A DNA stretch of 64,000 nt from a virus, in the IMG/VR virus record IMGVR_UViG_3300020056_000007; one strand, 5' to 3'. Within the stretch, counting starts at the first letter, position 1. Each line of letters opens with the position of its first letter. Below the pieces are notes generated by a model that saw only the letters and a list, made by a program, of their open reading frames with translations, was not told the origin of the DNA and did no database searches. The position numbers were made by a program, and so were the translations under genes. Below, one piece after another: positions 1 to 64,000 of the stretch.

Positions 1-2
1 GA

Positions 3-323
3 GTTACTTCTGCTCGTTTTTCAATAGCAGGAATTAGTTGCTTTATTAGAAATAGACTTAAAACAAATATTTTAGAGATAGTATCAGTTGGTGGTGATAT
101 TATAAAAGATAATGTTGGTTATTATGAAGAAGGTAGTGGTATAGTTCAATTAGAAGGATTTAATCCATCTACAATTGATGGTGGTGGAGAACTAAAAGTT
201 TCAGTTGTTCCTGCCAATCAAAGTACTGTTGCACCATTACGTAATTATACTTTAAATTTTGATGAATCATTGAGTTCAGCAAGCGCTATCTTAGACTATC
301 AAGAATTACAGGTAACTCTCTAA
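3..323 (+). CDS. gp6: Baseplate wedge subunit gp6, C-terminal fragment (5' truncated by window edge)
   Basis: Open frame from position 3 (VTSARFSIAG...DNVGYYEEGSGIVQLEGFNP...VSVVPANQSTVAPLRNYTLNFD...LQVTL*). It resembles the C-terminus of T4-like gp6 and lies directly upstream of the gp7-like gene. Confidence 0.75.
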   Translation, partial: VTSARFSIAGISCFIRNRLKTNILEIVSVGGDIIKDNVGYYEEGSGIVQLEGFNPSTIDGGGELKVSVVPANQSTVAPLRNYTLNFDESLSSASAILDYQELQVTL

Positions 324-1343
324 ATGCCTCATACGCTTAAAAATACTGGAAGAAAAGATGAACTCTTTTTCAATCGTAAAGTTGATGAAGCTTTACCTGA
401 ACATATAAAAGAGAATCATCCAAAAATTGTAAGCTTCTTAAATGAATATTATAATTTTTTAGATTCTGATGGTGCTAAAGCATTTCAATCTGATATTCAT
501 AATATTCTTTCATTTAGAGATGTAGAAGAAATACCAAATGATTTATTAAATTTATTGGTATATGAAATTGGATCTAAATTAGAAAATGTAGATAAATTTA
601 ATGATGAAAGATTTGCTTTAGGAAGACTTCCATATTTTTATAGAGATAAAGGAACATTAAAAGGTACTGAAGAATTTTTTAAATTATTTTTTGGAACTGA
701 AGTTGAAGTTGAATATCCGAAGAAAGATATTTTTATTGTAGGTCAAGATGAAATTGGTCCTGATTATGAAAACTATATACAAAACTATGCAAGGTATCAA
801 ACATATTCTATTCTTTTAAAAATTGGTTTATCAGTTTCTCAGTATAGATCTCTGTATAAAAAGTTTGCACATCCAGCTGGTTGGTATTTTGAAGGATTGG
901 TTTCATTTGCAACTGAAGCTAATTTAAATCTATTTGCACAAGAAGCTTTGCAAGATTCAATCTTTGTATCTTCAATTACTGAAGTTTATCAACCATTGTT
1001 CCACCAATCACGTTATACGGGTTCTGTATCAATTGGGCAGGATGATGTAAGTTATGCAGAATTTGGCGGTACTATAAAGGTAAGAGATGGCAGAATTACT
1101 AATCAACCAGATCAAAAAGATTCAAGTGAAGATCATTATATTATGACTATTATTGATAAATATCAGAATGTCACTGCTGAGGAATTGGCAAGACATTATG
1201 TGGTTGGAGAAATAGGTCATCCAAATTCAAGAACATTTGATGAAGACTCTTCAGCTGATCCAGTAATGAGCTTCGATAATGATAAAGAAACATTAGATGA
1301 AGATATGTTTACAAGATATGACGAACAATATCACTATAGATGA
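324..1343 (+). CDS. Baseplate wedge initiator, short gp7-like protein
   Basis: LPEHIKENHPKIVSFLNEYYNFL, FYRDKGT...FFKLFFG and YQTYS...YKKFAHPAG motifs are typical of cyanomyovirus gp7 N- and C-terminal blocks; position between gp6 and gp9/gp8. Confidence 0.65.
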   Translation: MPHTLKNTGRKDELFFNRKVDEALPEHIKENHPKIVSFLNEYYNFLDSDGAKAFQSDIHNILSFRDVEEIPNDLLNLLVYEIGSKLENVDKFNDERFALGRLPYFYRDKGTLKGTEEFFKLFFGTEVEVEYPKKDIFIVGQDEIGPDYENYIQNYARYQTYSILLKIGLSVSQYRSLYKKFAHPAGWYFEGLVSFATEANLNLFAQEALQDSIFVSSITEVYQPLFHQSRYTGSVSIGQDDVSYAEFGGTIKVRDGRITNQPDQKDSSEDHYIMTIIDKYQNVTAEELARHYVVGEIGHPNSRTFDEDSSADPVMSFDNDKETLDEDMFTRYDEQYHYR

Positions 1344-1352
1344 TAATTTTTA

Positions 1353-1360
1353 TATAAATA
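1353..1360 (+). promoter_or_regulatory. T4-type late promoter TATAAATA
   Basis: Exact gp55 consensus in the intergenic gap upstream of the ATG at 1385. Confidence 0.85.
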
Positions 1361-1384
1361 GAATTAAATTTTCAAAGGTTTAAC

Positions 1385-2428
1385 ATGGCAAAGCAAGCAA
1401 TATCACTAGGCACTGTAGCCAACGATGGAACAGGAGATACATTAAGATCTGCTGGTTCTAAAGTAAATGCTAATTTTGATGAGATTTATACACAATTTGG
1501 AGATGGTAATGCATTAACAACTGGTTTACAATTTTCATCTAATGGTATTATTTTTGAAGGTTCAGTACCAGATAATAATGAAACTACTCTTACTGTTGAA
1601 AATCCAACAGCCGATAGAATTGCAACGCTTCCTGATCATACAGGAGCTATATTAGTTGATAGCGCAATTCAAACTATTGCAAATAAAAGAATTGTTAGAC
1701 CTGAAATAGATAGTGCTCAATTAAATGGTTTATTAATAAAAGATAGAGATTCTTCTCACGATTATAATATTATTTCTGGATCATTAACTTCAAATGTAAA
1801 TGTTACTTTACCAAATATTAGTACAGATGATCAATTTACATTTAATAATGCAACTCAGCAATTAAGTAATAAGACTTTATATAGACCTAGAGTTGAGCAA
1901 ATGATTTCCGATAGTGTCGGTGAACCATTGCTTGAATTTTTAAGAGTAGGCACGGCTAGTCATATTAGATTTACAAATGCAGATAATCCAGTTATCGAAG
2001 CCCAAACTACTCTTACAAATGCTCATTTAAATATCGATGCGGCTGGAACTGGATCGGTGGAAATAAGTAAAGTGGCACATGCCACATTAGAAATTTCTAC
2101 AGGTGGAGATACAGTAGGTGCACCAGTAACTTCTGGTAACAATGCCAACTTCCAACCAAGCGGACATATACGAGGAGATAAAGCTACATCACTTTATATT
2201 CAACAACATAATGGAACAATAAATGGTGAAACCAAAGTATATACTAATGGTGGATCAGGAAATATTGAAGTTGCGTTTCCAACCGCAAATAATTTTGCAC
2301 AAGGTACTTCTCTCACCATTCATCCAAATGGAGCAGCACAACTTATTTGGAGTGATGATAGATGGTTCATCATGGGTGGACTAGATAGTGACCATAATGG
2401 AAACAGATTATTGACTATTAACGCATAG
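1385..2428 (+). CDS. gp9: Baseplate wedge / tail fibre connector (gp9/gp10 N-terminal domain)
   Basis: N-terminal MAKQAISLGTVANDGTGDTLRSAGSKVNANFDEIY is the T4 gp9/gp10 signature. Confidence 0.7.
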   Translation: MAKQAISLGTVANDGTGDTLRSAGSKVNANFDEIYTQFGDGNALTTGLQFSSNGIIFEGSVPDNNETTLTVENPTADRIATLPDHTGAILVDSAIQTIANKRIVRPEIDSAQLNGLLIKDRDSSHDYNIISGSLTSNVNVTLPNISTDDQFTFNNATQQLSNKTLYRPRVEQMISDSVGEPLLEFLRVGTASHIRFTNADNPVIEAQTTLTNAHLNIDAAGTGSVEISKVAHATLEISTGGDTVGAPVTSGNNANFQPSGHIRGDKATSLYIQQHNGTINGETKVYTNGGSGNIEVAFPTANNFAQGTSLTIHPNGAAQLIWSDDRWFIMGGLDSDHNGNRLLTINA

Positions 2429-2437
2429 GATTAAAAA

Positions 2438-3895
2438 ATGCCAGCAGTATTAACAGATAAAATTAAAAGAAACATTTTGCAAGTAATGTACGATGAAGTG
2501 AATGACGTACTTGCAAATTACTTTATTTCTATTGGCCACGGTGAAGAATGGGTTACATCAGACGATACAGTTCCACCCAATACACCAATTAATTCTATTA
2601 AAGAAGAAAGAGATTTTAGACTAAGAGCGCAATCGGCAAAAAAAGTAGCAGATGTTTCTTTTGTAGTACCAAGATTTAATTGGACATCGGGTTCAATATA
2701 TTCACAATATGATGATAATAGAAGTATTACGCCTGGTATTTCAGGTGCAGCAAATATATATCCGTATTATATTTTAACAGATGAAAATCAAGTTTATATT
2801 TGTTTGAAACAACCAAGAGATGCCAATGGTGTAGCTTTAAGATCTACAGTACAACCAACAGGAACTTCAAATAAACCAAAAAAAGAAACTGATGGATATG
2901 TATGGAAATTTTTATATGCTATTGGTGGTGCAAAATCTTCAGCGTTTCTATCAGCAAACTTTATGCCTGTTGAATATGTTAAAACTGGACAAGCTGGATT
3001 AAACTCATTACAAGATCAACAAGCATTAATAAGAGATGCTGCTGTTCCAAAACAAGTTTTAGGTATTGAAATTATTGATCCTGGCGCAGGATATACTAGT
3101 GCTCCTACTGTTCAAATTATAGGAAATGGGGATAGTGTTGGTAGTAATCAATATACTCCTAAAGCTACAGCAACAGCAACAATTGATCCAAGTTCTGGTG
3201 GTTTCGTTACTAAAATTGAAATTGATTCTAGTTCAAATATTGGTAGTGTTTCTGATAGTGTGTTAGAAGCTGGTCGTAATTATGATTATGCCGATGTAAT
3301 TATTTCTGGTGGAGGTGCATCAAGAGATGCTACAGCTAGAGCAGTTCTTCATGGTAACGATTCAGGTGTAGGAGCAAATCCAGTATTTGATTTAAGATCT
3401 ACATCACTAATGTTTAATGTTAAAATTGAAGGTGGAGAAGCTGGCGCAGATGGATTTAGAGATTTTATAGTTGATGATAGAGATTACCGTCAAGTTGGAT
3501 TATTTAAAAATCTTAGAGATTTTGATGGAAATCTATATACAGAACTTAGTGGTAGAATGATGAAATCTTTTAGAGGTGTTAGAGCAGATGTCCAACAATT
3601 AAAAAATCTAACAGATCCAATTATTACTCAGAGCACAGGATTTACTGCTATTGTTGCAGATGTTGATAGTGATACGTGTTATTATTATCAAACGGATTCG
3701 ACTGGTTTTGTACCGATATCAAATGTTCAAATTGAAAACAGTTCTCAGAATTTTAATAATATTAGTCCTACTCATCTAATTGATAGTTCAGACATTAATC
3801 CTTTTTCTGGAGATTTATTATACGTAGAAAGTAGACCAGCAATTAAAAGACTTGATACTGAAACAAATGACATTAAAATCATCGTAAGTTTATAG
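2438..3895 (+). CDS. gp8: Baseplate wedge subunit gp8
   Basis: VVPRFNWTSG..Y..YDD, YYILTDENQVYICL, DGYVWKFLY and SGDLLYVESRPAIKR...IKIIVSL are gp8 motifs. Confidence 0.85.
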   Translation: MPAVLTDKIKRNILQVMYDEVNDVLANYFISIGHGEEWVTSDDTVPPNTPINSIKEERDFRLRAQSAKKVADVSFVVPRFNWTSGSIYSQYDDNRSITPGISGAANIYPYYILTDENQVYICLKQPRDANGVALRSTVQPTGTSNKPKKETDGYVWKFLYAIGGAKSSAFLSANFMPVEYVKTGQAGLNSLQDQQALIRDAAVPKQVLGIEIIDPGAGYTSAPTVQIIGNGDSVGSNQYTPKATATATIDPSSGGFVTKIEIDSSSNIGSVSDSVLEAGRNYDYADVIISGGGASRDATARAVLHGNDSGVGANPVFDLRSTSLMFNVKIEGGEAGADGFRDFIVDDRDYRQVGLFKNLRDFDGNLYTELSGRMMKSFRGVRADVQQLKNLTDPIITQSTGFTAIVADVDSDTCYYYQTDSTGFVPISNVQIENSSQNFNNISPTHLIDSSDINPFSGDLLYVESRPAIKRLDTETNDIKIIVSL

Positions 3896-3903
3896 GATAG
3901 AAT

Positions 3904-6900
3904 ATGGCACAACTCGTAAATAAAAATACTTTTTCATCAACTTATCGAGATGATTTTGCTGATAGTGATGGATACTATCGAATTCTTTTTAATAGTGGAA
4001 AGAAACTTCAAGCTCGTGAATTAACACAAATGCAAACCATTATTCAAAAGCAAATTGAAAGAATGGGAAATAATTTATTTGCAGATAATAGTGTTATTAA
4101 ACAAGCAGCAGCTCAAGTTGATAATAATTACCAGTTTATTAGATTAAATACTACTAATGAACCAATTAGTGATCCTCAAAGTTTAGTTGGTGCAATATAT
4201 ACAGGAGTTACTTCTCAGGTTGTATTTAGAGTTGATGAGGTTGTAGAAGCTGGAGTTAATCCTGTAACTGATCCATTAACCTTATATGGAACATATACTT
4301 CAACAGAAAATTCATCGCTAGCAACTGATCAACAAGCAGTTGCTCAACCTAATGAAGTAATGCAAGGAACAAACTTACCAAATATTAGAGTCGAAAATTC
4401 TGCGCAATCTACAGGATTTGGTTCTAGATTTTTATCCGATGGAGGAATTTATTATTCCAAAGGATTCTTTATATTTGCAGATAAACAAGAAAAAATAATT
4501 TCTAAATATACAAATACTCCAACGGTGGTAGTTGGTTTTAAAAGAATTGATGAAGTTGTAACAAGTGCAGATGATACTGCTTTATTTGATAATCAAGGGG
4601 CGTCACCTAATCTTACTGCTCCTGGTGCGGATAGATTTAGAATTAGATTAGAACTATCTCTTGAAAGTGAGATGGGCCCAACAGACACATTCATTAGAAA
4701 AGCAAAAGTTGTTAATGGAAAAATCGTAGCAACTTCTCCAGTTGGAAATGAATATAACAAACCTAGAGAATTTGTAGCACAAAGAATAAAAGAAAATTCT
4801 GGAGACTATATTGTAAAACCATTTAATTTAAGATACGCTGATGATTCAGATGATAATTTCTTACTAGCTCAAACTTCAAGTGGCGTTGCAGTAGTTAATG
4901 GTTATCGTGCTTCAGTGTATACTTCTGATACTCCTCCAAGAGTACGTAAAGCAAGATCCACTGTTAATATTGCAGATCAATTCGTACCAATTTCATTTGG
5001 TAACTTTTTTGAATTAGATTCTGTTCCAGCACAAATGCCAGATATAACTAATTCAGTTGGATTTGAAAAACAAAATGTTAGAGATGGAGCAGATTATGGT
5101 GGAGCTACAATTGGAACATGCTTTGTAAGATTTATTCAAGAAGACGGAGCTGGATATAGGGCTTATATAACAAACTTAGTTCTTAATTCTGGATCTGGAA
5201 TTGGCGACATAGGTAGTATTGGTACTGGTGCTAATGCATATTTTAATATTAATCAAAATTCAAGAGATAACGGACCATTTAATAATAGTGGAACTTTAAA
5301 TAGTTTAATTTTTCCTCTTCCAAATAGAAGACCAGAAAATATTACGAATGCTGATATAACGGTTCAAAGGCAATTTAGATTTACACCAACTGGTTCTACA
5401 TTTGATATTACAACTGATAATAGTACTGAAATATTTTTAAATGAAGGTGATTGGCTTATTACCGATTTAAATGGTGATATTCCTGGCGCAACAATTACAT
5501 TACAAAACGTAGATAAGACAGCAAGAATTGGTGGGCTTTCAGCTGGAGTTTCTGTAGCTGTAACAGCATTTGTTAGAAAAAGTAATGAAACTTCTAGGTC
5601 TAAAACAAAAACTTCTGCTAATAAAGTATTTAAAGTTATAACAGACGGTGTTACAAATCAGCAATTTATTAATTTACATAAACCAGATATTATTGAAGTT
5701 ACTCATATTGAAGATCCAAATGATAGTACACAGAGTTATTTAGGTAACTTTACCTTAGACGATGGTAGAAAAGATAATTTCTATGACAATGGTAGATTGT
5801 TTTTAACTGGAGCTCTTCCACCTAATGCAACCACTACTGGATTACGCATAAGATGGGATTATTTTCAACATGAACCAGGTAAAAGCTTTTTTAGTAAAAA
5901 TTCATATGATGGTGAAGTTGATTATAAAGACATTCCAACTCATACATTTCAAAATGGCGAGCAAATATTTTTAGCGGATGCTTTAGATTTTAGACCAACT
6001 GTTGATTCAGATGGTGATTTTGAAGTGGCTAATGGTGGATCTACAAACGAAATTCCCGATCCAGCCACTGTAATCGATTTAGATGTTTCTTATTATTTAC
6101 CAAGAATTGATAAAGTTATAATTGATCAAAATGGTAAGATTAGAGTTATTCCAGGTGCGTCCTCATTTGCACCAAGTCCTCCAGAAACACCTAAAGGTAC
6201 TATGGAATTATTTAAAGTTAAATATGATGCTAATACTCTCGACAATAATGATATAACTATTACTCGAATAGACCATAAAAGATATACTATGAGTCAAATT
6301 AATTTATTAGAAAAAAGACTTGGTCGATTAGAAGATGCAGTATCATTAAGTTTATTAGAAAATAAAGCAGCTGATATTGTTGAGTTTGATGCGAATGGAG
6401 ATCCTAGATTAAAAAGTGGATTTATAGTTGATAACTTTACAAGTCATGCTTTAACTGATAAAAATAATTCAAATTTAAGATCATCTATGGATTTTTCTTC
6501 TGGATTACTATTTCCTCAAAATATCGAACGGGTTATTGATTTAGAATATGATTCAGATACTAATAATCCATCTCCTGCGCTAAATGTAGCATTAAGAGGA
6601 GGATTCATTGTACCTAGATATGATACAGAATTATATATGGAAAATGAATACGCAAGTGATGCATTACAAGTAAATCCATTTCAAGTTAATAATTTCAATG
6701 GGACTATTCAGTTATCGCCATCTTCAGATAATTGGTATGAAACTCGTTTTCCTTTTGAGAAAGTAGTTAACTATCAAGGATCAGAAATTTTATCTGATGG
6801 TGCATATCAATGGAATAATCATGAATGGAATTGGCTTGGAAAAGATTTAGAATCTCTTCAAACTGGTGATAAAACTAATACTACAGCATCTACTTCTGGA

Positions 6901-7884
6901 AGAACCACTACTACTTCTTGGAATGTAGTGGAAAATATTTTTATTCAAGAAGACTTTGTTGAAAATAGATTAGTACGCACAGAATCAATTCCAAAAGTAA
7001 GAGCTAGACTAGTTAGGTTTAAAGCTACTGGATTAAGACCAAATGCTAAACACTATGCTTTCTTCGATAATGTTTCAGTGGATGCTTGGGTGAAAGAAGA
7101 AACATTTACAAGTACATGGCGTAATGATTTTGCTTATGATTCTGATTATGGTACAGAATACATTAATGCGACTGGACACCCTAGTGGAAGTCAACAATTA
7201 ACTTCCGATGAGTTCGGAGTTATTGAAGGATCATTCTTTATTCCAGCTACTTCAGCAATATCTTTCTTATGTGGAAATGTCAAGTTTGAATTAAAAGATG
7301 TAACTGGATCTGGAAATGAAAACTATTTATCACGAGCAGTTACTAATTATACCGCTGAAGGCACATTAAAACTTTATGAAGAAGTATGGACATCTACAAG
7401 GTATATTGAAATTGAAGGTGATCAATCTGTTTATACAGCCCCAGTAGTAACTAATAATTCTGGTGGAGGAGATGATGGATATAGTGGTGGTAATGATAAT
7501 TTCAGTTCTCCGGGATTAGACGCATTTGGTGGACCAGGTCCAAATGTTGGAGATGCAAATTCATGTGGAGGTAATGACGTATGTGTAATTGCTACACATG
7601 CTACGCAAAATAATGTAGAAGGATTTAGCTTAATGGATAAAGCTAAAGCTGAGATTTGGTGCGAAAAGAAATATCATGGAACATGGTATGGAGAAGCATT
7701 TAGACGCGGTTATAGGTACCTTGGAAATAGAGCGATTGAACGAGGTGAAGCGCATAAACATTATCAAGAGTTTAAAGACTTTGTAGCTTATGGTAGAGGT
7801 TTAAAGAAAGGGTTAAAACCTGCATTAAACTATTACTTTAGAACAGCGCAATTCTTTGCGATTGGTTTATTTACAAATGAATAG
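3904..7884 (+). CDS. VrlC/DUF4815-like virion structural protein, N-terminal part, with an appended C-terminal CVIATH domain
   Basis: YRDDF...YYRILF...LQARELTQMQT, APGADRF, SGDYIVKPF, YYLPRIDK, RYTMSQI..LEKRL..LE, KSGFIVDNF, VNPF and LSPSSDNW motifs. Confidence 0.8.
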   Translation: MAQLVNKNTFSSTYRDDFADSDGYYRILFNSGKKLQARELTQMQTIIQKQIERMGNNLFADNSVIKQAAAQVDNNYQFIRLNTTNEPISDPQSLVGAIYTGVTSQVVFRVDEVVEAGVNPVTDPLTLYGTYTSTENSSLATDQQAVAQPNEVMQGTNLPNIRVENSAQSTGFGSRFLSDGGIYYSKGFFIFADKQEKIISKYTNTPTVVVGFKRIDEVVTSADDTALFDNQGASPNLTAPGADRFRIRLELSLESEMGPTDTFIRKAKVVNGKIVATSPVGNEYNKPREFVAQRIKENSGDYIVKPFNLRYADDSDDNFLLAQTSSGVAVVNGYRASVYTSDTPPRVRKARSTVNIADQFVPISFGNFFELDSVPAQMPDITNSVGFEKQNVRDGADYGGATIGTCFVRFIQEDGAGYRAYITNLVLNSGSGIGDIGSIGTGANAYFNINQNSRDNGPFNNSGTLNSLIFPLPNRRPENITNADITVQRQFRFTPTGSTFDITTDNSTEIFLNEGDWLITDLNGDIPGATITLQNVDKTARIGGLSAGVSVAVTAFVRKSNETSRSKTKTSANKVFKVITDGVTNQQFINLHKPDIIEVTHIEDPNDSTQSYLGNFTLDDGRKDNFYDNGRLFLTGALPPNATTTGLRIRWDYFQHEPGKSFFSKNSYDGEVDYKDIPTHTFQNGEQIFLADALDFRPTVDSDGDFEVANGGSTNEIPDPATVIDLDVSYYLPRIDKVIIDQNGKIRVIPGASSFAPSPPETPKGTMELFKVKYDANTLDNNDITITRIDHKRYTMSQINLLEKRLGRLEDAVSLSLLENKAADIVEFDANGDPRLKSGFIVDNFTSHALTDKNNSNLRSSMDFSSGLLFPQNIERVIDLEYDSDTNNPSPALNVALRGGFIVPRYDTELYMENEYASDALQVNPFQVNNFNGTIQLSPSSDNWYETRFPFEKVVNYQGSEILSDGAYQWNNHEWNWLGKDLESLQTGDKTNTTASTSGRTTTTSWNVVENIFIQEDFVENRLVRTESIPKVRARLVRFKATGLRPNAKHYAFFDNVSVDAWVKEETFTSTWRNDFAYDSDYGTEYINATGHPSGSQQLTSDEFGVIEGSFFIPATSAISFLCGNVKFELKDVTGSGNENYLSRAVTNYTAEGTLKLYEEVWTSTRYIEIEGDQSVYTAPVVTNNSGGGDDGYSGGNDNFSSPGLDAFGGPGPNVGDANSCGGNDVCVIATHATQNNVEGFSLMDKAKAEIWCEKKYHGTWYGEAFRRGYRYLGNRAIERGEAHKHYQEFKDFVAYGRGLKKGLKPALNYYFRTAQFFAIGLFTNE

Positions 7885-7892
7885 GAGCAAAA

Positions 7893-9542
7893 ATGCCTGA
7901 AGTAAGTAGACAAAATACGAGCAGAATAGCTCAATCATTTTATGTAGATAAAAATAGTGGCATATTTATTACTGATATTGGATTATTTTTCAAGTCTGCA
8001 CCTGACACAACGGGTCAACCGGTATATGTAACCATTAGAGCTCTTGAAGGTGGGGTTCCTCATGGATACGTATATATTGCTAAAGCTGAGCAAAGTTATT
8101 CAAATATAAGTGCTTCTATTCCTAATCCTAATGCCACGAATGAAATAAAATTTACATTTGCGCATCCAGTTTATTTAGAGCCTTTTAAATATTATGCCTT
8201 TACAGTTGAAACTGGAAGTTCTGAATATGAATTATACTATGCAGAAATTTATGACCATGTTCTTAATTCTACTGAAAAATTGGTTGATAAAAATCCAGTA
8301 AGTGGATCTATTTTTTATTCTCAAAATGGTGTGACTTGGTCTGAAAATCAAAACCAAGATTTAAAATTCAAAATATATAAAGCTAATTGGGCAGCTTATT
8401 GGTCAGGGACACGAGCAAATGTATCTCTTCAAAATAAAGCCATATCTCAAGAAATTCTTCCTAATAACCCAATAACTACTGACGGTGCTACTACTGATAT
8501 TATCATATCGCATAAACATCATGGATTCCAAGAAGGTGATAAGGTAAATATTTCTGGAGTAACATCAAATTCTGGATATATTGGAGGAATTCATATTAAT
8601 AATATTAATGGACTTAGAACAATAAAATCCGGATCAGGCAACGTTGCTTCTCGTGATTGGCAAGGATATATTTTAGAAACTGGAAGTGGTACTGCAAACA
8701 CAACTTTGACAAATGAAATTGGGGGCGGGGCTAATGTTAAGGCTGATAGAAATTTTTTATATAGTACATTTGTTCCAAGTGTTAGTGTTTTAAAAACTCA
8801 TAATACTGCCAGTTTTTATGGCGTAAAAACTATGGCTGCAGGAAAAAATCCATATAATTCTGAAGCTGGTGCATACGTAAGAGACACTGCATACTCTCAA
8901 GTTATGCCAAATAAAACTATGTTTATGTTTAATAATCCAGGATTAATTGCTAGCACTGAAATGGAAGGTGATAATCCTGGTACTTCAATTCCAAATAATA
9001 AATCTTTTGATTTGAGAATAACACTTTCTTCTGAAGATCCAGCTAATGTTATGCCTTTTGTTGATTTAGAAAGAGCTAGCATTGCTACAATGTATGCAGC
9101 AGTTGATAATCCAAGTTTAACTGTTAATAGTAGCAGTGGTCAAAATATGGTAATAAATCCGATTGCTGAAACTTTACCAGAAGGTGGAACAACATTAGCT
9201 AAACACATTACTAAAATATTTCCACTTGAATCAAGCGCTATAGGACTTAGAGTAGCAGTTGCCGGAAACGTATTATCTGGTGGAAGTTTTGATCTTTATT
9301 ATAGAGTTGCTGAACTTGATACAAATATATCTACTCAAGCATGGGTATTGATTGCACCATCAAATAATCCAACAACTTCTGAAAAAAGAGGAGTGTTTAA
9401 AGATTATGAATATTTGATTGGTGGTCAATCTGGGTTTACTACACCATTTCAACAGTTTCAATTTAAAATTACAATGAAAGCAAATAATGCAATTAAAGCG
9501 CCTATTTTAAGGGAGTTCAGAGCAATAGCACTGAGTACATAA
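7893..9542 (+). CDS. VrlC/DUF4815-like virion protein, C-terminal part encoded as a separate gene
   Basis: IAQSFYV...GIFITDIGLFF (equivalent to DPLAQSF...VDLFF), GSIFYSQNG.TW...QDLKFKIYKA and terminal FQFKITM...PILREFRAIAL; own SD (GGAG). Confidence 0.75.
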   Translation: MPEVSRQNTSRIAQSFYVDKNSGIFITDIGLFFKSAPDTTGQPVYVTIRALEGGVPHGYVYIAKAEQSYSNISASIPNPNATNEIKFTFAHPVYLEPFKYYAFTVETGSSEYELYYAEIYDHVLNSTEKLVDKNPVSGSIFYSQNGVTWSENQNQDLKFKIYKANWAAYWSGTRANVSLQNKAISQEILPNNPITTDGATTDIIISHKHHGFQEGDKVNISGVTSNSGYIGGIHINNINGLRTIKSGSGNVASRDWQGYILETGSGTANTTLTNEIGGGANVKADRNFLYSTFVPSVSVLKTHNTASFYGVKTMAAGKNPYNSEAGAYVRDTAYSQVMPNKTMFMFNNPGLIASTEMEGDNPGTSIPNNKSFDLRITLSSEDPANVMPFVDLERASIATMYAAVDNPSLTVNSSSGQNMVINPIAETLPEGGTTLAKHITKIFPLESSAIGLRVAVAGNVLSGGSFDLYYRVAELDTNISTQAWVLIAPSNNPTTSEKRGVFKDYEYLIGGQSGFTTPFQQFQFKITMKANNAIKAPILREFRAIALST

Positions 9543-9545
9543 TTT

Positions 9546-9758
9546 ATGATTGACAATAAAAGACAAGTAGCTGGCAGGCCTGGTCTAGTAAAAAATGAAA
9601 ATACCGGTGTGTTTAACTATATAAATAGCAATGAAACAATTGAAAACATTCGAAAAGCAAAACAGAAAAAACTTGATCAGGAAAAAGATATTGAAAGCTT
9701 AAAAGAAGAAGTAACGGAGATAAAAGATATGCTCCAAAAAATTATGCAAAAACTATAG
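9546..9758 (+). CDS. Small conserved coiled-coil protein found after vrlC in T4-like marine phages
   Basis: V.GRPGLVKNENTG...IN motif followed by a heptad coiled coil (IESLKEEVTEIKDMLQKI). Confidence 0.65.
   Translation: MIDNKRQVAGRPGLVKNENTGVFNYINSNETIENIRKAKQKKLDQEKDIESLKEEVTEIKDMLQKIMQKL
9620..9627 (+). promoter_or_regulatory. T4-type late promoter TATAAATA, inside the small ORF and upstream of the fibre gene
   Basis: Exact consensus about 145 bp upstream of the ATG at 9771. Confidence 0.6.
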
Positions 9759-9770
9759 GTAAGAAAAAAG

Positions 9771-12700
9771 ATGGCAAAAGTCTATGTAAATCTACAAAAT
9801 ACCATTGGTACATGGGTCGCTAATCACAACGATGTTGTGAATAAAATTGGTGATCTAGCACTATTAGGGACACTTGAAGATAGTAGCTTAGTTATGGCTA
9901 CTAATGAAATACATGACTCTTTAAATGCTACCATAACTCTCCTTGGTTTATATAATCCTGCGGGTTTATCAACAGTAGCTGACTCAGTAGTAGGAGCAGT
10001 AAATGAACTTGATTCTGATATTGGCAACAGAGCTGATTTAGTTACCTTAAATAGAAATACAATTGTAGCTGCAATTAATGAATTGCATGATTCTATGGGC
10101 ACTGCTGCCCTTGGTACATTGGCAACCGATATAAAAGGTGCAATTAATGAACTTCATGATTCAGTAGATCAACTTAATACATTCGTAGATCCAGACACAG
10201 CACTTAACACAACAGCATCTACTGTATCTGGTGCAATTAACGAACATGAAACTGATATTGGTAATATGACCTTTACAGGTCTAAGTGCAACTAATATCTC
10301 TGCAGCGATTAGAGAATTAAGAACTGAACTGGGCGACCACACTTCTCTTACTACTACAGCAACTAATAATGTGGTTGCAGCTATTAATGAAATTAATTCA
10401 GAACTTTATAATACACCAGATGGAAGTGGATCTAACTTTAATACGACTGCTACAACCATCGAAGGAGCAATTAACGAATTTGAAGCAGCACTTAGAAATT
10501 CTACTGGCGGTGGTGTTAATAACTATACGCTATCGACATTAAAGCAAACTATTGTTGAAGCAATTAATGAACTTCATGATTCACTAGGCACTGACGCTCT
10601 TAATACATTATCAACTAATATTAAAAGTGCAATTAATGAACTTCATGATTCACTGGGCACTGACTCTCTTAATACATTATCAACTAATATTAAAAGTGCA
10701 ATTAATGAACTTCATGATTCACAATCAGCAATTAAAACTTTATTAGGTGGTACTACTACTTTAAGAACCACTGCAACCTCGGTTGTTGGTGGTGTAAACG
10801 AAGTTGACTCACAAATGTCATTCGTTTTACAAGCATTAGGACTTGGTGATCCTAATACAGCATTTGGTACTTATACGCCAGGTACAGATACATATGCTGG
10901 TAATCTTGGTCAACTTGACGCTAATCTTGGTGATAAATCATCTATTAGACACGCTATAAATGATTTACAAAGTTCTATTGATACCATTGAAGGTAATGAA
11001 CAAACAACGAATACAACAATTGGTTCTTTAGCCAATTTAGATAATGAAATACAAAGATCAAGTATTGTTGGTGCTATTAACTCTTTAAGAGATTCTGTTC
11101 TTGCAATTTATGATTCTCTTACGGTTGATAATTTAACATTCAATGATAATATTATTAGATCTAATTCTACCAACGGACAAATTGATTTAAGACATGGTGG
11201 ACCTGGTGTTGCATCTGAGTTTACATATTTAACAATTAAAAGATTTGCTGATAGCGATACACTTATTACTACTGATGCTGGTGGTTCAGGTATACTTCTT
11301 GCCGATTCTGCAGTTACCATTCAAGGTAATTTAAGAGTACAAGGTACGACTACTTATGTCAATACCGAAACAGTTGAGATTGATGACAACATTATATTAT
11401 TGAATGCTAACGTAGCATCAAATGTTGCTGGAACTGAAAATGCTGGACTCGAAGTTAATCGTGGAAATTTAGCGAATGCATTTATAAGATGGAATGAAAC
11501 TAATGACAAGTGGGAAGCCACTATGGCAAATGATGGTTCTGTTGAAACCATCTTAACCACATCTGATAAGAGCGGTATTAGTGGAGCTAATATTAATGAT
11601 GATGCTGTCTCTAATGCTAAACTTGCAAACATGGGTGCAAACACTGTTAAGGTTAGAGATGCTAATAGTGCTGGTGATCCATCGGATAAAGCGGTTGGAA
11701 TTGCTCAAATCTTAATTGGTACACCAACAGGATTTACTTCGGATTCACTTTCAGGTGATGTCAGTATGACAAGTGCTGGCGCGGTAACTATTGTCGATGA
11801 TGCAGTTACATATGCTAAAATCCAAAATGTATCGGCGACAAATAGAATTTTAGGTAGAGATACTGCAGGTGCTGGAGTTATAGAAGAAATTACTCCAACT
11901 AATGTAAGAACAATGCTTAATGTTGAGGATGGCGCAAATGCTTATAGCCATCCTAATCACTCAGGCGATGTTACTTCAACCGGTGATGGTGCTACTACCA
12001 TTGCAAATGATGCAGTTACATATGCTAAGATGCAAAATGTTGTAACAGCCAATAGAGTTCTTGGTTCTACTTCAGCGGATGGTGTGGTTAGTGAAGTTCA
12101 AGTATCTACTAATATGATTGCCGATTCCGCAGTTACATACGCTAAAATGCAGAATGTTTTAACAGCTAATAGACTCCTTGGATCTACATCAGCAAATAGT
12201 AACGTTAGTGAAGTTCAAGTAGCCACTGGTATGATTGCAAATGATGCTGTGACTTATGCTAAAATCCAAAATGTTGCGACAGCTAATAGAGTTCTTGGCT
12301 CTTCTTCGGCAGGGGGTGTAGTATCTGAAGTTCAAGTTTCTAATGCCATGTTAGCTGGTTCAATTGCTAATAATAAATTAGCTAACAGCGCTATTACTAT
12401 TGCTGGAGTATCAACTTCATTAGGTGGATCAATTTTAGATTCACTTGGCGAAGTTCCAGGGATACATACCGGAGGAGGAAGTGCAGATCAAGATAGTACA
12501 CAATCTATTTTCATTGGTCATCAAAATCCAATAAGTGGAGTTCTTGGTACATCTTCAGTAGGTATTGGTTGGCATGCAGGACAGTCACTTACTAATGCTT
12601 CGAATTATGCTACTTCAGTAGGACACGGATCTGGTAAAAATAATAATGGTGATTATAATAGTTCTTTTGGCGCAAATGCAATGGGTGCTGGATCAGCTAC

Positions 12701-13241
12701 ATCAGGAAATTATAATACATCACTAGGTTATCAGGCAGGTTATGAGATAAGTAGTGGCACAAATAATGTGAATGCTGGTGCATTTGCTGGCGCGGAAATC
12801 CAAACTGGTGGTGGTAACGTTGCACTTGGTTATGGGGCAGGTCCTGCAAATGGAGGTTCTGGTGTTTCTGATAATATTTACATCGGACATTTGGCAGGAA
12901 GTACGGGAACGACTGGTGATAACAATATTATTATTGGTAAAAATGCTCAGAAATCTGCTGCTACTGTAAGTAATGAAATTACGCTCGGTGATACGGCAAT
13001 TACAAGATTTAGAATACCTGGGCTTGATCTCGATACTAATAGTGCAACTGGTGGCCAAGCACTTAGATGGAATGCTACTAATGGAGGATTTGAATGGTAT
13101 ACTCCATCAAGTGGAGTAACTGCTGGAGATTATATAACTAACAGTAGTGGTACATTTAATGTAAATGCAGGAGATACATTACTTATTAAAAATTCTGGAG
13201 GTACCACACTAAAAACAATTGTGAGTTTGGGTAGTGTATAA
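9771..13241 (+). CDS. Long fibre / fibritin-like virion protein
   Basis: N-terminal AINELHDS segmented coiled-coil repeats, a GNLRVQGTTTYVNT fibre module, IANDAVTYAKxQNV repeats, and C-terminal YadA-head-like GxxAG repeats. Confidence 0.75.
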   Translation: MAKVYVNLQNTIGTWVANHNDVVNKIGDLALLGTLEDSSLVMATNEIHDSLNATITLLGLYNPAGLSTVADSVVGAVNELDSDIGNRADLVTLNRNTIVAAINELHDSMGTAALGTLATDIKGAINELHDSVDQLNTFVDPDTALNTTASTVSGAINEHETDIGNMTFTGLSATNISAAIRELRTELGDHTSLTTTATNNVVAAINEINSELYNTPDGSGSNFNTTATTIEGAINEFEAALRNSTGGGVNNYTLSTLKQTIVEAINELHDSLGTDALNTLSTNIKSAINELHDSLGTDSLNTLSTNIKSAINELHDSQSAIKTLLGGTTTLRTTATSVVGGVNEVDSQMSFVLQALGLGDPNTAFGTYTPGTDTYAGNLGQLDANLGDKSSIRHAINDLQSSIDTIEGNEQTTNTTIGSLANLDNEIQRSSIVGAINSLRDSVLAIYDSLTVDNLTFNDNIIRSNSTNGQIDLRHGGPGVASEFTYLTIKRFADSDTLITTDAGGSGILLADSAVTIQGNLRVQGTTTYVNTETVEIDDNIILLNANVASNVAGTENAGLEVNRGNLANAFIRWNETNDKWEATMANDGSVETILTTSDKSGISGANINDDAVSNAKLANMGANTVKVRDANSAGDPSDKAVGIAQILIGTPTGFTSDSLSGDVSMTSAGAVTIVDDAVTYAKIQNVSATNRILGRDTAGAGVIEEITPTNVRTMLNVEDGANAYSHPNHSGDVTSTGDGATTIANDAVTYAKMQNVVTANRVLGSTSADGVVSEVQVSTNMIADSAVTYAKMQNVLTANRLLGSTSANSNVSEVQVATGMIANDAVTYAKIQNVATANRVLGSSSAGGVVSEVQVSNAMLAGSIANNKLANSAITIAGVSTSLGGSILDSLGEVPGIHTGGGSADQDSTQSIFIGHQNPISGVLGTSSVGIGWHAGQSLTNASNYATSVGHGSGKNNNGDYNSSFGANAMGAGSATSGNYNTSLGYQAGYEISSGTNNVNAGAFAGAEIQTGGGNVALGYGAGPANGGSGVSDNIYIGHLAGSTGTTGDNNIIIGKNAQKSAATVSNEITLGDTAITRFRIPGLDLDTNSATGGQALRWNATNGGFEWYTPSSGVTAGDYITNSSGTFNVNAGDTLLIKNSGGTTLKTIVSLGSV
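10560..10722 (+). repeat. 69-bp tandem repeat (about 2.4 copies) encoding AINELHDSLGTD(A/S)LNTLSTNIKS
   Basis: Copies start at 10560, 10629 and 10698; the first two differ at only 2 positions. Confidence 0.9.
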
Positions 13242-13281
13242 AACGTAATATATAATACCATATAATGGAGATGATAGTAAT

Positions 13282-14361
13282 ATGGCTGTAGTAACACCAC
13301 TTAAAGTTTTAAACGGCGGAGATCTCAAGCAAATGAGTACTGCCGAAATAACTTATATTAAAGATAGATGTAGATATTTGTATGGTACAGACCCAACTGT
13401 AACATTATCAGTTGTAACTACTGGTGCAACCAATCATATTGATGTTGAAGGTACGAATCAATATATGATTGATGATAGATGGCAAACTGGTACCTCTGCA
13501 ACAAATGCAACTACTTATCCCGCCGAAGCTACAACAGGCGAACCAACAATTATTACACCAATTCAATATGATTATATTGATGAAACACGTACAGCTGCAA
13601 GTCAACCCTCTGACATTAATTCTGTAAGGTTTCCACTTTATTATGATGGAAATGGAGATCTTAGATCTATGTCTCAAACAGATATGTTAGATACATTTAT
13701 TTTGCCAGCAATTGATACTATAACGGCATCTGTGGGTCAGCCTGGAACATATAGAGTGCATACTGCAACAACGTTAGCTGGTTATACTGCTGTTGCAACA
13801 GATGCAATTTTTACTGATACTCGCGCAGATCAAAGTGCATATAATGTTACAGATACCCCTACAGCTCCAACAGGTGCAGCAGCAACAATTGGAGCTTCTG
13901 GTACTACACAAGATATTTCTGAAATAGTAAGTAACTATTATTTGTTACAAGCAAATAATATAAGTGAGCCAAGTATTACATTAGCATCAGATGATTTAAA
14001 TTATGGTGGTACTGAAGAACTTGCGCTTGCTTATATAGTAGCAGGACCTAATGATATTAGGGAGTATACTTTAGCTCAGCTAGATGATATATTAAAAAGT
14101 TACATGAAATATGCTGCGTCTGCTCATACTGGGTCAAGAATTCGTTATAGATTAGCATATGATGCGGATGGCGCTGGAGCAGGAACGGCTACTTATACAG
14201 GTACAACGCTAGGAAGTGTAATTGCTAATACTAGGATCACATCAGTATCAGGTGATTTAAAAAGAAGGTTTGTGAATGCTAATGATTATCGTTCACAAGA
14301 ATTTCCCGTTGGAACTGCAACGGCTCAACAATATTGGACTTTAAAGATGGATCAATACTAA
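13282..14361 (+). CDS. Putative virion structural protein
   Basis: Thr/Ala/Gly-rich 359-aa ORF with GGAG SD, in the structural operon; ends in YRSQEFPVG. Confidence 0.6.
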   Translation: MAVVTPLKVLNGGDLKQMSTAEITYIKDRCRYLYGTDPTVTLSVVTTGATNHIDVEGTNQYMIDDRWQTGTSATNATTYPAEATTGEPTIITPIQYDYIDETRTAASQPSDINSVRFPLYYDGNGDLRSMSQTDMLDTFILPAIDTITASVGQPGTYRVHTATTLAGYTAVATDAIFTDTRADQSAYNVTDTPTAPTGAAATIGASGTTQDISEIVSNYYLLQANNISEPSITLASDDLNYGGTEELALAYIVAGPNDIREYTLAQLDDILKSYMKYAASAHTGSRIRYRLAYDADGAGAGTATYTGTTLGSVIANTRITSVSGDLKRRFVNANDYRSQEFPVGTATAQQYWTLKMDQY

Positions 14362-14849
14362 TGTTTACAAAAGAAAACGTAATTAACGCAAGATATTCTA
14401 ATAACAGAGATTTAGTGTTAGTAGAATGGGTTGACGAAAATGATATTCGTCGAATTTATAATTTATTTGAAGATAATAATGATCCAGCATGGAAATCTCT
14501 TAGAGAAGCTGGCTGGACTAAAAAGAAAATTGATGAAGCAAGCGAAAAGTATAAAGTCGATTTTTCAAAAAACTTCGAAGATTTAGCTAGAAATATTTTT
14601 AGAAAAAATGATGAAGCTGAGTATAGAAATCTTTTAGAAGATTTATTTAATGATAATGTAGAAGATGGTCGTGATACTCAGCATTTATTCACTTTAAAAT
14701 TATTTTTATTTGAATTAAGCGAAGTTAAAAGAAGCACTAATAGAGAAGCTAAAGTGGCTTTACGTAAAGCGAAAAGTTCAAGGGAAGCTTTGTTTATAGC
14801 TATTGATATTGTAAAAGAAACTCCCCCAGTTGAGGCGGAAGAATCTTAG
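14361..14849 (+). CDS. Hypothetical protein
   Basis: TAATG overlap with the upstream stop makes ATG 14361 the likely start. Charged helical protein; its 3' end overlaps the convergent gene by 50 bp. Confidence 0.6.
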   Translation: MFTKENVINARYSNNRDLVLVEWVDENDIRRIYNLFEDNNDPAWKSLREAGWTKKKIDEASEKYKVDFSKNFEDLARNIFRKNDEAEYRNLLEDLFNDNVEDGRDTQHLFTLKLFLFELSEVKRSTNREAKVALRKAKSSREALFIAIDIVKETPPVEAEES

Positions 14850-15396
14850 GATTCAACATAGTTTCATACGATTGATTAAATAAGTAAACGTTATAATCAA
14901 TTACATTTATTTTTTCTTTTTGTTCTATAAATTCATAAGAACAATACTTATCACTTCGTAAATATTGATTGAATGTTCCAGCAAATTTTTCATAAATAAA
15001 TTGATCTATTCCTCTTGAATATTCAATCATAAAATAATTTGGATCTTTCTCAAATCCTTTATAGATGTGAGAGTAATCGCCAGACCATGACATTATACTA
15101 CTATTAAGTGGTGTGTGAAATGGCTTTCTCCACCATGCATGGCATAAAGTAAAATTTTTTCTTACAAGATTATTACAGTCTCCTGTAATAATTATGTCTA
15201 AGTCAAAATATATATTTTGGCCATCTCTATATCTATCGAACATAAGAAGCTTATTAAAAACTCCTTCATATTCATCATCTCTTATTACCACAAATTCTTC
15301 ATATTGTAAACCAGAAAAATTATCAATCATATGTTTTAAATTATCAACATACCATTCACTAAATTTATTTCCAGTGTTTACACAAATAATTCTCAT
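14800..15396 (-). CDS. Glycosyltransferase (GT-A, nucleotide-diphospho-sugar transferase-like)
   Basis: IICVNTGNKFSEWYVDNL, FNKLLMF, YFDLD (DxD), NSSIMSW and GIDQFI. Start placed at 15396 from the ATGA overlap. Confidence 0.75.
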   Translation of the reverse strand: MRIICVNTGNKFSEWYVDNLKHMIDNFSGLQYEEFVVIRDDEYEGVFNKLLMFDRYRDGQNIYFDLDIIITGDCNNLVRKNFTLCHAWWRKPFHTPLNSSIMSWSGDYSHIYKGFEKDPNYFMIEYSRGIDQFIYEKFAGTFNQYLRSDKYCSYEFIEQKEKINVIDYNVYLFNQSYETMLNPKILPPQLGEFLLQYQ

Positions 15397-16064
15397 GTCC
15401 AATGCTTTCTTATCCAAGATGTATTAGATTTATGTATATAATTGTTATTAGTAAAATGCACAATTTTTATATCTTTATCAATTTCTTCATCCATAATCAT
15501 AAATTCTTTATTATATAATTTACAATATTCTAATTGCATTTGATAATTTAAAGCATCATCATTGTAGTATCGTACCATCCAATTATCTGGTAGAGTTACT
15601 ATGTTTTCTACATTATCAAAAACAAAATTTTGTTCGCCGTGTCCTTTAATATTTACAGTGCCATTATTATAATAATATGATTCCCAATACTCTTTATTTT
15701 TTGACCATTTATCAGTTAGATCAGTAAACGCATTTCCTTTAAATTTATAAAAGCCACCATTTATCGGTAGTGTACTTACTGTACTTGAATATGTTAATAA
15801 TTCATTATCTTTAATTGGATATGATAACATGTCGTCAATATTGTTAACAATAACTTGATCTATATCCATAACTATAACATCATCGAGTGTTTCAGTAAAT
15901 GTTGGATCAAAAAATTCTAATTTGTGCCAATGCGATTTTCTTTTTGGTTTATAACAAAAAAATTCAAAATCAATAGTCGTATTTTTAGATATTCCTCTTT
16001 CAAGTTTTTCAACATAATCATAAGAATATTTTCCTTCATAATATAAACAAAATATTTTTAACAT
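15393..16064 (-). CDS. Glycosyltransferase (GT-A), paralogue of the downstream gene
   Basis: GKYSYDYVEKL, WHKLEFF, MDIDQ (DxD), INGGFYKF, GEQNFV and KIVHF. Confidence 0.75.
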   Translation of the reverse strand: MLKIFCLYYEGKYSYDYVEKLERGISKNTTIDFEFFCYKPKRKSHWHKLEFFDPTFTETLDDVIVMDIDQVIVNNIDDMLSYPIKDNELLTYSSTVSTLPINGGFYKFKGNAFTDLTDKWSKNKEYWESYYYNNGTVNIKGHGEQNFVFDNVENIVTLPDNWMVRYYNDDALNYQMQLEYCKLYNKEFMIMDEEIDKDIKIVHFTNNNYIHKSNTSWIRKHWT

Positions 16065-16786
16065 TTTCCTATAACCATAAACCTTTTATAACCATTAGGC
16101 ATATCAAGTGATCCTTTATATATTTTTTGTTTAATTCCTGATTTTTCTAATAATTCATCTTCATTTTCAACACAATTAATATGATCATTTACATGAAACA
16201 TATTATTACTTTGTAAAGCAAATATTGTATTTTCTCTATAATTTTTATTTTCTAATATTTTAGGTAAGCTAGGCATATGTTCAGAAGAAGTATTAATAAC
16301 TACATGTGTTTTATCGTCATCCATAATTGGATCGAGTATGTTTTGACAATAATGATTTCCTGCAATATTATAAATTGACATAAAATTTTCAAAAAACTTT
16401 TTCGTTTTAGGATCTATATCAATGTTATCAATTGATTCGATTTGATCTGAATTTTGTTTTAGCATTATAGATAATGGAGATCCAAACCAACCTCCTAATA
16501 GTTGAACTCTTATTTTCTCATTTAATTCAAAAAATGTTGGAATAACTAAAGATAATTTTTCAACTAACCATGTTTTAGATTCAATTTGGCTTGGGCCCAT
16601 ACTATCAAGAAAATGAACAATATCCATTTCTTTTTCGTATGCTATAGTCCATAACATTTGTAATAGATGTTTATTAATTTTATCTTCTAATAATGGTTTA
16701 GTAACTTTTAAATATGAATATGGATCAAGCTTTTCTTCGTTAAAAGCTTTCCATAACACATTCCATATTTCTTTTTCTATAATCAT
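16058..16786 (-). CDS. Class I SAM-dependent methyltransferase-like protein
   Basis: SQIESKTWL, LLGGWFG (motif I), NIDID, VINTSSEH and RFMVIG. Confidence 0.7.
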   Translation of the reverse strand: MIIEKEIWNVLWKAFNEEKLDPYSYLKVTKPLLEDKINKHLLQMLWTIAYEKEMDIVHFLDSMGPSQIESKTWLVEKLSLVIPTFFELNEKIRVQLLGGWFGSPLSIMLKQNSDQIESIDNIDIDPKTKKFFENFMSIYNIAGNHYCQNILDPIMDDDKTHVVINTSSEHMPSLPKILENKNYRENTIFALQSNNMFHVNDHINCVENEDELLEKSGIKQKIYKGSLDMPNGYKRFMVIGKC

Positions 16787-18276
16787 TTTCTTATAATATA
16801 ATCATTAATTACTAATAGATCCATTCCTGTTTTATTAAAAGTGGCAATTGCTTCTTCTGGTGTTTCTACAATTGGTTCTTGACAATTAAAGCTTGTATTT
16901 AATAACATAGGCATTGCAGTTGCATAAAAAAAATCAGTGATTAACTTATAAAATTTAGGATTATCACTTTCATTTACTGTTTGTATTCTTGCAGTATTAT
17001 CTATGTGAGTTACACCCGGAATTTTATCTTTATGTTTAACTTTTACAATTCTACTCATATATGGACTTGGTTTATGTGTATCAAAAAAATATTCATACCA
17101 CTCTTCTAAGACTGCTGGTGCGAATGGCCTAAAATCTTCACGTAATTTTATAGTATTATTAATTACAAATTTAATATCATGCCTTCTTGGATCTGCTAAT
17201 ATACTTCTATTTCCTAAAGCTCTATTTCCACTTTCTGATTCATCTTGAAACCAACCAACAATTGCACCATCTGCAATTGCTTGTGCTATTTCTTTGTAAT
17301 TAACTTTTTCTTTACCTTTAAAATTATATTTTTTTCCAGCATATGTTTTTGGAGTATGAATGTTATTATTTAACATATAATCAGCATGCATATATGTCCC
17401 TAATGCCTGTCCTTCATCTCCAGCTGCAGGCGGTACATGCACGTTTTCGTATTTTTCAAAAAACATTTCATTCACATATCCATTATAAGCAACTCCTCCT
17501 GCAATACATAAATTTGTTGATGATTGCAGAGGATATACGTGTTCTCTTATAATATCTTCTGTAAAGACTTGTAATGTATGTGCAATTGAATCTGGTGGAA
17601 CATTTTGTGAATCTACCATACGTATAAAATCATCTTTATCAATTCGGTTTTGATGTAATTCTTCTAACATAAGATAGATAGAATCTTTTAAAGCGCCGTA
17701 AGCAGAAAGACCCATTACTTTTCCTGCACCTAAAAATCCGAAACCTAAATATTGAGAGATAAAATTCCAAAGTTCACCAATATTTATTTTGCTAGATAAA
17801 TCTATAATTTTTTGATTTTTATCAATAAAAATACAATTAAAATTATATCCTCTTCCGTCAATTGCTAATATATCTGATTCTTCAAATCCAGAAGTTAAAT
17901 AAGCATATGCAGCATGTGATTGATGATGATCAATATAATATGTGTTATTAATCATTTTATAATCCCATAGATTAGTGGGTTTAAAATCAAGATATTCTTT
18001 AGAAATTTTATATGGTGTTATTTGATTAACACCACCAATAGTAGTTGTGAAAGCAAACACTTCATGGTTTTCAGGTTTATAATATTCTTCATAGAATTTT
18101 ATACCAGCTTCGTTAGAATGTTTTTGTGGTATAAACACACCATTAAATGGATATACGTTTTCATCTAACTTAGGTAGATTATGTTTTAATCTACTATATC
18201 TTTCTATTTGATTATGAAATAAACCATCATATGTATTATGATCATGAGGACTAAATGATGCACTAAAGATTTTCAT
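16783..18276 (-). CDS. O-carbamoyltransferase (NodU/CmcH/TobZ family)
   Basis: HHQSHA, DGRG, GKVMGLSAYG, AGGVAYN, AAGDEG, RALGNRSILADP, REDFRPFAP, TARIQTV and LLNTSFN..EPIVET. Confidence 0.93.
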   Translation of the reverse strand: MKIFSASFSPHDHNTYDGLFHNQIERYSRLKHNLPKLDENVYPFNGVFIPQKHSNEAGIKFYEEYYKPENHEVFAFTTTIGGVNQITPYKISKEYLDFKPTNLWDYKMINNTYYIDHHQSHAAYAYLTSGFEESDILAIDGRGYNFNCIFIDKNQKIIDLSSKINIGELWNFISQYLGFGFLGAGKVMGLSAYGALKDSIYLMLEELHQNRIDKDDFIRMVDSQNVPPDSIAHTLQVFTEDIIREHVYPLQSSTNLCIAGGVAYNGYVNEMFFEKYENVHVPPAAGDEGQALGTYMHADYMLNNNIHTPKTYAGKKYNFKGKEKVNYKEIAQAIADGAIVGWFQDESESGNRALGNRSILADPRRHDIKFVINNTIKLREDFRPFAPAVLEEWYEYFFDTHKPSPYMSRIVKVKHKDKIPGVTHIDNTARIQTVNESDNPKFYKLITDFFYATAMPMLLNTSFNCQEPIVETPEEAIATFNKTGMDLLVINDYIIRK

Positions 18277-19276
18277 AAATATAATCCGCTATTTTTATAT
18301 GAGTTTCATTATTTGGATGACTATCTCCACCAATAGTATCACTATTAGAATTTATCCAAGTTTTTTTTCTACTAGCATAGTTAGTAAATCTTTGTTGAAT
18401 ATTATTTTCTATTTCTGTCTGTATAAATTCTAAACCATATTTTTCGCATTTTAACTTAAGTGTTTCTGGTGGATCGCTAAATGTAATATCATTTTTATTC
18501 CATGTTATATTATTAGGTTTATCAATTGGCCAATTTATAAAATTTTTAATTTTATCATAATACATATTGTTAGGTAAATACTCAATTAATTCTTTTTTTG
18601 ATTTGTAAGGCCAATTATGTGCATGTAAATTTTTTACAATTGTAAAATTTGTGCGTTTATCACCAGACCTTTCACGGAATGGAATCATTGTTTTAAAGTT
18701 TTCATTTTCTTGAAAATCTCCATTCATCAAATTAAGCTTATCTTGGCTTGTAACTCTCCACCAATTCCAATATAAATTCATCCCTTGAATTTGTACATAT
18801 GGTATATTATAATTTTCACATAAGATTTGAAACATGTAAAAATAGCGTAAAGAATTATGAATCCAATCTTCGTAATTTCCAGGCGACCAATTGTTGTTAC
18901 CATGCTTATACGCAGATTTTTTCATTTTTTCTGGTAAATCATTTTTATATTCTGGATTAATCAAATGAGGTTCAGTTTCTTGAGCTTCATAATCACGCCT
19001 ATTTGATTCAGTCCACATATGTATAACTAAACCAATATCTTTATGATCTATATAATTTAATAAATCAAGAGTACGATTATAAATTCCGTTATTTCCAGAA
19101 CCACCAATCGCTAGATTAATTAATTTCATATTTAATTTTTTGGCTAAATGAACAGGCCAAGGAGTGTAATTTATACTTTTTAAAAAATTGTGTTTTGATG
19201 ATCGATCTTCTAAATTAGTATTGCGGCCATATGTATATGCAGAAAAACTACATCCATTGACAATTAAGTATTTCAT
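18263..19276 (-). CDS. SGNH/GDSL-like hydrolase or acyltransferase
   Basis: NGCSFS (block I), NLAIGGSGN (block II) and C-terminal DSHPN..H. Confidence 0.6.
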   Translation of the reverse strand: MKYLIVNGCSFSAYTYGRNTNLEDRSSKHNFLKSINYTPWPVHLAKKLNMKLINLAIGGSGNNGIYNRTLDLLNYIDHKDIGLVIHMWTESNRRDYEAQETEPHLINPEYKNDLPEKMKKSAYKHGNNNWSPGNYEDWIHNSLRYFYMFQILCENYNIPYVQIQGMNLYWNWWRVTSQDKLNLMNGDFQENENFKTMIPFRERSGDKRTNFTIVKNLHAHNWPYKSKKELIEYLPNNMYYDKIKNFINWPIDKPNNITWNKNDITFSDPPETLKLKCEKYGLEFIQTEIENNIQQRFTNYASRKKTWINSNSDTIGGDSHPNNETHIKIADYIYENL

Positions 19277-20091
19277 TTCATAACTGCTCCAGCTGCTACA
19301 ATATCTAAAATATCTTCTGGAAATCTTTTTTCAATAAACTCTGTACATTTTTTACAGTATTCTTCAAATTCAAATAATTCATAATTCATCATTTTTTCAA
19401 TATTTTCTGGTGTAATATCAAATTGTCTAGATCCATTAATTACTTTTTTACTACAATGTCTTAATTTTTTTATTTCAAAATCAATTACCGGAACCTTTGG
19501 AAATGCAGCGCACATTCTTCTATCAAACTCAGGCGCCTGATCTGTTTCAGTCCAATCAGGAGATCTTGAATTAAATTCTTTAAACTGTGTATTTTCATGA
19601 TCTAATATACTTAAATCAAAATTTTCTCTGTATTTAAAATAATTTGGTGTCATAATTACTACGTTATAATTATTCAAATTATTTTTTTCAAAAAATTCAA
19701 AGTTGCCAAGTTTTTCAATTTTATCTTCGTGGAAATCTAAAACTAAATGTTCCATATAATATATAGTTGGATCTTCTAAAACTTCAGAATATCTTTTACG
19801 TACAAATGAATTAGAAAGAATTGATACAACAAATGTATCATACTCTTTTATCATATTAATGACTTCTGTTAAATTTTTAACTAGGCCTGGTTCACCGCCC
19901 AATATATTAAAAATTATTTTATGCCCTTTAAAACATTCAAGTGTATGTCGTAAAAAATCCATATCAACATGAAGATTTCTCATTTCCAAAGTCCATGCTG
20001 TACAATAATGACATGACTTATTACAAGATTTTGTTAAATAAAAATCAACTCCTTTATATCCATCTTCAAGTAATTCACGTCTAGTTTTCAT
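19273..20091 (-). CDS. Radical SAM enzyme
   Basis: CNKSCHYC, GGEP, and extra C-terminal cysteines (C, HC, CKKC) suggesting an auxiliary cluster. Confidence 0.88.
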   Translation of the reverse strand: MKTRRELLEDGYKGVDFYLTKSCNKSCHYCTAWTLEMRNLHVDMDFLRHTLECFKGHKIIFNILGGEPGLVKNLTEVINMIKEYDTFVVSILSNSFVRKRYSEVLEDPTIYYMEHLVLDFHEDKIEKLGNFEFFEKNNLNNYNVVIMTPNYFKYRENFDLSILDHENTQFKEFNSRSPDWTETDQAPEFDRRMCAAFPKVPVIDFEIKKLRHCSKKVINGSRQFDITPENIEKMMNYELFEFEEYCKKCTEFIEKRFPEDILDIVAAGAVMK

Positions 20092-20453
20092 GTTGATTTA
20101 ACATATCCTTTTGTTTGCTCAGACTCTAAAAATATTTCTTTTTTATGTTGAGGCGAATTTCTTTTTCTACATACTAAATGGCATAATGGAAATCCTTTTC
20201 CTTTACTTAAATTATTACGAAATTCAATCCATTCTTCTGTTAAAAAGATTTCTTCTACAGAATCATAATCTTCTAATCTACTAGCTAACAATAGTTGCTG
20301 ATATTCAAAATTCTGTCTATTTACTTGAGTATCAAGCCAACAACACGGAATAACTTCCATTCTGTTTGTTAAGGCAAAAGCTTCTTGTCGCCTATCAAAA
20401 CATTTAGGATCTAATTCACTATTTTCATCTATATCTGGAATTTCTCTACCCAT
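20088..20453 (-). CDS. Stand-alone SPASM/twitch-like Fe-S binding protein
   Basis: PKC...VIPCCW...EEIF...W...CHLVC pattern with no radical SAM core. Confidence 0.65.
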   Translation of the reverse strand: MGREIPDIDENSELDPKCFDRRQEAFALTNRMEVIPCCWLDTQVNRQNFEYQQLLLASRLEDYDSVEEIFLTEEWIEFRNNLSKGKGFPLCHLVCRKRNSPQHKKEIFLESEQTKGYVKST

Positions 20454-21117
20454 CGTGTAAACTCAAGCTATGTTCTTTAGATGGTCTATATGGATCATGT
20501 TCACCCAGCCATCTTGATGAATTAACTAACATAAATTGTACTCCCGCTTCTTTTGCCATACTATGTGCTTCTTCAATTGTATGTTCATTATAGTTAAATA
20601 CAATATATTGCCAAACAGGCAATTGTTCTAAATGATTTTTTGCTTCTTTACAAATTTCAAAAAGTTTTTCACCGTCTTGGTTTATTCTATACTTGTGAGA
20701 ATCTTTTGGTAAACCATCTATTCCAAACCACCAACGAGCTCTAGGGTTTGCTTGAAATGCTTTAATATACCATTCCATTTTCTTATAACCAGTTGCGTGA
20801 TGTACAGATGTAGATTTTGGTGTTTCAGTATTATAAAAAGAATGAATATGACTTAAAAAGTCTATAAATTTTGGATGATGAACTGGATCTGAAACTTGTC
20901 CGCAAAAGTTTATATGAGTAAAGTGATCAACTATTTTTTTAAATTCATCAAAAGGTAAATCTTTTCCAGGAACTTTAAGTCCTTTATGAACAAAGGCAGA
21001 TTGTCTTTGACACCTTGGACATTCTAAAGGGCACCTATGAGTAATATCAACATTAATATGCCTTCTTTTAAGCATACGTAATCCATTGTTTATAATATCG
21101 TTTGAATTGTTGAACAT
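20446..21117 (-). CDS. Radical SAM enzyme (core domain only)
   Basis: CPLECPRC, FCGQVSDP, FGIDG...YRIN and WQYIVFNYNEH. Confidence 0.85.
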   Translation of the reverse strand: MFNNSNDIINNGLRMLKRRHINVDITHRCPLECPRCQRQSAFVHKGLKVPGKDLPFDEFKKIVDHFTHINFCGQVSDPVHHPKFIDFLSHIHSFYNTETPKSTSVHHATGYKKMEWYIKAFQANPRARWWFGIDGLPKDSHKYRINQDGEKLFEICKEAKNHLEQLPVWQYIVFNYNEHTIEEAHSMAKEAGVQFMLVNSSRWLGEHDPYRPSKEHSLSLHDG

Positions 21118-22175
21118 ATATTTTTCACTTCACTTTCTGTTAACCATGGATTTATTGGCAATGATAAAACTGTATTAGATGCTATTTCAGCATTTTTTCC
21201 TTTACTTTTTCTATATTTTATGTTATTATATAAAGAATTTTTAGATAGAGGTTTATCGTAGTGAATTTGTAATCTAATATCAAATTCACGTAATGCTTGT
21301 ATTACCCAATCTCTTGTTTCTTGATCTTCGAACCTTATAACATATTTGTGATAATTATGATCTAAATTTGGATCATAAGCCTTGTCCATAATAATTGGTA
21401 AACTATTTAATTCATTATTATATATTTTAGCAATTTCTTGTCTTTTATCTTGCCACGATCTCCAATGTGATAATCTAAAAGATATAATTTCAGTATTAAG
21501 TCTATATGGTTTAGAATTATATCCAACAAATTCGAAATCAGAAATTTTTCCATGACGGCGAAGACCTTTAACATATTCAGCTTTACTTTCTTCATCAGTC
21601 ATAAAAATGCCGCCGCCATTAATTCCAGCAATAACTTTATTAGAATTAAAACTATAAGAGCTACAATTTCCTATAGTTCCAGCTTTTCTACCATTTAAAC
21701 TAGATCCTAATGATTGAGCAGAATCTTCAATAAAAACAATATTCTTTTCTTTACAGAATTTTTCTATTTCTGCAGTATCAGTCATATTGCCAAATAGATG
21801 AGTATAGATTAAAGCTTTAACTTTAGGGCTATACATTTTTTGAATTTCTTTTAATGTTATATGATATGAATTCAAATCAATATCACAAAACACAGGAGTT
21901 GCGCCAACCATGGAAATGCAAGAAGATGAAGAAATCCACGAAAAATTACTTACTAAAACTTCATCACCTGGTCCAACATTGTGTGCTAATAACGAAAATT
22001 TTAATGCATCAGTAGCAGATGCAACTGCAACACAATATTTTCTACCATTAAAACTTGATATATCATTTTCTAATTTTTCTATACCAGTTTCATAATTTTC
22101 ATTCATATTGTCATTAAATATTTTCATATAATGACTAAAATTTGTTACAAATTCTTTATGCCAATTGTCGTACAT
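21090..22175 (-). CDS. DegT/DnrJ/EryC1/StrS family PLP-dependent sugar aminotransferase
   Basis: SATDAL, GPGDEV, GATPVFCDI, HLFGN, IEDSAQSLG, SFNSNK (catalytic Lys) and LSLPINP. Confidence 0.93.
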   Translation of the reverse strand: MYDNWHKEFVTNFSHYMKIFNDNMNENYETGIEKLENDISSFNGRKYCVAVASATDALKFSLLAHNVGPGDEVLVSNFSWISSSSCISMVGATPVFCDIDLNSYHITLKEIQKMYSPKVKALIYTHLFGNMTDTAEIEKFCKEKNIVFIEDSAQSLGSSLNGRKAGTIGNCSSYSFNSNKVIAGINGGGIFMTDEESKAEYVKGLRRHGKISDFEFVGYNSKPYRLNTEIISFRLSHWRSWQDKRQEIAKIYNNELNSLPIIMDKAYDPNLDHNYHKYVIRFEDQETRDWVIQALREFDIRLQIHYDKPLSKNSLYNNIKYRKSKGKNAEIASNTVLSLPINPWLTESEVKNICSTIQTIL

Positions 22176-23019
22176 TATCGTATGCTTTCAAAATAGGATT
22201 AAGGTTTTGTTTTTGAAAATCTCTATTCCAATAAACGTATCCTCCATCGTGTAAAGTTTTATCTCTTTCATATATCATATTTATGTTGTAATATCTACAT
22301 TCCTGTATAATTCTTGGAGCAGGATCAAATTGTTCTTTACAATAAACATATGTATTAAATGTTCCTAATAAATTTTTTACTGGAGCCCATAAATTATTTA
22401 AGCTTTTATCAACATAAAAATCATCATATGCTACTATTCCATAATTATCGTAATTATTAATAAGTTTTTGAGCAGTTATATAATAATCTTTATTTGTTCC
22501 AAGGAAAAGATTATCTACTAATATATTTTCAACTGGATCTTGATAAATTTCGAAATTAATTATTTTTTCAAATTGTTCTCCAACTCCTTTTAAATATACT
22601 TCGTGATCACATAAATCATATGTTGATTTAACGTTAAAATATTTTAATGCTTCAGTGTATCCATTTACATTTTGTTCTGAATACACTGATATTATTATAT
22701 CAAATAATAAGTGCAATGTAAACCGTTGATTTTCATTATATTCATTTATATTTTCGTATGGAATAGAAAGCATATTTCTACCCAATATAAGAGTCACATC
22801 TCCTGCATTAGGAATATAATCATTAATATGAATATATTTAACGTAAATATATTTCTCTTTGAGAGAATTAATATAATCCTCTTCTTTAAAATTTCCTCTA
22901 GTAATAATAATTAAATTTGTTTCTATACCGGCTTCATTTAAAGCACAGCAATATTCATAACTATAATATAGTAATCCATCACATGGTTTACTAGTACATA
23001 CAATATTTAAACAACCCAC
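22156..23019 (-). CDS. Hypothetical protein (possibly a degenerate glycosyltransferase fold)
   Basis: In-operon 287-aa ORF overlapping both neighbours; FDPAPRIIQEC loosely recalls a GT-B C-terminal motif. Confidence 0.5.
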   Translation of the reverse strand: MGCLNIVCTSKPCDGLLYYSYEYCCALNEAGIETNLIIITRGNFKEEDYINSLKEKYIYVKYIHINDYIPNAGDVTLILGRNMLSIPYENINEYNENQRFTLHLLFDIIISVYSEQNVNGYTEALKYFNVKSTYDLCDHEVYLKGVGEQFEKIINFEIYQDPVENILVDNLFLGTNKDYYITAQKLINNYDNYGIVAYDDFYVDKSLNNLWAPVKNLLGTFNTYVYCKEQFDPAPRIIQECRYYNINMIYERDKTLHDGGYVYWNRDFQKQNLNPILKAYDNVRQLA

Positions 23020-23624
23020 TTAATAATCTCATCAACATCAGGTTTTTCATGCGCTTCAAGAATTGGAGGAGCAGCTTTATATCCTAATTGCATACTAAAT
23101 AATACGGGCTGTTTTTGTAAAAATTTAAATTCTTCGTCCCATCTTTTATCTTGTAATTGGTCTGGAAAGCATAATAAGTAAGAAACATTAATATCTTTTT
23201 CTATGCATAAACCAGTAAGTAGTTTACAAAACATTCCAATTTCTATAGCTGTTTCCATTTTTTGTTGAGGTCCAGCAAAATTATTTGGATCGCATGTTTT
23301 ATATAATTCCGCGTTTTTTCTCATAGCCTTTGCAATAGATGCGGGTGGGTATACTAATCTTGGAGTAAACATTAACACATATGGGGCTTTTGCATTTGTA
23401 TTATTAAATGAATTTGTATGTGTAGTCATATCATAAAAAGTTTCTTTAAGCTGTTTTTGTTTTGGACCTAAAACATAAACACTATATGGCATTAGCCTTT
23501 GTTTTGAAGCAACCAACTTATATGCTGTTTCAAGTAAAATTTGCACATCAGTTTCAGATGGATATATATCTTGTTGATATATTCTTATCTGTTGTCTTTT
23601 TGAATATACTTTTTCTATTGTCAT
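23007..23624 (-). CDS. Nitroreductase-family flavoprotein
   Basis: KRQQIRIY, ASKQRLMPY, APYVLMF, IEIGMF...L.GLCIEKDINVSY and LGY. Confidence 0.75.
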   Translation of the reverse strand: MTIEKVYSKRQQIRIYQQDIYPSETDVQILLETAYKLVASKQRLMPYSVYVLGPKQKQLKETFYDMTTHTNSFNNTNAKAPYVLMFTPRLVYPPASIAKAMRKNAELYKTCDPNNFAGPQQKMETAIEIGMFCKLLTGLCIEKDINVSYLLCFPDQLQDKRWDEEFKFLQKQPVLFSMQLGYKAAPPILEAHEKPDVDEIIKWVV

Positions 23625-24355
23625 TTAAACGCCCATTCTTTTTCTTTACACCAAAAACATTTTCCACATGGTTTTGAAAAATAATTTGTTTCTTCTTCTG
23701 AACCTACACACGAACTTGTTAAAGGATATAATGTATCCATAAGTTCATGTTCTTTATAAACATTCGCTACAAACTTCTTATCGATATTTATATAAGGTTG
23801 ATATATTGTTTTAAACCATGGCATTTGATTTCTAGTATCTCTACGCCTTTCAGCTAATTCATAAAAATTATTTTTTCTTTGTTCTTCTATTGGAGGATTA
23901 CAAGTCATTCCTGTAATCATTAAGGCATTATTCCATTTTTTTCTAAGTTCGTTTTCAAAATGCCTTTTCATTAATATTTTTGTGAGTCCAGATATAGAAC
24001 TAGCTCTTTCAACTTTTTTTCCATCAATAATAACTTTTTCTTCTTCCCATTTTTCTTTAGCAAGATTTCTCCATTCTTTATCATTAATGTCAAATTCAAA
24101 AACTTCATGCTCTAATATTTTTTGCTTTGGAAATTTTTCTTTCATAAATTGAATAATATCTTTAGCACATAAGTAATCAAATGGGGCCGTTTTGTCCCAA
24201 CCGGTATACGGAATAATTTCAATTTCCGGAAAATTATTACAGATTAAATAAAACAATGATGCCGAATCTAAACCTCCCGATAAAGCAAGTAATACTTGAC
24301 TTGGAATTTTTTTATCAAATAAGTCTATTTCTTGGTTTCCATAAGATAATTTCAT
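23621..24355 (-). CDS. PP-loop ATP pyrophosphatase, QueC-like
   Basis: LSGGLDSA PP-loop, PYINIDKKFVA, and TSSC...CGKCFWC Zn site. Confidence 0.8.
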   Translation of the reverse strand: MKLSYGNQEIDLFDKKIPSQVLLALSGGLDSASLFYLICNNFPEIEIIPYTGWDKTAPFDYLCAKDIIQFMKEKFPKQKILEHEVFEFDINDKEWRNLAKEKWEEEKVIIDGKKVERASSISGLTKILMKRHFENELRKKWNNALMITGMTCNPPIEEQRKNNFYELAERRRDTRNQMPWFKTIYQPYINIDKKFVANVYKEHELMDTLYPLTSSCVGSEEETNYFSKPCGKCFWCKEKEWAFK

Positions 24356-25563
24356 GCTAGCTCCGGATATATTTCAAATAAGTTTGTTTTATATAGTTCG
24401 TCAGTTTTACGAATGTATTGAATAGCTTTATTATATTCATCTTCGTTTCTATCTAATAATAAACTATTATAAACTATTTCGTTATTAATGTACATAGGCA
24501 TCAATTTATTTTTTATTTTATCAGGTAAATTTTTTGGATGAAGTTCTTTTGGATCATCTACTACATATAATCTTTGGTCCAAATTGTTTTCATTACACCA
24601 TTTTTCTAATTCTTTAAATCTTAAAATACTTAAAAGTGATACAGTTGAAAATACTTGCATATGTACATTTTCATATTCTTTTAACAAATTATAATTGTAC
24701 ATAATATCTTTCCAAAAAGATCTCCTTCTAATATAATCGTTATATTTTCCAAACCCATCTAAAGAAATATTGATTTGTAGAAACTCAAAATGTTTTATAT
24801 AATCTAAAATGCTTTTATTTCCTGATCCTAATATTGTAAGATTAGAATTCATTTCTAATATTATATCTTCTCCACCCCAATCTGATTCTATTACTTTATC
24901 TAAATATTCAAATTGTTTTTTAAGAAGAAATGGCTCTCCTCCTTGTAATACAATTATTCTTGTGTATGGAATAATCTTTTCTATATTATCCAAAAATCTA
25001 TTTTGATTTTCTCCTCCTTTAAAAGGTTGCGGTTTTTCAAATGATACTAATTCATAATAATTATTTTCTCTTGAAGTTTTTTCTCGTACAGATGAATTAA
25101 ATGGATGACACATGTAACAATCTAAATTACAAGTAGTTCCAAATTGTCTAAATTGGAGTATTAAACCATTTTGTCGTAAAGATGGTTTACCATTTCTATA
25201 AAAATCATTGGTGATTTTAATAACTTCATCAATATCATTTATTTTGTTAGATAATTGTATTCTTTCAGAGTTGCCGTGGGTTTTTTCTTGTTCAATACAT
25301 CTTTGACATTGATGCTCTAATATTTTTTTATCTTTATCATCACCCAAACCAAGCGCAGCTCTCCGACAACTTTGATATACATTTCCAAAATACCAATCAA
25401 GGGGATCCGTGTTTGATACTGTTTCTTTATTTGATCCTCCAACACAGCAAACGGTATATTCTCCAGTTGTGTTTGTGTAAATATGATCAAATAATCTTGG
25501 ACACCACCATGTTTGTTTTCTTAGATAATCTAAACTGCGTTCATTTTTAAGATCATTATTCAT
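24352..25563 (-). CDS. Radical SAM enzyme with N-terminal twitch/SPASM-like domain
   Basis: WCP...VCC...CQRC N-terminal domain; CNLDCYMC; GGEPFL; SLDG. Confidence 0.9.
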   Translation of the reverse strand: MNNDLKNERSLDYLRKQTWWCPRLFDHIYTNTTGEYTVCCVGGSNKETVSNTDPLDWYFGNVYQSCRRAALGLGDDKDKKILEHQCQRCIEQEKTHGNSERIQLSNKINDIDEVIKITNDFYRNGKPSLRQNGLILQFRQFGTTCNLDCYMCHPFNSSVREKTSRENNYYELVSFEKPQPFKGGENQNRFLDNIEKIIPYTRIIVLQGGEPFLLKKQFEYLDKVIESDWGGEDIILEMNSNLTILGSGNKSILDYIKHFEFLQINISLDGFGKYNDYIRRRSFWKDIMYNYNLLKEYENVHMQVFSTVSLLSILRFKELEKWCNENNLDQRLYVVDDPKELHPKNLPDKIKNKLMPMYINNEIVYNSLLLDRNEDEYNKAIQYIRKTDELYKTNLFEIYPELA

Positions 25564-26954
25564 TCATAATATTCTTTCAATTCTGGAAATACATCGAATA
25601 AATGCATTTCCCATTTGGTTCCAATATATGCTTTATCTTGTTTTAGCAAATAATTAAATGTATCTTGAATACTTATATCTGGTTCTGGGTCTTTAGATAG
25701 TGCTGCTTGAATATCTGGCCAATCTTTATATTTTGGTAATAAATTTTCTTTTATTTTATCTGGTAAATTATTAACACGTAAATGTTTTGGTCTTTCAATC
25801 ATTGCCCAGTTTATTTGATGAATCTTATCATTTCCCTTACAATAATCAATAACTTCATAAAAACGAAGTACACTTAAAAAAGAAACTAAACCGTTAAAAT
25901 CAACATCAATATTAGGATACTTATTACACATATCGATATTATTTTCTAACTCATTCCAATTAGTTCTTCTTCTCATATATTCTATAGATTTTCCGATTCC
26001 ATCAACTGAACCTACCATAGCAATATTTTTAAAATGAGGGACATAATTAAAAAAATTATGTTTACCAGCAACCATTGTAGTAAAATTAGTTTGATATTTT
26101 ATTCTAATATCTTTAGAATCTCCAGTCTCAACTAAAGCATCTAATAACTCATATTGTTTTTTCATAATTAATGGTTCACCACCAATAATTTTTATGCTTC
26201 TTATATAAGGTGCTAATTCTACAACCTGTTCAACTATTCCCTTTGTTCTATCTTTACTTACATTTTCGTATATAGCTTTTTTTCTATCGAGAGATCCCCA
26301 AATTTTTTCATCCCATACACCCTTTTTAGCCATATCCATGCGCATTGATGAATTAGCATGAATACACATATGGCAATCTAAATTACATTCTGATCCAAAA
26401 ACTTTTAGTTGAATTTCAAATACTCTATCTTCAAAATCAAATATTCCACTTGCTTTAAACATATCTGCAGATTTTTCTATTCCATCCCAATGTTCCCAGT
26501 CATTAGTATGCATTTTCATACAGTTTGTTCTACGTGATCTTCCATATCTTTTTTCATCATCAACACACCTTTTACATATTTTATTTACTGCTTCAAAATT
26601 AGAGTTTGGATCAAGCATTTCTTCACGAATACTATTCATGTATTCGCTTTCTTCCATCCATTCTCTTAATGAAACATCTTCAACTTTTACACCAGAATCC
26701 GCACCAAAGCAACATGCTTTATAGTTGCCATTAATTTCTGAATATACTTGAGTAAAGGGAATAGAACAAAACCATATTTTTTTGTTCTTAGTCAGATTTA
26801 ATATAGAATTTGGATCTTTTTCTTTATTTTTACCAGTTGGGGAAAGTTTGGCAAACCAAGCTGAAGTATCATATTCTCCGGGTTTTGTTTTATCGCCTGG
26901 ACCACCACGCAATAAATTATTCTTCAAAACTTCTTTTTTCACATATATCTCCAT
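25560..26954 (-). CDS. Radical SAM enzyme with N-terminal twitch/SPASM-like domain
   Basis: FCSIPF...ACC...CKRC; CNLDCHMC; GGEPLI; SVDG. Confidence 0.9.
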   Translation of the reverse strand: MEIYVKKEVLKNNLLRGGPGDKTKPGEYDTSAWFAKLSPTGKNKEKDPNSILNLTKNKKIWFCSIPFTQVYSEINGNYKACCFGADSGVKVEDVSLREWMEESEYMNSIREEMLDPNSNFEAVNKICKRCVDDEKRYGRSRRTNCMKMHTNDWEHWDGIEKSADMFKASGIFDFEDRVFEIQLKVFGSECNLDCHMCIHANSSMRMDMAKKGVWDEKIWGSLDRKKAIYENVSKDRTKGIVEQVVELAPYIRSIKIIGGEPLIMKKQYELLDALVETGDSKDIRIKYQTNFTTMVAGKHNFFNYVPHFKNIAMVGSVDGIGKSIEYMRRRTNWNELENNIDMCNKYPNIDVDFNGLVSFLSVLRFYEVIDYCKGNDKIHQINWAMIERPKHLRVNNLPDKIKENLLPKYKDWPDIQAALSKDPEPDISIQDTFNYLLKQDKAYIGTKWEMHLFDVFPELKEYYE

Positions 26955-26969
26955 AGTAATTACTTTTTT

Positions 26970-26977
26970 TATTTATA
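26970..26977 (-). promoter_or_regulatory. T4-type late promoter driving the minus-strand enzyme operon
   Basis: TATTTATA on the + strand is TATAAATA on the - strand, 15 nt upstream of the ATG at 26954. Confidence 0.75.
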
Positions 26978-26998
26978 TCATTTACAAAGCGATTTTTT

Positions 26999-27006
26999 TA
27001 TAAATA
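26999..27006 (+). promoter_or_regulatory. T4-type late promoter TATAAATA (divergent partner)
   Basis: Exact consensus upstream of 27058. Confidence 0.85.
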
Positions 27007-27057
27007 AAGGTAAAGCGGCAGGGTAGTAATACCGACAAAGAAACAAACGAGGATTTC

Positions 27058-27432
27058 ATGGCCCAATACGAAGAATTTACGATCGACCAAGGCACAGATG
27101 TGGCCATTGAAATTCATTTAGTTGATGAACAAGGTAATGCTAAAGATCTTACCAACCACACAGTTAAAGCCCAATTAAGAAAAAATTATTCATCAGCAAC
27201 CGCAACTGATTTTAATTCTATTATTGCAACTCCACCTACTGATGGTATTGCAACCCTTTCATTAACAAATACAGAAACACAAGCTTTAGATAAAGGTAGA
27301 TACGTTTATGACGTTGAACTTTCTTTCTTAGATAGTGATAATCAACCAGTAATTGAAAGAATCCTTGAAGGTAGAGTTCAAGTTACTCCTGGTGTAACAA
27401 CGCTTGATCATAGTGGCGGAGGAGTTAACTAA
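27058..27432 (+). CDS. Small virion structural protein (fibre attachment/adaptor-like)
   Basis: IDQG.D...DLT...AQLRK.Y...LSLT...T..L..GRYVYDVE...RILEG.V.VTPGVT, a family common in T4-like marine phages; GAGG SD. Confidence 0.75.
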   Translation: MAQYEEFTIDQGTDVAIEIHLVDEQGNAKDLTNHTVKAQLRKNYSSATATDFNSIIATPPTDGIATLSLTNTETQALDKGRYVYDVELSFLDSDNQPVIERILEGRVQVTPGVTTLDHSGGGVN

Positions 27433-30400
27433 TGGCAACTTTTGTAAAAAAGGTATTAGTTGGAACACCAGTAAGAAGAGTTACAGCTGGTTCATTTGAT
27501 ATTAGTAACATCGGTGGTGTTAATATTTCAGGCGATGCTGGAACTGGTTATAACGTTGGTGAAGGTGTACATAATGATATTTTGGTTTATGACTCATCAG
27601 CATCTGAATATCGTAATCTTAATACGTTAAGACAATTAAAAATAGATCATTTTACAATTGATAGTAATAAAATTAGTGTTGATTTTAATGATCCAACTAT
27701 TTTAGATGAAATGTACATCTCTGCTCCAGATGGTGTATTTATTGACGGAAGATTAGAAGTTGATCGTATTAATCAAAGACAACTTGCTGTTTTTGATGAT
27801 AGTTCACTTACAACTAAATTTTATGTAGATCAAGAAATTGATAAGGTAAAAGAAGTTACCTTTACAATGGATGATGGATTTACTGACTCTGTTCAAATAT
27901 ATGATGGTGAAACTATCACTATGGCCGGTGGACGAGGACTATCTACTCGTGGTGTAAAAGTTGGCAATGTTCTTACTATTACAACTGACCTTGATTCTAC
28001 AGGCGCAGATTCTGGAACATTTGGTTCTTCTATTCGTATTCCAATTCTTACAACCAATTCTCGTGGTCAAATTACAACAATTTCAGATGTAGCGGTTGCT
28101 TCACTTGATTCGATTAATTATGATTCTTCAAATGGGTCTGGTGTACTTAGTATTAATACATCAGATGGTGGACTATATCAAACAACCATTAATTTAAATC
28201 CATTTACAACAACTGATCTTGAAGAAGGTACAGAAATACCTCCTACTGCATCTTTCACATATTCAGTTACTGCATCTGGCAATTTTTTCTATAGTGTAAC
28301 TGGCACTGATAGAAATGGATCTATAAGTGGCGGTGATCCAGCTCTTACAGTTAGAGTTGGTGATACACTAACATTTAATAACTCCGTTTGGGAAGATCAT
28401 CCATTATTAATTAAAACAGTTGCTGGAACAGGAATTAATGATTTAGCTTCTGGAGTAACAGGTCAAGGTACGGCAACCGTAACTTGGACGCCTGATACAG
28501 CTGGAACATATTACTATCAATGCCGTGTCCATGAAGATATGGTTGGAGTCATTACAGTATTAGCCCGACAAGAAGCAGCGCAATACTATTCAAGAGCGAG
28601 ATTTGATTCTGCATTAGGCGATGGCACTTCTATTGCAACAATTCGTGGTTATGTAAGTGGATCTGGTGACCTTCAATACGATTCTGCAACAGGTGTATTC
28701 TCAGTTGACGTTCAACAAGTTTATGGTAGAGATGATTTTGACTCTGACCTAGACGATGCTATGAATAGCAATTCGAATTTGCATTGGTATCCAGATAGCA
28801 ACTTCTTTGATCTTACACCAATTAATGATTCAACAGCTGGCACATATGGTTCACCAACACAAATGCCAGTATTTACTGTTGATAGCTATGGTCGTATTGA
28901 TAGCATCGGTGAAGTTTTAGTTGCTTCAGTAGATAGTACACGTTGGATCTCAAGTACAAATACTTATAGAATTAGTACTGGTGACGGTCAAGTATTTAAT
29001 ACTATTATCGATAGCTTTAATAGTAACGTTTTAATACAAGACGATATATCATTAAACTTTGGTGCAGGTAATGATCTTGTAATTAAACATAATACAACTG
29101 CTAACTTAGATGAAATTACTGCTACAATTCCATTAGTAATTAGTTCAAGTGACTCAATTTCTATTGATGCCACAAGCGGCAATATTCATATTGGCGGAGA
29201 TCTTTTACCATCAGTTGATTCTACATATGATCTTGGTTCACCAACTAAAAAATGGAAAGATCTATATTTATCTGGTCAAACAATTAATCTTGGAACAGTA
29301 AAATTAGAAGATAGCCAGGGATCACTTTCTATTAAAACTGCAAGTGGTTTAGCTGGAGATTTAAGTCTTAAATATTTAAGAGCTGACTCTGCATATATTA
29401 GTCAGTTAAATGTTGATAGCATTAGTATTTCTCAGTTGAATCTATCTAATGCTGATATGGATAGCCTATACGTTGATAATTTTAATGCTGTTATCGGCGA
29501 TATCGATAATGCTACATTAGGTCAAGTTACTATCGACAGCGCTTATATTACACAGCTAAACGTAAGTCAACTAGATGTTGATAGCATTAATATTGTTGAT
29601 GGTAAAGCTTATTTTGATAGTGCTTATATTACACAGTTAAATGTAGCAACAGCAGACATTGATACTTTTACATCAGCTAATGCTATTTTAGATAGTGCTT
29701 ATATTGGTCAGCTTAATGTAAGTCAAGCAGATGCGGATAGTTTACATGTTGATCAATTAAATGTTGGCACAGCAGATATTGATAATGCTATATTGGGTCA
29801 AGTTACTATTGATTCAGCACATGCTACGCAATTAGACGTTTCGAATGCTCATATTGATGCTGCTACCGTTGATTCTGCAAGAATTGAAAACTTAAGCGTA
29901 GACATTTTAAATGCCGATTCAGTATCGGCAGACTTTATAAGATTTGATCGAGTTCTTTGGGATGATAATACTAAACCTACAACTGATGAAGGTACAGTAT
30001 ACTATAATTCTGGACCTGATGCTCTTGTTTATAAACCTGCCACTGCTTCTCCAATTAAAATTGGTCAAGACGCAGTAACACGAGTTTATAACAACACTGG
30101 CGCTATGATTCCTCGTGGTTCTCCAGTTTATGTTACTGGTGCGACTAACGACTTCCCAACAATTGCGAAAGCACAAGCAAACGATATCACTACTATTGAT
30201 GCTACTATTGGTGTTCTAAAAGACAGTATTAATACAAATTCTTTTGGTCTCGTACTAAATAGAGGTTTACTTGGAAGATTAGACACTTCGTCATATAGTG
30301 TTGGTGATTTACTATTTGTATCTGCAGATAGCGCTGGTAAGTTTACTACAACTGCTCCAACATATCCAAACTTTGCATATGAAGTTGGTAGAGTTCTAGT

Positions 30401-33035
30401 TGTAGACTCAGCGGGTGGAGCTAATGTTGGTGGTTGTGTACAAATTGCACAACAAAAAGAATTTTTCGAACAATTAAGAGTTACTGGTTCTGGCCGGATA
30501 GATCAAAACTTTACAATTGGTGGTAACCTTACTGTTATTGGTTCACAAATCCAAACTACAACTCAAAGTTTGGCGGTTGACGATACAGTTATTGAAGTAG
30601 GTGCGGGTGATACTATTGGCGCAGCTGGAACAAGTTTCGGTGGTACTGGACAGAATGATGGTGTATTCATTGGTCATTATACCGGTGATAGTGTTATTAA
30701 TTATCATGTAAGAATTGATTCTGCGGGTGGATCAGGAGATACAATTGAATGGTCTTACGATAGCCAATATGGAGTATTACAAACATTCGATTCTGCAGGT
30801 GGTACTGGACCTACTAAATTTGTATTATCAGCAGGTTCTTTAGTAGCTGCATTAAGTGATGGTATAAGTATTAAGTTTACTGCTGCTACGGGTCATGATT
30901 TAAACGATAGTTGGGCTGGAGAAGCTTCACCAATTAATGTTCAAATTGGTCTTGTTGGTAATTATAATCCAGATGATGATTCACATGCATATTCAGGTTT
31001 AATTAGAGATCCAGCAGATAATAGATGGAAATTCTTCCAACAATATTTACCAGATCCACAAGCAAATGTTAATTTTGCCGATCCTTCATTAGAATTTGCT
31101 CCAGTTCAAGTTGGAACATTATATGCAAGTACAGTAGATGCTAATTTAACTGGTAATGTTACTGGTACAGTATCTGATATTTCTAATCATACAACTACAC
31201 AACTTGCTGAAGGTACAAATCTATACTTTACTGATGCAAGAGTAAAAGCTGCAATTGCTGATTCAGCTGTAGCTGTAAGATTTGATGCTGATTCTGGCCA
31301 AATTAAACAATTTATTTCAGACTCTGCCTATATTGGTCAACTCAATGTAAGTCAATTAGATGTCGATAGCTTATACGCAGATCAAATCAATATTAGTCAA
31401 GCCGATGTTGATTCACTTTATGTCGATCAATTAAACGTAAGTCAAGCCGATGTTGATTCACTTTATGTCGATCAATTAAATGTAAGTCAATTAGACGTTG
31501 ATAGCATTAATATTGTTGATGGTAAAGCTTATTTTGATAGTGCTTATATTGGCCAATTAAACGTAACAATTGCTGATATAGACACATTAACTTCGGCCGA
31601 TGCTATATTAGATAGTGCTTATATTGGCCAACTTAATGTTGCAACTGGAGATATCGACACCCTTACATCAGCTAATGCTTCACTTGATTCTGCTTATGTT
31701 GGACAATTAAATGTCATAACTGGTGATATTGATAATGCTACATTAGGCCAAGTAACGATTGATTCTGCTTATATCACTCAAATAAACGTTTCACAAGGTG
31801 ATATTGATAGTTTACATGCTTCTCAATTAAATGTTGATAGTGCTTATATTACACAATTAAATGTAAGTCAAGCGCATATCGATAGTTTATATGCAGATAA
31901 TATTAACTTAGCATTAGTTGATATTGATACCTTTACTGCTGATTCAGCTATTATTACCAACATATCAGGTACTAGTGCAAACTTTACTACAATTGAAAGA
32001 TCAGGTGCAACAGATTATAATGGAGTCTGGGGTTCAGCTTCATTAGTACCAATAATTACACTTAATTCATCCGGTTTTGTTGATAGTATTGGAACAACTT
32101 CTGTTGCTGGTGTAACAGCATTTGCATGGGATTCAGCAACTTCAACAGCTACAATTAGTACAGCAGATGGTGGATCGTTTACGTCGGTTATTAATGGTTT
32201 TGGTAGTATTACAAGTGATCTTATACCATCACTTGATTCAACATATGATCTAGGTTCTGTAAGTAATAAATGGAAAGACTTATATCTTTCTGGATCTACT
32301 ATTACCCTTGGCAATGTAAAATTACAAGATAGCGCCGGTGGCTTAAAAGTTATGCACACATCAGGTGCTATGACACAAGTTAAAGCTGGTCATCTTAAAG
32401 CAGATTCAGCCGCAGTTGATCTATTAGGTGTATTAAACGATTCAAATGGTCATTATCGTATATCACATAATACGGTAATGCGTTCATATGAAAATAGAGA
32501 TTCAAATAACCTAATATCTGGAATTACTCAAGATTCAAATAATCAAGGGCTTGTAAATATTTACGTAAGAACTGGATTTAAAACTGGAGCACATAGATAT
32601 TGGAAGCAAGGATCTTCTAAAGGCTACTTTATAGCCTATGATTCAGACGATTTGTACACAGCGAAAGAAATCCAAGCACCACATTTAGATTTATTACCAG
32701 GCGTTACATATCGATTCCACCATAATGACTCATCTATGTCAACGCACGATATTAGATTTTATTGGGATGATGCAAAATCTGGATTAGTTTCAGATAGTGC
32801 AGCAGATATAATTTATGCTGGAGTTGCTGGTAATATAGATGTTGGTAATTCATATGCACAAATTAAAGTAAAACAAGATGGTCCTAGATCATTAGCATAT
32901 CAATGTATTAATCATCCATATATGGGTAATAGTTTAAATACAAATACAACAGGTGGATCAAGAATTCTTGGAACATCAACAGGTATTAAAGTTGATGGTG
33001 ATATTGATGGAATTATTGATGGTGGAACATATTAG
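27432..33035 (+). CDS. Large tail fibre protein with DSAYIxQLNV repeats and two cupredoxin-like domains
   Basis: 1867 aa; duplicated DLxPSxDSTYDLGSxxxKWKDLYLSG modules; ends in IDGGTY; two CxxHxxM motifs. Confidence 0.8.
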   Translation: MATFVKKVLVGTPVRRVTAGSFDISNIGGVNISGDAGTGYNVGEGVHNDILVYDSSASEYRNLNTLRQLKIDHFTIDSNKISVDFNDPTILDEMYISAPDGVFIDGRLEVDRINQRQLAVFDDSSLTTKFYVDQEIDKVKEVTFTMDDGFTDSVQIYDGETITMAGGRGLSTRGVKVGNVLTITTDLDSTGADSGTFGSSIRIPILTTNSRGQITTISDVAVASLDSINYDSSNGSGVLSINTSDGGLYQTTINLNPFTTTDLEEGTEIPPTASFTYSVTASGNFFYSVTGTDRNGSISGGDPALTVRVGDTLTFNNSVWEDHPLLIKTVAGTGINDLASGVTGQGTATVTWTPDTAGTYYYQCRVHEDMVGVITVLARQEAAQYYSRARFDSALGDGTSIATIRGYVSGSGDLQYDSATGVFSVDVQQVYGRDDFDSDLDDAMNSNSNLHWYPDSNFFDLTPINDSTAGTYGSPTQMPVFTVDSYGRIDSIGEVLVASVDSTRWISSTNTYRISTGDGQVFNTIIDSFNSNVLIQDDISLNFGAGNDLVIKHNTTANLDEITATIPLVISSSDSISIDATSGNIHIGGDLLPSVDSTYDLGSPTKKWKDLYLSGQTINLGTVKLEDSQGSLSIKTASGLAGDLSLKYLRADSAYISQLNVDSISISQLNLSNADMDSLYVDNFNAVIGDIDNATLGQVTIDSAYITQLNVSQLDVDSINIVDGKAYFDSAYITQLNVATADIDTFTSANAILDSAYIGQLNVSQADADSLHVDQLNVGTADIDNAILGQVTIDSAHATQLDVSNAHIDAATVDSARIENLSVDILNADSVSADFIRFDRVLWDDNTKPTTDEGTVYYNSGPDALVYKPATASPIKIGQDAVTRVYNNTGAMIPRGSPVYVTGATNDFPTIAKAQANDITTIDATIGVLKDSINTNSFGLVLNRGLLGRLDTSSYSVGDLLFVSADSAGKFTTTAPTYPNFAYEVGRVLVVDSAGGANVGGCVQIAQQKEFFEQLRVTGSGRIDQNFTIGGNLTVIGSQIQTTTQSLAVDDTVIEVGAGDTIGAAGTSFGGTGQNDGVFIGHYTGDSVINYHVRIDSAGGSGDTIEWSYDSQYGVLQTFDSAGGTGPTKFVLSAGSLVAALSDGISIKFTAATGHDLNDSWAGEASPINVQIGLVGNYNPDDDSHAYSGLIRDPADNRWKFFQQYLPDPQANVNFADPSLEFAPVQVGTLYASTVDANLTGNVTGTVSDISNHTTTQLAEGTNLYFTDARVKAAIADSAVAVRFDADSGQIKQFISDSAYIGQLNVSQLDVDSLYADQINISQADVDSLYVDQLNVSQADVDSLYVDQLNVSQLDVDSINIVDGKAYFDSAYIGQLNVTIADIDTLTSADAILDSAYIGQLNVATGDIDTLTSANASLDSAYVGQLNVITGDIDNATLGQVTIDSAYITQINVSQGDIDSLHASQLNVDSAYITQLNVSQAHIDSLYADNINLALVDIDTFTADSAIITNISGTSANFTTIERSGATDYNGVWGSASLVPIITLNSSGFVDSIGTTSVAGVTAFAWDSATSTATISTADGGSFTSVINGFGSITSDLIPSLDSTYDLGSVSNKWKDLYLSGSTITLGNVKLQDSAGGLKVMHTSGAMTQVKAGHLKADSAAVDLLGVLNDSNGHYRISHNTVMRSYENRDSNNLISGITQDSNNQGLVNIYVRTGFKTGAHRYWKQGSSKGYFIAYDSDDLYTAKEIQAPHLDLLPGVTYRFHHNDSSMSTHDIRFYWDDAKSGLVSDSAADIIYAGVAGNIDVGNSYAQIKVKQDGPRSLAYQCINHPYMGNSLNTNTTGGSRILGTSTGIKVDGDIDGIIDGGTY
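29380..29925 (+). repeat. First block of DS-containing beta-fibre repeats (DSAYIxQLNV / DSLYVDQLNV)
   Basis: Repeats visible in protein and DNA; 29577-29630 is identical to 31497-31550 over 54 bp. Confidence 0.85.
31318..31955 (+). repeat. Second block of DS-containing repeats, including a 45-bp tandem duplication (31395-31490)
   Basis: agtcaagccgatgttgattcactttatgtcgatcaattaaa(c/t)gta occurs at 31395 and 31440. Confidence 0.85.
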
Positions 33036-33038
33036 GAG

Positions 33039-33046
33039 TATAAATA
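33039..33046 (+). promoter_or_regulatory. T4-type late promoter TATAAATA
   Basis: Exact consensus in the intergenic gap before 33097. Confidence 0.85.
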
Positions 33047-33096
33047 GAGTAAAGCAAGATTTTTATCTGTAATGCTTTCCTTATTAGGATATAGAA

Positions 33097-34335
33097 ATGG
33101 CTACTATTAGACTTAAAAAATCTTCCGTTACTGGGAAGGAACCAACCGCATCAGATCTTGAGTATGGTGAATTAGCATTAAACTATGCTGATGGAGTTTT
33201 GTATTATAAAAATACAAGTAATGTTGTTGCTAATATTTCTGGCGGTGGTGCCACTGCAGATAGTGATGCTCCAGCTGGAGCAAATTTAAGATCAGGTGAT
33301 CTTTGGTGGGATGCTATTAATGGCCGTTTAAAAATTTATTATGATGATGGCGATCCAGCTGCAGCAAGTCCACTTACTGTAACTCTTACAGTTAATTCTA
33401 CATATACTACAAATTTAAATTATTCATTTGATACAGGTTGGACTGATCGCAATGGTCTGAAGTCATACACAAATGGCGCAACAGAATCTTTAGATCCTGC
33501 AATTAATATTCAGCAAGGTGATACTATTACCATTAATAATGGTGAATCAGTAAATCATCCACTTTTCTTTGTAACTCAATTAGATCCAATTTCAAACAAT
33601 TATAATTCAAGTTATAATGTTGAACTTCCTGCAAGTAATTATGGTGGAGGTTCAGGTTCTGTTTCTTATCAATTCAATTCTCCAGGAACATATTACTATA
33701 TCTGTGGTGTTCATGCTGATATGTTTGGAGTTATTACTGTTGTTTCAAGTGCTACAGCTTCAAAACAATGGGTTGATGCATCTCCTCAAGGTAGAGGTTA
33801 TACTGGTTCAGCCGGTGCAATTAACTATTCAGAAACTGCTCCATCTTCTCCAGCGGGTGGTCAAATTTGGTATGATACTAAAACTGGTAAATCATATATG
33901 TACTATATCGTTTCAGGTTATGGTCATTGGGTTTTATTTAGTGATCCAACAATTGCTGATGGTAATGAAGGGTTTACAGGATCACAAGGTTATACAGGAT
34001 CACGTGGTACAATTTCTCCAAGAAGTTTAATATTCCTAGCACCGCAACCAAACGATGAACAAACATTATTATTTACAAATAGCGCTTTAGTAGTATCTGA
34101 AATAAGAGGAGTGATCAGGGCAGGAACAGACGTTGATATAGACGTAAAATATGCAACTTCGCGAAATCAAACAGGCACAACTATTGCGAGCGGTACAATA
34201 GCAAATAATAGTACTGGTGCTACTCTTACAGTTTCTAATGCTAATATTCCAGCAAATAGTTATGTTTGGTGTGAAATAACAACAGTAACCGGAATTGTAG
34301 ATGAATTCCATCTTAACGTATTATTTAGTGAGTAA
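33097..34335 (+). CDS. Tail fibre-associated protein with Mtd_N-like N-terminus and an inserted cupredoxin-like domain
   Basis: IRLKKSSVTGKEP...LEYGELALNYADG.LYYK; GDLWWD; HP...YYYICGVHADM; short GYTGS collagen stretch. Confidence 0.7.
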   Translation: MATIRLKKSSVTGKEPTASDLEYGELALNYADGVLYYKNTSNVVANISGGGATADSDAPAGANLRSGDLWWDAINGRLKIYYDDGDPAAASPLTVTLTVNSTYTTNLNYSFDTGWTDRNGLKSYTNGATESLDPAINIQQGDTITINNGESVNHPLFFVTQLDPISNNYNSSYNVELPASNYGGGSGSVSYQFNSPGTYYYICGVHADMFGVITVVSSATASKQWVDASPQGRGYTGSAGAINYSETAPSSPAGGQIWYDTKTGKSYMYYIVSGYGHWVLFSDPTIADGNEGFTGSQGYTGSRGTISPRSLIFLAPQPNDEQTLLFTNSALVVSEIRGVIRAGTDVDIDVKYATSRNQTGTTIASGTIANNSTGATLTVSNANIPANSYVWCEITTVTGIVDEFHLNVLFSE

Positions 34336-34338
34336 CAT

Positions 34339-35304
34339 ATGTCAACATTAATATTTCCAAACACTCCAGCACATTTAGATACTTACGTTGATCCTAATCA
34401 AGCTACGTGGCAATATGATAGCGATGGACCGTATTGGAATGTAATTACATCGACTGTTCGTAAAGCTTTTAGTGGTGTAAAATTAGAAAATACCTCTGCA
34501 TTTAATTTAACAAGTGGTCTTGAAATTATCGAATTTGATACTTTTCAATTTAATGTTGATAACTATTATCAAGGTACTCCCGGAAGAGTAGTTGTTCCAA
34601 CAACTGGTTTTTATAGAATTCAAGTCAGTTTATTTACAGGTACAGAAGGATCAGGATCTTCTTATACAATTAACATTAAAAAGAACGGAACAAATCTAGA
34701 AACAACTTCTTTAGGACCTAATCAAAATACACAATATGACCAAACATTATCACTTAATGCTGGTGATTATATAGAAATTTTTGGACAAGAATCGACTGGT
34801 ACTGGAACTTTACTTGCAGAATCAAATTTTGTAGTTTATAGAGTTGGATTTGCGCCCGGAACTGGAATTAGTAATCATGTAGCATTTAGTGGAGTAAGAG
34901 CAATCTTAAACGCTTCTGCAAATACCACAAGCGTATCAACTGCTACAATTTGGAATGATATTGATTTTAATGCTAATGCGAATGTTCTTGGTGATTTATA
35001 TTGGTATAATACCCAACCAGAAAGACTTGCTATTAGAGCAAATGGTTTTTATAAAGCAAGAGCTTTTATTGAAACAAGTTCAGCTGGTTCTCAAGATTCT
35101 TATACTATTACATTACGAAGAACTCGTGGTGTAACAACGACAGATTTAACATCAATAACTATGAGCGCTAATGATTTTATTGAATTAGATGAAATTTTTC
35201 AATTCAATGAAGATGATTATGTAGAATTAATGATTTCAAATAGTGATAACACAGGCGCAATACTTTCAACATCATATTTAGAACTCGTCAGAGAAGGAGT
35301 ATAA
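34339..35304 (+). CDS. Virion protein with two tandem C1q/TNF-like domains
   Basis: Two repeats of AFSGV...F/W.....FN......R..V...GFY.......Y.I..K/R.......L...DY(I/V)E. Confidence 0.65.
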   Translation: MSTLIFPNTPAHLDTYVDPNQATWQYDSDGPYWNVITSTVRKAFSGVKLENTSAFNLTSGLEIIEFDTFQFNVDNYYQGTPGRVVVPTTGFYRIQVSLFTGTEGSGSSYTINIKKNGTNLETTSLGPNQNTQYDQTLSLNAGDYIEIFGQESTGTGTLLAESNFVVYRVGFAPGTGISNHVAFSGVRAILNASANTTSVSTATIWNDIDFNANANVLGDLYWYNTQPERLAIRANGFYKARAFIETSSAGSQDSYTITLRRTRGVTTTDLTSITMSANDFIELDEIFQFNEDDYVELMISNSDNTGAILSTSYLELVREGV

Positions 35305-35305
35305 A

Positions 35306-35674
35306 ATGGCATTTGTCAAATCAACCTCGACACTTTCTGCTGATGCCGTTACAGTACCAAATATTTCTGGTGGTGATAATGGTAAAGTAGTTAGGATTTC
35401 AGGAGCTAATACCGCAGTTAACGCTGCAAATACTGATACATCAACTCAATTACAAACCGTATTGATTAAAATTGGTGGTGAGTATTATGCAGCTGGTGTG
35501 GTATCAGGGTTTAGTGGTTTAACACCTGGGTCTCCTTATTATTTAGGAACAACTGGAGATTTAGTGGCTTCTCCACCAACTCCTACAACTTCTACAAGGG
35601 CATTGTTTATTGGCTTTGCTATAAATACTACAGATATTGTTTTACGACCAGGAACACCAATTTCAGGAACTTAA
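35306..35674 (+). CDS. Small virion/fibre protein
   Basis: SGLTPGSPYYL.TTG.L...P.......IGFA motif seen in phage fibre and cement-like domains. Confidence 0.55.
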   Translation: MAFVKSTSTLSADAVTVPNISGGDNGKVVRISGANTAVNAANTDTSTQLQTVLIKIGGEYYAAGVVSGFSGLTPGSPYYLGTTGDLVASPPTPTTSTRALFIGFAINTTDIVLRPGTPISGT

Positions 35675-35677
35675 TTT

Positions 35678-38600
35678 ATGGCAATTGCTAATTTAACAAG
35701 AGAAGTAACATTAGGTGATTCAGATTTTCTGGGTGTGCCAGCTATGCATCATATTTCTGATGCTGGTTATTGGTATTATTATCATCCAGCAGATTATGAT
35801 TCAAATAATGTTCTTGCTGGCAATTCAATTGTAAGTTATGAATGGGATGCAATATTGCCAGTTGTTGCTGCTGATAGACTTTCAGGAACAACTAATAATG
35901 TTGAATTAGATGGAACAATTGCATTTATTGATGATTCTACGAATGGCGTATACGATGCTAATACACAAGTTCGTTATCACGGTGGATGTATACAAGACAT
36001 TGGTCCAGGCTTAAACGATATTACAAACCAAACTGAAAATGATGCTTATATGTTTGCTCATATTGGCACCTTTGGTGATGATGGAACTACTGCGGCTGGT
36101 ACATTACAAGATGATGCTTTTTATTGGGATAGACTTTATCAAGCAAGCGCGGGAGGTGATTGGGCATTCTATCAATATCACAAACACCTTCCTTCAAACT
36201 ATTCAAAATATGATGATGGACGAATCGTATTCGGTTCAGATGGTTATATTCGACCATCAGACAAACAATTTGGATACTTAATTAATATCCTTGCAAAACA
36301 AGGTTCAAGCTCATATTCAGTTCCTCTTGCTCGTATTCATACTCCTTCAGTTGGTGGTGCTCATAACTCTCACAATGATGTAACTTTACCGAATACTGCT
36401 GGAATTAACTATTTGCCTGGTGGTATTTTAAAAGGTGGTTCCAATAGATTCCATGCTTTTTATATGAGCAAAACTACCAATGGCTGGAATTTATTTTCAC
36501 GTACTTATACATCATCATCTGGTTCATTTACGCCTGAAGTAAACTATGGCGATCAAACTGAAATAGCTGATGCAGTATTTAATCCTTATCCAGGGGGTAA
36601 TCAGGATGCTGAAGGTACACAAAGTTCATACGCGTTTAGAGCTTCAGCGGGACATGTGTTCGGCTCAAAAATATATGTTCCAGTTGTAACTGAAGCTGCA
36701 GCAAGACCTAATTTAACAGCAGAAGTAACAGATATTGTTGGTGGTGGTGTTATTTATGCGGTAACAGTAGGCAGAGATAGAGAAGGTTCTCATGCAGAAA
36801 GAAATCAACCGACGATTTATATGAAAGTTGGGGATACTCTTACGTTTGAAAACTCTCAATATCTTGCTCACCCAATGTATATACGTAATACCACTAATAT
36901 TTCACCTACTCCTACTTCTCATAACGTAGCAGGTGCGTCTGGTGGAGGTTCAAGTGGATCCACACTTACATTTACTCCTCAAACTGCAGAAACAGTATAT
37001 TATATTTGTTCACTTCATGCTAATATGTATGGTGAAATTGTTATTACCGAAAGAGATGGTACATTCGATCAACAAATTTGGTCATTTACTGATGCTAATA
37101 CTATTTCACCTGGTACACTTAATAAAATTGATTTACCATTCCAATTTCAAGGACAACCATATAAACCAGATTGTTATATTTCAAGTGTAGGTACAAATCT
37201 TTATATTGCGGCATCAAGTGGATTACAAGGTGGGGCACAATTATTTAGTTGTAATTTATCAACCCTTGATTCTGAAGGTCAATTAGCGTTTGAAGGTAAT
37301 ATTGTTACTAATGATTCAGACGATTATTTGCGTATGCATGGATTTAAATATAATGCTTCTACTACAAAATTTTTCACTTTATTATCTGGTGTTAATGGCG
37401 CTGTAGGTAATTATGATGGAAAAGGTTTATATAGTTTTGACTTAGCAGGTGGTGCATTTGATGGTTATTCTCATATGTCATATGATACAACAAGTGGGAC
37501 ATATACTACAAGGCAAGCATTGCAGGCTGGGCATTTAATATATAATCATGCAACAGCACAAATTGAATATAGTACAGGCACTGAACCAGAAGGTATTGCT
37601 ACTGGCACTTCAATTCTACAATTTGCAACCGCGTCTCCTTCATTTTACAATAAAAAAGAAATTAATACTGGTAAATCAGAAGAATATTATTTCCAAGGGA
37701 TTTATCTTGAAGATGGCCGTAAAGCTCTTGTTGGTAGACTTGAAGCACATCCTGAAACTACAGGTGCAGAAAATACTGGTGATTTATTACTTACTATTGT
37801 TGACAATGAAAATAATTCAGTAAGTTATACTTGGGGTGGAACTGGTGATAATTTCTTTACTGGTATTATTGAAGATAAAGAAAATGGAAAATTAGTTTTA
37901 TCTGGTTATTCAAAAGGAGAACTTGCTCCTAAAGGTGATCAATGGGTACATGGTTGGGGTAGAAATATTCATCAATCAAATGACTCAGCAAGTATGAAAT
38001 TATTTGATATTGCAAGAGAAGATTCAGCTAATGGTGTTTTCTATGCGGTAGGACACGATTATATTAATAATGCTCCACTCGTTGAAGCCTGGAATAAAAA
38101 TTATGATCATTATAAAGATTTGAAAATGGATTTTGGTCCAGATTCTTCTCAATTAGATAATATTGATATATTAAGTAATGAAAAAGGTATTGTTTCTGGA
38201 TATACACTTAATGCAGCAAATAAAAGAACAGGATTAATTAGTAAAATTGATCTTAAAACAAATACAGTGGATTGGGTAAAAGGTTTATATCAAGGTACAA
38301 ATGTTCATAAAATAACAGATCATTGTACAGTTGATAGAAATGGAACAGAATATACTGTAGGGTTTATTGAAAATAATAGTTATACAGATGATTCTGATTT
38401 TACGTTTAATCATGGTTTATTATTTTTAATGGATGGAAATGGTAACGTTACTGTTTCAAAATCCACTGAAGCATTGCCTGGTGCGCCTCATACACCTAAT
38501 TTACATATCGAAAGAATTCAGCCAGGTAAAGTTGGCACTGGTGATTTTTTCTTCTGTGGTTCTGAAACCCGTGGAACAAGTAGAGCTCCAATGTGGGGTT

Positions 38601-40981
38601 ATGGCAATGTGTTTACTTCTGATTTGATTCATTTTAATACACGAAGATTAGACACAACTGGCGCTAGCATTTCTGGTAGTACTACTGCAAATTGGCAACA
38701 GAAAGAATCAGTATTTAATGATATTGGGGTATTGAAATACTATGATGATAGTAACAAGTATGATATTGTTGTCGTAGGTCAAACTGAAGATCTTACTTTG
38801 ACTGACGGTGATTCGAATGGTAAAGGCGGATATGGTCTACCATTAATTGAAAAACACACCATTTATGTAGATTCTGCGCAATCTGGAATTACTACGCATA
38901 ATACTACGTTACGTTGGGCAAAAACATATCAATCAAAGTATGGTAAATTAAATTCATTCCATTCTTTAGTTATTGAAGACTCTGATAAAAGAGATTGGTG
39001 GTGGAATGAAGAGAATTTCTTTCATAACGGACAAGTAAGATTTATTGTTGCTGCTAGCGGTCATGACTTAGATAGCAATGCTTCACATCCAGATTATACT
39101 AATGATATTCTAATGAGAAGAGATACACTCTTTGCTATGATTAATGATAGTGATGGTAGCCTTATCTGGGGAAATACTCTTGGTCATATGGGTAATGACG
39201 ATATTAATAAATCAATGGTGTGGGATGCTCATAATAGAAATTTTGTAACAGTTGGTTCATCTACATCTCACTCTGTCGGTGAAGATGGTATTCTATTTAG
39301 ATTATGGAAAGATGGATTTGGGACTGGTGTTTATCACACTGATCAATCAACATCAAATGCGTATTATTATGATTCATCATACATTTATCCAACAGATTTT
39401 ATTTTTGCTGGAGAATATGATAGTAATACATTCCCAAATACTTCATTATCAACAGTACAAGTTTCGGTTGGATTATCGGCTTCACTATCAAATAATAGTG
39501 CTAATACTGTTCATACTGAATATAATGGTTCATATGGTGCCAATGGCTTGTTTACTGGATTCTTAGGAATTGTTGATCAGAAAGATTTACAAGATTTTAA
39601 AAACACTGATCAATATATTCGTGAATCACAAGAAGGAAAAATTGTACATAGAGTTTCAGATGATTTCTTCAAAATCCATCAAGTGTCTACTGTTGGTGAT
39701 GCTACTGCTGATGATGGAAATGTTTTTGCTTATGATGTGATTAAATCAAGAGATCTAGAATATTATTATTTAGGTGGTCAAGTTTCTGGTAATATTGCAA
39801 GAACCAATGATGGTTTATCGGGTGTTTATGACTATACATTATTTCAATGGGATATTGCATCTGAGCAATTTAGGTTCTGGCAAAATGGCACAGCGCAAGA
39901 TGAAGAAATCTATGCGATTACAGAATTAACTGGTACTGCATTATTGGTAACTGATCCTCCTGCTGCTGGCCAAGGTAGAACAACAGGTCAAGTAGTATGG
40001 ACTCCAACTACAGCAGGAACATATTATTATCAATGTGGTATTCACAACATTATGGGTGGACAGTTGATTGTAACAGATGTTCAAGCCGGGACAAATACTT
40101 ATGATATTGATGTATCAAATAATGGTGCAATTGCTTATAGAATGACTGGTTCAGATAGAAATGGTACAATTAACTCATCTACTGATAATCCAACTATTAC
40201 TATCGATACAGGTGATACCGTAAGATTTAATGTTGATGCATCTGGTCATCCATTCTATATTCAGACTGCAGCTGGTACTGGTGGTTCTAAAAATGGTCAT
40301 ATCGCATTTTGCGGTAGAACAACCGGACAATTAGGTACTGATATTGGTTCACCTGACTCTGATACCCCATTATTTGGTGGCTATGATTTATTCCTTGGTA
40401 TTTTTGATCCAAATGCTTGGGTTGCTGAATATTATAACCAAGGATCTGGTTTTAATGATAAAGCAATGAATGTTCATGATTTACATCCAAAAATTCCTAA
40501 CACATTGGCATTGTCATATACATCATTTGGTTCTGTAAATGGTTCACCAACGTTTGGATCTGAAGATATTGGCGTAATTACATTTAATTACGATACTGAT
40601 AGTTGGAGTCAAGGGTTTCAAATTGGTTCAGAAACATCTGAAGAAATAGATCAAAACGGAAAACCAAGTACATTACTTCCAGACGGAAGATTAGCTATAG
40701 TTTGTAATACGGCTGGTACTTTTGCAGATGATACCATTACGTATGGTTCTAAAGATATGGGTCTTGCAATATTTAATTTTGATAGCGATGGTTTAGGAGG
40801 TTATTTAGGTTGGTCTAAATATCAAATTGGATCAGGATCTGCTGATTTTTCATATAGTATTGATAATAATGGTTCTACATTTTTAATTACTGGATATTCA
40901 GAAGCTACTTGGGATAAATCGGTATCAGGAGTATTTGTTGAATTTGATCCAGAAAGAAATTTACTAGGGAAGAGTGCATAA
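35678..40981 (+). CDS. Large beta-propeller-like virion protein with two cupredoxin-like inserts
   Basis: 1767 aa; propeller-blade-like repeats (WGGTGDNFF..I, LGHMGNDD, GYDLFLGIF); CSLHANM and CGIHNIM motifs. Confidence 0.65.
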   Translation: MAIANLTREVTLGDSDFLGVPAMHHISDAGYWYYYHPADYDSNNVLAGNSIVSYEWDAILPVVAADRLSGTTNNVELDGTIAFIDDSTNGVYDANTQVRYHGGCIQDIGPGLNDITNQTENDAYMFAHIGTFGDDGTTAAGTLQDDAFYWDRLYQASAGGDWAFYQYHKHLPSNYSKYDDGRIVFGSDGYIRPSDKQFGYLINILAKQGSSSYSVPLARIHTPSVGGAHNSHNDVTLPNTAGINYLPGGILKGGSNRFHAFYMSKTTNGWNLFSRTYTSSSGSFTPEVNYGDQTEIADAVFNPYPGGNQDAEGTQSSYAFRASAGHVFGSKIYVPVVTEAAARPNLTAEVTDIVGGGVIYAVTVGRDREGSHAERNQPTIYMKVGDTLTFENSQYLAHPMYIRNTTNISPTPTSHNVAGASGGGSSGSTLTFTPQTAETVYYICSLHANMYGEIVITERDGTFDQQIWSFTDANTISPGTLNKIDLPFQFQGQPYKPDCYISSVGTNLYIAASSGLQGGAQLFSCNLSTLDSEGQLAFEGNIVTNDSDDYLRMHGFKYNASTTKFFTLLSGVNGAVGNYDGKGLYSFDLAGGAFDGYSHMSYDTTSGTYTTRQALQAGHLIYNHATAQIEYSTGTEPEGIATGTSILQFATASPSFYNKKEINTGKSEEYYFQGIYLEDGRKALVGRLEAHPETTGAENTGDLLLTIVDNENNSVSYTWGGTGDNFFTGIIEDKENGKLVLSGYSKGELAPKGDQWVHGWGRNIHQSNDSASMKLFDIAREDSANGVFYAVGHDYINNAPLVEAWNKNYDHYKDLKMDFGPDSSQLDNIDILSNEKGIVSGYTLNAANKRTGLISKIDLKTNTVDWVKGLYQGTNVHKITDHCTVDRNGTEYTVGFIENNSYTDDSDFTFNHGLLFLMDGNGNVTVSKSTEALPGAPHTPNLHIERIQPGKVGTGDFFFCGSETRGTSRAPMWGYGNVFTSDLIHFNTRRLDTTGASISGSTTANWQQKESVFNDIGVLKYYDDSNKYDIVVVGQTEDLTLTDGDSNGKGGYGLPLIEKHTIYVDSAQSGITTHNTTLRWAKTYQSKYGKLNSFHSLVIEDSDKRDWWWNEENFFHNGQVRFIVAASGHDLDSNASHPDYTNDILMRRDTLFAMINDSDGSLIWGNTLGHMGNDDINKSMVWDAHNRNFVTVGSSTSHSVGEDGILFRLWKDGFGTGVYHTDQSTSNAYYYDSSYIYPTDFIFAGEYDSNTFPNTSLSTVQVSVGLSASLSNNSANTVHTEYNGSYGANGLFTGFLGIVDQKDLQDFKNTDQYIRESQEGKIVHRVSDDFFKIHQVSTVGDATADDGNVFAYDVIKSRDLEYYYLGGQVSGNIARTNDGLSGVYDYTLFQWDIASEQFRFWQNGTAQDEEIYAITELTGTALLVTDPPAAGQGRTTGQVVWTPTTAGTYYYQCGIHNIMGGQLIVTDVQAGTNTYDIDVSNNGAIAYRMTGSDRNGTINSSTDNPTITIDTGDTVRFNVDASGHPFYIQTAAGTGGSKNGHIAFCGRTTGQLGTDIGSPDSDTPLFGGYDLFLGIFDPNAWVAEYYNQGSGFNDKAMNVHDLHPKIPNTLALSYTSFGSVNGSPTFGSEDIGVITFNYDTDSWSQGFQIGSETSEEIDQNGKPSTLLPDGRLAIVCNTAGTFADDTITYGSKDMGLAIFNFDSDGLGGYLGWSKYQIGSGSADFSYSIDNNGSTFLITGYSEATWDKSVSGVFVEFDPERNLLGKSA

Positions 40982-43030
40982 ATGGCTATACTTAATTTTC
41001 CAATAAATCCAAGTCATAATGATACTTATTCTGCAAATGGAATAGATTATTCTTATGATAGCACTTCTACTTCTTGGACAGTTCAGCCAAATTTAGGTTA
41101 TACTGGATCACAGGGTTTTACGGGATCTAAAGGAGCTGGATTTACAGGATCTAGAGGTTTAATAGGTTACTCTGGATCGCGGGGTTTTGACGGTTCACGA
41201 GGTTATACTGGTTCGGTTGGATATACAGGTTCCTCAAACGTACAAGGTATACGTTATGTTTATGATACAGGAACAACCGTTAATACTGCTTTAAGTGGCG
41301 AATTTAGATTTGATAATGCAACCATTGGATCTGCAACACAGATTGGAATTAATGCTTTTGATGCAGACGGTAATGATCTTACAAGTTATTTTTCTACACT
41401 TGACAACTATGGATCCAGCTTAATAAGAGGTACATTATTATTTAAACCTGCCGATTTAACATCTGGCGAATTTATGGCCTTTGAAGTTACTTCAACATTT
41501 ACAAATAATTCTGGTGTTCTTGTTGCAAGTGTTAGTTCAGCTGGTGGTGGATTAACATTATCTGATGCTGATGAACTTATAATTACGTTTATTCCTGCTG
41601 TTCAAGGTGAAATTGGTTATACGGGATCAAGAGGTGATCCAGGATTTACAGGATCAGTTGGTTTTGTTGGATCGCAAGGTGTTAAAGGTGACCCAGGTTT
41701 TGTTGGATCGCAAGGTGATTTTGGTTATACCGGTTCAAGAGGTAATTCAGGTGTTAACGGAACTGGCGGTGGATTCTTTGTAATTGAAGCTGAAAGAAGT
41801 TCAGGAGCAACTAATGGCGCCTATTTTGCTTTTGGTAATGGCGCGAGCCCAACTCAAGGCGTAAGAGTTCCAATTGATTGTAACTTAGAATATTTAACAA
41901 TTTCAACTGAAAGTCTTAACACCTGTACTGTAACACTATACATTAATGGCACAGCATCTACTGCAACAGTATCATTAGCAGGTCAAGGGAGTAATACAGC
42001 ACTAATTAATCCTGGGTTATCTATTTCATCCGGTGATAGAATAGCATTTAACGTGACTTCGGGAAGTACTAATAGTACCACAGTTGTATCAGCATGGTTT
42101 GCTCATGATGGTGTAAAGGGTTATACAGGATCAGTTGGTTTCGTTGGATCTCAAGGTGTTAAAGGTGATCCAGGATTTACAGGTTCACAGGGTTATACAG
42201 GTTCTCGAGGTGTTATTGGTTATACAGGATCTCAAGGTGTTATTGGATACACTGGTTCGCAAGGTCCTATTGGGTACACTGGATCTCGCGGTTACACAGG
42301 ATCAAGAGGATTTACAGGATCTAGAGGTGCCGATGGTACATCTATAGCAATTCAAGGTACAGTTGCAACAACAGGTAACCTACCATCATCTGGTAATACT
42401 GCCGGTGATGCTTATATTGTACAAGCAGATGATCACCTTTATGTTTGGGATGGAGCGACTTGGACAGATGCTGGCCAGTTTGTTGGTTATACTGGATCTC
42501 AAGGTGTGATTGGTTATACTGGATCAAGATCTACAGTAATTGGTTATACGGGATCAAGAGGTTACACTGGTTCTCGTGGTCCTATTGGTTACACTGGTTC
42601 GCAGGGTGTTATTGGTTATACAGGTTCTCAAGGTGTAATTGGATACACTGGATCTCGCGGTGTTACTGGTTACACAGGTTCACAGGGTTATACAGGTTCG
42701 CAAGGACCGATCGGATATACTGGTTCGCAAGGTCCTATTGGTTACACTGGTTCACAGGGTCCTATTGGGTACACTGGATCTCGCGGAGCTACTGGTTACA
42801 CAGGATCTTTTGGTTTACAAGGTTACACAGGTTCTCAAGGAGCACTGGGTTATACTGGATCTCGCGGAGCACTGGGTTATACTGGATCTCGAGGAGCACT
42901 GGGTTATACTGGATCGCGTGGAGCAACTGGATTTACAGGATCTGGAGGTAGCACTGGATACACCGGATCACAAGGTGCATCCGGTGGTGGTACTGGTCTT
43001 GCAATTGCAATGGCAATGATATTTGGGTGA
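40982..43030 (+). CDS. Collagen-like fibre protein with G(Y/F)TGS(Q/R) triplet repeats
   Basis: Long Gly-X-Y runs; ends in the AIAMAMIFG motif common in phage fibres. Confidence 0.8.
   Translation: MAILNFPINPSHNDTYSANGIDYSYDSTSTSWTVQPNLGYTGSQGFTGSKGAGFTGSRGLIGYSGSRGFDGSRGYTGSVGYTGSSNVQGIRYVYDTGTTVNTALSGEFRFDNATIGSATQIGINAFDADGNDLTSYFSTLDNYGSSLIRGTLLFKPADLTSGEFMAFEVTSTFTNNSGVLVASVSSAGGGLTLSDADELIITFIPAVQGEIGYTGSRGDPGFTGSVGFVGSQGVKGDPGFVGSQGDFGYTGSRGNSGVNGTGGGFFVIEAERSSGATNGAYFAFGNGASPTQGVRVPIDCNLEYLTISTESLNTCTVTLYINGTASTATVSLAGQGSNTALINPGLSISSGDRIAFNVTSGSTNSTTVVSAWFAHDGVKGYTGSVGFVGSQGVKGDPGFTGSQGYTGSRGVIGYTGSQGVIGYTGSQGPIGYTGSRGYTGSRGFTGSRGADGTSIAIQGTVATTGNLPSSGNTAGDAYIVQADDHLYVWDGATWTDAGQFVGYTGSQGVIGYTGSRSTVIGYTGSRGYTGSRGPIGYTGSQGVIGYTGSQGVIGYTGSRGVTGYTGSQGYTGSQGPIGYTGSQGPIGYTGSQGPIGYTGSRGATGYTGSFGLQGYTGSQGALGYTGSRGALGYTGSRGALGYTGSRGATGFTGSGGSTGYTGSQGASGGGTGLAIAMAMIFG
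42116..42975 (+). repeat. GYTGS collagen-like repeat array (18/27-bp units)
   Basis: Many ggttatactggatc-like units, for example three near-identical ggagcactgggttatactggatc(t/g)cg copies from 42839. Confidence 0.9.
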
Positions 43031-43033
43031 TTT

Positions 43034-43402
43034 ATGGGAGAATGTAATTTAGTAAATGTAGCTACTGTAGTAGGTAAAAGTAGATCATTCAACCTGGGCT
43101 CAGGCGGAAGTGCCTCTTTATTGCATAATGTATCTACTGGAAATGAAACATGGCTTGTAAAAAGCTTAATTTTAGGAAATGTTTCATCAAATGGCACAGA
43201 TATTAAAGCACGTGTGTCTGTAAATATAACAGGAACTGATCATTATATTCTCTATGATACATGGGTTCCTTATGGAACATCATTAGTTGTTTTAGATGAA
43301 TTATTGCCTATATATTTACAATATCAAGATTATATAACTGTAACGGGTCAGGAAGGAGCTGGTCTTAATGCGTATTATAAATACGAAACACTTAGGGAGT
43401 AA
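43034..43402 (+). CDS. Small virion-associated protein, paralogue of the downstream gene
   Basis: NLVNVATVVGK...VKSLILGNV...HY..YD...LVVL...IYL...D.I.V aligns by eye with 43406-43768. Confidence 0.65.
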   Translation: MGECNLVNVATVVGKSRSFNLGSGGSASLLHNVSTGNETWLVKSLILGNVSSNGTDIKARVSVNITGTDHYILYDTWVPYGTSLVVLDELLPIYLQYQDYITVTGQEGAGLNAYYKYETLRE

Positions 43403-43405
43403 AAA

Positions 43406-43768
43406 ATGGCAGCACCAAATATAGTAAACGTTGCTCAAATTTATGGTAATACTGTGAGTGGTGCAGTTGGTACTTCACTTTCAGCGGTATTAACAAACGC
43501 ATCAGGTTCCAACTATGTTTATAAAGTAAACTGTATTATGATTTCAAATGTTGATGGAGCAAATGATACAACTGTACGAGTAGCGTTTAATAATAACGGT
43601 ACAAATCACTATTTAGCATATGATGTGGATTGTATTGCTAAAACAACATTAATTGTTTTATCTAAAGATACTGCTGTGTATCTTGAAGAAAACGATAGTA
43701 TTCGAGTTTCAGCAACTACAGCATCAGATGCACAATATGTGATTTCATATGAAAGAATTATTGACTAG
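43406..43768 (+). CDS. Small virion-associated protein
   Basis: MAAPNIVNV..IYG...KVN.I..SNVDG...YLEENDSI...ISYE.I, a common phage family found after fibre genes. Confidence 0.7.
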   Translation: MAAPNIVNVAQIYGNTVSGAVGTSLSAVLTNASGSNYVYKVNCIMISNVDGANDTTVRVAFNNNGTNHYLAYDVDCIAKTTLIVLSKDTAVYLEENDSIRVSATTASDAQYVISYERIID

Positions 43769-43779
43769 GAATTAGTTAA

Positions 43780-44910
43780 ATGGGTAGAAAACACCAAAAT
43801 GGTGGAGTTGTTGGCCAAAAGCGCATTTATTATGATGGCATGAACACTGGTGTTCATGACATGCAAACTGTTTATGATTCTTTTAGTGGTAGTCCTACTA
43901 ATAGAGAAGGTTATAATAGAGGCTTAGGTACGATTGATATAGATTACCGCATTTCTGTTGGAAATGTATTTGATATGACTCTTATCCCAAACTCTAGTGA
44001 TAGTTATACATTGTCACAATTAGGAACTGGAACAACTGGTTCTTGGACAGCTACCGATAGATATTATCAAAGCGATTGGCTTCGAATATTAGTTAATGGT
44101 CAAGGAAGAGGTTGTTTAGGTACAGGTGCTAATGGTTTATCAAGTACAAATTTTCAGTTAATGGCAAATACCACTGGTAATGGTACTTTTTCATATACTA
44201 CTTATGCTGATGCGTTTCAGCCAGGTACACCACATGAAACCGGATTTTTTTGGGCAAGAACAGCAGCAACTGGAGGTACATTATATAGTATAGGAGGATC
44301 TAATAACACAACTGCAATTGGTGGTACTGCTTCAAATGGAACCGTTTATAGTTGGAGAAGATCATCTTCTGATCCAGATGTAAATGATACACGAGTAATT
44401 TTATTGGGTAATACTACGGCTGGTCATGTTGTCTTTCAATATAAAATATATAATGGTGCTTCCGGTACACAAACAAGTGGAAAGGTTGTAAGAATGCTTC
44501 ATCAATATACTAACACAACCGGCGCAACTAAATATGTTTCATTTCAAAGAGGTGGTGATGTTGACTTTAACGCTTATACCACAAGTAATACAAGAGTCGA
44601 TGGCACCAAAACATATTCTTCTGGAACAAGCAATGGCCAAACTTTAGCAGTGTATTTACCGCCTACTCCTAATACAATTGCTATTAATCCTACTCCTACG
44701 GCTAGAAATACATTAATTTCTAATTCTTTTACAGCATATAATCCTGAAGGCATAGCAATAAATTCTGGTGGTCGTGCTAATGGTAGTGCGGATACATCAA
44801 TTTATATGGCGGCTGATTGGGATGCAGTATCTGCAGGTTCTACAGTGTACGCGTGTGCATATTATGTATATGGAACAAGCGTAACAGATATGAATAATCA
44901 AATTCTATGA
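43780..44910 (+). CDS. Putative fibre tip / receptor-binding protein
   Basis: N-terminal NGGVVG...GVHDM motif; Thr/Gly/Ser-rich beta composition. Confidence 0.55.
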   Translation: MGRKHQNGGVVGQKRIYYDGMNTGVHDMQTVYDSFSGSPTNREGYNRGLGTIDIDYRISVGNVFDMTLIPNSSDSYTLSQLGTGTTGSWTATDRYYQSDWLRILVNGQGRGCLGTGANGLSSTNFQLMANTTGNGTFSYTTYADAFQPGTPHETGFFWARTAATGGTLYSIGGSNNTTAIGGTASNGTVYSWRRSSSDPDVNDTRVILLGNTTAGHVVFQYKIYNGASGTQTSGKVVRMLHQYTNTTGATKYVSFQRGGDVDFNAYTTSNTRVDGTKTYSSGTSNGQTLAVYLPPTPNTIAINPTPTARNTLISNSFTAYNPEGIAINSGGRANGSADTSIYMAADWDAVSAGSTVYACAYYVYGTSVTDMNNQIL

Positions 44911-44918
44911 GGTAATAG

Positions 44919-45989
44919 ATGTCACACGGTAAATCTAAATGGGGAAATTATATTGGTGCTCCTAAAGTGATAGATAGTGCCTTATCCAATGTAGGGGTGT
45001 CGGCATTTGGAGACCTACCAAGACAAAATAAAGCTGATGGGGGCATTGCTGGTGTGCATAAATTACATTACATACATGAGTACGGCGAAGCAGATGATGC
45101 GGAGGGAGGATATTCAACTACTCTATCTGGTCAAGTTGTATACACTTTACAAAATTCTACAGCAAACACTGCTTTTACTTGGACTGTTCCAACTGGTGTA
45201 ACATCAGTGTCTGCCGTGTGTATAGGAGGCGGTGGTGGTGGCGGAGGAAATAATGGTAGTTCTGGACCTGGTGCCTCAGCTGGTGGTGGCGCACAATTAT
45301 CTTATTCTAGCGCGTTTACTGTTACTGCAGGAGAAAATTTAACCTTAACTATTGGAGGCGGAGGTCAAGGAGGGACTCGATCAGCAAACCCTAATGCCGG
45401 TAGTGCGACTAACATTAAACGAGGTGCTACCGTTTTATTACAAGCTAATGGAGGAGGCGCCGGATTGACCAATGTTACTTCGGGCTCTGGAGGAACAGGT
45501 GGAAATGGAGGTACTGGAACAGAATATACTGGTGGAGGAAATGGTGGCAGTGGCGGAAGTGCAAGAAATAATGGTGGAGGCGCTGGAGGCGGAGGAGCTG
45601 GAGGTTACAGCGGAAATGGTGGTAATGAATTGGGGACTGGTGTAGGTGGTGGAGGAGCCGGTGGACAAGCAAATAATGGAAGTGCATCACGAAATGCTCA
45701 ACAAAGTGGAGGTGGTACAGGATTATACGGCGAAGGAACTAGTGGGAGCGGAAGTTCAGAACTAACAAAAAATGGTTCTGTGCTAGGTCCTAGTAGTGGA
45801 GTTGGTTCACAAACTATAGCAACTGCTTCTGGTTATTCAACATTTGGAGTGGCTGGTACATTTGGTGGAGGAGGTGGAGCTATAGAAGACGATACTGCTT
45901 CATATGGTCATTCAGGCGGAAGTGGTGGAATTAGAATCATTTGGGGCGGAGGTAGATCATACCCTTCAACAAATACAGCAGATGCATAG
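44919..45989 (+). CDS. Glycine-rich tail-associated protein
   Basis: FTWTVPTGVTSVSAVCIGGGGGGG...GGSGGIRIIWG glycine-rich domain. Confidence 0.75.
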   Translation: MSHGKSKWGNYIGAPKVIDSALSNVGVSAFGDLPRQNKADGGIAGVHKLHYIHEYGEADDAEGGYSTTLSGQVVYTLQNSTANTAFTWTVPTGVTSVSAVCIGGGGGGGGNNGSSGPGASAGGGAQLSYSSAFTVTAGENLTLTIGGGGQGGTRSANPNAGSATNIKRGATVLLQANGGGAGLTNVTSGSGGTGGNGGTGTEYTGGGNGGSGGSARNNGGGAGGGGAGGYSGNGGNELGTGVGGGGAGGQANNGSASRNAQQSGGGTGLYGEGTSGSGSSELTKNGSVLGPSSGVGSQTIATASGYSTFGVAGTFGGGGGAIEDDTASYGHSGGSGGIRIIWGGGRSYPSTNTADA

Positions 45990-45998
45990 GAATAACAA

Positions 45999-46142
45999 AT
46001 GGCAGAAATAATTTGTACAAAGTGTAATCATCCTTGTCATTGCAAAGATGACGAAAATGAAGTTTGGTGTACTGATGGTGTTTTACAAGAAGATGGACAC
46101 CATGAAGTTTGTAATTGTAAAGACTGTACACACGAAGATTAA
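45999..46142 (+). CDS. 47-aa Cys/His-rich, metallothionein-like protein (not in ORF track)
   Basis: MAEIICTKCNHPCHCKDDENEVWCTDGVLQEDGHHEVCNCKDCTHED*; 8 Cys and 5 His; AGGA SD; fills the gap between two genes. Confidence 0.7.
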   Translation: MAEIICTKCNHPCHCKDDENEVWCTDGVLQEDGHHEVCNCKDCTHED

Positions 46143-46153
46143 TATATAACTAT

Positions 46154-49100
46154 ATGATGAAAATTGCTATTATTGACCTTTTAGGTCTGACTTATGATGG
46201 AACTACATTAGAAAAACGTGGGTTAGGCGGATCTGAATCAGCTGTAATTCTTATGTCAAAAGAATTGGCGGCTTTAGGATTTAGTGTGACCGTTTACAAC
46301 AATTGTATTGATTCTGAAGCGCAGCCAGGAATTTATAATGATGTAAAATTTATTGATCATAGCCAGTTTACAAAACCCACTCAACCTCTTCCATTTGATG
46401 TAGAATATGATATAATAATATCATCTAGATCAGTTTATCCTTTCTTTTCAAATAACAAATATGGAGAGCTTTGCAGTAAAGCAAAATATAAAGTCGTGTG
46501 GATGCACGATACATTTTGTGAAGGTGATGAACATATAGAATCTATGCTCAATCAAGGAATAATTGATGAGCTATTTACTTTATCAGATTTTCATACAAAT
46601 TATATTTTAAACTGCGAGCATGGTGTTAAAAGAAATTTTGAAGTTTTAAAAAATAAAATTTTTCAGACTCGAAACGGTGCAGTAAAATATATTGATGAAG
46701 TAGACTTAAGCCAAAAAGATAAAAGTCATTTTGTCTATAATGCTTCAGTAACAAAGGGGCTTAATCCTTTACTACAAGATATTTGGCCAGAAGTAAAACG
46801 CCAAATTCCAAGTGCGCATCTCACTGTTATTGGTGGATTTTATAGATTTAGAGAAGGCGCTGAGCCTGATGCACAAGAAAAAGATCATCGTAAATATGTA
46901 GAAACATATCCAAAAGAATTAGATGTAACTTTTACTGGTGTTATACCACAAAAAGAGATAGCAGAAATATTATCTAATGCGGGGTTTATGTTGTATCCAA
47001 CTGAATTTCCAGAAACATTTGGTATTTCAGCATTAGAATCTTTATTATATAAAACTCCTCTTATTACTTCTCGTTTTGGTGCTCTTGAAGAAACAGCACT
47101 CGATCTGGCATGCTATAAACAAAACTATGCCAACTGCCCCAATGGTTTATTTCCTAGAATTGACAGAAATGAGCAAGCTAAATCATTTATTGATATGACA
47201 ATACAAGCATATCACAACGATTATTTGTTACAACAAAAACAAAATTATTGCGATGTTATTGATGACATTTATGGATGGGATACAGTTGCCTTACAATGGC
47301 AACAACATTTTTATCGTAAATTAAAAAAATATTTGCCCGTAAATCAATACAGAAAAGTATCATATATTAATGATAAAGTAAAAAGAATTTATGGAAGAAG
47401 ATTTGAAAATCCCATAGAAAGATCTGAATATAGAACTACGCACCCAGAAAAAAGAATTGTAATAATTTCACCATTTCGAAATGCCGATGATTATATTGTT
47501 GATCATTGTTTATCAGTTGACCAACAAGATTATGATAATTATTTGCATATTGTTATTGATGATAATTCAGATAATGAAATTGAATTACCTTCTAATTCTA
47601 AAAGAATGATTATAAGAAATGATGAGAGATGCGGATGTATAGCTAATCAATTAAATTATATGCAACATGCAACAGAAGATGATATTATCATTCTTTTAGA
47701 TGGTGATGATTTTTTAATTAATAATCCAACAATTTTTAAATACTATAATCAACTTTATCATGAAGGAATTGAATTTACATATGGTTCTATGTGGAGTTTA
47801 GCCGATAATATTCCTCTTATTGCTCAAGACTATCCAAACAAAGTAAAGAAAGATAAATCTTATAGAAAGCATTTATTTAATTGGAAAATTCCATATACTC
47901 ACTTGCGAACCTTCCTTGGAAAATATGCTTATAAATTAAATCCTAGTAATTATAAAATTCCTGGTAAAGGTTTTATGAAGAGTGGGGCTGATAATCCATT
48001 ATTTTATGAATTAATAGAAATGGTGGCACCAGAAAAAATTAAAGCAGTAAAAGAAATTATGGTTCTTTATAATGACATTAATCCATTAAATGATTATAAA
48101 GTAAATCCTATTGAACAAAATCAAAACGCATATTCGTCATATAAATCTAAGGATGAAAATAAAATGAAACAAATTCTAATTGCAATTCCTACAAATGCAG
48201 GTATTGAACCTGAAACATTTAAATCGATTTATAATCTTGAAATGCCAGAAGGTGTAAAGACTCATTTTGAATTTTTCTATGGGTATCAAGTTGATCAAAT
48301 TAGAAATTTAATTGCTGAATGGGGTAAAAATTATGACTATACATTTTGGGTTGACAGCGATATAATTTTACCAAAAGATGCTTTAATTAAATTATATGAA
48401 TCAGATAAAGATATCATTTCTGGTGTGTATATGCAAAGAAAACACGATAAACAAATTTTAGAACTTTATAATGAAGGTGGAAACATTCCGCACAATGAAT
48501 TAGAACATGGTTTAATGGAAGTAAAAGGATGTGGCTTTGGTTGTGTTCTAATAAAAGGCCATGTGCTTAATGAAATGGAATATCCGCATTTTAAATATAA
48601 GTCTGCTTTGAATCATGATCATACATATTCTGAAGATGTTTATTTTTGTGATAGAGCAAGAGAAAAAGGATTTAAAATTTGGGCAGACACAACTTTAATT
48701 TGTGAACATAAAGGTCATCATCTTTTTGTACCACAAATATCATATAAAGTTAATACTGTGTCGAAAGAAGTGAATCAGCATTTAATTGAAAGATCAAAGG
48801 AAGATGTAATGCTTCCATTTGTTAAAACATATTTAAATGATATGAAAATTAGATGGGATTTTCAACCTAAAGTAGTTTATGATATTGGTGCAAGTTGTTT
48901 ACACTGGACAAACACGGCAAAACAAATTTGGCATGATACAAAGTTTATTGCCTTTGATGCTCTTGAAGAATATAAAGATGTATATGATTATTATGGTGTT
49001 GATTATGCTATCGCTTTATTAAGTAAAGAAAAAGAAATACGAACTTTCCATACAAATATAGAACATCCTGCTGGTGGAAGCATGTATATTGAAAAAGATC

Positions 49101-49426
49101 ATAAACAATTATATCATGATCATCGACAAATGGGAGCAATGTCATTAGATGAATTAGTAAAACTAAATGATTTTCCTATGCCAGATATGATTAAAATAGA
49201 TGTACAAGGTGCAGAAAAAGAAGTTTTACAAGGAGCGATAGAAACATTAAAAAGTGTTAAACATTTGATTATAGAAGTACAATCAGAAGAGTACAACGAA
49301 GGCGCTCCATTAAAAGAAGAAACGTTTGATTATCTTGATGAAATTGGTTTTAGATTCGTAGAAGAAATTGTTAATTATGGCCCTGATGCAGATTATCATT
49401 TTATAAGAAAGAATTTATATAAATAG
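46154..49426 (+). CDS. Multidomain glycosyltransferase: GT4-like + GT2 + GT2-like + FkbM methyltransferase
   Basis: GLGGSESA...YPTEFPETFGISALES (GT-B); IISPFRNA...IDDNS...LDGDD (GT2); IAIPT...WVDSD...GFGCVL...SEDVYFC (GT-A); YDIGAS...KIDVQGAE..VLQG (FkbM). Confidence 0.88.
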   Translation: MMKIAIIDLLGLTYDGTTLEKRGLGGSESAVILMSKELAALGFSVTVYNNCIDSEAQPGIYNDVKFIDHSQFTKPTQPLPFDVEYDIIISSRSVYPFFSNNKYGELCSKAKYKVVWMHDTFCEGDEHIESMLNQGIIDELFTLSDFHTNYILNCEHGVKRNFEVLKNKIFQTRNGAVKYIDEVDLSQKDKSHFVYNASVTKGLNPLLQDIWPEVKRQIPSAHLTVIGGFYRFREGAEPDAQEKDHRKYVETYPKELDVTFTGVIPQKEIAEILSNAGFMLYPTEFPETFGISALESLLYKTPLITSRFGALEETALDLACYKQNYANCPNGLFPRIDRNEQAKSFIDMTIQAYHNDYLLQQKQNYCDVIDDIYGWDTVALQWQQHFYRKLKKYLPVNQYRKVSYINDKVKRIYGRRFENPIERSEYRTTHPEKRIVIISPFRNADDYIVDHCLSVDQQDYDNYLHIVIDDNSDNEIELPSNSKRMIIRNDERCGCIANQLNYMQHATEDDIIILLDGDDFLINNPTIFKYYNQLYHEGIEFTYGSMWSLADNIPLIAQDYPNKVKKDKSYRKHLFNWKIPYTHLRTFLGKYAYKLNPSNYKIPGKGFMKSGADNPLFYELIEMVAPEKIKAVKEIMVLYNDINPLNDYKVNPIEQNQNAYSSYKSKDENKMKQILIAIPTNAGIEPETFKSIYNLEMPEGVKTHFEFFYGYQVDQIRNLIAEWGKNYDYTFWVDSDIILPKDALIKLYESDKDIISGVYMQRKHDKQILELYNEGGNIPHNELEHGLMEVKGCGFGCVLIKGHVLNEMEYPHFKYKSALNHDHTYSEDVYFCDRAREKGFKIWADTTLICEHKGHHLFVPQISYKVNTVSKEVNQHLIERSKEDVMLPFVKTYLNDMKIRWDFQPKVVYDIGASCLHWTNTAKQIWHDTKFIAFDALEEYKDVYDYYGVDYAIALLSKEKEIRTFHTNIEHPAGGSMYIEKDHKQLYHDHRQMGAMSLDELVKLNDFPMPDMIKIDVQGAEKEVLQGAIETLKSVKHLIIEVQSEEYNEGAPLKEETFDYLDEIGFRFVEEIVNYGPDADYHFIRKNLYK
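49418..49425 (+). promoter_or_regulatory. T4-type late promoter TATAAATA
   Basis: Exact consensus overlapping the GT stop codon, upstream of gp13. Confidence 0.85.
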
Positions 49427-49456
49427 TCATAGATTAATCAAAATGTGGAGATCTCT

Positions 49457-50212
49457 ATGGCTAATCCAACAACAAGAGAAGAACTCATAGAATATTGTAA
49501 AAGACGATTGGGTGATCCAGTTATTGAGATCAACGTCGATGATGATCAAGTAGAAGATCGTGTTGACGAAGCGTTACAATACTATCAAGAGTTTCATTCT
49601 GATGCTACAGTAAAAACATATTTGAAACATCAAGTTACTTCAGCAGATGTTTCAAATGGTTATATTCCTATATCATCAGATATTATTTACGTATCAAGAT
49701 TATTTCCAATATCAAGTTCATTTAGTTATTCTCACAATTTTTTTGATATTAAATACCAAATGATGTTAAATGATATTGCAGATTTACAGAATTTTGCTGG
49801 AGATCTTGCTTATTATGAACAAATGCAACAATACCTTTCTATATTAGATATGACTTTAAATGGTACACCACAAGTAACATTTCAAAGACATGCAAATAGA
49901 CTCCATATACATGGTGATTTTACAGATGAAGATATTAAAGTTGATGATTATGTAGTTGCTGAAGTTTTTCAAATTGTAGATCCAAATACACATACTTCTG
50001 TATATAATGATATGTGGTTAAAAGAATATACTACTGCCCTTATTAAAGAACAGTGGGGTCAAAATCTAATTAAGTTTGAAGGAATGCAGTTACCAGGCGG
50101 CGTAACTTTAAATGGTAGACAATTATATGAAGATGCTAAAACTGAAATTGAACAATTAAGAGAGAAAATTAGATTAGAACAAGAACTACCAGCAGATTTT
50201 TTTGTAGGTTAA
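49457..50212 (+). CDS. gp13: Neck protein gp13
   Basis: P.TREELIEYCKRRLG.PVIEINV...WLKEY.TALIK.QWGQNL.KF.G.QLPGGVTLNG; ATG at 49457 follows a GGAG SD. Confidence 0.92.
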   Translation: MANPTTREELIEYCKRRLGDPVIEINVDDDQVEDRVDEALQYYQEFHSDATVKTYLKHQVTSADVSNGYIPISSDIIYVSRLFPISSSFSYSHNFFDIKYQMMLNDIADLQNFAGDLAYYEQMQQYLSILDMTLNGTPQVTFQRHANRLHIHGDFTDEDIKVDDYVVAEVFQIVDPNTHTSVYNDMWLKEYTTALIKEQWGQNLIKFEGMQLPGGVTLNGRQLYEDAKTEIEQLREKIRLEQELPADFFVG

Positions 50213-50213
50213 T

Positions 50214-51095
50214 ATGCGCAATTTTTATTTCTCAGACAAAGTAAGATCAGAACAAAATCTCTATGAAGATATAATTATAGAGTCATTAAAAATGTATGGG
50301 CAAGATGTATATTACTTACCCAGAGATACTGTCGGCGAAATTAAAGAATTGGGTGATGAAGTTCCAGCAAGATTTAATTCTTCCCATAAAATAGAAATGT
50401 ATATTGAAAATACTGAAGGATTTGATGGTGAAGGAGATTTGTTTACAAGATTTGGAGTTGAAATACGTGATGAAGCAACGTTTGTTGTTTCTAGGCGTAG
50501 ATGGACACAACAAGTAAAACAATTTGATAGTGAAGTAACGGCCATAAGACCATTGGAAGGCGATTTAATTTATATTCCAATGACGAAAAAATTATTTGAA
50601 ATAACACACGTTGAGCATGAACAACCATTTTATCAATTAAGCAATTTACCTGTTTATAAATTAAGAGCTCACTTATATGATTATAATGATGAAGATCTTG
50701 ATACAGGTATTGATGAGATAGATAGTATTGAAAGAGATTATGCTTATACAACCAATATAACAGTTGATGCTGTTAATAGATCAATTGTTTTTGCAATAGG
50801 TGATACTATTAGACAAAATACTTCTACAGGAATTCAAATAGACGGTGAAATAGCATCATGGAATAGTGTAACTGGAATATTATCATTAATCCATGTATCA
50901 ACAAGTGATGGAAAATATCACCAATATACTCCTGGTGAAGCGATATATCAAGAAGAAAGTTTAACATTTAATATTACTTCAGTTGGAGAAGATATTAAAC
51001 AAACTGCAACTGAGCAAAATGATTTATTTAGTACAGATAATTTAAGTTTCTTAGATTTTAGTGAAGACAACCCATTTGGAGATCCTGATGACTGA
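50214..51095 (+). CDS. gp14: Neck protein gp14
   Basis: EQNLYEDIIIESLKMYGQDVYYLPR, RPLEGDLIY, VEHEQPFYQL and DFSEDNPFG. Confidence 0.92.
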   Translation: MRNFYFSDKVRSEQNLYEDIIIESLKMYGQDVYYLPRDTVGEIKELGDEVPARFNSSHKIEMYIENTEGFDGEGDLFTRFGVEIRDEATFVVSRRRWTQQVKQFDSEVTAIRPLEGDLIYIPMTKKLFEITHVEHEQPFYQLSNLPVYKLRAHLYDYNDEDLDTGIDEIDSIERDYAYTTNITVDAVNRSIVFAIGDTIRQNTSTGIQIDGEIASWNSVTGILSLIHVSTSDGKYHQYTPGEAIYQEESLTFNITSVGEDIKQTATEQNDLFSTDNLSFLDFSEDNPFGDPDD

Positions 51096-51351
51096 TGATA
51101 TTTTTGATTTTGGATTTACAGCTGTTGATGAAGAAGAATTACAAGCTGTACAAAAAACACAACAAGTAGCCGAAGATGCTAAACAAGCATCTGCGAGCTA
51201 TCAAGATAAATTAGATAGATTATACAATGCTATTGTTCCTCTTTTGAACAATCTAAAAAAGAATCCAGAGAAAGAGTATATTCTTTGGCCTGATAGATTA
51301 GCAAAAGTGGAAGCGTTTGAAACACATCTACAAAAAATATATAAAGGTTAA
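51088..51351 (+). CDS. Conserved hypothetical protein
   Basis: MTDDIFDFGFTAVDE...PLLNNLKKNPEKEYILWPDR; ATG 51088 overlaps the end of gp14. Confidence 0.7.
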   Translation: MTDDIFDFGFTAVDEEELQAVQKTQQVAEDAKQASASYQDKLDRLYNAIVPLLNNLKKNPEKEYILWPDRLAKVEAFETHLQKIYKG

Positions 51352-51353
51352 TC

Positions 51354-52142
51354 ATGTTTGGACAACATTTTTATCACGAAAAAATCCGTAAATGTGTATC
51401 AATATTTGGTTCACTATTTAATAATATTTATGTTGTCCGTAAGTCAGGAGGAGGAACTAGTTCAAGCCAAATAAAAGTTCCTTTATCTTATGCACCAAAA
51501 AATAAGTATTTAGAAAGAATTAGAGAAGTACCAGATTTAGTTAATGATTCAAAAGTAGCTATAAAGCTTCCTCGTATGTCATTTGAGATAGTTACATTTG
51601 CTTATGATAATGCCAGACAATTAACTAAAATAAGTAATTTTAATACAGTTGGTACTTCTGCACAAAATAGAAATCAATTTTATTCGCCCGTTCCTTATAG
51701 TATAAATTTTCAATTAAATATTTATGCTAAAAATCAAGATGATGCTTTACAAATAGTTGAACAAATATTGCCAACATTTAATCCTCAATATACTTTAACT
51801 ATAAAACCATTTATTGACACGTATTCATCATTTAAAGAAGATATTCCGGTTATTATTCAAGGTTTATCATTTTCAGATGATTTTGATGGACCTCAAGAAT
51901 CTAGAAGAACAATTGTATATACATTAGATTTTGAAATGAAGGTCAATTTCTATGGACCAATTGCACCTAAAAGTGTTATTAGACAAGCCGATGCAAAAAT
52001 ATTTGATATTAATGCTGGATATAGGGATAGCGATAATTATGTAGAAACATTAAGAGTGGTGCCAGATCCAATTACTACAATTGGTTTAGCTGATAGCGAT
52101 TTTGGTTTTACCACAATTTATTTGGATAGTAATGATGTATGA
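51354..52142 (+). CDS. gp15: Tail sheath stabiliser / completion protein gp15
   Basis: FYHEKIRK...FGSLFNNI, VPLSYAPK, LPRMSFE and QIVEQILPTF.P. Confidence 0.92.
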   Translation: MFGQHFYHEKIRKCVSIFGSLFNNIYVVRKSGGGTSSSQIKVPLSYAPKNKYLERIREVPDLVNDSKVAIKLPRMSFEIVTFAYDNARQLTKISNFNTVGTSAQNRNQFYSPVPYSINFQLNIYAKNQDDALQIVEQILPTFNPQYTLTIKPFIDTYSSFKEDIPVIIQGLSFSDDFDGPQESRRTIVYTLDFEMKVNFYGPIAPKSVIRQADAKIFDINAGYRDSDNYVETLRVVPDPITTIGLADSDFGFTTIYLDSNDV

Positions 52143-52551
52143 ATATAGATGTAAACTTAGAAAAGTAATTGATGGTGATACAGTAGATGTTGATATTGAT
52201 TTAGGATTTGGTGTATGGCTAAAAGATGAAAGAGTAAGATTGTCGGGAATTGATACTCCTGAATCAAGAACAAGTGATAAAGTAGAAAAGAAATATGGAT
52301 TAGCAGCGAAACATTATGTTGAAAGATTTACTGATGACGAATGGCTAATTCTTAAAACGAAAGAGTATGATGCTAAAGGTAAATTCGGTCGAATACTTGG
52401 AGAAATTTGGAGAACAAGCAGTTTTGCAGATAAATCTTTAAATGATTACCTTATTGAGAAACATCATGCGGTGTATTATTATGGTCAAGCGAAACATATG
52501 GTGGAGGCCGAACATCTCAAAAATAGAGAGTTGGTAAGATTAGATGAATAA
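52135..52551 (+). CDS. Thermonuclease (SNase-like) family protein
   Basis: KVIDGDTVDVDIDLGF, RVRLSGIDTPESRT and GKFGRILG. Confidence 0.85.
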   Translation: MYEYRCKLRKVIDGDTVDVDIDLGFGVWLKDERVRLSGIDTPESRTSDKVEKKYGLAAKHYVERFTDDEWLILKTKEYDAKGKFGRILGEIWRTSSFADKSLNDYLIEKHHAVYYYGQAKHMVEAEHLKNRELVRLDE

Positions 52552-52897
52552 GAAAATAAATGATGATTACGATTATTCTCGTGAAACATACTATGAGCTT
52601 TTGGAAAAAGGTAAACAATCTTTAGATCTTATGATTGAAGTTGCTAGAGAATCTGAACATCCAAGAGCATTTGAAGTTTTATCTAATATGGTAAAAAATC
52701 TAGCTGATGTTAATGATAAATTGATGGATTTAAATAAGAAAAATAAAGAAATAACAAAAGAAGAACAAGAAAAAGTTAAACAAATAACTAATAATAATGT
52801 ATTTTTGGGATCTACTGCTGAACTTCAAAAATTATTACAAAATGAAAGAAAAATTATAGATGCTGAACCCGCACGAAAGTTACCTAGGGAATCCTAA
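52544..52897 (+). CDS. gp16: Terminase small subunit gp16
   Basis: DYDYSRETY..L...A.ESEHPRAFEV...NNNVFLGSTAELQKLL. Confidence 0.9.
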   Translation: MNKKINDDYDYSRETYYELLEKGKQSLDLMIEVARESEHPRAFEVLSNMVKNLADVNDKLMDLNKKNKEITKEEQEKVKQITNNNVFLGSTAELQKLLQNERKIIDAEPARKLPRES

Positions 52898-54455
52898 TGT
52901 AAAACGCGATGGCGTTGTTCAGGACTGGAGCGAAGAGCAAGTTAAAGAATATGCTCGCTGTATGAACGATCCAGTTTATTTTGCACAAGAGTATTGTAAA
53001 GTTATTTCGCTTGATAAAGGATTAGTTCCATTTAAACTATATCCTTATCAGCAACAAATGTTTAAACAATTTCAGGAGAATAGGTTTAATGTCGTTCTCG
53101 CATGTCGTCAATCTGGTAAATCAATATCTGCCTGCGCGTACCTCTTATGGTTTGCATTATTCAATAGTGAAAAAACTGTTGCAATTTTGGCCAATAAGGG
53201 AGCCGTTGCTAGAGAAATGTTATCACGCGTTACTCTTATGCTTGAAAATATTCCTTTCTTTTTACAACCTGGATCAAAGGCGGTTAATAAAGGTAGTCTT
53301 GAGTTTAGTAATAATTCAAGGATTCTTGCTGCTGCTACTTCTGGCTCTTCTATCAGGGGTCTTTCTGTTAACCTTCTTTACTTAGATGAATTTGCATTTG
53401 TGGAGAGAGCCAATGAATTCTACACCTCGACATACCCAGTTGTCTCCTCAGGAGAAGATACGAAAATTATCGTCACGTCGACTGCGAATGGTATTGGCAA
53501 TACATTTTATAAGATATGGGAGGGAGCGACACAAGGAGTTAACGAATTTACTCCGTTCAGAGTTGATTGGTGGGACGTTCCAGGAAGAGATGACGCCTGG
53601 AAAGAACAAACTATCAATAATACATCGCAGTTACAATTCGATCAAGAATTTGGCAATACATTTTTTGGAACGGGTGATACGCTCATTAACGCAGAAACGT
53701 TAATGAGTCTTAGGGCTAGAAACCCAAGAAGAACGATGGAAGGTGGAAAATTATTAATATACGAAGAACCAATTAAAAAACATGAATATATTATGACGGT
53801 TGACGTATCGAAGGGAAGAGGACAGGATTATTCTACGTTTAATTTACTCGATATTAGCACTCGCCCATTTCAACAGGTGGCTGTGTATCGCAATAACACT
53901 ATATCTCCTTTACTCTTCCCTAATATTATATATAAGTACGCAAATTCTTATAATAAAGCATATGTAGTTATTGAATCAAATGATCAAGGTTCTCTTGTAA
54001 CAAATGGCCTTTATCATGATTTAGAGTATGAAAATATGCATGTTGAATCAGCTGTAAAGGCTAATGCATTAGGCATAGAAATTACAAGAAAAACAAAAAG
54101 ATTGGGATGTTCAGCAATCAAAGATTTGCTAGAAACTAAAAAATTAGAAGTAGTGGATGAACAAACTATTTTAGAAATATCTACATTTGAAGCCAGAGGT
54201 CAATCATTTGAAGCTGCTAATGGTAATCATGATGATTTAATGATGAATTTAGTTTTATTTGGCTATTTTGTTTCTGGTAATTATTTTCAAGATATGACAG
54301 ATATTAATTTAAAACAATTATTATTTGATCAAAGAATGAAAGAAATTGAAGAAGATGTGGTTCCATTTGGGTTTGTAGATGATGGTTCAGAATATATTCA
54401 AGTAATAGAACAGCCTGATAATGATTGGGCTATAGAATATGACCCTAATTTTTAA
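52860..54455 (+). CDS. gp17: Terminase large subunit gp17
   Basis: YLGNPN, RQSGKS (Walker A), LDEFAF (Walker B), STANG, FDQEF and HDDLMM. Confidence 0.96.
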   Translation: MLNPHESYLGNPNVKRDGVVQDWSEEQVKEYARCMNDPVYFAQEYCKVISLDKGLVPFKLYPYQQQMFKQFQENRFNVVLACRQSGKSISACAYLLWFALFNSEKTVAILANKGAVAREMLSRVTLMLENIPFFLQPGSKAVNKGSLEFSNNSRILAAATSGSSIRGLSVNLLYLDEFAFVERANEFYTSTYPVVSSGEDTKIIVTSTANGIGNTFYKIWEGATQGVNEFTPFRVDWWDVPGRDDAWKEQTINNTSQLQFDQEFGNTFFGTGDTLINAETLMSLRARNPRRTMEGGKLLIYEEPIKKHEYIMTVDVSKGRGQDYSTFNLLDISTRPFQQVAVYRNNTISPLLFPNIIYKYANSYNKAYVVIESNDQGSLVTNGLYHDLEYENMHVESAVKANALGIEITRKTKRLGCSAIKDLLETKKLEVVDEQTILEISTFEARGQSFEAANGNHDDLMMNLVLFGYFVSGNYFQDMTDINLKQLLFDQRMKEIEEDVVPFGFVDDGSEYIQVIEQPDNDWAIEYDPNF

Positions 54456-54459
54456 AACA

Positions 54460-54467
54460 TATAAATA
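54460..54467 (+). promoter_or_regulatory. T4-type late promoter TATAAATA
   Basis: Exact consensus upstream of gp18. Confidence 0.88.
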
Positions 54468-54528
54468 AAGTTAATTGAAGATAACCGTATTATGTTAGCA
54501 TATAATTTATAACCGAGAGGAAAAATCA

Positions 54529-56472
54529 ATGGCACTATTCACACCATCAGAAAGTCCTGCGGTTGTCGTCAAAGAAATTGATTTGACTGGTGGCGTTCCT
54601 AACGTTCAGTCAACTACTGGCGCAATTGTAGGTAACTTTAGATGGGGACCTGTTGAAGAAAGAACAAAAATCGCTAATGAAACAGAATTAGTAGATACGT
54701 TCGCTTCACCAGACTCGTCTAATACGATTGATTTCCACAATGCTTCTTATTTCCTGCGATATTCAAGCAGTATGCAAGTAGTAAGGGCCATTGATGGATC
54801 AGCGGCAAACGCCTTCTCAACCACGAGGGCAACAGATACAACCGGTCAAGAAGTTCTTGATTCAGACCAATGGTCTGGAGGAGTTGGAGGTTCTTTAACA
54901 CAAGGATCCAATGGAAATAGATCAGAACAAGCAAGGTTGAACCATCTGGCACAAGTTGTGGTTGTTAAAAACGAAAATGACTTTAATGCTCAATTATCAG
55001 CATTATCAGATCTTACTAAATCACCAGTTTTATCGAGTGATAGCGATGGAGCAGGAAACCTTCTTGTTGACTCAGACGCTTCAAATGCACTTGATCCTGG
55101 TAACCATACATGGATTGCTAGATATCCAGGCGCACTGGGTAATAGCTTAGAAGTTTCAATTTGTCCAGCTAATGCAACTGCTTTTGCGGCATGGGATTAT
55201 GAAAATGATTTCGATGCTGCACCTACAACTTCACAAACAACTGAAGCTAATGTAGGATTAGCATCTAATGATGAAGTTCACATTGTAATTGCAGATAAAA
55301 ATGGTAAAATTACTGGAACCAAAGGTGCGGTTTTAGAAACATATCCATTCTTATCAGTAGTAAAAGGATCAACAAGAGATGGAGGAGTAACTAACTACGC
55401 TCTTGATGTGATCAATCAAAATTCAAAATATGTTTGGATGGCGAACTGGGATTCTGATTGGAGAGCCCTTGGAGCAGGTAATTATTTAGCTGACAGTGAT
55501 AATAGCACTTTTAGTAAAGATAACACCGCAGCAACAACTTACGTTTTTGATAAAGGTGTAAATTCAGGTTCGCTTGGAATGAGCGAATTCGCTACAGGTC
55601 ACGATCTTTTTGAAGATAAAGACCAAGTAGAAGTTGATTTCCTTATTGCACCAGGTCTTAGTGGTGATGCATGGACAACTACTACAGGCGATCTTATTTC
55701 TACAGCTGAAAGTAGAAAAGATTGTGTAGTTGTATCATCTCCTCCACGCGATAAGGTTATTAACAGAACCAGTACATCTGATATTGTAACTGATACAGTA
55801 GCAGCTGCTAATGGTTTAAGTAAAAGATCTTCATATCACTTTATGGATAATAACTATCTTAAAGTTTATGATAAATATAACGATCAGTATATTCAAATTC
55901 CGGCTGCATCATCTACTGCAGGTCTTATGGCCGCAACTGATCTAAACCGAGCCCCTTGGTTCTCACCAGCTGGTGCGCGAAGAGGTGGATACTTAGGTAT
56001 TACTTCTATTGCTTACTCACCAACTAAAGGACAAAGAGATACACTCTACAAAGCAAGTGTTAACCCGGTTGCTAATATTCCTGGTCAAGGAACATTGCTA
56101 TTCGGTGATAAGACTATGTTAACAAGATCTTCTGCATTTGACAGAATCAATGTACGTAGATTGTTCCTTATTCTTGAAAGAGCAATTGCAAGAGCTGCTG
56201 AACAAGTTCTGTTTGAGTTCAATGATGAATTTACTAGAGCAGAGTTTGTTAACATCATTGAGCCGGTCCTTAGAGAAATCAAAGGGAGAAGAGGTATCAC
56301 TGACTTCCGTGTTGTAGCTGATGAAACTAATAACACACCAGAAGTTATTGATAGAAATGAATTCATCGCAAACATCTTCATCAAACCGGCAAGGTCCATT
56401 AACTACGTCACACTGAATTTTGTGGCAGTAAGAACCGGAGTCGATTTTGAAGAAGTAGTTGGCACGGTTTAA
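54529..56472 (+). CDS. gp18: Tail sheath protein gp18
   Basis: SP.VVVKEIDLT, FRWGP, PWFSPAG..RG, FDRINVRRLF and IKPARSINYVTLNFVA. Confidence 0.96.
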   Translation: MALFTPSESPAVVVKEIDLTGGVPNVQSTTGAIVGNFRWGPVEERTKIANETELVDTFASPDSSNTIDFHNASYFLRYSSSMQVVRAIDGSAANAFSTTRATDTTGQEVLDSDQWSGGVGGSLTQGSNGNRSEQARLNHLAQVVVVKNENDFNAQLSALSDLTKSPVLSSDSDGAGNLLVDSDASNALDPGNHTWIARYPGALGNSLEVSICPANATAFAAWDYENDFDAAPTTSQTTEANVGLASNDEVHIVIADKNGKITGTKGAVLETYPFLSVVKGSTRDGGVTNYALDVINQNSKYVWMANWDSDWRALGAGNYLADSDNSTFSKDNTAATTYVFDKGVNSGSLGMSEFATGHDLFEDKDQVEVDFLIAPGLSGDAWTTTTGDLISTAESRKDCVVVSSPPRDKVINRTSTSDIVTDTVAAANGLSKRSSYHFMDNNYLKVYDKYNDQYIQIPAASSTAGLMAATDLNRAPWFSPAGARRGGYLGITSIAYSPTKGQRDTLYKASVNPVANIPGQGTLLFGDKTMLTRSSAFDRINVRRLFLILERAIARAAEQVLFEFNDEFTRAEFVNIIEPVLREIKGRRGITDFRVVADETNNTPEVIDRNEFIANIFIKPARSINYVTLNFVAVRTGVDFEEVVGTV

Positions 56473-56483
56473 GGAGGTAGAAA

Positions 56484-57020
56484 ATGGCAGTTTTAGGCGT
56501 AGATGATTTTAAATCAAAATTAAGAGGTGGAGGCGCACGCCCTAATCTCTTTAAAGCCACTATCAACTTTCCTGCTTATGCGGGTGGTGATCCAGAACTA
56601 ACATCGTTTTTATGTGAAGCTGCTCAGCTTCCCGGATCTACGATGGGAACCATTATTGTTCCTTTCCGTGGTAGACAGTTAAAAATGGCAGGTGACAGAA
56701 CATTCGCTGAATGGACTGTGACTATCATTAACGACACAGATTTCGCGGTAAGAAACTCAATGGAAAGATGGATGAATGGTATTAATGCTCATTCAGCGAA
56801 TACTGGGCTATCTTCACCAATTGCATATGAAGCAGATCTGAAAGTGGAGCAATTAGATCGAGAAGGAGCGAGTATTAAAGAATATGTCTTTAGAGGCTCA
56901 TTCCCAACCGATGTAAGTGCAATTGATTTGAATTACGGAACTAACGATGACATCGAAAGATTCACTGTTACTTTCGCATATCAATATTTTGATAGTCGAA
57001 ACGAAGATACGACTACATAA
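56484..57020 (+). CDS. gp19: Tail tube protein gp19
   Basis: GGARPNLF, AAQLPGS, FRGRQLKMAGDRTFAEWTVTIINDTDF. Confidence 0.95.
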   Translation: MAVLGVDDFKSKLRGGGARPNLFKATINFPAYAGGDPELTSFLCEAAQLPGSTMGTIIVPFRGRQLKMAGDRTFAEWTVTIINDTDFAVRNSMERWMNGINAHSANTGLSSPIAYEADLKVEQLDREGASIKEYVFRGSFPTDVSAIDLNYGTNDDIERFTVTFAYQYFDSRNEDTTT

Positions 57021-57035
57021 TATATAAACTATTAG

Positions 57036-57057
57036 CGGAGGGCCACGTGGCCCTCCG
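57036..57057. other. 22-bp perfect GC-rich palindrome (RNA hairpin) between gp19 and gp20
   Basis: CGGAGGGCCAC|GTGGCCCTCCG; no U-tract follows on the + strand. Confidence 0.8.
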
Positions 57058-57076
57058 TAAATAAAAGGATTTTTTA

Positions 57077-58597
57077 ATGGCAGAAAACGATAGAAGTATT
57101 TCATTATTTGGTTTTGAAATAAAAAGAAAAGGTACGGGAGATAAAAAACAACTTCCGTCTATTGTTCCGCCTATTGATGATGATGGCGCGGGTTATGTAA
57201 CCGCAGCTGGAACACATTATGGACAATATTTAAATATCGATGGTGATGATTCAAAAGATAATCACCAATTAATAATGAAATATCGTGGATGTTCAATGCA
57301 TCCAGAAGTAGACGCAGCTTTAGAAGATATTATTAATGAAGCAATTGCGGGTGGTTTGATGGAACAACCTGTAAATATTAATATGGATAAACTTGATCAA
57401 TCACCATCTATTAAGAAAAAAATAAAAGAAGAATTTGATAATATTGTTGGTATGTTAAATTTTCATGAAAACGCTCATGATATTTTCCGTAGATGGTATG
57501 TTGATGGAAGAATTTATCATCATTTAGTTGTGAATGAAGCAAACTTAAAAGCTGGTATTCAAGAAATTAGACCAATTGATGCGGCAAAAATTCGTAAAGT
57601 AAAACAAGTTAAAAGAAAAAAAGATCCAAAGACTGGTGCTAATTTAGTTGAAAAGGTTGATGAATACTACATTTATCAAGAAAAACCTGGCCAACAAACA
57701 GCTGGTGTAAAAATGAGTTTAGATTCAGTAAGCTATGTTACATCTGGGTTACTTGATGAGTCGCGCAAAAAGGTTGTATCTTATTTGCACAAAGCAATTA
57801 AACCTATTAATCAATTACGTATGATGGAAGATTCGCTGGTTATTTATAGACTAGCTAGAGCACCTGAACGTAGAATTTTTTATATTGATGTTGGTAATTT
57901 ACCACGAGGTAAGTCAGAACAATATATGAAAGATATTATGGCTAAGTACCGTAATAAACTTGTATATGATGCTAAGACTGGTGAAATTAGAGATGATCGT
58001 AAACATCAATCTTTATTAGAAGATTTTTGGTTGCCAAGGCGTGAAGGCGGTAGAGGTACGGAAATTTCTACACTACCTGGAGGTGAAAACCTTGGGCAAA
58101 TTGATGATATTGTATATTTTCAAAAACGTATGTATCGTTCACTTAATGTTCCATTAAATAGATTAGAACAAGAACAACAATTTAGCCTAGGTAGATCGAC
58201 TGAAATTTCTAGAGATGAATTAAAATTTCAAAAATTTATTGATAGATTACGTAGAAAATTTTCACATTTATTCTACGGCATTCTTAAAACACAACTAGTC
58301 TTAAAGGGAATTATTACTGAAGAAGATTGGGAATCAATTAAGAATGATATTGTCTGTGATTACGTAAGAGATAATCACTTTACAGAATTAAAAGATGCCG
58401 AACTTTTAAGAGAAAAACTTCAAACTTTAGATTTACTACAGAATTATATTGGAGAATTCTTTTCTAAAGAATGGATATTTAAAAATGTGTTAGTCTTAGA
58501 TGATGAAGAAATCACTAAGATGAAAGGCGAAATGAAAAGCGAAACCAATTCTGGTGAAATAGAACCTAAAGGAGACAATGATGACAATGACAGATGA
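57077..58597 (+). CDS. gp20: Portal protein gp20
   Basis: FRRWYVDGR, NQLRMMEDSLVIYRLARAPERRIFYIDVGNLP and EDFWLPRREGGRGTEI. Confidence 0.97.
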   Translation: MAENDRSISLFGFEIKRKGTGDKKQLPSIVPPIDDDGAGYVTAAGTHYGQYLNIDGDDSKDNHQLIMKYRGCSMHPEVDAALEDIINEAIAGGLMEQPVNINMDKLDQSPSIKKKIKEEFDNIVGMLNFHENAHDIFRRWYVDGRIYHHLVVNEANLKAGIQEIRPIDAAKIRKVKQVKRKKDPKTGANLVEKVDEYYIYQEKPGQQTAGVKMSLDSVSYVTSGLLDESRKKVVSYLHKAIKPINQLRMMEDSLVIYRLARAPERRIFYIDVGNLPRGKSEQYMKDIMAKYRNKLVYDAKTGEIRDDRKHQSLLEDFWLPRREGGRGTEISTLPGGENLGQIDDIVYFQKRMYRSLNVPLNRLEQEQQFSLGRSTEISRDELKFQKFIDRLRRKFSHLFYGILKTQLVLKGIITEEDWESIKNDIVCDYVRDNHFTELKDAELLREKLQTLDLLQNYIGEFFSKEWIFKNVLVLDDEEITKMKGEMKSETNSGEIEPKGDNDDNDR

Positions 58598-58904
58598 TAT
58601 GATTCAACATGCTTTAAATAAAGATTATAATAAAGCTAATCAAATTTTTCAAGATATTATGGGCGCTAAAGTTAATGATATGCTTGATCAAGAAAAAATT
58701 AGATTAGCCGATCAAATATATAATGGCGCTGAACCTGATGAAGAGCAATTGGAATTAGATTTAGAAGATGAAGAGGAGGATGATGAACAAGACATGGGAC
58801 AAACACCAAGCGAAGCCGAGATGGGCGAAGAAGGAGTATCGGAGCCCGATAGTGATGTTGAAATCGGAGTGGGAGACGAAGACGGAGACGACACAGAATC
58901 ATAA
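58578..58904 (+). CDS. Acidic prohead core protein (gp67-like)
   Basis: Position after the portal gene; highly acidic C-terminus. Confidence 0.6.
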   Translation: MMTMTDDMIQHALNKDYNKANQIFQDIMGAKVNDMLDQEKIRLADQIYNGAEPDEEQLELDLEDEEEDDEQDMGQTPSEAEMGEEGVSEPDSDVEIGVGDEDGDDTES

Positions 58905-58971
58905 AGGTGAAGTAAGTAATCGAACATATAGAGTACTTATTAACTTAGATGAAAGTCAAGATTCAGATTCG

Positions 58972-58979
58972 TATAAATA
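58972..58979 (+). promoter_or_regulatory. T4-type late promoter TATAAATA
   Basis: Exact consensus upstream of 58987 and gp21. Confidence 0.8.
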
Positions 58980-58986
58980 AATAAAA

Positions 58987-59190
58987 ATGACAAAAATGAA
59001 AAAGTTTAGTGCACTTAGGAAAACAAAATTACAAGGTAAAACTAAATCTTTTAAAGGGATTAAGATTACCGTGGCACAAGAAGGCGGAAAGTATATTGCC
59101 TATGTAGATGGCGATAGACTAGACGTCTATAGAAATGAAAGAGAGGCTTTTAAAGCCGGCGAAGAATTTATTAAACAGGTAAAAACATGA
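58987..59190 (+). CDS. Small basic protein in the gp68 position
   Basis: 67-aa ORF with an ATGA overlap onto gp21. Confidence 0.6.
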   Translation: MTKMKKFSALRKTKLQGKTKSFKGIKITVAQEGGKYIAYVDGDRLDVYRNEREAFKAGEEFIKQVKT

Positions 59191-59846
59191 AATTAATTGC
59201 GGAATACACAGAAGACAATTTAGAAGTTTTAACTGAGGCCCGTAAAGACGGGTCAAAGAAGTATTCTATTGAAGGTGTCTTTATGTCCGCAGAACAGAAA
59301 AATAGGAACGGTAGAATATATCCGCGCGTAGTAATGGAAAACGCAGTAAATAAGTATGTTACTGAGCAAGTACAAAAAGGGCGCGCAGTTGGTGAATTAA
59401 ATCACCCTGAAGGACCTACCGTAAACCTTGATAAGGTTTCACACAAAATTGAAAACCTCGAATGGTCGGGGAACAATGTTGTGGGAAAAGCCACAGTATT
59501 GGAGACTCCTATGGGTAAGATCGTACAAGGTCTTCTCGAAGGCGGTGTTCAACTGGGCGTTTCGACTCGTGGTATGGGAAGCTTGCAGCGAACTAATGAC
59601 GCAATGGTTGTCAAAGATGACTTTCTACTCAATGCAGTAGACATTGTTCAGGATCCCTCCGCACCTAGCGCTTTTGTTAATGGAATAATGGAAGGTGTTG
59701 AGTGGGTATGGAACAACGGCATTATTGAGCAAAGAGCAATTGAACAAATGGAGACTGAAATTAAGAATGCTCCACGCACCGATCTCTATGAGACACAAGT
59801 TCGTGAGTTTAAAAATTTCCTCTCGTTACTCAAAACTAAATTGTAA
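59187..59846 (+). CDS. gp21: Prohead protease gp21
   Basis: IEGVF...KNRNGRIYP, GELNHP, GVSTRGMGSL and DIVQDPSAPSAFV. Confidence 0.95.
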   Translation: MKLIAEYTEDNLEVLTEARKDGSKKYSIEGVFMSAEQKNRNGRIYPRVVMENAVNKYVTEQVQKGRAVGELNHPEGPTVNLDKVSHKIENLEWSGNNVVGKATVLETPMGKIVQGLLEGGVQLGVSTRGMGSLQRTNDAMVVKDDFLLNAVDIVQDPSAPSAFVNGIMEGVEWVWNNGIIEQRAIEQMETEIKNAPRTDLYETQVREFKNFLSLLKTKL

Positions 59847-59859
59847 AAGGAGTCAATAA

Positions 59860-60936
59860 ATGACTGATGAAAATCAAATTGAAGATCAAGAAATTGAACT
59901 CCACGATGATGAGAACGAAGTCGTGGAAGAAGCTCATGATCCAAAGAATGCTGAGGCCCAGTCCGTTGCATCTGTAGACGCTGCAGGTGACAAAGGACCA
60001 AAAGCTAAGGCACGTAAAGGTGATAAAGGTGGCAAGGACGCCATGCAAAAAGCTCCTGCAAGTCCAGTTCCTGGTACGAAAGCTGGTATGATTAATGCTG
60101 CTTTCCAGCATATGTCAAAAATGACCAAAGCTGAAATGTCAGAACTATACGGAAAAATGTTTGCTGAAGGTATAGAAGAAGGCGAAGTGGTAGAAATGCC
60201 AGAAGCTGATATTGACTACCAAGCAGATTTTTCTGATGATCTCAATGCATTGATTGCTGATGAAGCAACTCTAAGCGAAGAGTTCAAGGATAAAGCAGGT
60301 GTTATTTTCGAAGCAGCTATCAAATCGAAGCTAGCAGAAGAAATTGATCGCCTTGAAGAAAAATACAACGAAGAACTCGAAGCAGAAATTACTTCTACTA
60401 AAGAGGACTTAGTTGAAAAAGTAGACAACTACCTTAATTATGTAGTTGAAGGTTGGATGGAAGATAATAAAGTTGCTGTCCAATCTGGTCTACGTACAGA
60501 GATCGCTGAGAAGTTCATGAATAGCTTGAAAGATCTATTCACTGAATCTTATATCGAAGTACCAGAGTCTAAAGTCGACCTAGTTGACGAACTGGCTGAA
60601 ACAGTTGAAGAATTAGAAGAAAAACTTAATTCACAAACTGGTTCATTGATTGAAATGACAGAAGAGTTAGAAGCCTATAAGCGTGAAGCGGTTATCCGTG
60701 AAGCATCTAAAGACTTGGCCGAAACTCAAATTGAAAAACTAAAAAATCTAGTTGAAGATATTGATTTCGATGATGAAGAAACTTTTGCTAAAAAAGTCTC
60801 AACAATCAAAGAATCATACTTTAAACAAGGTAAATCTGAAACTGCAGATCTAGATCCAACAGATATTGATGACGGAACAGAAGTAACATCCGGATCAATG
60901 GCTCAGTATCTAACTGCCTTACGTAACGTAAAATAA
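59860..60936 (+). CDS. gp22: Prohead core scaffold protein gp22
   Basis: LSEEFK.KA..IFEAA, VDNYLNYVVE.WM..N; acidic coiled coil. Confidence 0.92.
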   Translation: MTDENQIEDQEIELHDDENEVVEEAHDPKNAEAQSVASVDAAGDKGPKAKARKGDKGGKDAMQKAPASPVPGTKAGMINAAFQHMSKMTKAEMSELYGKMFAEGIEEGEVVEMPEADIDYQADFSDDLNALIADEATLSEEFKDKAGVIFEAAIKSKLAEEIDRLEEKYNEELEAEITSTKEDLVEKVDNYLNYVVEGWMEDNKVAVQSGLRTEIAEKFMNSLKDLFTESYIEVPESKVDLVDELAETVEELEEKLNSQTGSLIEMTEELEAYKREAVIREASKDLAETQIEKLKNLVEDIDFDDEETFAKKVSTIKESYFKQGKSETADLDPTDIDDGTEVTSGSMAQYLTALRNVK

Positions 60937-60951
60937 ATTAGGAGTGTCCAA

Positions 60952-62286
60952 ATGGAAGTCGCATACGATAAACTCGTAGAAAAATGGGCCCCAGTTCTGA
61001 ATGAAGAATCTGCAGGTTCCATTAAAGATAATCATAGAAAAGCAGTAACTGCTGCTATTCTTGAAAACCAAGAAAAAGCTCTCATTGAAGAGGGTATGAT
61101 TAATGAAGCAGCCCCAACCATGAATACTGGTGCAGCTGCTAATTGGAATCCAATCCTTATCGCACTTGTAAGACGTGCAATGCCTAACCTTATGGCATAC
61201 GATGTCTGCGGTGTTCAGCCAATGACTGGGCCAACTGGCTTGATCTTTGCAATGAGATCTCGCTATAAAACAGCTTCTAACGGTGTTTCTATCGATGATG
61301 AAGCATTGTTTAACGAAGCCGTAACTGGCTATTCAGGTGATTCCACCTTTACTCAACCATCAGGTACATCTGGTCTTGAAGGTCTGACTGACCTTGATGG
61401 CGATAGCACAATTGCTGACTCAGCAGTTACTGCTCTTGCAGGTGGAGGAATGCCAACAGCCGATGCTGAAGCACTCGGTGGTGGCGGTACTTCTGACTTC
61501 AACGAAATGGGTTTCACCATTGAAAAAGCAACTGTGACTGCAAAGTCCAGAGCACTGAAAGCAGAATACAGCTTAGAATTAGCACAAGACTTGAAAGCAA
61601 TTCATGGTCTTGACGCTGAAACTGAGTTGGCAAATATTCTGTCAACAGAAATCATGGCTGAAATTAACCGTGAAGTTATTAGAACAATCAACTCACAAGC
61701 TAAAGTTGGTGCACTACAAAGCAACACAGCTATTAACGGTATCTTTAATGTTCAGTCTGATGCAGACGGCCGTTGGTCAGTTGAAAAGTTCAAAGGACTT
61801 ATCCTTCAAATCGAAAGAGAGTCTAACGTAATTGCAAAAGAAACACGTAGAGGTAAAGGTAACTTCATTATCTGCTCTTCTGATGTAGCTTCTGCACTTT
61901 CTGCAGCTGGTATGTTGGATTATACTCCAGCATTGTCAACTAACCTCAATGTAGACGATACAGGCAACACCTTTGCTGGTGTTCTGAATGGTCGCACAAG
62001 AGTATACATCGATCCATATGCAACTGCTGACTATGTCACAGTTGGTTATAAGGGTACTAACCCATATGATGCCGGTGTATTCTATTGCCCATATGTACCA
62101 CTAACTATGGTACGTGCAGTAGGTGAGAACACATTCCAGCCAAAAATCGGATTCAAAACTCGTTACGGTATGGTTTCAAACCCATTCGTAGACGTAGGAA
62201 GTATGTCCGGTAGAGATGGATTGGCAACTGCTAAGACTAACCAATACTACAGAATCTTCAGAGTAGATAATATTCTCGGAGCATAA
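60952..62286 (+). CDS. gp23: Major capsid protein gp23
   Basis: LVRRAMPNL.AYD.CGVQPMTGPTGLIFA, SRALKAEYSLELAQDLKAIHGLDAE and FQPKIGFKTRYG. Confidence 0.98.
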   Translation: MEVAYDKLVEKWAPVLNEESAGSIKDNHRKAVTAAILENQEKALIEEGMINEAAPTMNTGAAANWNPILIALVRRAMPNLMAYDVCGVQPMTGPTGLIFAMRSRYKTASNGVSIDDEALFNEAVTGYSGDSTFTQPSGTSGLEGLTDLDGDSTIADSAVTALAGGGMPTADAEALGGGGTSDFNEMGFTIEKATVTAKSRALKAEYSLELAQDLKAIHGLDAETELANILSTEIMAEINREVIRTINSQAKVGALQSNTAINGIFNVQSDADGRWSVEKFKGLILQIERESNVIAKETRRGKGNFIICSSDVASALSAAGMLDYTPALSTNLNVDDTGNTFAGVLNGRTRVYIDPYATADYVTVGYKGTNPYDAGVFYCPYVPLTMVRAVGENTFQPKIGFKTRYGMVSNPFVDVGSMSGRDGLATAKTNQYYRIFRVDNILGA

Positions 62287-62308
62287 TAAGAGTTCTATCT
62301 CTAACTTT

Positions 62309-62334
62309 AGGGGGGCTTCGGCCCCTCTTTTTTT
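62309..62334 (+). terminator. Rho-independent terminator with UUCG tetraloop after gp23
   Basis: GGGGC-TTCG-GCCCC followed by TCTTTTTTT. Confidence 0.92.
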
Positions 62335-62345
62335 CATTAAACTTG

Positions 62346-62353
62346 TATAAATA
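62346..62353 (+). promoter_or_regulatory. T4-type late promoter TATAAATA
   Basis: Exact consensus 5 nt before the gp3 ATG. Confidence 0.85.
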
Positions 62354-62358
62354 GATAC

Positions 62359-62859
62359 ATGGCAGAGTTAACTACAAATATAAATTATCTTCAACCTACG
62401 TCGTTTAAGATTACAATTGATCGGAAAAATTTTCCAAACTTGGAATTTTTCTGTCAGGATTTTACGCATCCTGGTATGATTATGAACTCAGTTGAAGTTC
62501 CATATAAGAAAATACAAGCAATACCTTTTATTGGTGATAAATTAACATTTAATGAATTGCTTGCAAATATTATTTTAGATGAAAATATGGAAGCTTATAA
62601 TGAAATGTATAATTGGATGAGAACTAATTTAGATAATAACGAAAATTCTAGATTAGAGAGTGAAGGATTAAGACCACCTAGTGTTTCTGATATTACGTTA
62701 TCAATTCTTTCGAGCCATAATAATCAGACAAAACAAGTTAGATATATAGATTGTATGCCAACAGCTTTAACTGATATTCAATTTCAGTCAACTGCAAGTG
62801 GTACAGAATTTATAACATTTGGAGCATCATTTAGATTTAGTTATTTTGAATTAATATAG
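62359..62859 (+). CDS. gp3: Tail completion / tube terminator gp3
   Basis: NYLQPTSF...FFCQ...PG...GDKLTF..L.....LDENM..Y.E.YNWM; synteny after gp23. Confidence 0.85.
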   Translation: MAELTTNINYLQPTSFKITIDRKNFPNLEFFCQDFTHPGMIMNSVEVPYKKIQAIPFIGDKLTFNELLANIILDENMEAYNEMYNWMRTNLDNNENSRLESEGLRPPSVSDITLSILSSHNNQTKQVRYIDCMPTALTDIQFQSTASGTEFITFGASFRFSYFELI

Positions 62860-62866
62860 GTATATT

Positions 62867-63310
62867 ATGGATTTGGAAAAAATATTAGCTGAGTGGCGCA
62901 GTGAAAACGCCATTGATGAATATCATTTAGATGAAACATCAAGAGATACACCAATTCTTCATGGTAAGTATCTCGAATATCTTTCTACCGCAAAATTACA
63001 ATTAAAACGAGCAGAGTTTAAACAAAAAACTTTGTTAAAGCAAAAGTGGTTATATTATAACGGAAAGATGACCGAAGAAGAAATAAAAGAAACTGGATGG
63101 GCATTAGATCCTTTTAATGGCATGAAAATATTAAAAGGTGAAATGGAATATTATTATGACGCAGATCCAGAAATACAAAAATCAGAAGAAAAAATTCTGT
63201 ATTATAAGACAATGATTGAGACATTACAGGAGATTATAAATAATCTTAATTGGCGTCATCAGACTATAAGTAATATGATTAAATGGAAACAGTTCGAGTC
63301 AGGAAATTAA
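62867..63310 (+). CDS. uvsY: Recombination mediator UvsY
   Basis: W.....ID...LD......P.LH.KYL...KWLYY.GK...Y.DAD...I.N.IKW..F; synteny. Confidence 0.88.
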   Translation: MDLEKILAEWRSENAIDEYHLDETSRDTPILHGKYLEYLSTAKLQLKRAEFKQKTLLKQKWLYYNGKMTEEEIKETGWALDPFNGMKILKGEMEYYYDADPEIQKSEEKILYYKTMIETLQEIINNLNWRHQTISNMIKWKQFESGN

Positions 63311-64000
63311 CTCACGCTAATTTACATGTAGAATGTAATAGTGGTATAGCAGCTGAATTGAGAGAATATTTCTCATTCTATGTGCCTGGTTATAAATTTA
63401 TGCCAGCATTTAAAAATAGAATGTGGGATGGCAAGATTCGTTTATTTGATTCTAATACTGGAGAATTGCCTGCTGGTTTATTTTTCCACTTGCAGGAATT
63501 TTGTAAACAACGCGCTTATATGCTTGGTAGTGAAACCACGAAATATGGTGGTCCTATCGATACGGTGCACATTAATCCTAAACTCATTATGGAATGGATT
63601 GAAGGTTTAGGTTTACCATTTAAAGTGCGAGATTACCAATTCGATGCTTTATGTCATGCGTTACATAATAAAAGAAATATTCTTGTATCTCCTACTGGTT
63701 CTGGTAAATCGTTAATTATATATTTGCTCGCAAAATTTTGGTTGCAAATGTTAACTGATGGAGTAGCATATCCAAAAGCCGGAAGAGTTTTAATTATTGT
63801 ACCTACTACTTCTTTAGTTGAACAAATGCACAATGATCTTATAGAATATGGTCAAGGACCTAATGGTATACACCGTATATATAGTGGTAAGGACAAAAAA
63901 TTTGATGCTGCGATTTGTATATCTACATGGCAATCAATTTATAAATTGCCAAAAGCATGGTTCGATCAATTTGGAATGGTAATTGGTGATGAATGTCATG
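63283..64000 (+). CDS. uvsW: DNA helicase UvsW (3' truncated by window edge; not in ORF track)
   Basis: METVRVRKL...FSFYVPGYKFMPAFKNRMWDGKIRLF...RDYQ...SPTGSGKS...VPTTSLVEQM...STWQSIYK...GDECH. Confidence 0.93.
   Translation, partial: METVRVRKLTHANLHVECNSGIAAELREYFSFYVPGYKFMPAFKNRMWDGKIRLFDSNTGELPAGLFFHLQEFCKQRAYMLGSETTKYGGPIDTVHINPKLIMEWIEGLGLPFKVRDYQFDALCHALHNKRNILVSPTGSGKSLIIYLLAKFWLQMLTDGVAYPKAGRVLIIVPTTSLVEQMHNDLIEYGQGPNGIHRIYSGKDKKFDAAICISTWQSIYKLPKAWFDQFGMVIGDECH

What the first reader, a model, noticed from the sequence alone, without database searches (positions are those of the whole stretch)
14800..26954. 12-kb inverted 14-gene biosynthetic operon inserted among the tail genes
Seen: every neighbouring pair overlaps, with ATGA overlaps at 25560, 24352, 23621, 20088, 19273, 16783 and 15393. 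The operon is on the opposite strand to all flanking genes and is visibly more AT-rich. It encodes 4 radical SAM enzymes, a SPASM-like protein, a PP-loop enzyme, a nitroreductase, a DegT aminotransferase, an SGNH protein, a carbamoyltransferase, a methyltransferase and 2 GTs. Established: the same families build decorated amino sugars and aminoglycosides (BtrN twitch radical SAM, BtrR DegT aminotransferase, TobZ/NodU carbamoyltransferase). Inference: this is a natural-product-like pathway that makes a heavily tailored amino-sugar and transfers it to a macromolecule, most likely the virion proteins flanking it. I know of no characterised phage pathway with this combination.
Basis: partly seen in the sequence, partly recalled or inferred. 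Interest (0 to 1): 0.88.

Follow-up and report, generated by a model that had tools for sequence, protein, structure and literature searches.

The report
Pelagiphage radical-SAM sugar-tailoring operon
A marine T4-like phage of the kind that infects SAR11 bacteria carries, among its tail-fibre genes, a tightly packed 14-gene operon that most likely builds and attaches an unusual decorated amino sugar. The operon is widespread and found only in phages, but nobody has tested what it makes or what it decorates.

Summary
There are 14 overlapping minus-strand genes (14800-26954), seven ATGA overlaps, and a T4-type late box 16 nt upstream, all opposite to the flanking tail genes. The AT-richness is real but disappears at third codon positions, so it reflects protein composition, not foreign origin.

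Family calls are mostly right, but there are three glycosyltransferase-like proteins, not two.

The contig is pelagimyophage-like, and the operon lies in the published "host recognition cluster". Eleven genes are shared with cultured Pelagibacter phage Mosig. Across 85 IMG/VR loci there is a collinear core: GT-B, split radical SAM, SGNH-like, DegT, compact radical SAM, carbamoyltransferase, methyltransferase fold and two GT-A. N-twitch radical SAM, PP-loop and nitroreductase cassettes come and go around it. The operon is phage-restricted, all-soluble and keeps its catalytic motifs.

Best reading: a tailored amino-sugar glycoconjugate pathway (about 0.7). The acceptor is unresolved: virion proteins 0.35, host envelope 0.3. 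DNA 5hmC carbamoylation is disfavoured. Promoter class varies among relatives, so late timing is not general.

Papers mention such cassettes, but none is characterised. This scan has already flagged related operons in at least 26 other genomes.

The parts
26970..26977 (-). T4-type late promoter box TATAAATA, 16 nt upstream of the g01 start. A second copy at 26999-27006 (+) points into the fibre genes.
   Evidence: The overall motif count equals chance (14 vs 15.1), but all 11 plus-strand copies lie 13-215 nt upstream of gene starts. No sigma-70 consensus is present here.
25560..26954 (-). g01, N-terminal-twitch radical SAM (464 aa)
   Evidence: NF033640 at 292 bits, cut-off 170. CX3CX2C at residues 190-197. 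Invariant C63, G76, C81, C127 and C130.
24352..25563 (-). g02, second N-terminal-twitch radical SAM (403 aa), 30% identical to g01
   Evidence: NF033640 at 239 bits. CX3CX2C at residues 145-152. Alignment.
23621..24355 (-). g03, PP-loop ATP pyrophosphatase with a QueC-like C-terminal 4-Cys motif (244 aa). It is not QueC itself.
   Evidence: PF06508 at 1.2e-6, but TIGR00364 gives only 23.8 bits against a cut-off of 150. Invariant S26-G-G-x-D30-S31 and C216, C230, C233, C236. Found fused to a g07-type radical SAM in P0121-P0123.
23007..23624 (-). g04, nitroreductase-superfamily flavoprotein (205 aa)
   Evidence: No direct Pfam hit. The family profile hits PDB 3gfa at 5.7e-7, plus iodotyrosine deiodinase and BluB-like entries. 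9 of 12 orthologues hit PF00881.
22156..23019 (-). g05, compact GT-B-like glycosyltransferase (287 aa, GTG start). It is the first gene of the conserved core.
   Evidence: AF2 pLDDT 74. VIA-align Z 8.8-8.0 to GT-B enzymes over residues 1-287. Atlas TM 0.64-0.69 to GT4 clusters. Foldseek was not significant.
21090..22175 (-). g06, DegT/DnrJ/EryC1 PLP aminotransferase (361 aa)
   Evidence: PF01041 at 6.5e-80. Nearest families are PseC and LegC, but below their cut-offs. Lys180 and Asp151 are invariant in 36 orthologues.
20446..21117 (-). g07, truncated radical SAM core (223 aa)
   Evidence: CX3CX2C at residues 29-36, invariant. Matches the N-terminal half of SPASM-type maturase models. Predicted to bind g08.
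20088..20453 (-). g08, Cys-rich partner of g07 (121 aa), probably the auxiliary Fe-S domain supplied as a separate subunit
   Evidence: Invariant C18, C37, C38, C91 and C95, and a C-x13-G-x4-C motif. Complex model ipSAE 0.90 against a best control of 0.01. hhalign to the N-twitch family was not significant.
19273..20091 (-). g09, compact radical SAM (272 aa) with four invariant C-terminal Cys. It almost always sits between DegT and the carbamoyltransferase.
   Evidence: CX3CX2C at residues 23-30 and invariant C194, C213, C246, C249. g09 is followed by g11 in 40 of 46 cases, and g06 by g09 in 33 of 50. There are 1058 relatives in metagenomes.
18263..19276 (-). g10, SGNH/GDSL-like hydrolase or acyl-editing enzyme (337 aa). 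Support is weak.
   Evidence: Invariant G8, S10 ... D318, H320. 5 of 12 orthologues hit PF13472 at E of 0.006 or higher. No PDB sequence match.
16783..18276 (-). g11, NodU/CmcH/TobZ-type carbamoyltransferase (497 aa)
   Evidence: PF16861 at 4.6e-63 and PF02543 at 2.8e-24. Invariant H117-H118-x2-H121 and D140. 58% identical to the Mosig protein.
16058..16786 (-). g12, class I SAM-dependent methyltransferase fold (242 aa). Support is weak.
   Evidence: The family profile hits MJ0882 at 3e-5 and spermidine synthases at 1e-4. Invariant G98-x-W-x-G102.
15393..16064 (-). g13, GT-A glycosyltransferase of GT8/GT24 type (223 aa)
   Evidence: AF2 pLDDT 76. Foldseek hits to UGGT at 3e-8, glycogenin, GlyE and PBCV-1 A64R at 5e-7. 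Invariant D67-I-D69.
14800..15396 (-). g14, GT-A paralogue of g13 (198 aa from ATG 15396)
   Evidence: hhalign to the g13 family gives 96.7% probability, E 3.5e-10. Invariant D65-L-D67.
27058..27432 (+). Context: small fibre-assembly-like gene transcribed divergently from the operon. This neighbour is conserved in 29 related loci.
   Evidence: phrog_1084 and phrog_3304. Neighbour counts. Same layout in L110 and L112.
13282..14849 (+). Context: two genes of unknown function (359 and 171 aa) that converge on the operon's 3' end. These neighbours recur in relatives.

Best explanation
The operon is a phage-specific, cytoplasmic pathway that takes a host nucleotide sugar, edits it and transfers it with three glycosyltransferases.

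Proposed steps (all inferred):
1. The compact radical SAM g09 oxidises a sugar hydroxyl to a ketone, as BtrN does.
2. The adjacent DegT enzyme g06 converts the ketone to an amine.
3. g11 O-carbamoylates a hydroxyl, using carbamoyl phosphate and ATP.
4. g12 methylates, and g10 edits an acyl or ester group.
5. The split radical SAM g07/g08, working with the PP-loop enzyme g03, activates a carbonyl or carboxylate for replacement by nitrogen or sulfur.
6. g05, g13 and g14 attach sugars to the acceptor.

The two N-twitch radical SAMs and the nitroreductase (g01, g02, g04) are an accessory redox module that relatives gain, lose and multiply.

I put the pathway-level reading (a tailored glycoconjugate, any acceptor) at about 0.7. 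My preferred acceptor is the phage's own virion proteins, above all the fibres encoded on either side. The full statement, including that acceptor, stands at 0.35.

Shown here: gene set, motifs, folds, co-conservation, phage restriction, solubility and promoter. Inferred: every chemical step and the acceptor.
For: Gene families and retained catalytic motifs.

Folds: g13 is GT-A of GT8/GT24 type, and its nearest solved structures include protein-glycosylating enzymes and the PBCV-1 capsid glycosyltransferase. g14 is homologous to g13. g05 is GT-B-like.

Co-conservation:
- 24 of 85 IMG/VR loci hold all 8 core families, and 43 hold 6 or more.
- Genes lie on one strand in 83 of 85 loci.
- g09 is followed by g11 in 40 of 46 cases, and g06 by g09 in 33 of 50.
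- 11 genes are shared with cultured phage Mosig.

Functional links: a natural g03-g07 fusion occurs in three protein clusters. g07-g08 binding is supported by a model with ipSAE 0.90 against a best control of 0.01. That mark was reached by 58 of 80 solved complexes and 2 of 110 mismatched pairs, the runs share at least 61% of contacts, and partner pLDDT is at least 76. This pass may reflect likeness to solved rSAM-auxiliary-domain contacts.

Phage-restricted: the only 3 hits in 185,579 species genomes are mis-binned phage contigs.

Points favouring a virion acceptor:
- None of the 14 proteins has a membrane segment.
- There is no precursor-peptide space in the operon.
- A late box lies 16 nt upstream, back to back with the fibre promoter, and Mosig has one too.
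- The operon keeps a conserved position, divergent from a fibre-assembly-like gene.

Sugar context elsewhere: HTVC008M has GT, methyltransferase, carbamoyltransferase and a PP-loop gene next to UDP-glucose dehydrogenase, as deposited. A SAR11 nonulosonic-acid island has DegT directly beside a radical SAM/SPASM gene.
Against: - No enzyme here has a tested activity, and no characterised close relative exists for g01, g02, g05, g07-g10 or g12.
- g09 resembles BtrN only through the generic radical SAM core (E 0.03, residues 13-81).
- The operon has no nucleotidyltransferase, 4,6-dehydratase or sugar cyclase, so the starting sugar is unknown.
- Promoter class is not conserved. 18 of 50 distinct relatives have a consensus sigma-70 promoter as well as a late-type box, which suggests expression before virion assembly.
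- The HTVC008M analogue sits near ribonucleotide reductase, not near the fibres.
- GT8 enzymes also build LPS cores.
- The Asp-Ser excess in the flanking fibres is inherited within one fibre family and is about 40% repeat-borne.
- RNA evidence is limited to short contigs in one library and does not prove transcription.
Confidence: 0.35

Rival explanations
1. The chemistry is the same, but the product goes onto the host cell envelope (LPS core or O-chain, capsule, or surface-protein glycans). It changes the infected cell's surface so that competing phages cannot adsorb. This is the reading published for glycosyltransferases in the pelagimyophage host recognition cluster.
For: - PMC7029224 proposes this reading.
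- GT8-type enzymes commonly act on LPS cores at the cytoplasmic face and need no membrane span, which is compatible.
- Consensus sigma-70 promoters in 18 of 50 relatives suggest early expression.
- SAR11 genomes carry surface-sugar islands with DegT next to a radical SAM/SPASM gene.
- The HTVC008M analogue lies in an early-gene region.
Against: - No flippase, undecaprenyl-phosphate transferase, polymerase, ligase or Gtr-type membrane protein occurs in any version examined.
- The genes are phage-restricted and are not copies of host genes. Only DegT finds about 27% identity in the SAR11 islands examined.
- In this window and in Mosig the only recognisable promoter is the late type. That is late for superinfection exclusion.
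- The operon is consistently embedded among fibre genes.
Confidence: 0.3
2. The operon makes a free, aminoglycoside-like or other small glycoside that is released or acts inside the cell, for example against competitors or on host metabolism. It is not attached to a macromolecule.
For: - The enzyme logic recalls aminoglycoside pathways: twitch-type radical SAM, DegT, carbamoyltransferase, methyltransferase and GTs.
- A cyanomyovirus paper calls a DegT, radical SAM and amidinotransferase trio 'antibiotic synthesis genes' (PMC12801897).
Against: - There is no sugar-phosphate cyclase or inositol enzyme, no exporter and no resistance gene in the operon or its variants.
- All proteins are soluble.
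- Three glycosyltransferases and a position fixed among fibre genes fit a macromolecular acceptor better.
- A lytic phage of a very small, slow-growing host has little time to profit from an antibiotic. This last point is inference.
Confidence: 0.1
3. The operon hypermodifies phage DNA, for example by carbamoylating and glycosylating a hydroxymethylated base to escape host nucleases.
For: - A phage carbamoyltransferase that converts 5hmC to 5-carbamoyloxymethylcytosine has been demonstrated (PMC8670742).
- GT-B folds include the T4 DNA glucosyltransferases, which are among the lower-ranked matches of g05.
- g03 and g09 have faint QueC and QueE resemblance.
Against: - The demonstrated system co-occurs with a thymidylate-synthase-like dCMP hydroxymethylase. 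No PF00303 gene was found in two CheckV-complete cassette-bearing genomes (171 and 166 kb), in a 79%-complete one, in Mosig or in this contig.
- In that paper, carbamoyltransferases on unmodified contigs are flanked by glycosyltransferases, as here.
- QueC and QueE scores are far below the cut-offs, and no QueD, FolE or DpdA is present.
- The operon lies in the tail module, not with replication genes.
Confidence: 0.04
4. The operon is not one pathway. The promoter-proximal N-twitch radical SAMs and nitroreductase (g01, g02, g04) act on a different substrate from the glycan core. Candidates are a structural protein or a cofactor. They are merely co-transcribed with the core in this phage.
For: - In a complete 171-kb relative, an 'N-twitch rSAM, nitroreductase, N-twitch rSAM' set sits beside the major capsid gene, about 40 kb from the glycan core.
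- 15 of 85 loci have these genes with none of the core.
- Mosig and a Tara relative have the core without N-twitch genes.
- Copy number varies from 0 to 3.
Against: - 18 loci combine N-twitch genes with the core, often interleaved between core genes rather than appended.
- g03, which sits in the same promoter-proximal block here, is fused to the core radical SAM g07 in other phages.
- This reading is compatible with, not exclusive of, the best explanation for g05-g14.
Confidence: 0.15

Closest known systems
Host recognition cluster of pelagimyophages, with its 'radical SAM gene cassettes' (Zaragoza-Solas et al. 2020, PMC7029224)
   Same: It lies in the same place, between the VrlC-like gene and neck gene gp14, mixed with tail fibres and glycosyltransferases, in T4-like phages of SAR11.
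   Different: The paper only mentions the cassettes and assigns the island to host O-chain modification. Gene content, core order, modules, motifs and phage restriction were not described there.
Gene cluster Mosig_00082-00094 of Pelagibacter phage Mosig EXVC030M (MT647606)
   Same: It has homologues of g04-g14 at 27-58% identity in one co-oriented block, inverted relative to the fibre and baseplate genes and headed by a late-type box.
   Different: It lacks both N-twitch radical SAMs and the PP-loop enzyme. It has a second nitroreductase and extra genes. It is annotated only by generic names such as 'molybdenum cofactor biosynthesis enzyme', and the genome announcement does not discuss it.
BtrN / BtrS(R) steps of butirosin 2-deoxystreptamine biosynthesis (from my own knowledge)
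   Same: A compact radical SAM with an auxiliary-cluster Cys set next to a DegT-family aminotransferase. Together they could convert a hydroxyl to an amine without an NAD-dependent dehydratase.
   Different: There is no significant similarity beyond the radical SAM core, no 2-deoxy-scyllo-inosose synthase, and the substrate is unknown. This is an analogy, not membership.
NodU / CmcH / TobZ O-carbamoyltransferases
   Same: g11 has both family domains and the His-rich metal motif.
   Different: The acceptor is unknown. About 30% identity to the carbamoyltransferases of cyanomyophages and HTVC008M.
5-hydroxymethylcytosine carbamoyltransferase of phage DNA (Yang et al. 2021, PMC8670742)
   Same: It belongs to the same enzyme superfamily and is phage-encoded.
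   Different: That system needs a thymidylate-synthase-like hydroxymethylase, which was not found in complete cassette-bearing genomes. g11's neighbours are glycosyltransferases.
Virus-encoded virion glycosylation: PBCV-1 A064R, and mycobacteriophage capsid and tail glycosylation (Freeman et al. 2023, cited in PMC12801897)
   Same: Soluble virus-encoded glycosyltransferases lie near structural genes. The g13 fold matches PBCV-1 A64R at 5e-7. A GT-GT-GT-methyltransferase fusion lies at 46154-49426.
   Different: Those systems have no radical SAM, DegT or carbamoyltransferase tailoring enzymes. Glycosylated virions have not been shown for any T4-like marine phage, as far as I found.
Jumbo-phage operons with arrays of N-twitch radical SAMs, glycosyltransferases and a carbamoyltransferase, flagged earlier in this scan (for example e1-5619264, e1-5405974)
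   Same: They share the same enzyme classes, NF033640 members and a position next to tail-fibre genes.
   Different: Those are larger (16-26 kb), with 5-9 radical SAMs, and some include an invariant micropeptide or an early promoter. Here there is no room for a micropeptide gene, and the backbone is a roughly 170-kb pelagimyophage.

Membership tests
Pelagimyophage host recognition cluster (PMC7029224) | Lies between the VrlC-like gene and neck gene gp14 | tested here: met
   VrlC-like phrog_358 at 3904-9542. gp14 neck protein at 50214-51095 and gp15 at 51354-52142.
Pelagimyophage host recognition cluster (PMC7029224) | T4-like pelagimyophage backbone | tested here: met
   The structural module is T4-like. 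The closest cultured relative of the cassette is Pelagibacter phage Mosig. The host of this contig itself is not shown.
Pelagimyophage host recognition cluster (PMC7029224) | Variable content mixing fibres, glycosyltransferases and radical SAM cassettes | tested here: met
   55 distinct gene orders in 85 loci, and a 13-gene variant in a Tara contig.
NF033640 N_Twi_rSAM | Score above the curated cut-off over the full model | tested here: met
   g01 scores 292 bits and g02 239 bits, cut-off 170, covering model positions 2-398.
NF033640 N_Twi_rSAM | N-terminal Cys set plus CX3CX2C | tested here: met
   Invariant C63, G76, C81, C127, C130 and C190, C194, C197.
DegT/DnrJ/EryC1 aminotransferases | Pfam domain and Schiff-base lysine | tested here: met
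   PF01041 at 6.5e-80. Lys180 and Asp151 are invariant.
PseC / LegC / ArnB equivalogs (specific sugar aminotransferases) | Score above the equivalog cut-off | tested here: not met
   187 vs 423, 175 vs 420 and 164 vs 631 bits. No specific sugar can be assigned.
NodU/CmcH/TobZ carbamoyltransferases | Both N- and C-terminal family domains and the His metal motif | tested here: met
Phage 5hmC carbamoyltransferase DNA-modification system (PMC8670742) | Co-occurring thymidylate-synthase-like dCMP hydroxymethylase | tested here: not met
   No PF00303 match in 5 records, including two CheckV-complete genomes. The control rang in 10 of 14 genomes.
Phage 5hmC carbamoyltransferase DNA-modification system (PMC8670742) | Differentially conserved residues near the carbamoyl phosphate pocket (TobZ W408, G421, R423) | not tested
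   No TobZ-anchored alignment was made.
BtrN-type twitch radical SAM dehydrogenase | Significant similarity beyond the radical SAM core | tested here: not met
   BtrN at E 0.03, residues 13-81 only.
BtrN-type twitch radical SAM dehydrogenase | C-terminal auxiliary-cluster cysteines | tested here: inconclusive
   g09 has invariant C194, C213, C246 and C249. The spacing resembles BtrN as I recall it, but no structure or alignment was made.
GT-A glycosyltransferases (GT8-like) | GT-A fold and DxD motif | tested here: met
   g13 by Foldseek at 3e-8 to 5e-7. DxD is invariant in g13 and g14. hhalign g13-g14 gives 96.7%.
GT-B glycosyltransferases (GT4-like) | Two-Rossmann-domain GT-B fold | tested here: inconclusive
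   VIA Z 8.8-8.0 with about 230 residues aligned, just above the tool's usual background. Atlas TM is 0.64-0.69. Foldseek was not significant.
SGNH/GDSL hydrolases | Family HMM match and Ser / Asp-x-x-His blocks | tested here: inconclusive
   5 of 12 orthologues hit PF13472 weakly. G8-x-S10 and D318-x-H320 are invariant.
QueC (7-cyano-7-deazaguanine synthase) | Equivalog score | tested here: not met
   23.8 vs 150.3 bits. Only the PP-loop and the C-terminal Cys motif are shared.
Gtr-type or Wzx/Wzy-type envelope glycan modification | Membrane flippase, bactoprenol transferase or polymerase in the locus | tested here: not met
   The maximum 19-residue Kyte-Doolittle mean is 1.71 or less. The one peak is the PP-loop strand. 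No such Pfam families were found.
RiPP radical SAM/SPASM maturase systems | Precursor peptide gene in the cluster | tested here: not met
   The 14 ORFs tile the operon with overlaps, and the 103-bp leader holds only promoter boxes.

The most novel reading that the evidence does not exclude
T4-like phages of SAR11, the most abundant marine bacteria, decorate their own tail fibres with a carbamoylated, methylated amino sugar. The amino group is installed by a radical SAM oxidation plus DegT transamination route that bypasses the usual nucleotide-sugar dehydratase. Swapping of accessory radical SAM cassettes diversifies this virion glycan as part of host-range evolution. This would be the first virion glycosylation pathway of this chemistry in any phage.
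Probability: 0.25. Interest if true: 0.85.

Novelty: new variant of a known kind. Interest (0 to 1): 0.6.

Why it matters
Marine T4-like phages have carried unexplained 'LPS-like' and radical SAM genes in their fibre region since the first genomes were read, and their function is still guessed.

This operon family has several useful properties:
- It is abundant: more than 1000 protein clusters for one gene in metagenomes.
- It is confined to phages.
- It is rich in radical SAM enzymes with no known reaction.
- Its core is present in a cultured phage-host pair (Mosig on Pelagibacter ubique HTCC1062).

The old question of whether these genes remodel the host or the virion can therefore be answered with standard mass spectrometry. 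Either answer bears on host range and on competition among the ocean's most numerous viruses. It could also reveal new radical SAM sugar chemistry.

Tried and rejected
- Megablast of the operon against deposited phages found nothing.
- Profile searches of g05, g13 and g10 against PDB sequences found nothing usable.
- Foldseek of the g05 model found no match at E of 0.001 or better.
- hhalign of g08 against the N-twitch family was not significant (probability 1.5%), so 'twitch-like' for g08 rests on the Cys motif and the complex model only.
- The N-twitch family profile against PDB found only a weak hit to an archaeal lipid radical SAM.
- A literature search for an N-terminal twitch radical SAM found no paper on the family.
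- No NF033640 match above the cut-off was found in 201 sampled Pelagibacterales genomes. One of them, G114, is unpublished.
- BLAST of the operon proteins against four SAR11 islands found only DegT at about 27% identity.
- Sigma-70-like promoters and terminators inside the operon do not exceed the shuffled expectation.
- The overall TATAAATA count equals chance. Only its placement is informative.
- Metatranscriptome run X24 gave short contigs identical to g14, g06 and the flanks. These are contigs only, and DNA carry-over is possible, so this is not evidence of transcription.
- The Asp-Ser sequon idea: the excess is real (z 10.7 and 5.1), but about 40% is repeat-borne. Among 111 large neighbouring ORFs it recurs only in homologues of the same fibre. 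I rejected it as independent support.
- Foreign-origin reading of the low GC: rejected by GC3.
- Looking for a fused g07-g08 protein found PP-loop-rSAM fusions instead.

Full report
**1. What is there**

The window is 64 kb of a 67.7-kb IMG/VR viral contig that CheckV rates 37% complete. Its + strand encodes a T4-like structural module:
- baseplate wedge
- a split VrlC-like giant protein (3904-9542)
- several fibres
- neck proteins gp14 and gp15
- large terminase, sheath, portal, scaffold and major capsid protein

Between 14800 and 26954, 14 ORFs run on the - strand. All 13 junctions overlap by 4-28 nt. The last one requires g14 to start at ATG 15396.

A TATAAATA box lies 16 nt upstream of the first gene. 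A second box 22 nt away points the other way, into the fibre genes. The motif's total count in the window equals chance (14 vs 15.1 in shuffles). Its placement is not random, though: all 11 + strand copies sit 13-215 nt upstream of gene starts. Sigma-70-like promoters and terminators inside the operon do not exceed chance, so one late transcription unit is the simplest reading for this phage.

**2. Composition**

The operon has GC 0.276 against 0.348 for the rest of the window. GC at third codon positions is the same (0.149 vs 0.167, p=0.43). Only first and second positions differ. The AT-richness therefore reflects Lys/Asn/Ile/Tyr-rich enzymes set among Gly/Ala/Thr-rich fibres. It is not evidence of recent insertion.

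**3. Gene by gene**

- **g01 and g02:** full-length members of NCBIfam NF033640, radical SAM proteins with an N-terminal twitch domain (292 and 239 bits, cut-off 170). They keep CX3CX2C and four invariant N-terminal Cys.
- **g03:** a PP-loop enzyme with invariant SGGxDS and a QueC-like C-terminal 4-Cys motif. It is far below the QueC equivalog score.
- **g04:** has no direct hit. Its family profile finds nitroreductase-fold structures (5.7e-7), and 9 of 12 orthologues hit PF00881.
- **g05:** had no family. An AlphaFold model (pLDDT 74) aligns over its whole length to GT-B glycosyltransferases at Z 8.8-8.0. The ESM Atlas model gives TM 0.64-0.69 to GT4 clusters. Foldseek alone was not significant. 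I call it GT-B-like, with moderate confidence.
- **g06:** a DegT aminotransferase (6.5e-80) with invariant Lys180. It is nearest to PseC and LegC but below their cut-offs.
- **g07:** a truncated radical SAM core.
- **g08:** a 121-aa protein with five invariant Cys and a C-x13-G-x4-C motif.
- **g07-g08 pairing:** a complex model supports binding, with ipSAE 0.90 against a best control of 0.01. That mark was reached by 58 of 80 solved complexes and 2 of 110 mismatched pairs. The runs share at least 61% of contacts, and partner pLDDT is at least 76. The pass may reflect likeness to radical SAM-auxiliary domain contacts in solved enzymes, which is the architecture proposed.
- **g09:** a compact radical SAM with four invariant C-terminal Cys. 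Its only solved relatives match the generic core.
- **g10:** weakly SGNH-like.
- **g11:** a two-domain NodU/TobZ-type carbamoyltransferase with the His motif.
- **g12:** a weak class I methyltransferase fold.
- **g13:** a confident GT-A of GT8/GT24 type (Foldseek 3e-8 to 5e-7, including the PBCV-1 capsid glycosyltransferase).
- **g14:** a paralogue of g13 (hhalign 96.7%). Both keep DxD.

None of the 14 proteins has a membrane segment.

**4. Relatives and co-conservation**

The carbamoyltransferase is 58% identical to that of cultured Pelagibacter phage Mosig EXVC030M. Mosig has homologues of g04-g14 (27-58% identity) in one block. That block is inverted relative to its fibre and baseplate genes.

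Scans of IMG/VR with g05 and g01 gave 85 loci:
- 24 hold all eight core families g05-g12, and 43 hold six or more.
- Genes lie on one strand in 83 of 85 loci.
- g09 is followed by g11 in 40 of 46 cases.
- g06 is followed by g09 in 33 of 50 cases.
- g07 and g08 are neighbours in either order.

N-twitch radical SAMs (0-3 copies), the PP-loop gene and nitroreductases (0-3 copies) appear at varying positions. A Tara Oceans relative (g09 79% identical) has a 13-gene version without N-twitch genes.

One gene family alone has 1058 clusters at 90% identity in metagenomes.

Independent estuary and seawater runs from 2022-2024 hold relatives at roughly 93-97% identity. Their contigs bridge g06-g03 and g01-promoter-fibre, so the composite arrangement is not an assembly artefact.

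**5. Phage restriction and host comparison**

A scan of one genome for each of 185,579 prokaryote species with the g09 family found three hits. All are short MAG contigs that also carry VrlC-like and fibre genes, so they are mis-binned phage fragments.

Among 201 sampled Pelagibacterales genomes, none has an NF033640 match above the cut-off. One of them, G114, is unpublished and contributes only to that tally.

Host islands with distant twitch-type radical SAMs share only DegT, at about 27% identity. One such island is a nonulosonic-acid-type sugar locus in which DegT sits directly beside a radical SAM/SPASM gene. This is a host-side precedent for the pairing, not a source of the phage genes.

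**6. Modules**

In a CheckV-complete 171-kb relative, an 'N-twitch, nitroreductase, N-twitch' set lies beside the major capsid gene, about 40 kb from the glycan core. 15 loci have such genes without any core gene. That part of the window's operon is therefore separable.

The PP-loop gene g03, in contrast, is tied to the core. Three distinct protein clusters are natural fusions of a g03-type PP-loop domain and a g07-type radical SAM.

**7. Where it sits and what has been published**

The stretch from about 9.7 to 49.4 kb matches the 'host recognition cluster' of pelagimyophages. [quoted passage not shown] It has been interpreted as host O-chain modification to avoid co-infection (PMC7029224).

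- The Mosig genome announcement does not discuss the cluster.
- A 2025 cyanomyovirus paper calls a DegT, radical SAM and amidinotransferase trio 'antibiotic synthesis genes' of unclear purpose (PMC12801897).
- Carbamoyltransferases were listed among sporadic cyanophage genes in 2010 (PMC3037559).

None of these is characterised. This scan has flagged related operons in at least 26 other genomes, mostly jumbo phages with larger N-twitch arrays.

**8. Testing the rivals**

*DNA modification.* A phage carbamoyltransferase that makes 5-carbamoyloxymethylcytosine is known. It co-occurs with a thymidylate-synthase-like hydroxymethylase, while carbamoyltransferases on unmodified contigs are flanked by glycosyltransferases (PMC8670742). 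No PF00303 gene was found in two complete cassette-bearing genomes, a 79%-complete one, Mosig or this contig. This rival is unlikely.

*RiPP-type peptide maturation.* The operon has no room for a precursor gene.

*Free aminoglycoside-like product.* There is no cyclase, exporter or resistance gene.

*Host envelope versus virion.* The evidence is thin on both sides.
- For the virion: soluble enzymes only; no lipid-carrier machinery; a conserved position divergent from a fibre-assembly-like gene (29 loci); a late box here and in Mosig; phage-restricted genes; and GT-A matches that include protein-glycosylating enzymes.
- For the envelope: 18 of 50 distinct upstream regions in relatives carry a consensus sigma-70 promoter in addition to a late-type box; GT8 enzymes also build LPS cores; and HTVC008M keeps a similar set next to ribonucleotide reductase (GT, methyltransferase, carbamoyltransferase, PP-loop and UDP-glucose dehydrogenase, as deposited).
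- The Asp-Ser excess in the flanking fibres is real. It is partly repeat-borne and confined to one fibre family, so I do not count it.

**9. Verdict**

The pathway-level interpretation (a tailored amino-sugar glycoconjugate pathway) is well supported as a hypothesis, at about 0.7, but no step is demonstrated. The acceptor is open: virion proteins 0.35, host envelope 0.30, free metabolite 0.10, DNA 0.04.

The operon is a new variant of a kind that the literature and this scan already know exists but that nobody has studied. Its value lies in its abundance, its uncharacterised radical SAM enzymes, and the fact that a cultured phage-host pair carrying the core makes the question directly testable.

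Noticed in passing
window 46154-49426 (+): A 1090-aa fusion protein with GT-B (PF00534), GT2 (PF00535), a third GT-like segment (PHROG glycosyltransferase families, weak Anp1) and an FkbM methyltransferase domain. It sits at the far end of the host recognition cluster, just before the neck genes. This multi-domain layout recalls PBCV-1 A064R and may belong to the same glycosylation programme.
   Followed up: partly
window 27432-33035 and 9771-13241 (+): The two fibres flanking the operon have a strong Asp-Ser dipeptide excess: 66 vs 20.6 expected (z 10.7) and 19 vs 7 (z 5.1). Ser-Asp and Asp-Thr show no excess. About 40% of sites lie in repeats such as 'DVDSAYI.QL' and 'AINELHDS'. In relatives the excess recurs only in homologues of the same fibre.
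   Followed up: partly
L061 7274-11404 (IMGVR_UViG_3300021068_000001, 171 kb, CheckV 100%): An 'N-twitch radical SAM, nitroreductase, N-twitch radical SAM' mini-cassette is inserted beside the major capsid gene and co-oriented with the head genes. It lies about 40 kb from the same genome's glycan core (L037). About 15 further loci show this mini-cassette without the core.
   Followed up: partly
P0121, P0122, P0123 (458-465 aa, metagenomic): Natural fusions of a g03-type PP-loop enzyme (N-terminal half, 45% identity) with a g07-type radical SAM (C-terminal half, 51% identity). This architecture has no characterised member, as far as I found.
   Followed up: yes
L088, L089, L090 (GTDB MAG contigs PAFP01000047.1, PAHC01000009.1, NYWC01000079.1): Three short contigs are binned into a Pelagibacter, a Rhodobiaceae and a gammaproteobacterial MAG. 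They carry the phage cassette plus VrlC-like and fibre genes, so they look like mis-binned pelagimyophage fragments.
   Followed up: partly
L009-L028 and other loci, 30-55 nt upstream of the g05 homologue: Many relatives have a near-perfect sigma-70 promoter (TTGAC, 17 nt, TATAAT with extended -10) about 34 nt upstream of the cassette, and an ATAAATA box 43-53 nt upstream. This suggests dual early and late control. The window and Mosig have the late box only.
   Followed up: yes
L002 2551-8804 (Mosig_00072-00081): Mosig has a second enzyme arm, co-oriented with its fibre genes. As deposited, it includes two Asp/Arg hydroxylase-domain proteins, a TauD-type dioxygenase, an N-acetyltransferase, a methylase, a peroxiredoxin, an FMN reductase, an aminotransferase and a fatty-acid-desaturase-domain protein. 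This could be a protein- or lipid-modifying set.
   Followed up: no
L109 3360-13247 (SAR11 genome G176): A host island with NeuB, a CMP-sugar cytidylyltransferase, two formyltransferase-domain genes and DegT. A radical SAM with a C-terminal SPASM domain and an N-terminal twitch-like segment lies immediately beside DegT. This is a candidate radical SAM step in nonulosonic-acid tailoring in SAR11.
   Followed up: partly
L113 5062-13451 (HTVC008M gp156-gp164): HTVC008M carries glycosyltransferase, methyltransferase, carbamoyltransferase, PP-loop 'NAD synthetase', UDP-glucose dehydrogenase and a 2OG-Fe(II) oxygenase in one block next to ribonucleotide reductase, outside the fibre region.
   Followed up: no
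window 52102-52551 (+) and 34339-35304 (+): A staphylococcal-nuclease-like gene (PF00565, 3.5e-11) lies between gp15 and the large terminase. A fibre-region protein has a weak C1q-domain match (2.2e-4, just below the cut-off).
   Followed up: no
window 14800-14849: The 3' end of g14 overlaps, convergently, the last 50 nt of the + strand 171-aa ORF (14334-14849). No terminator-like site lies between them.
   Followed up: no
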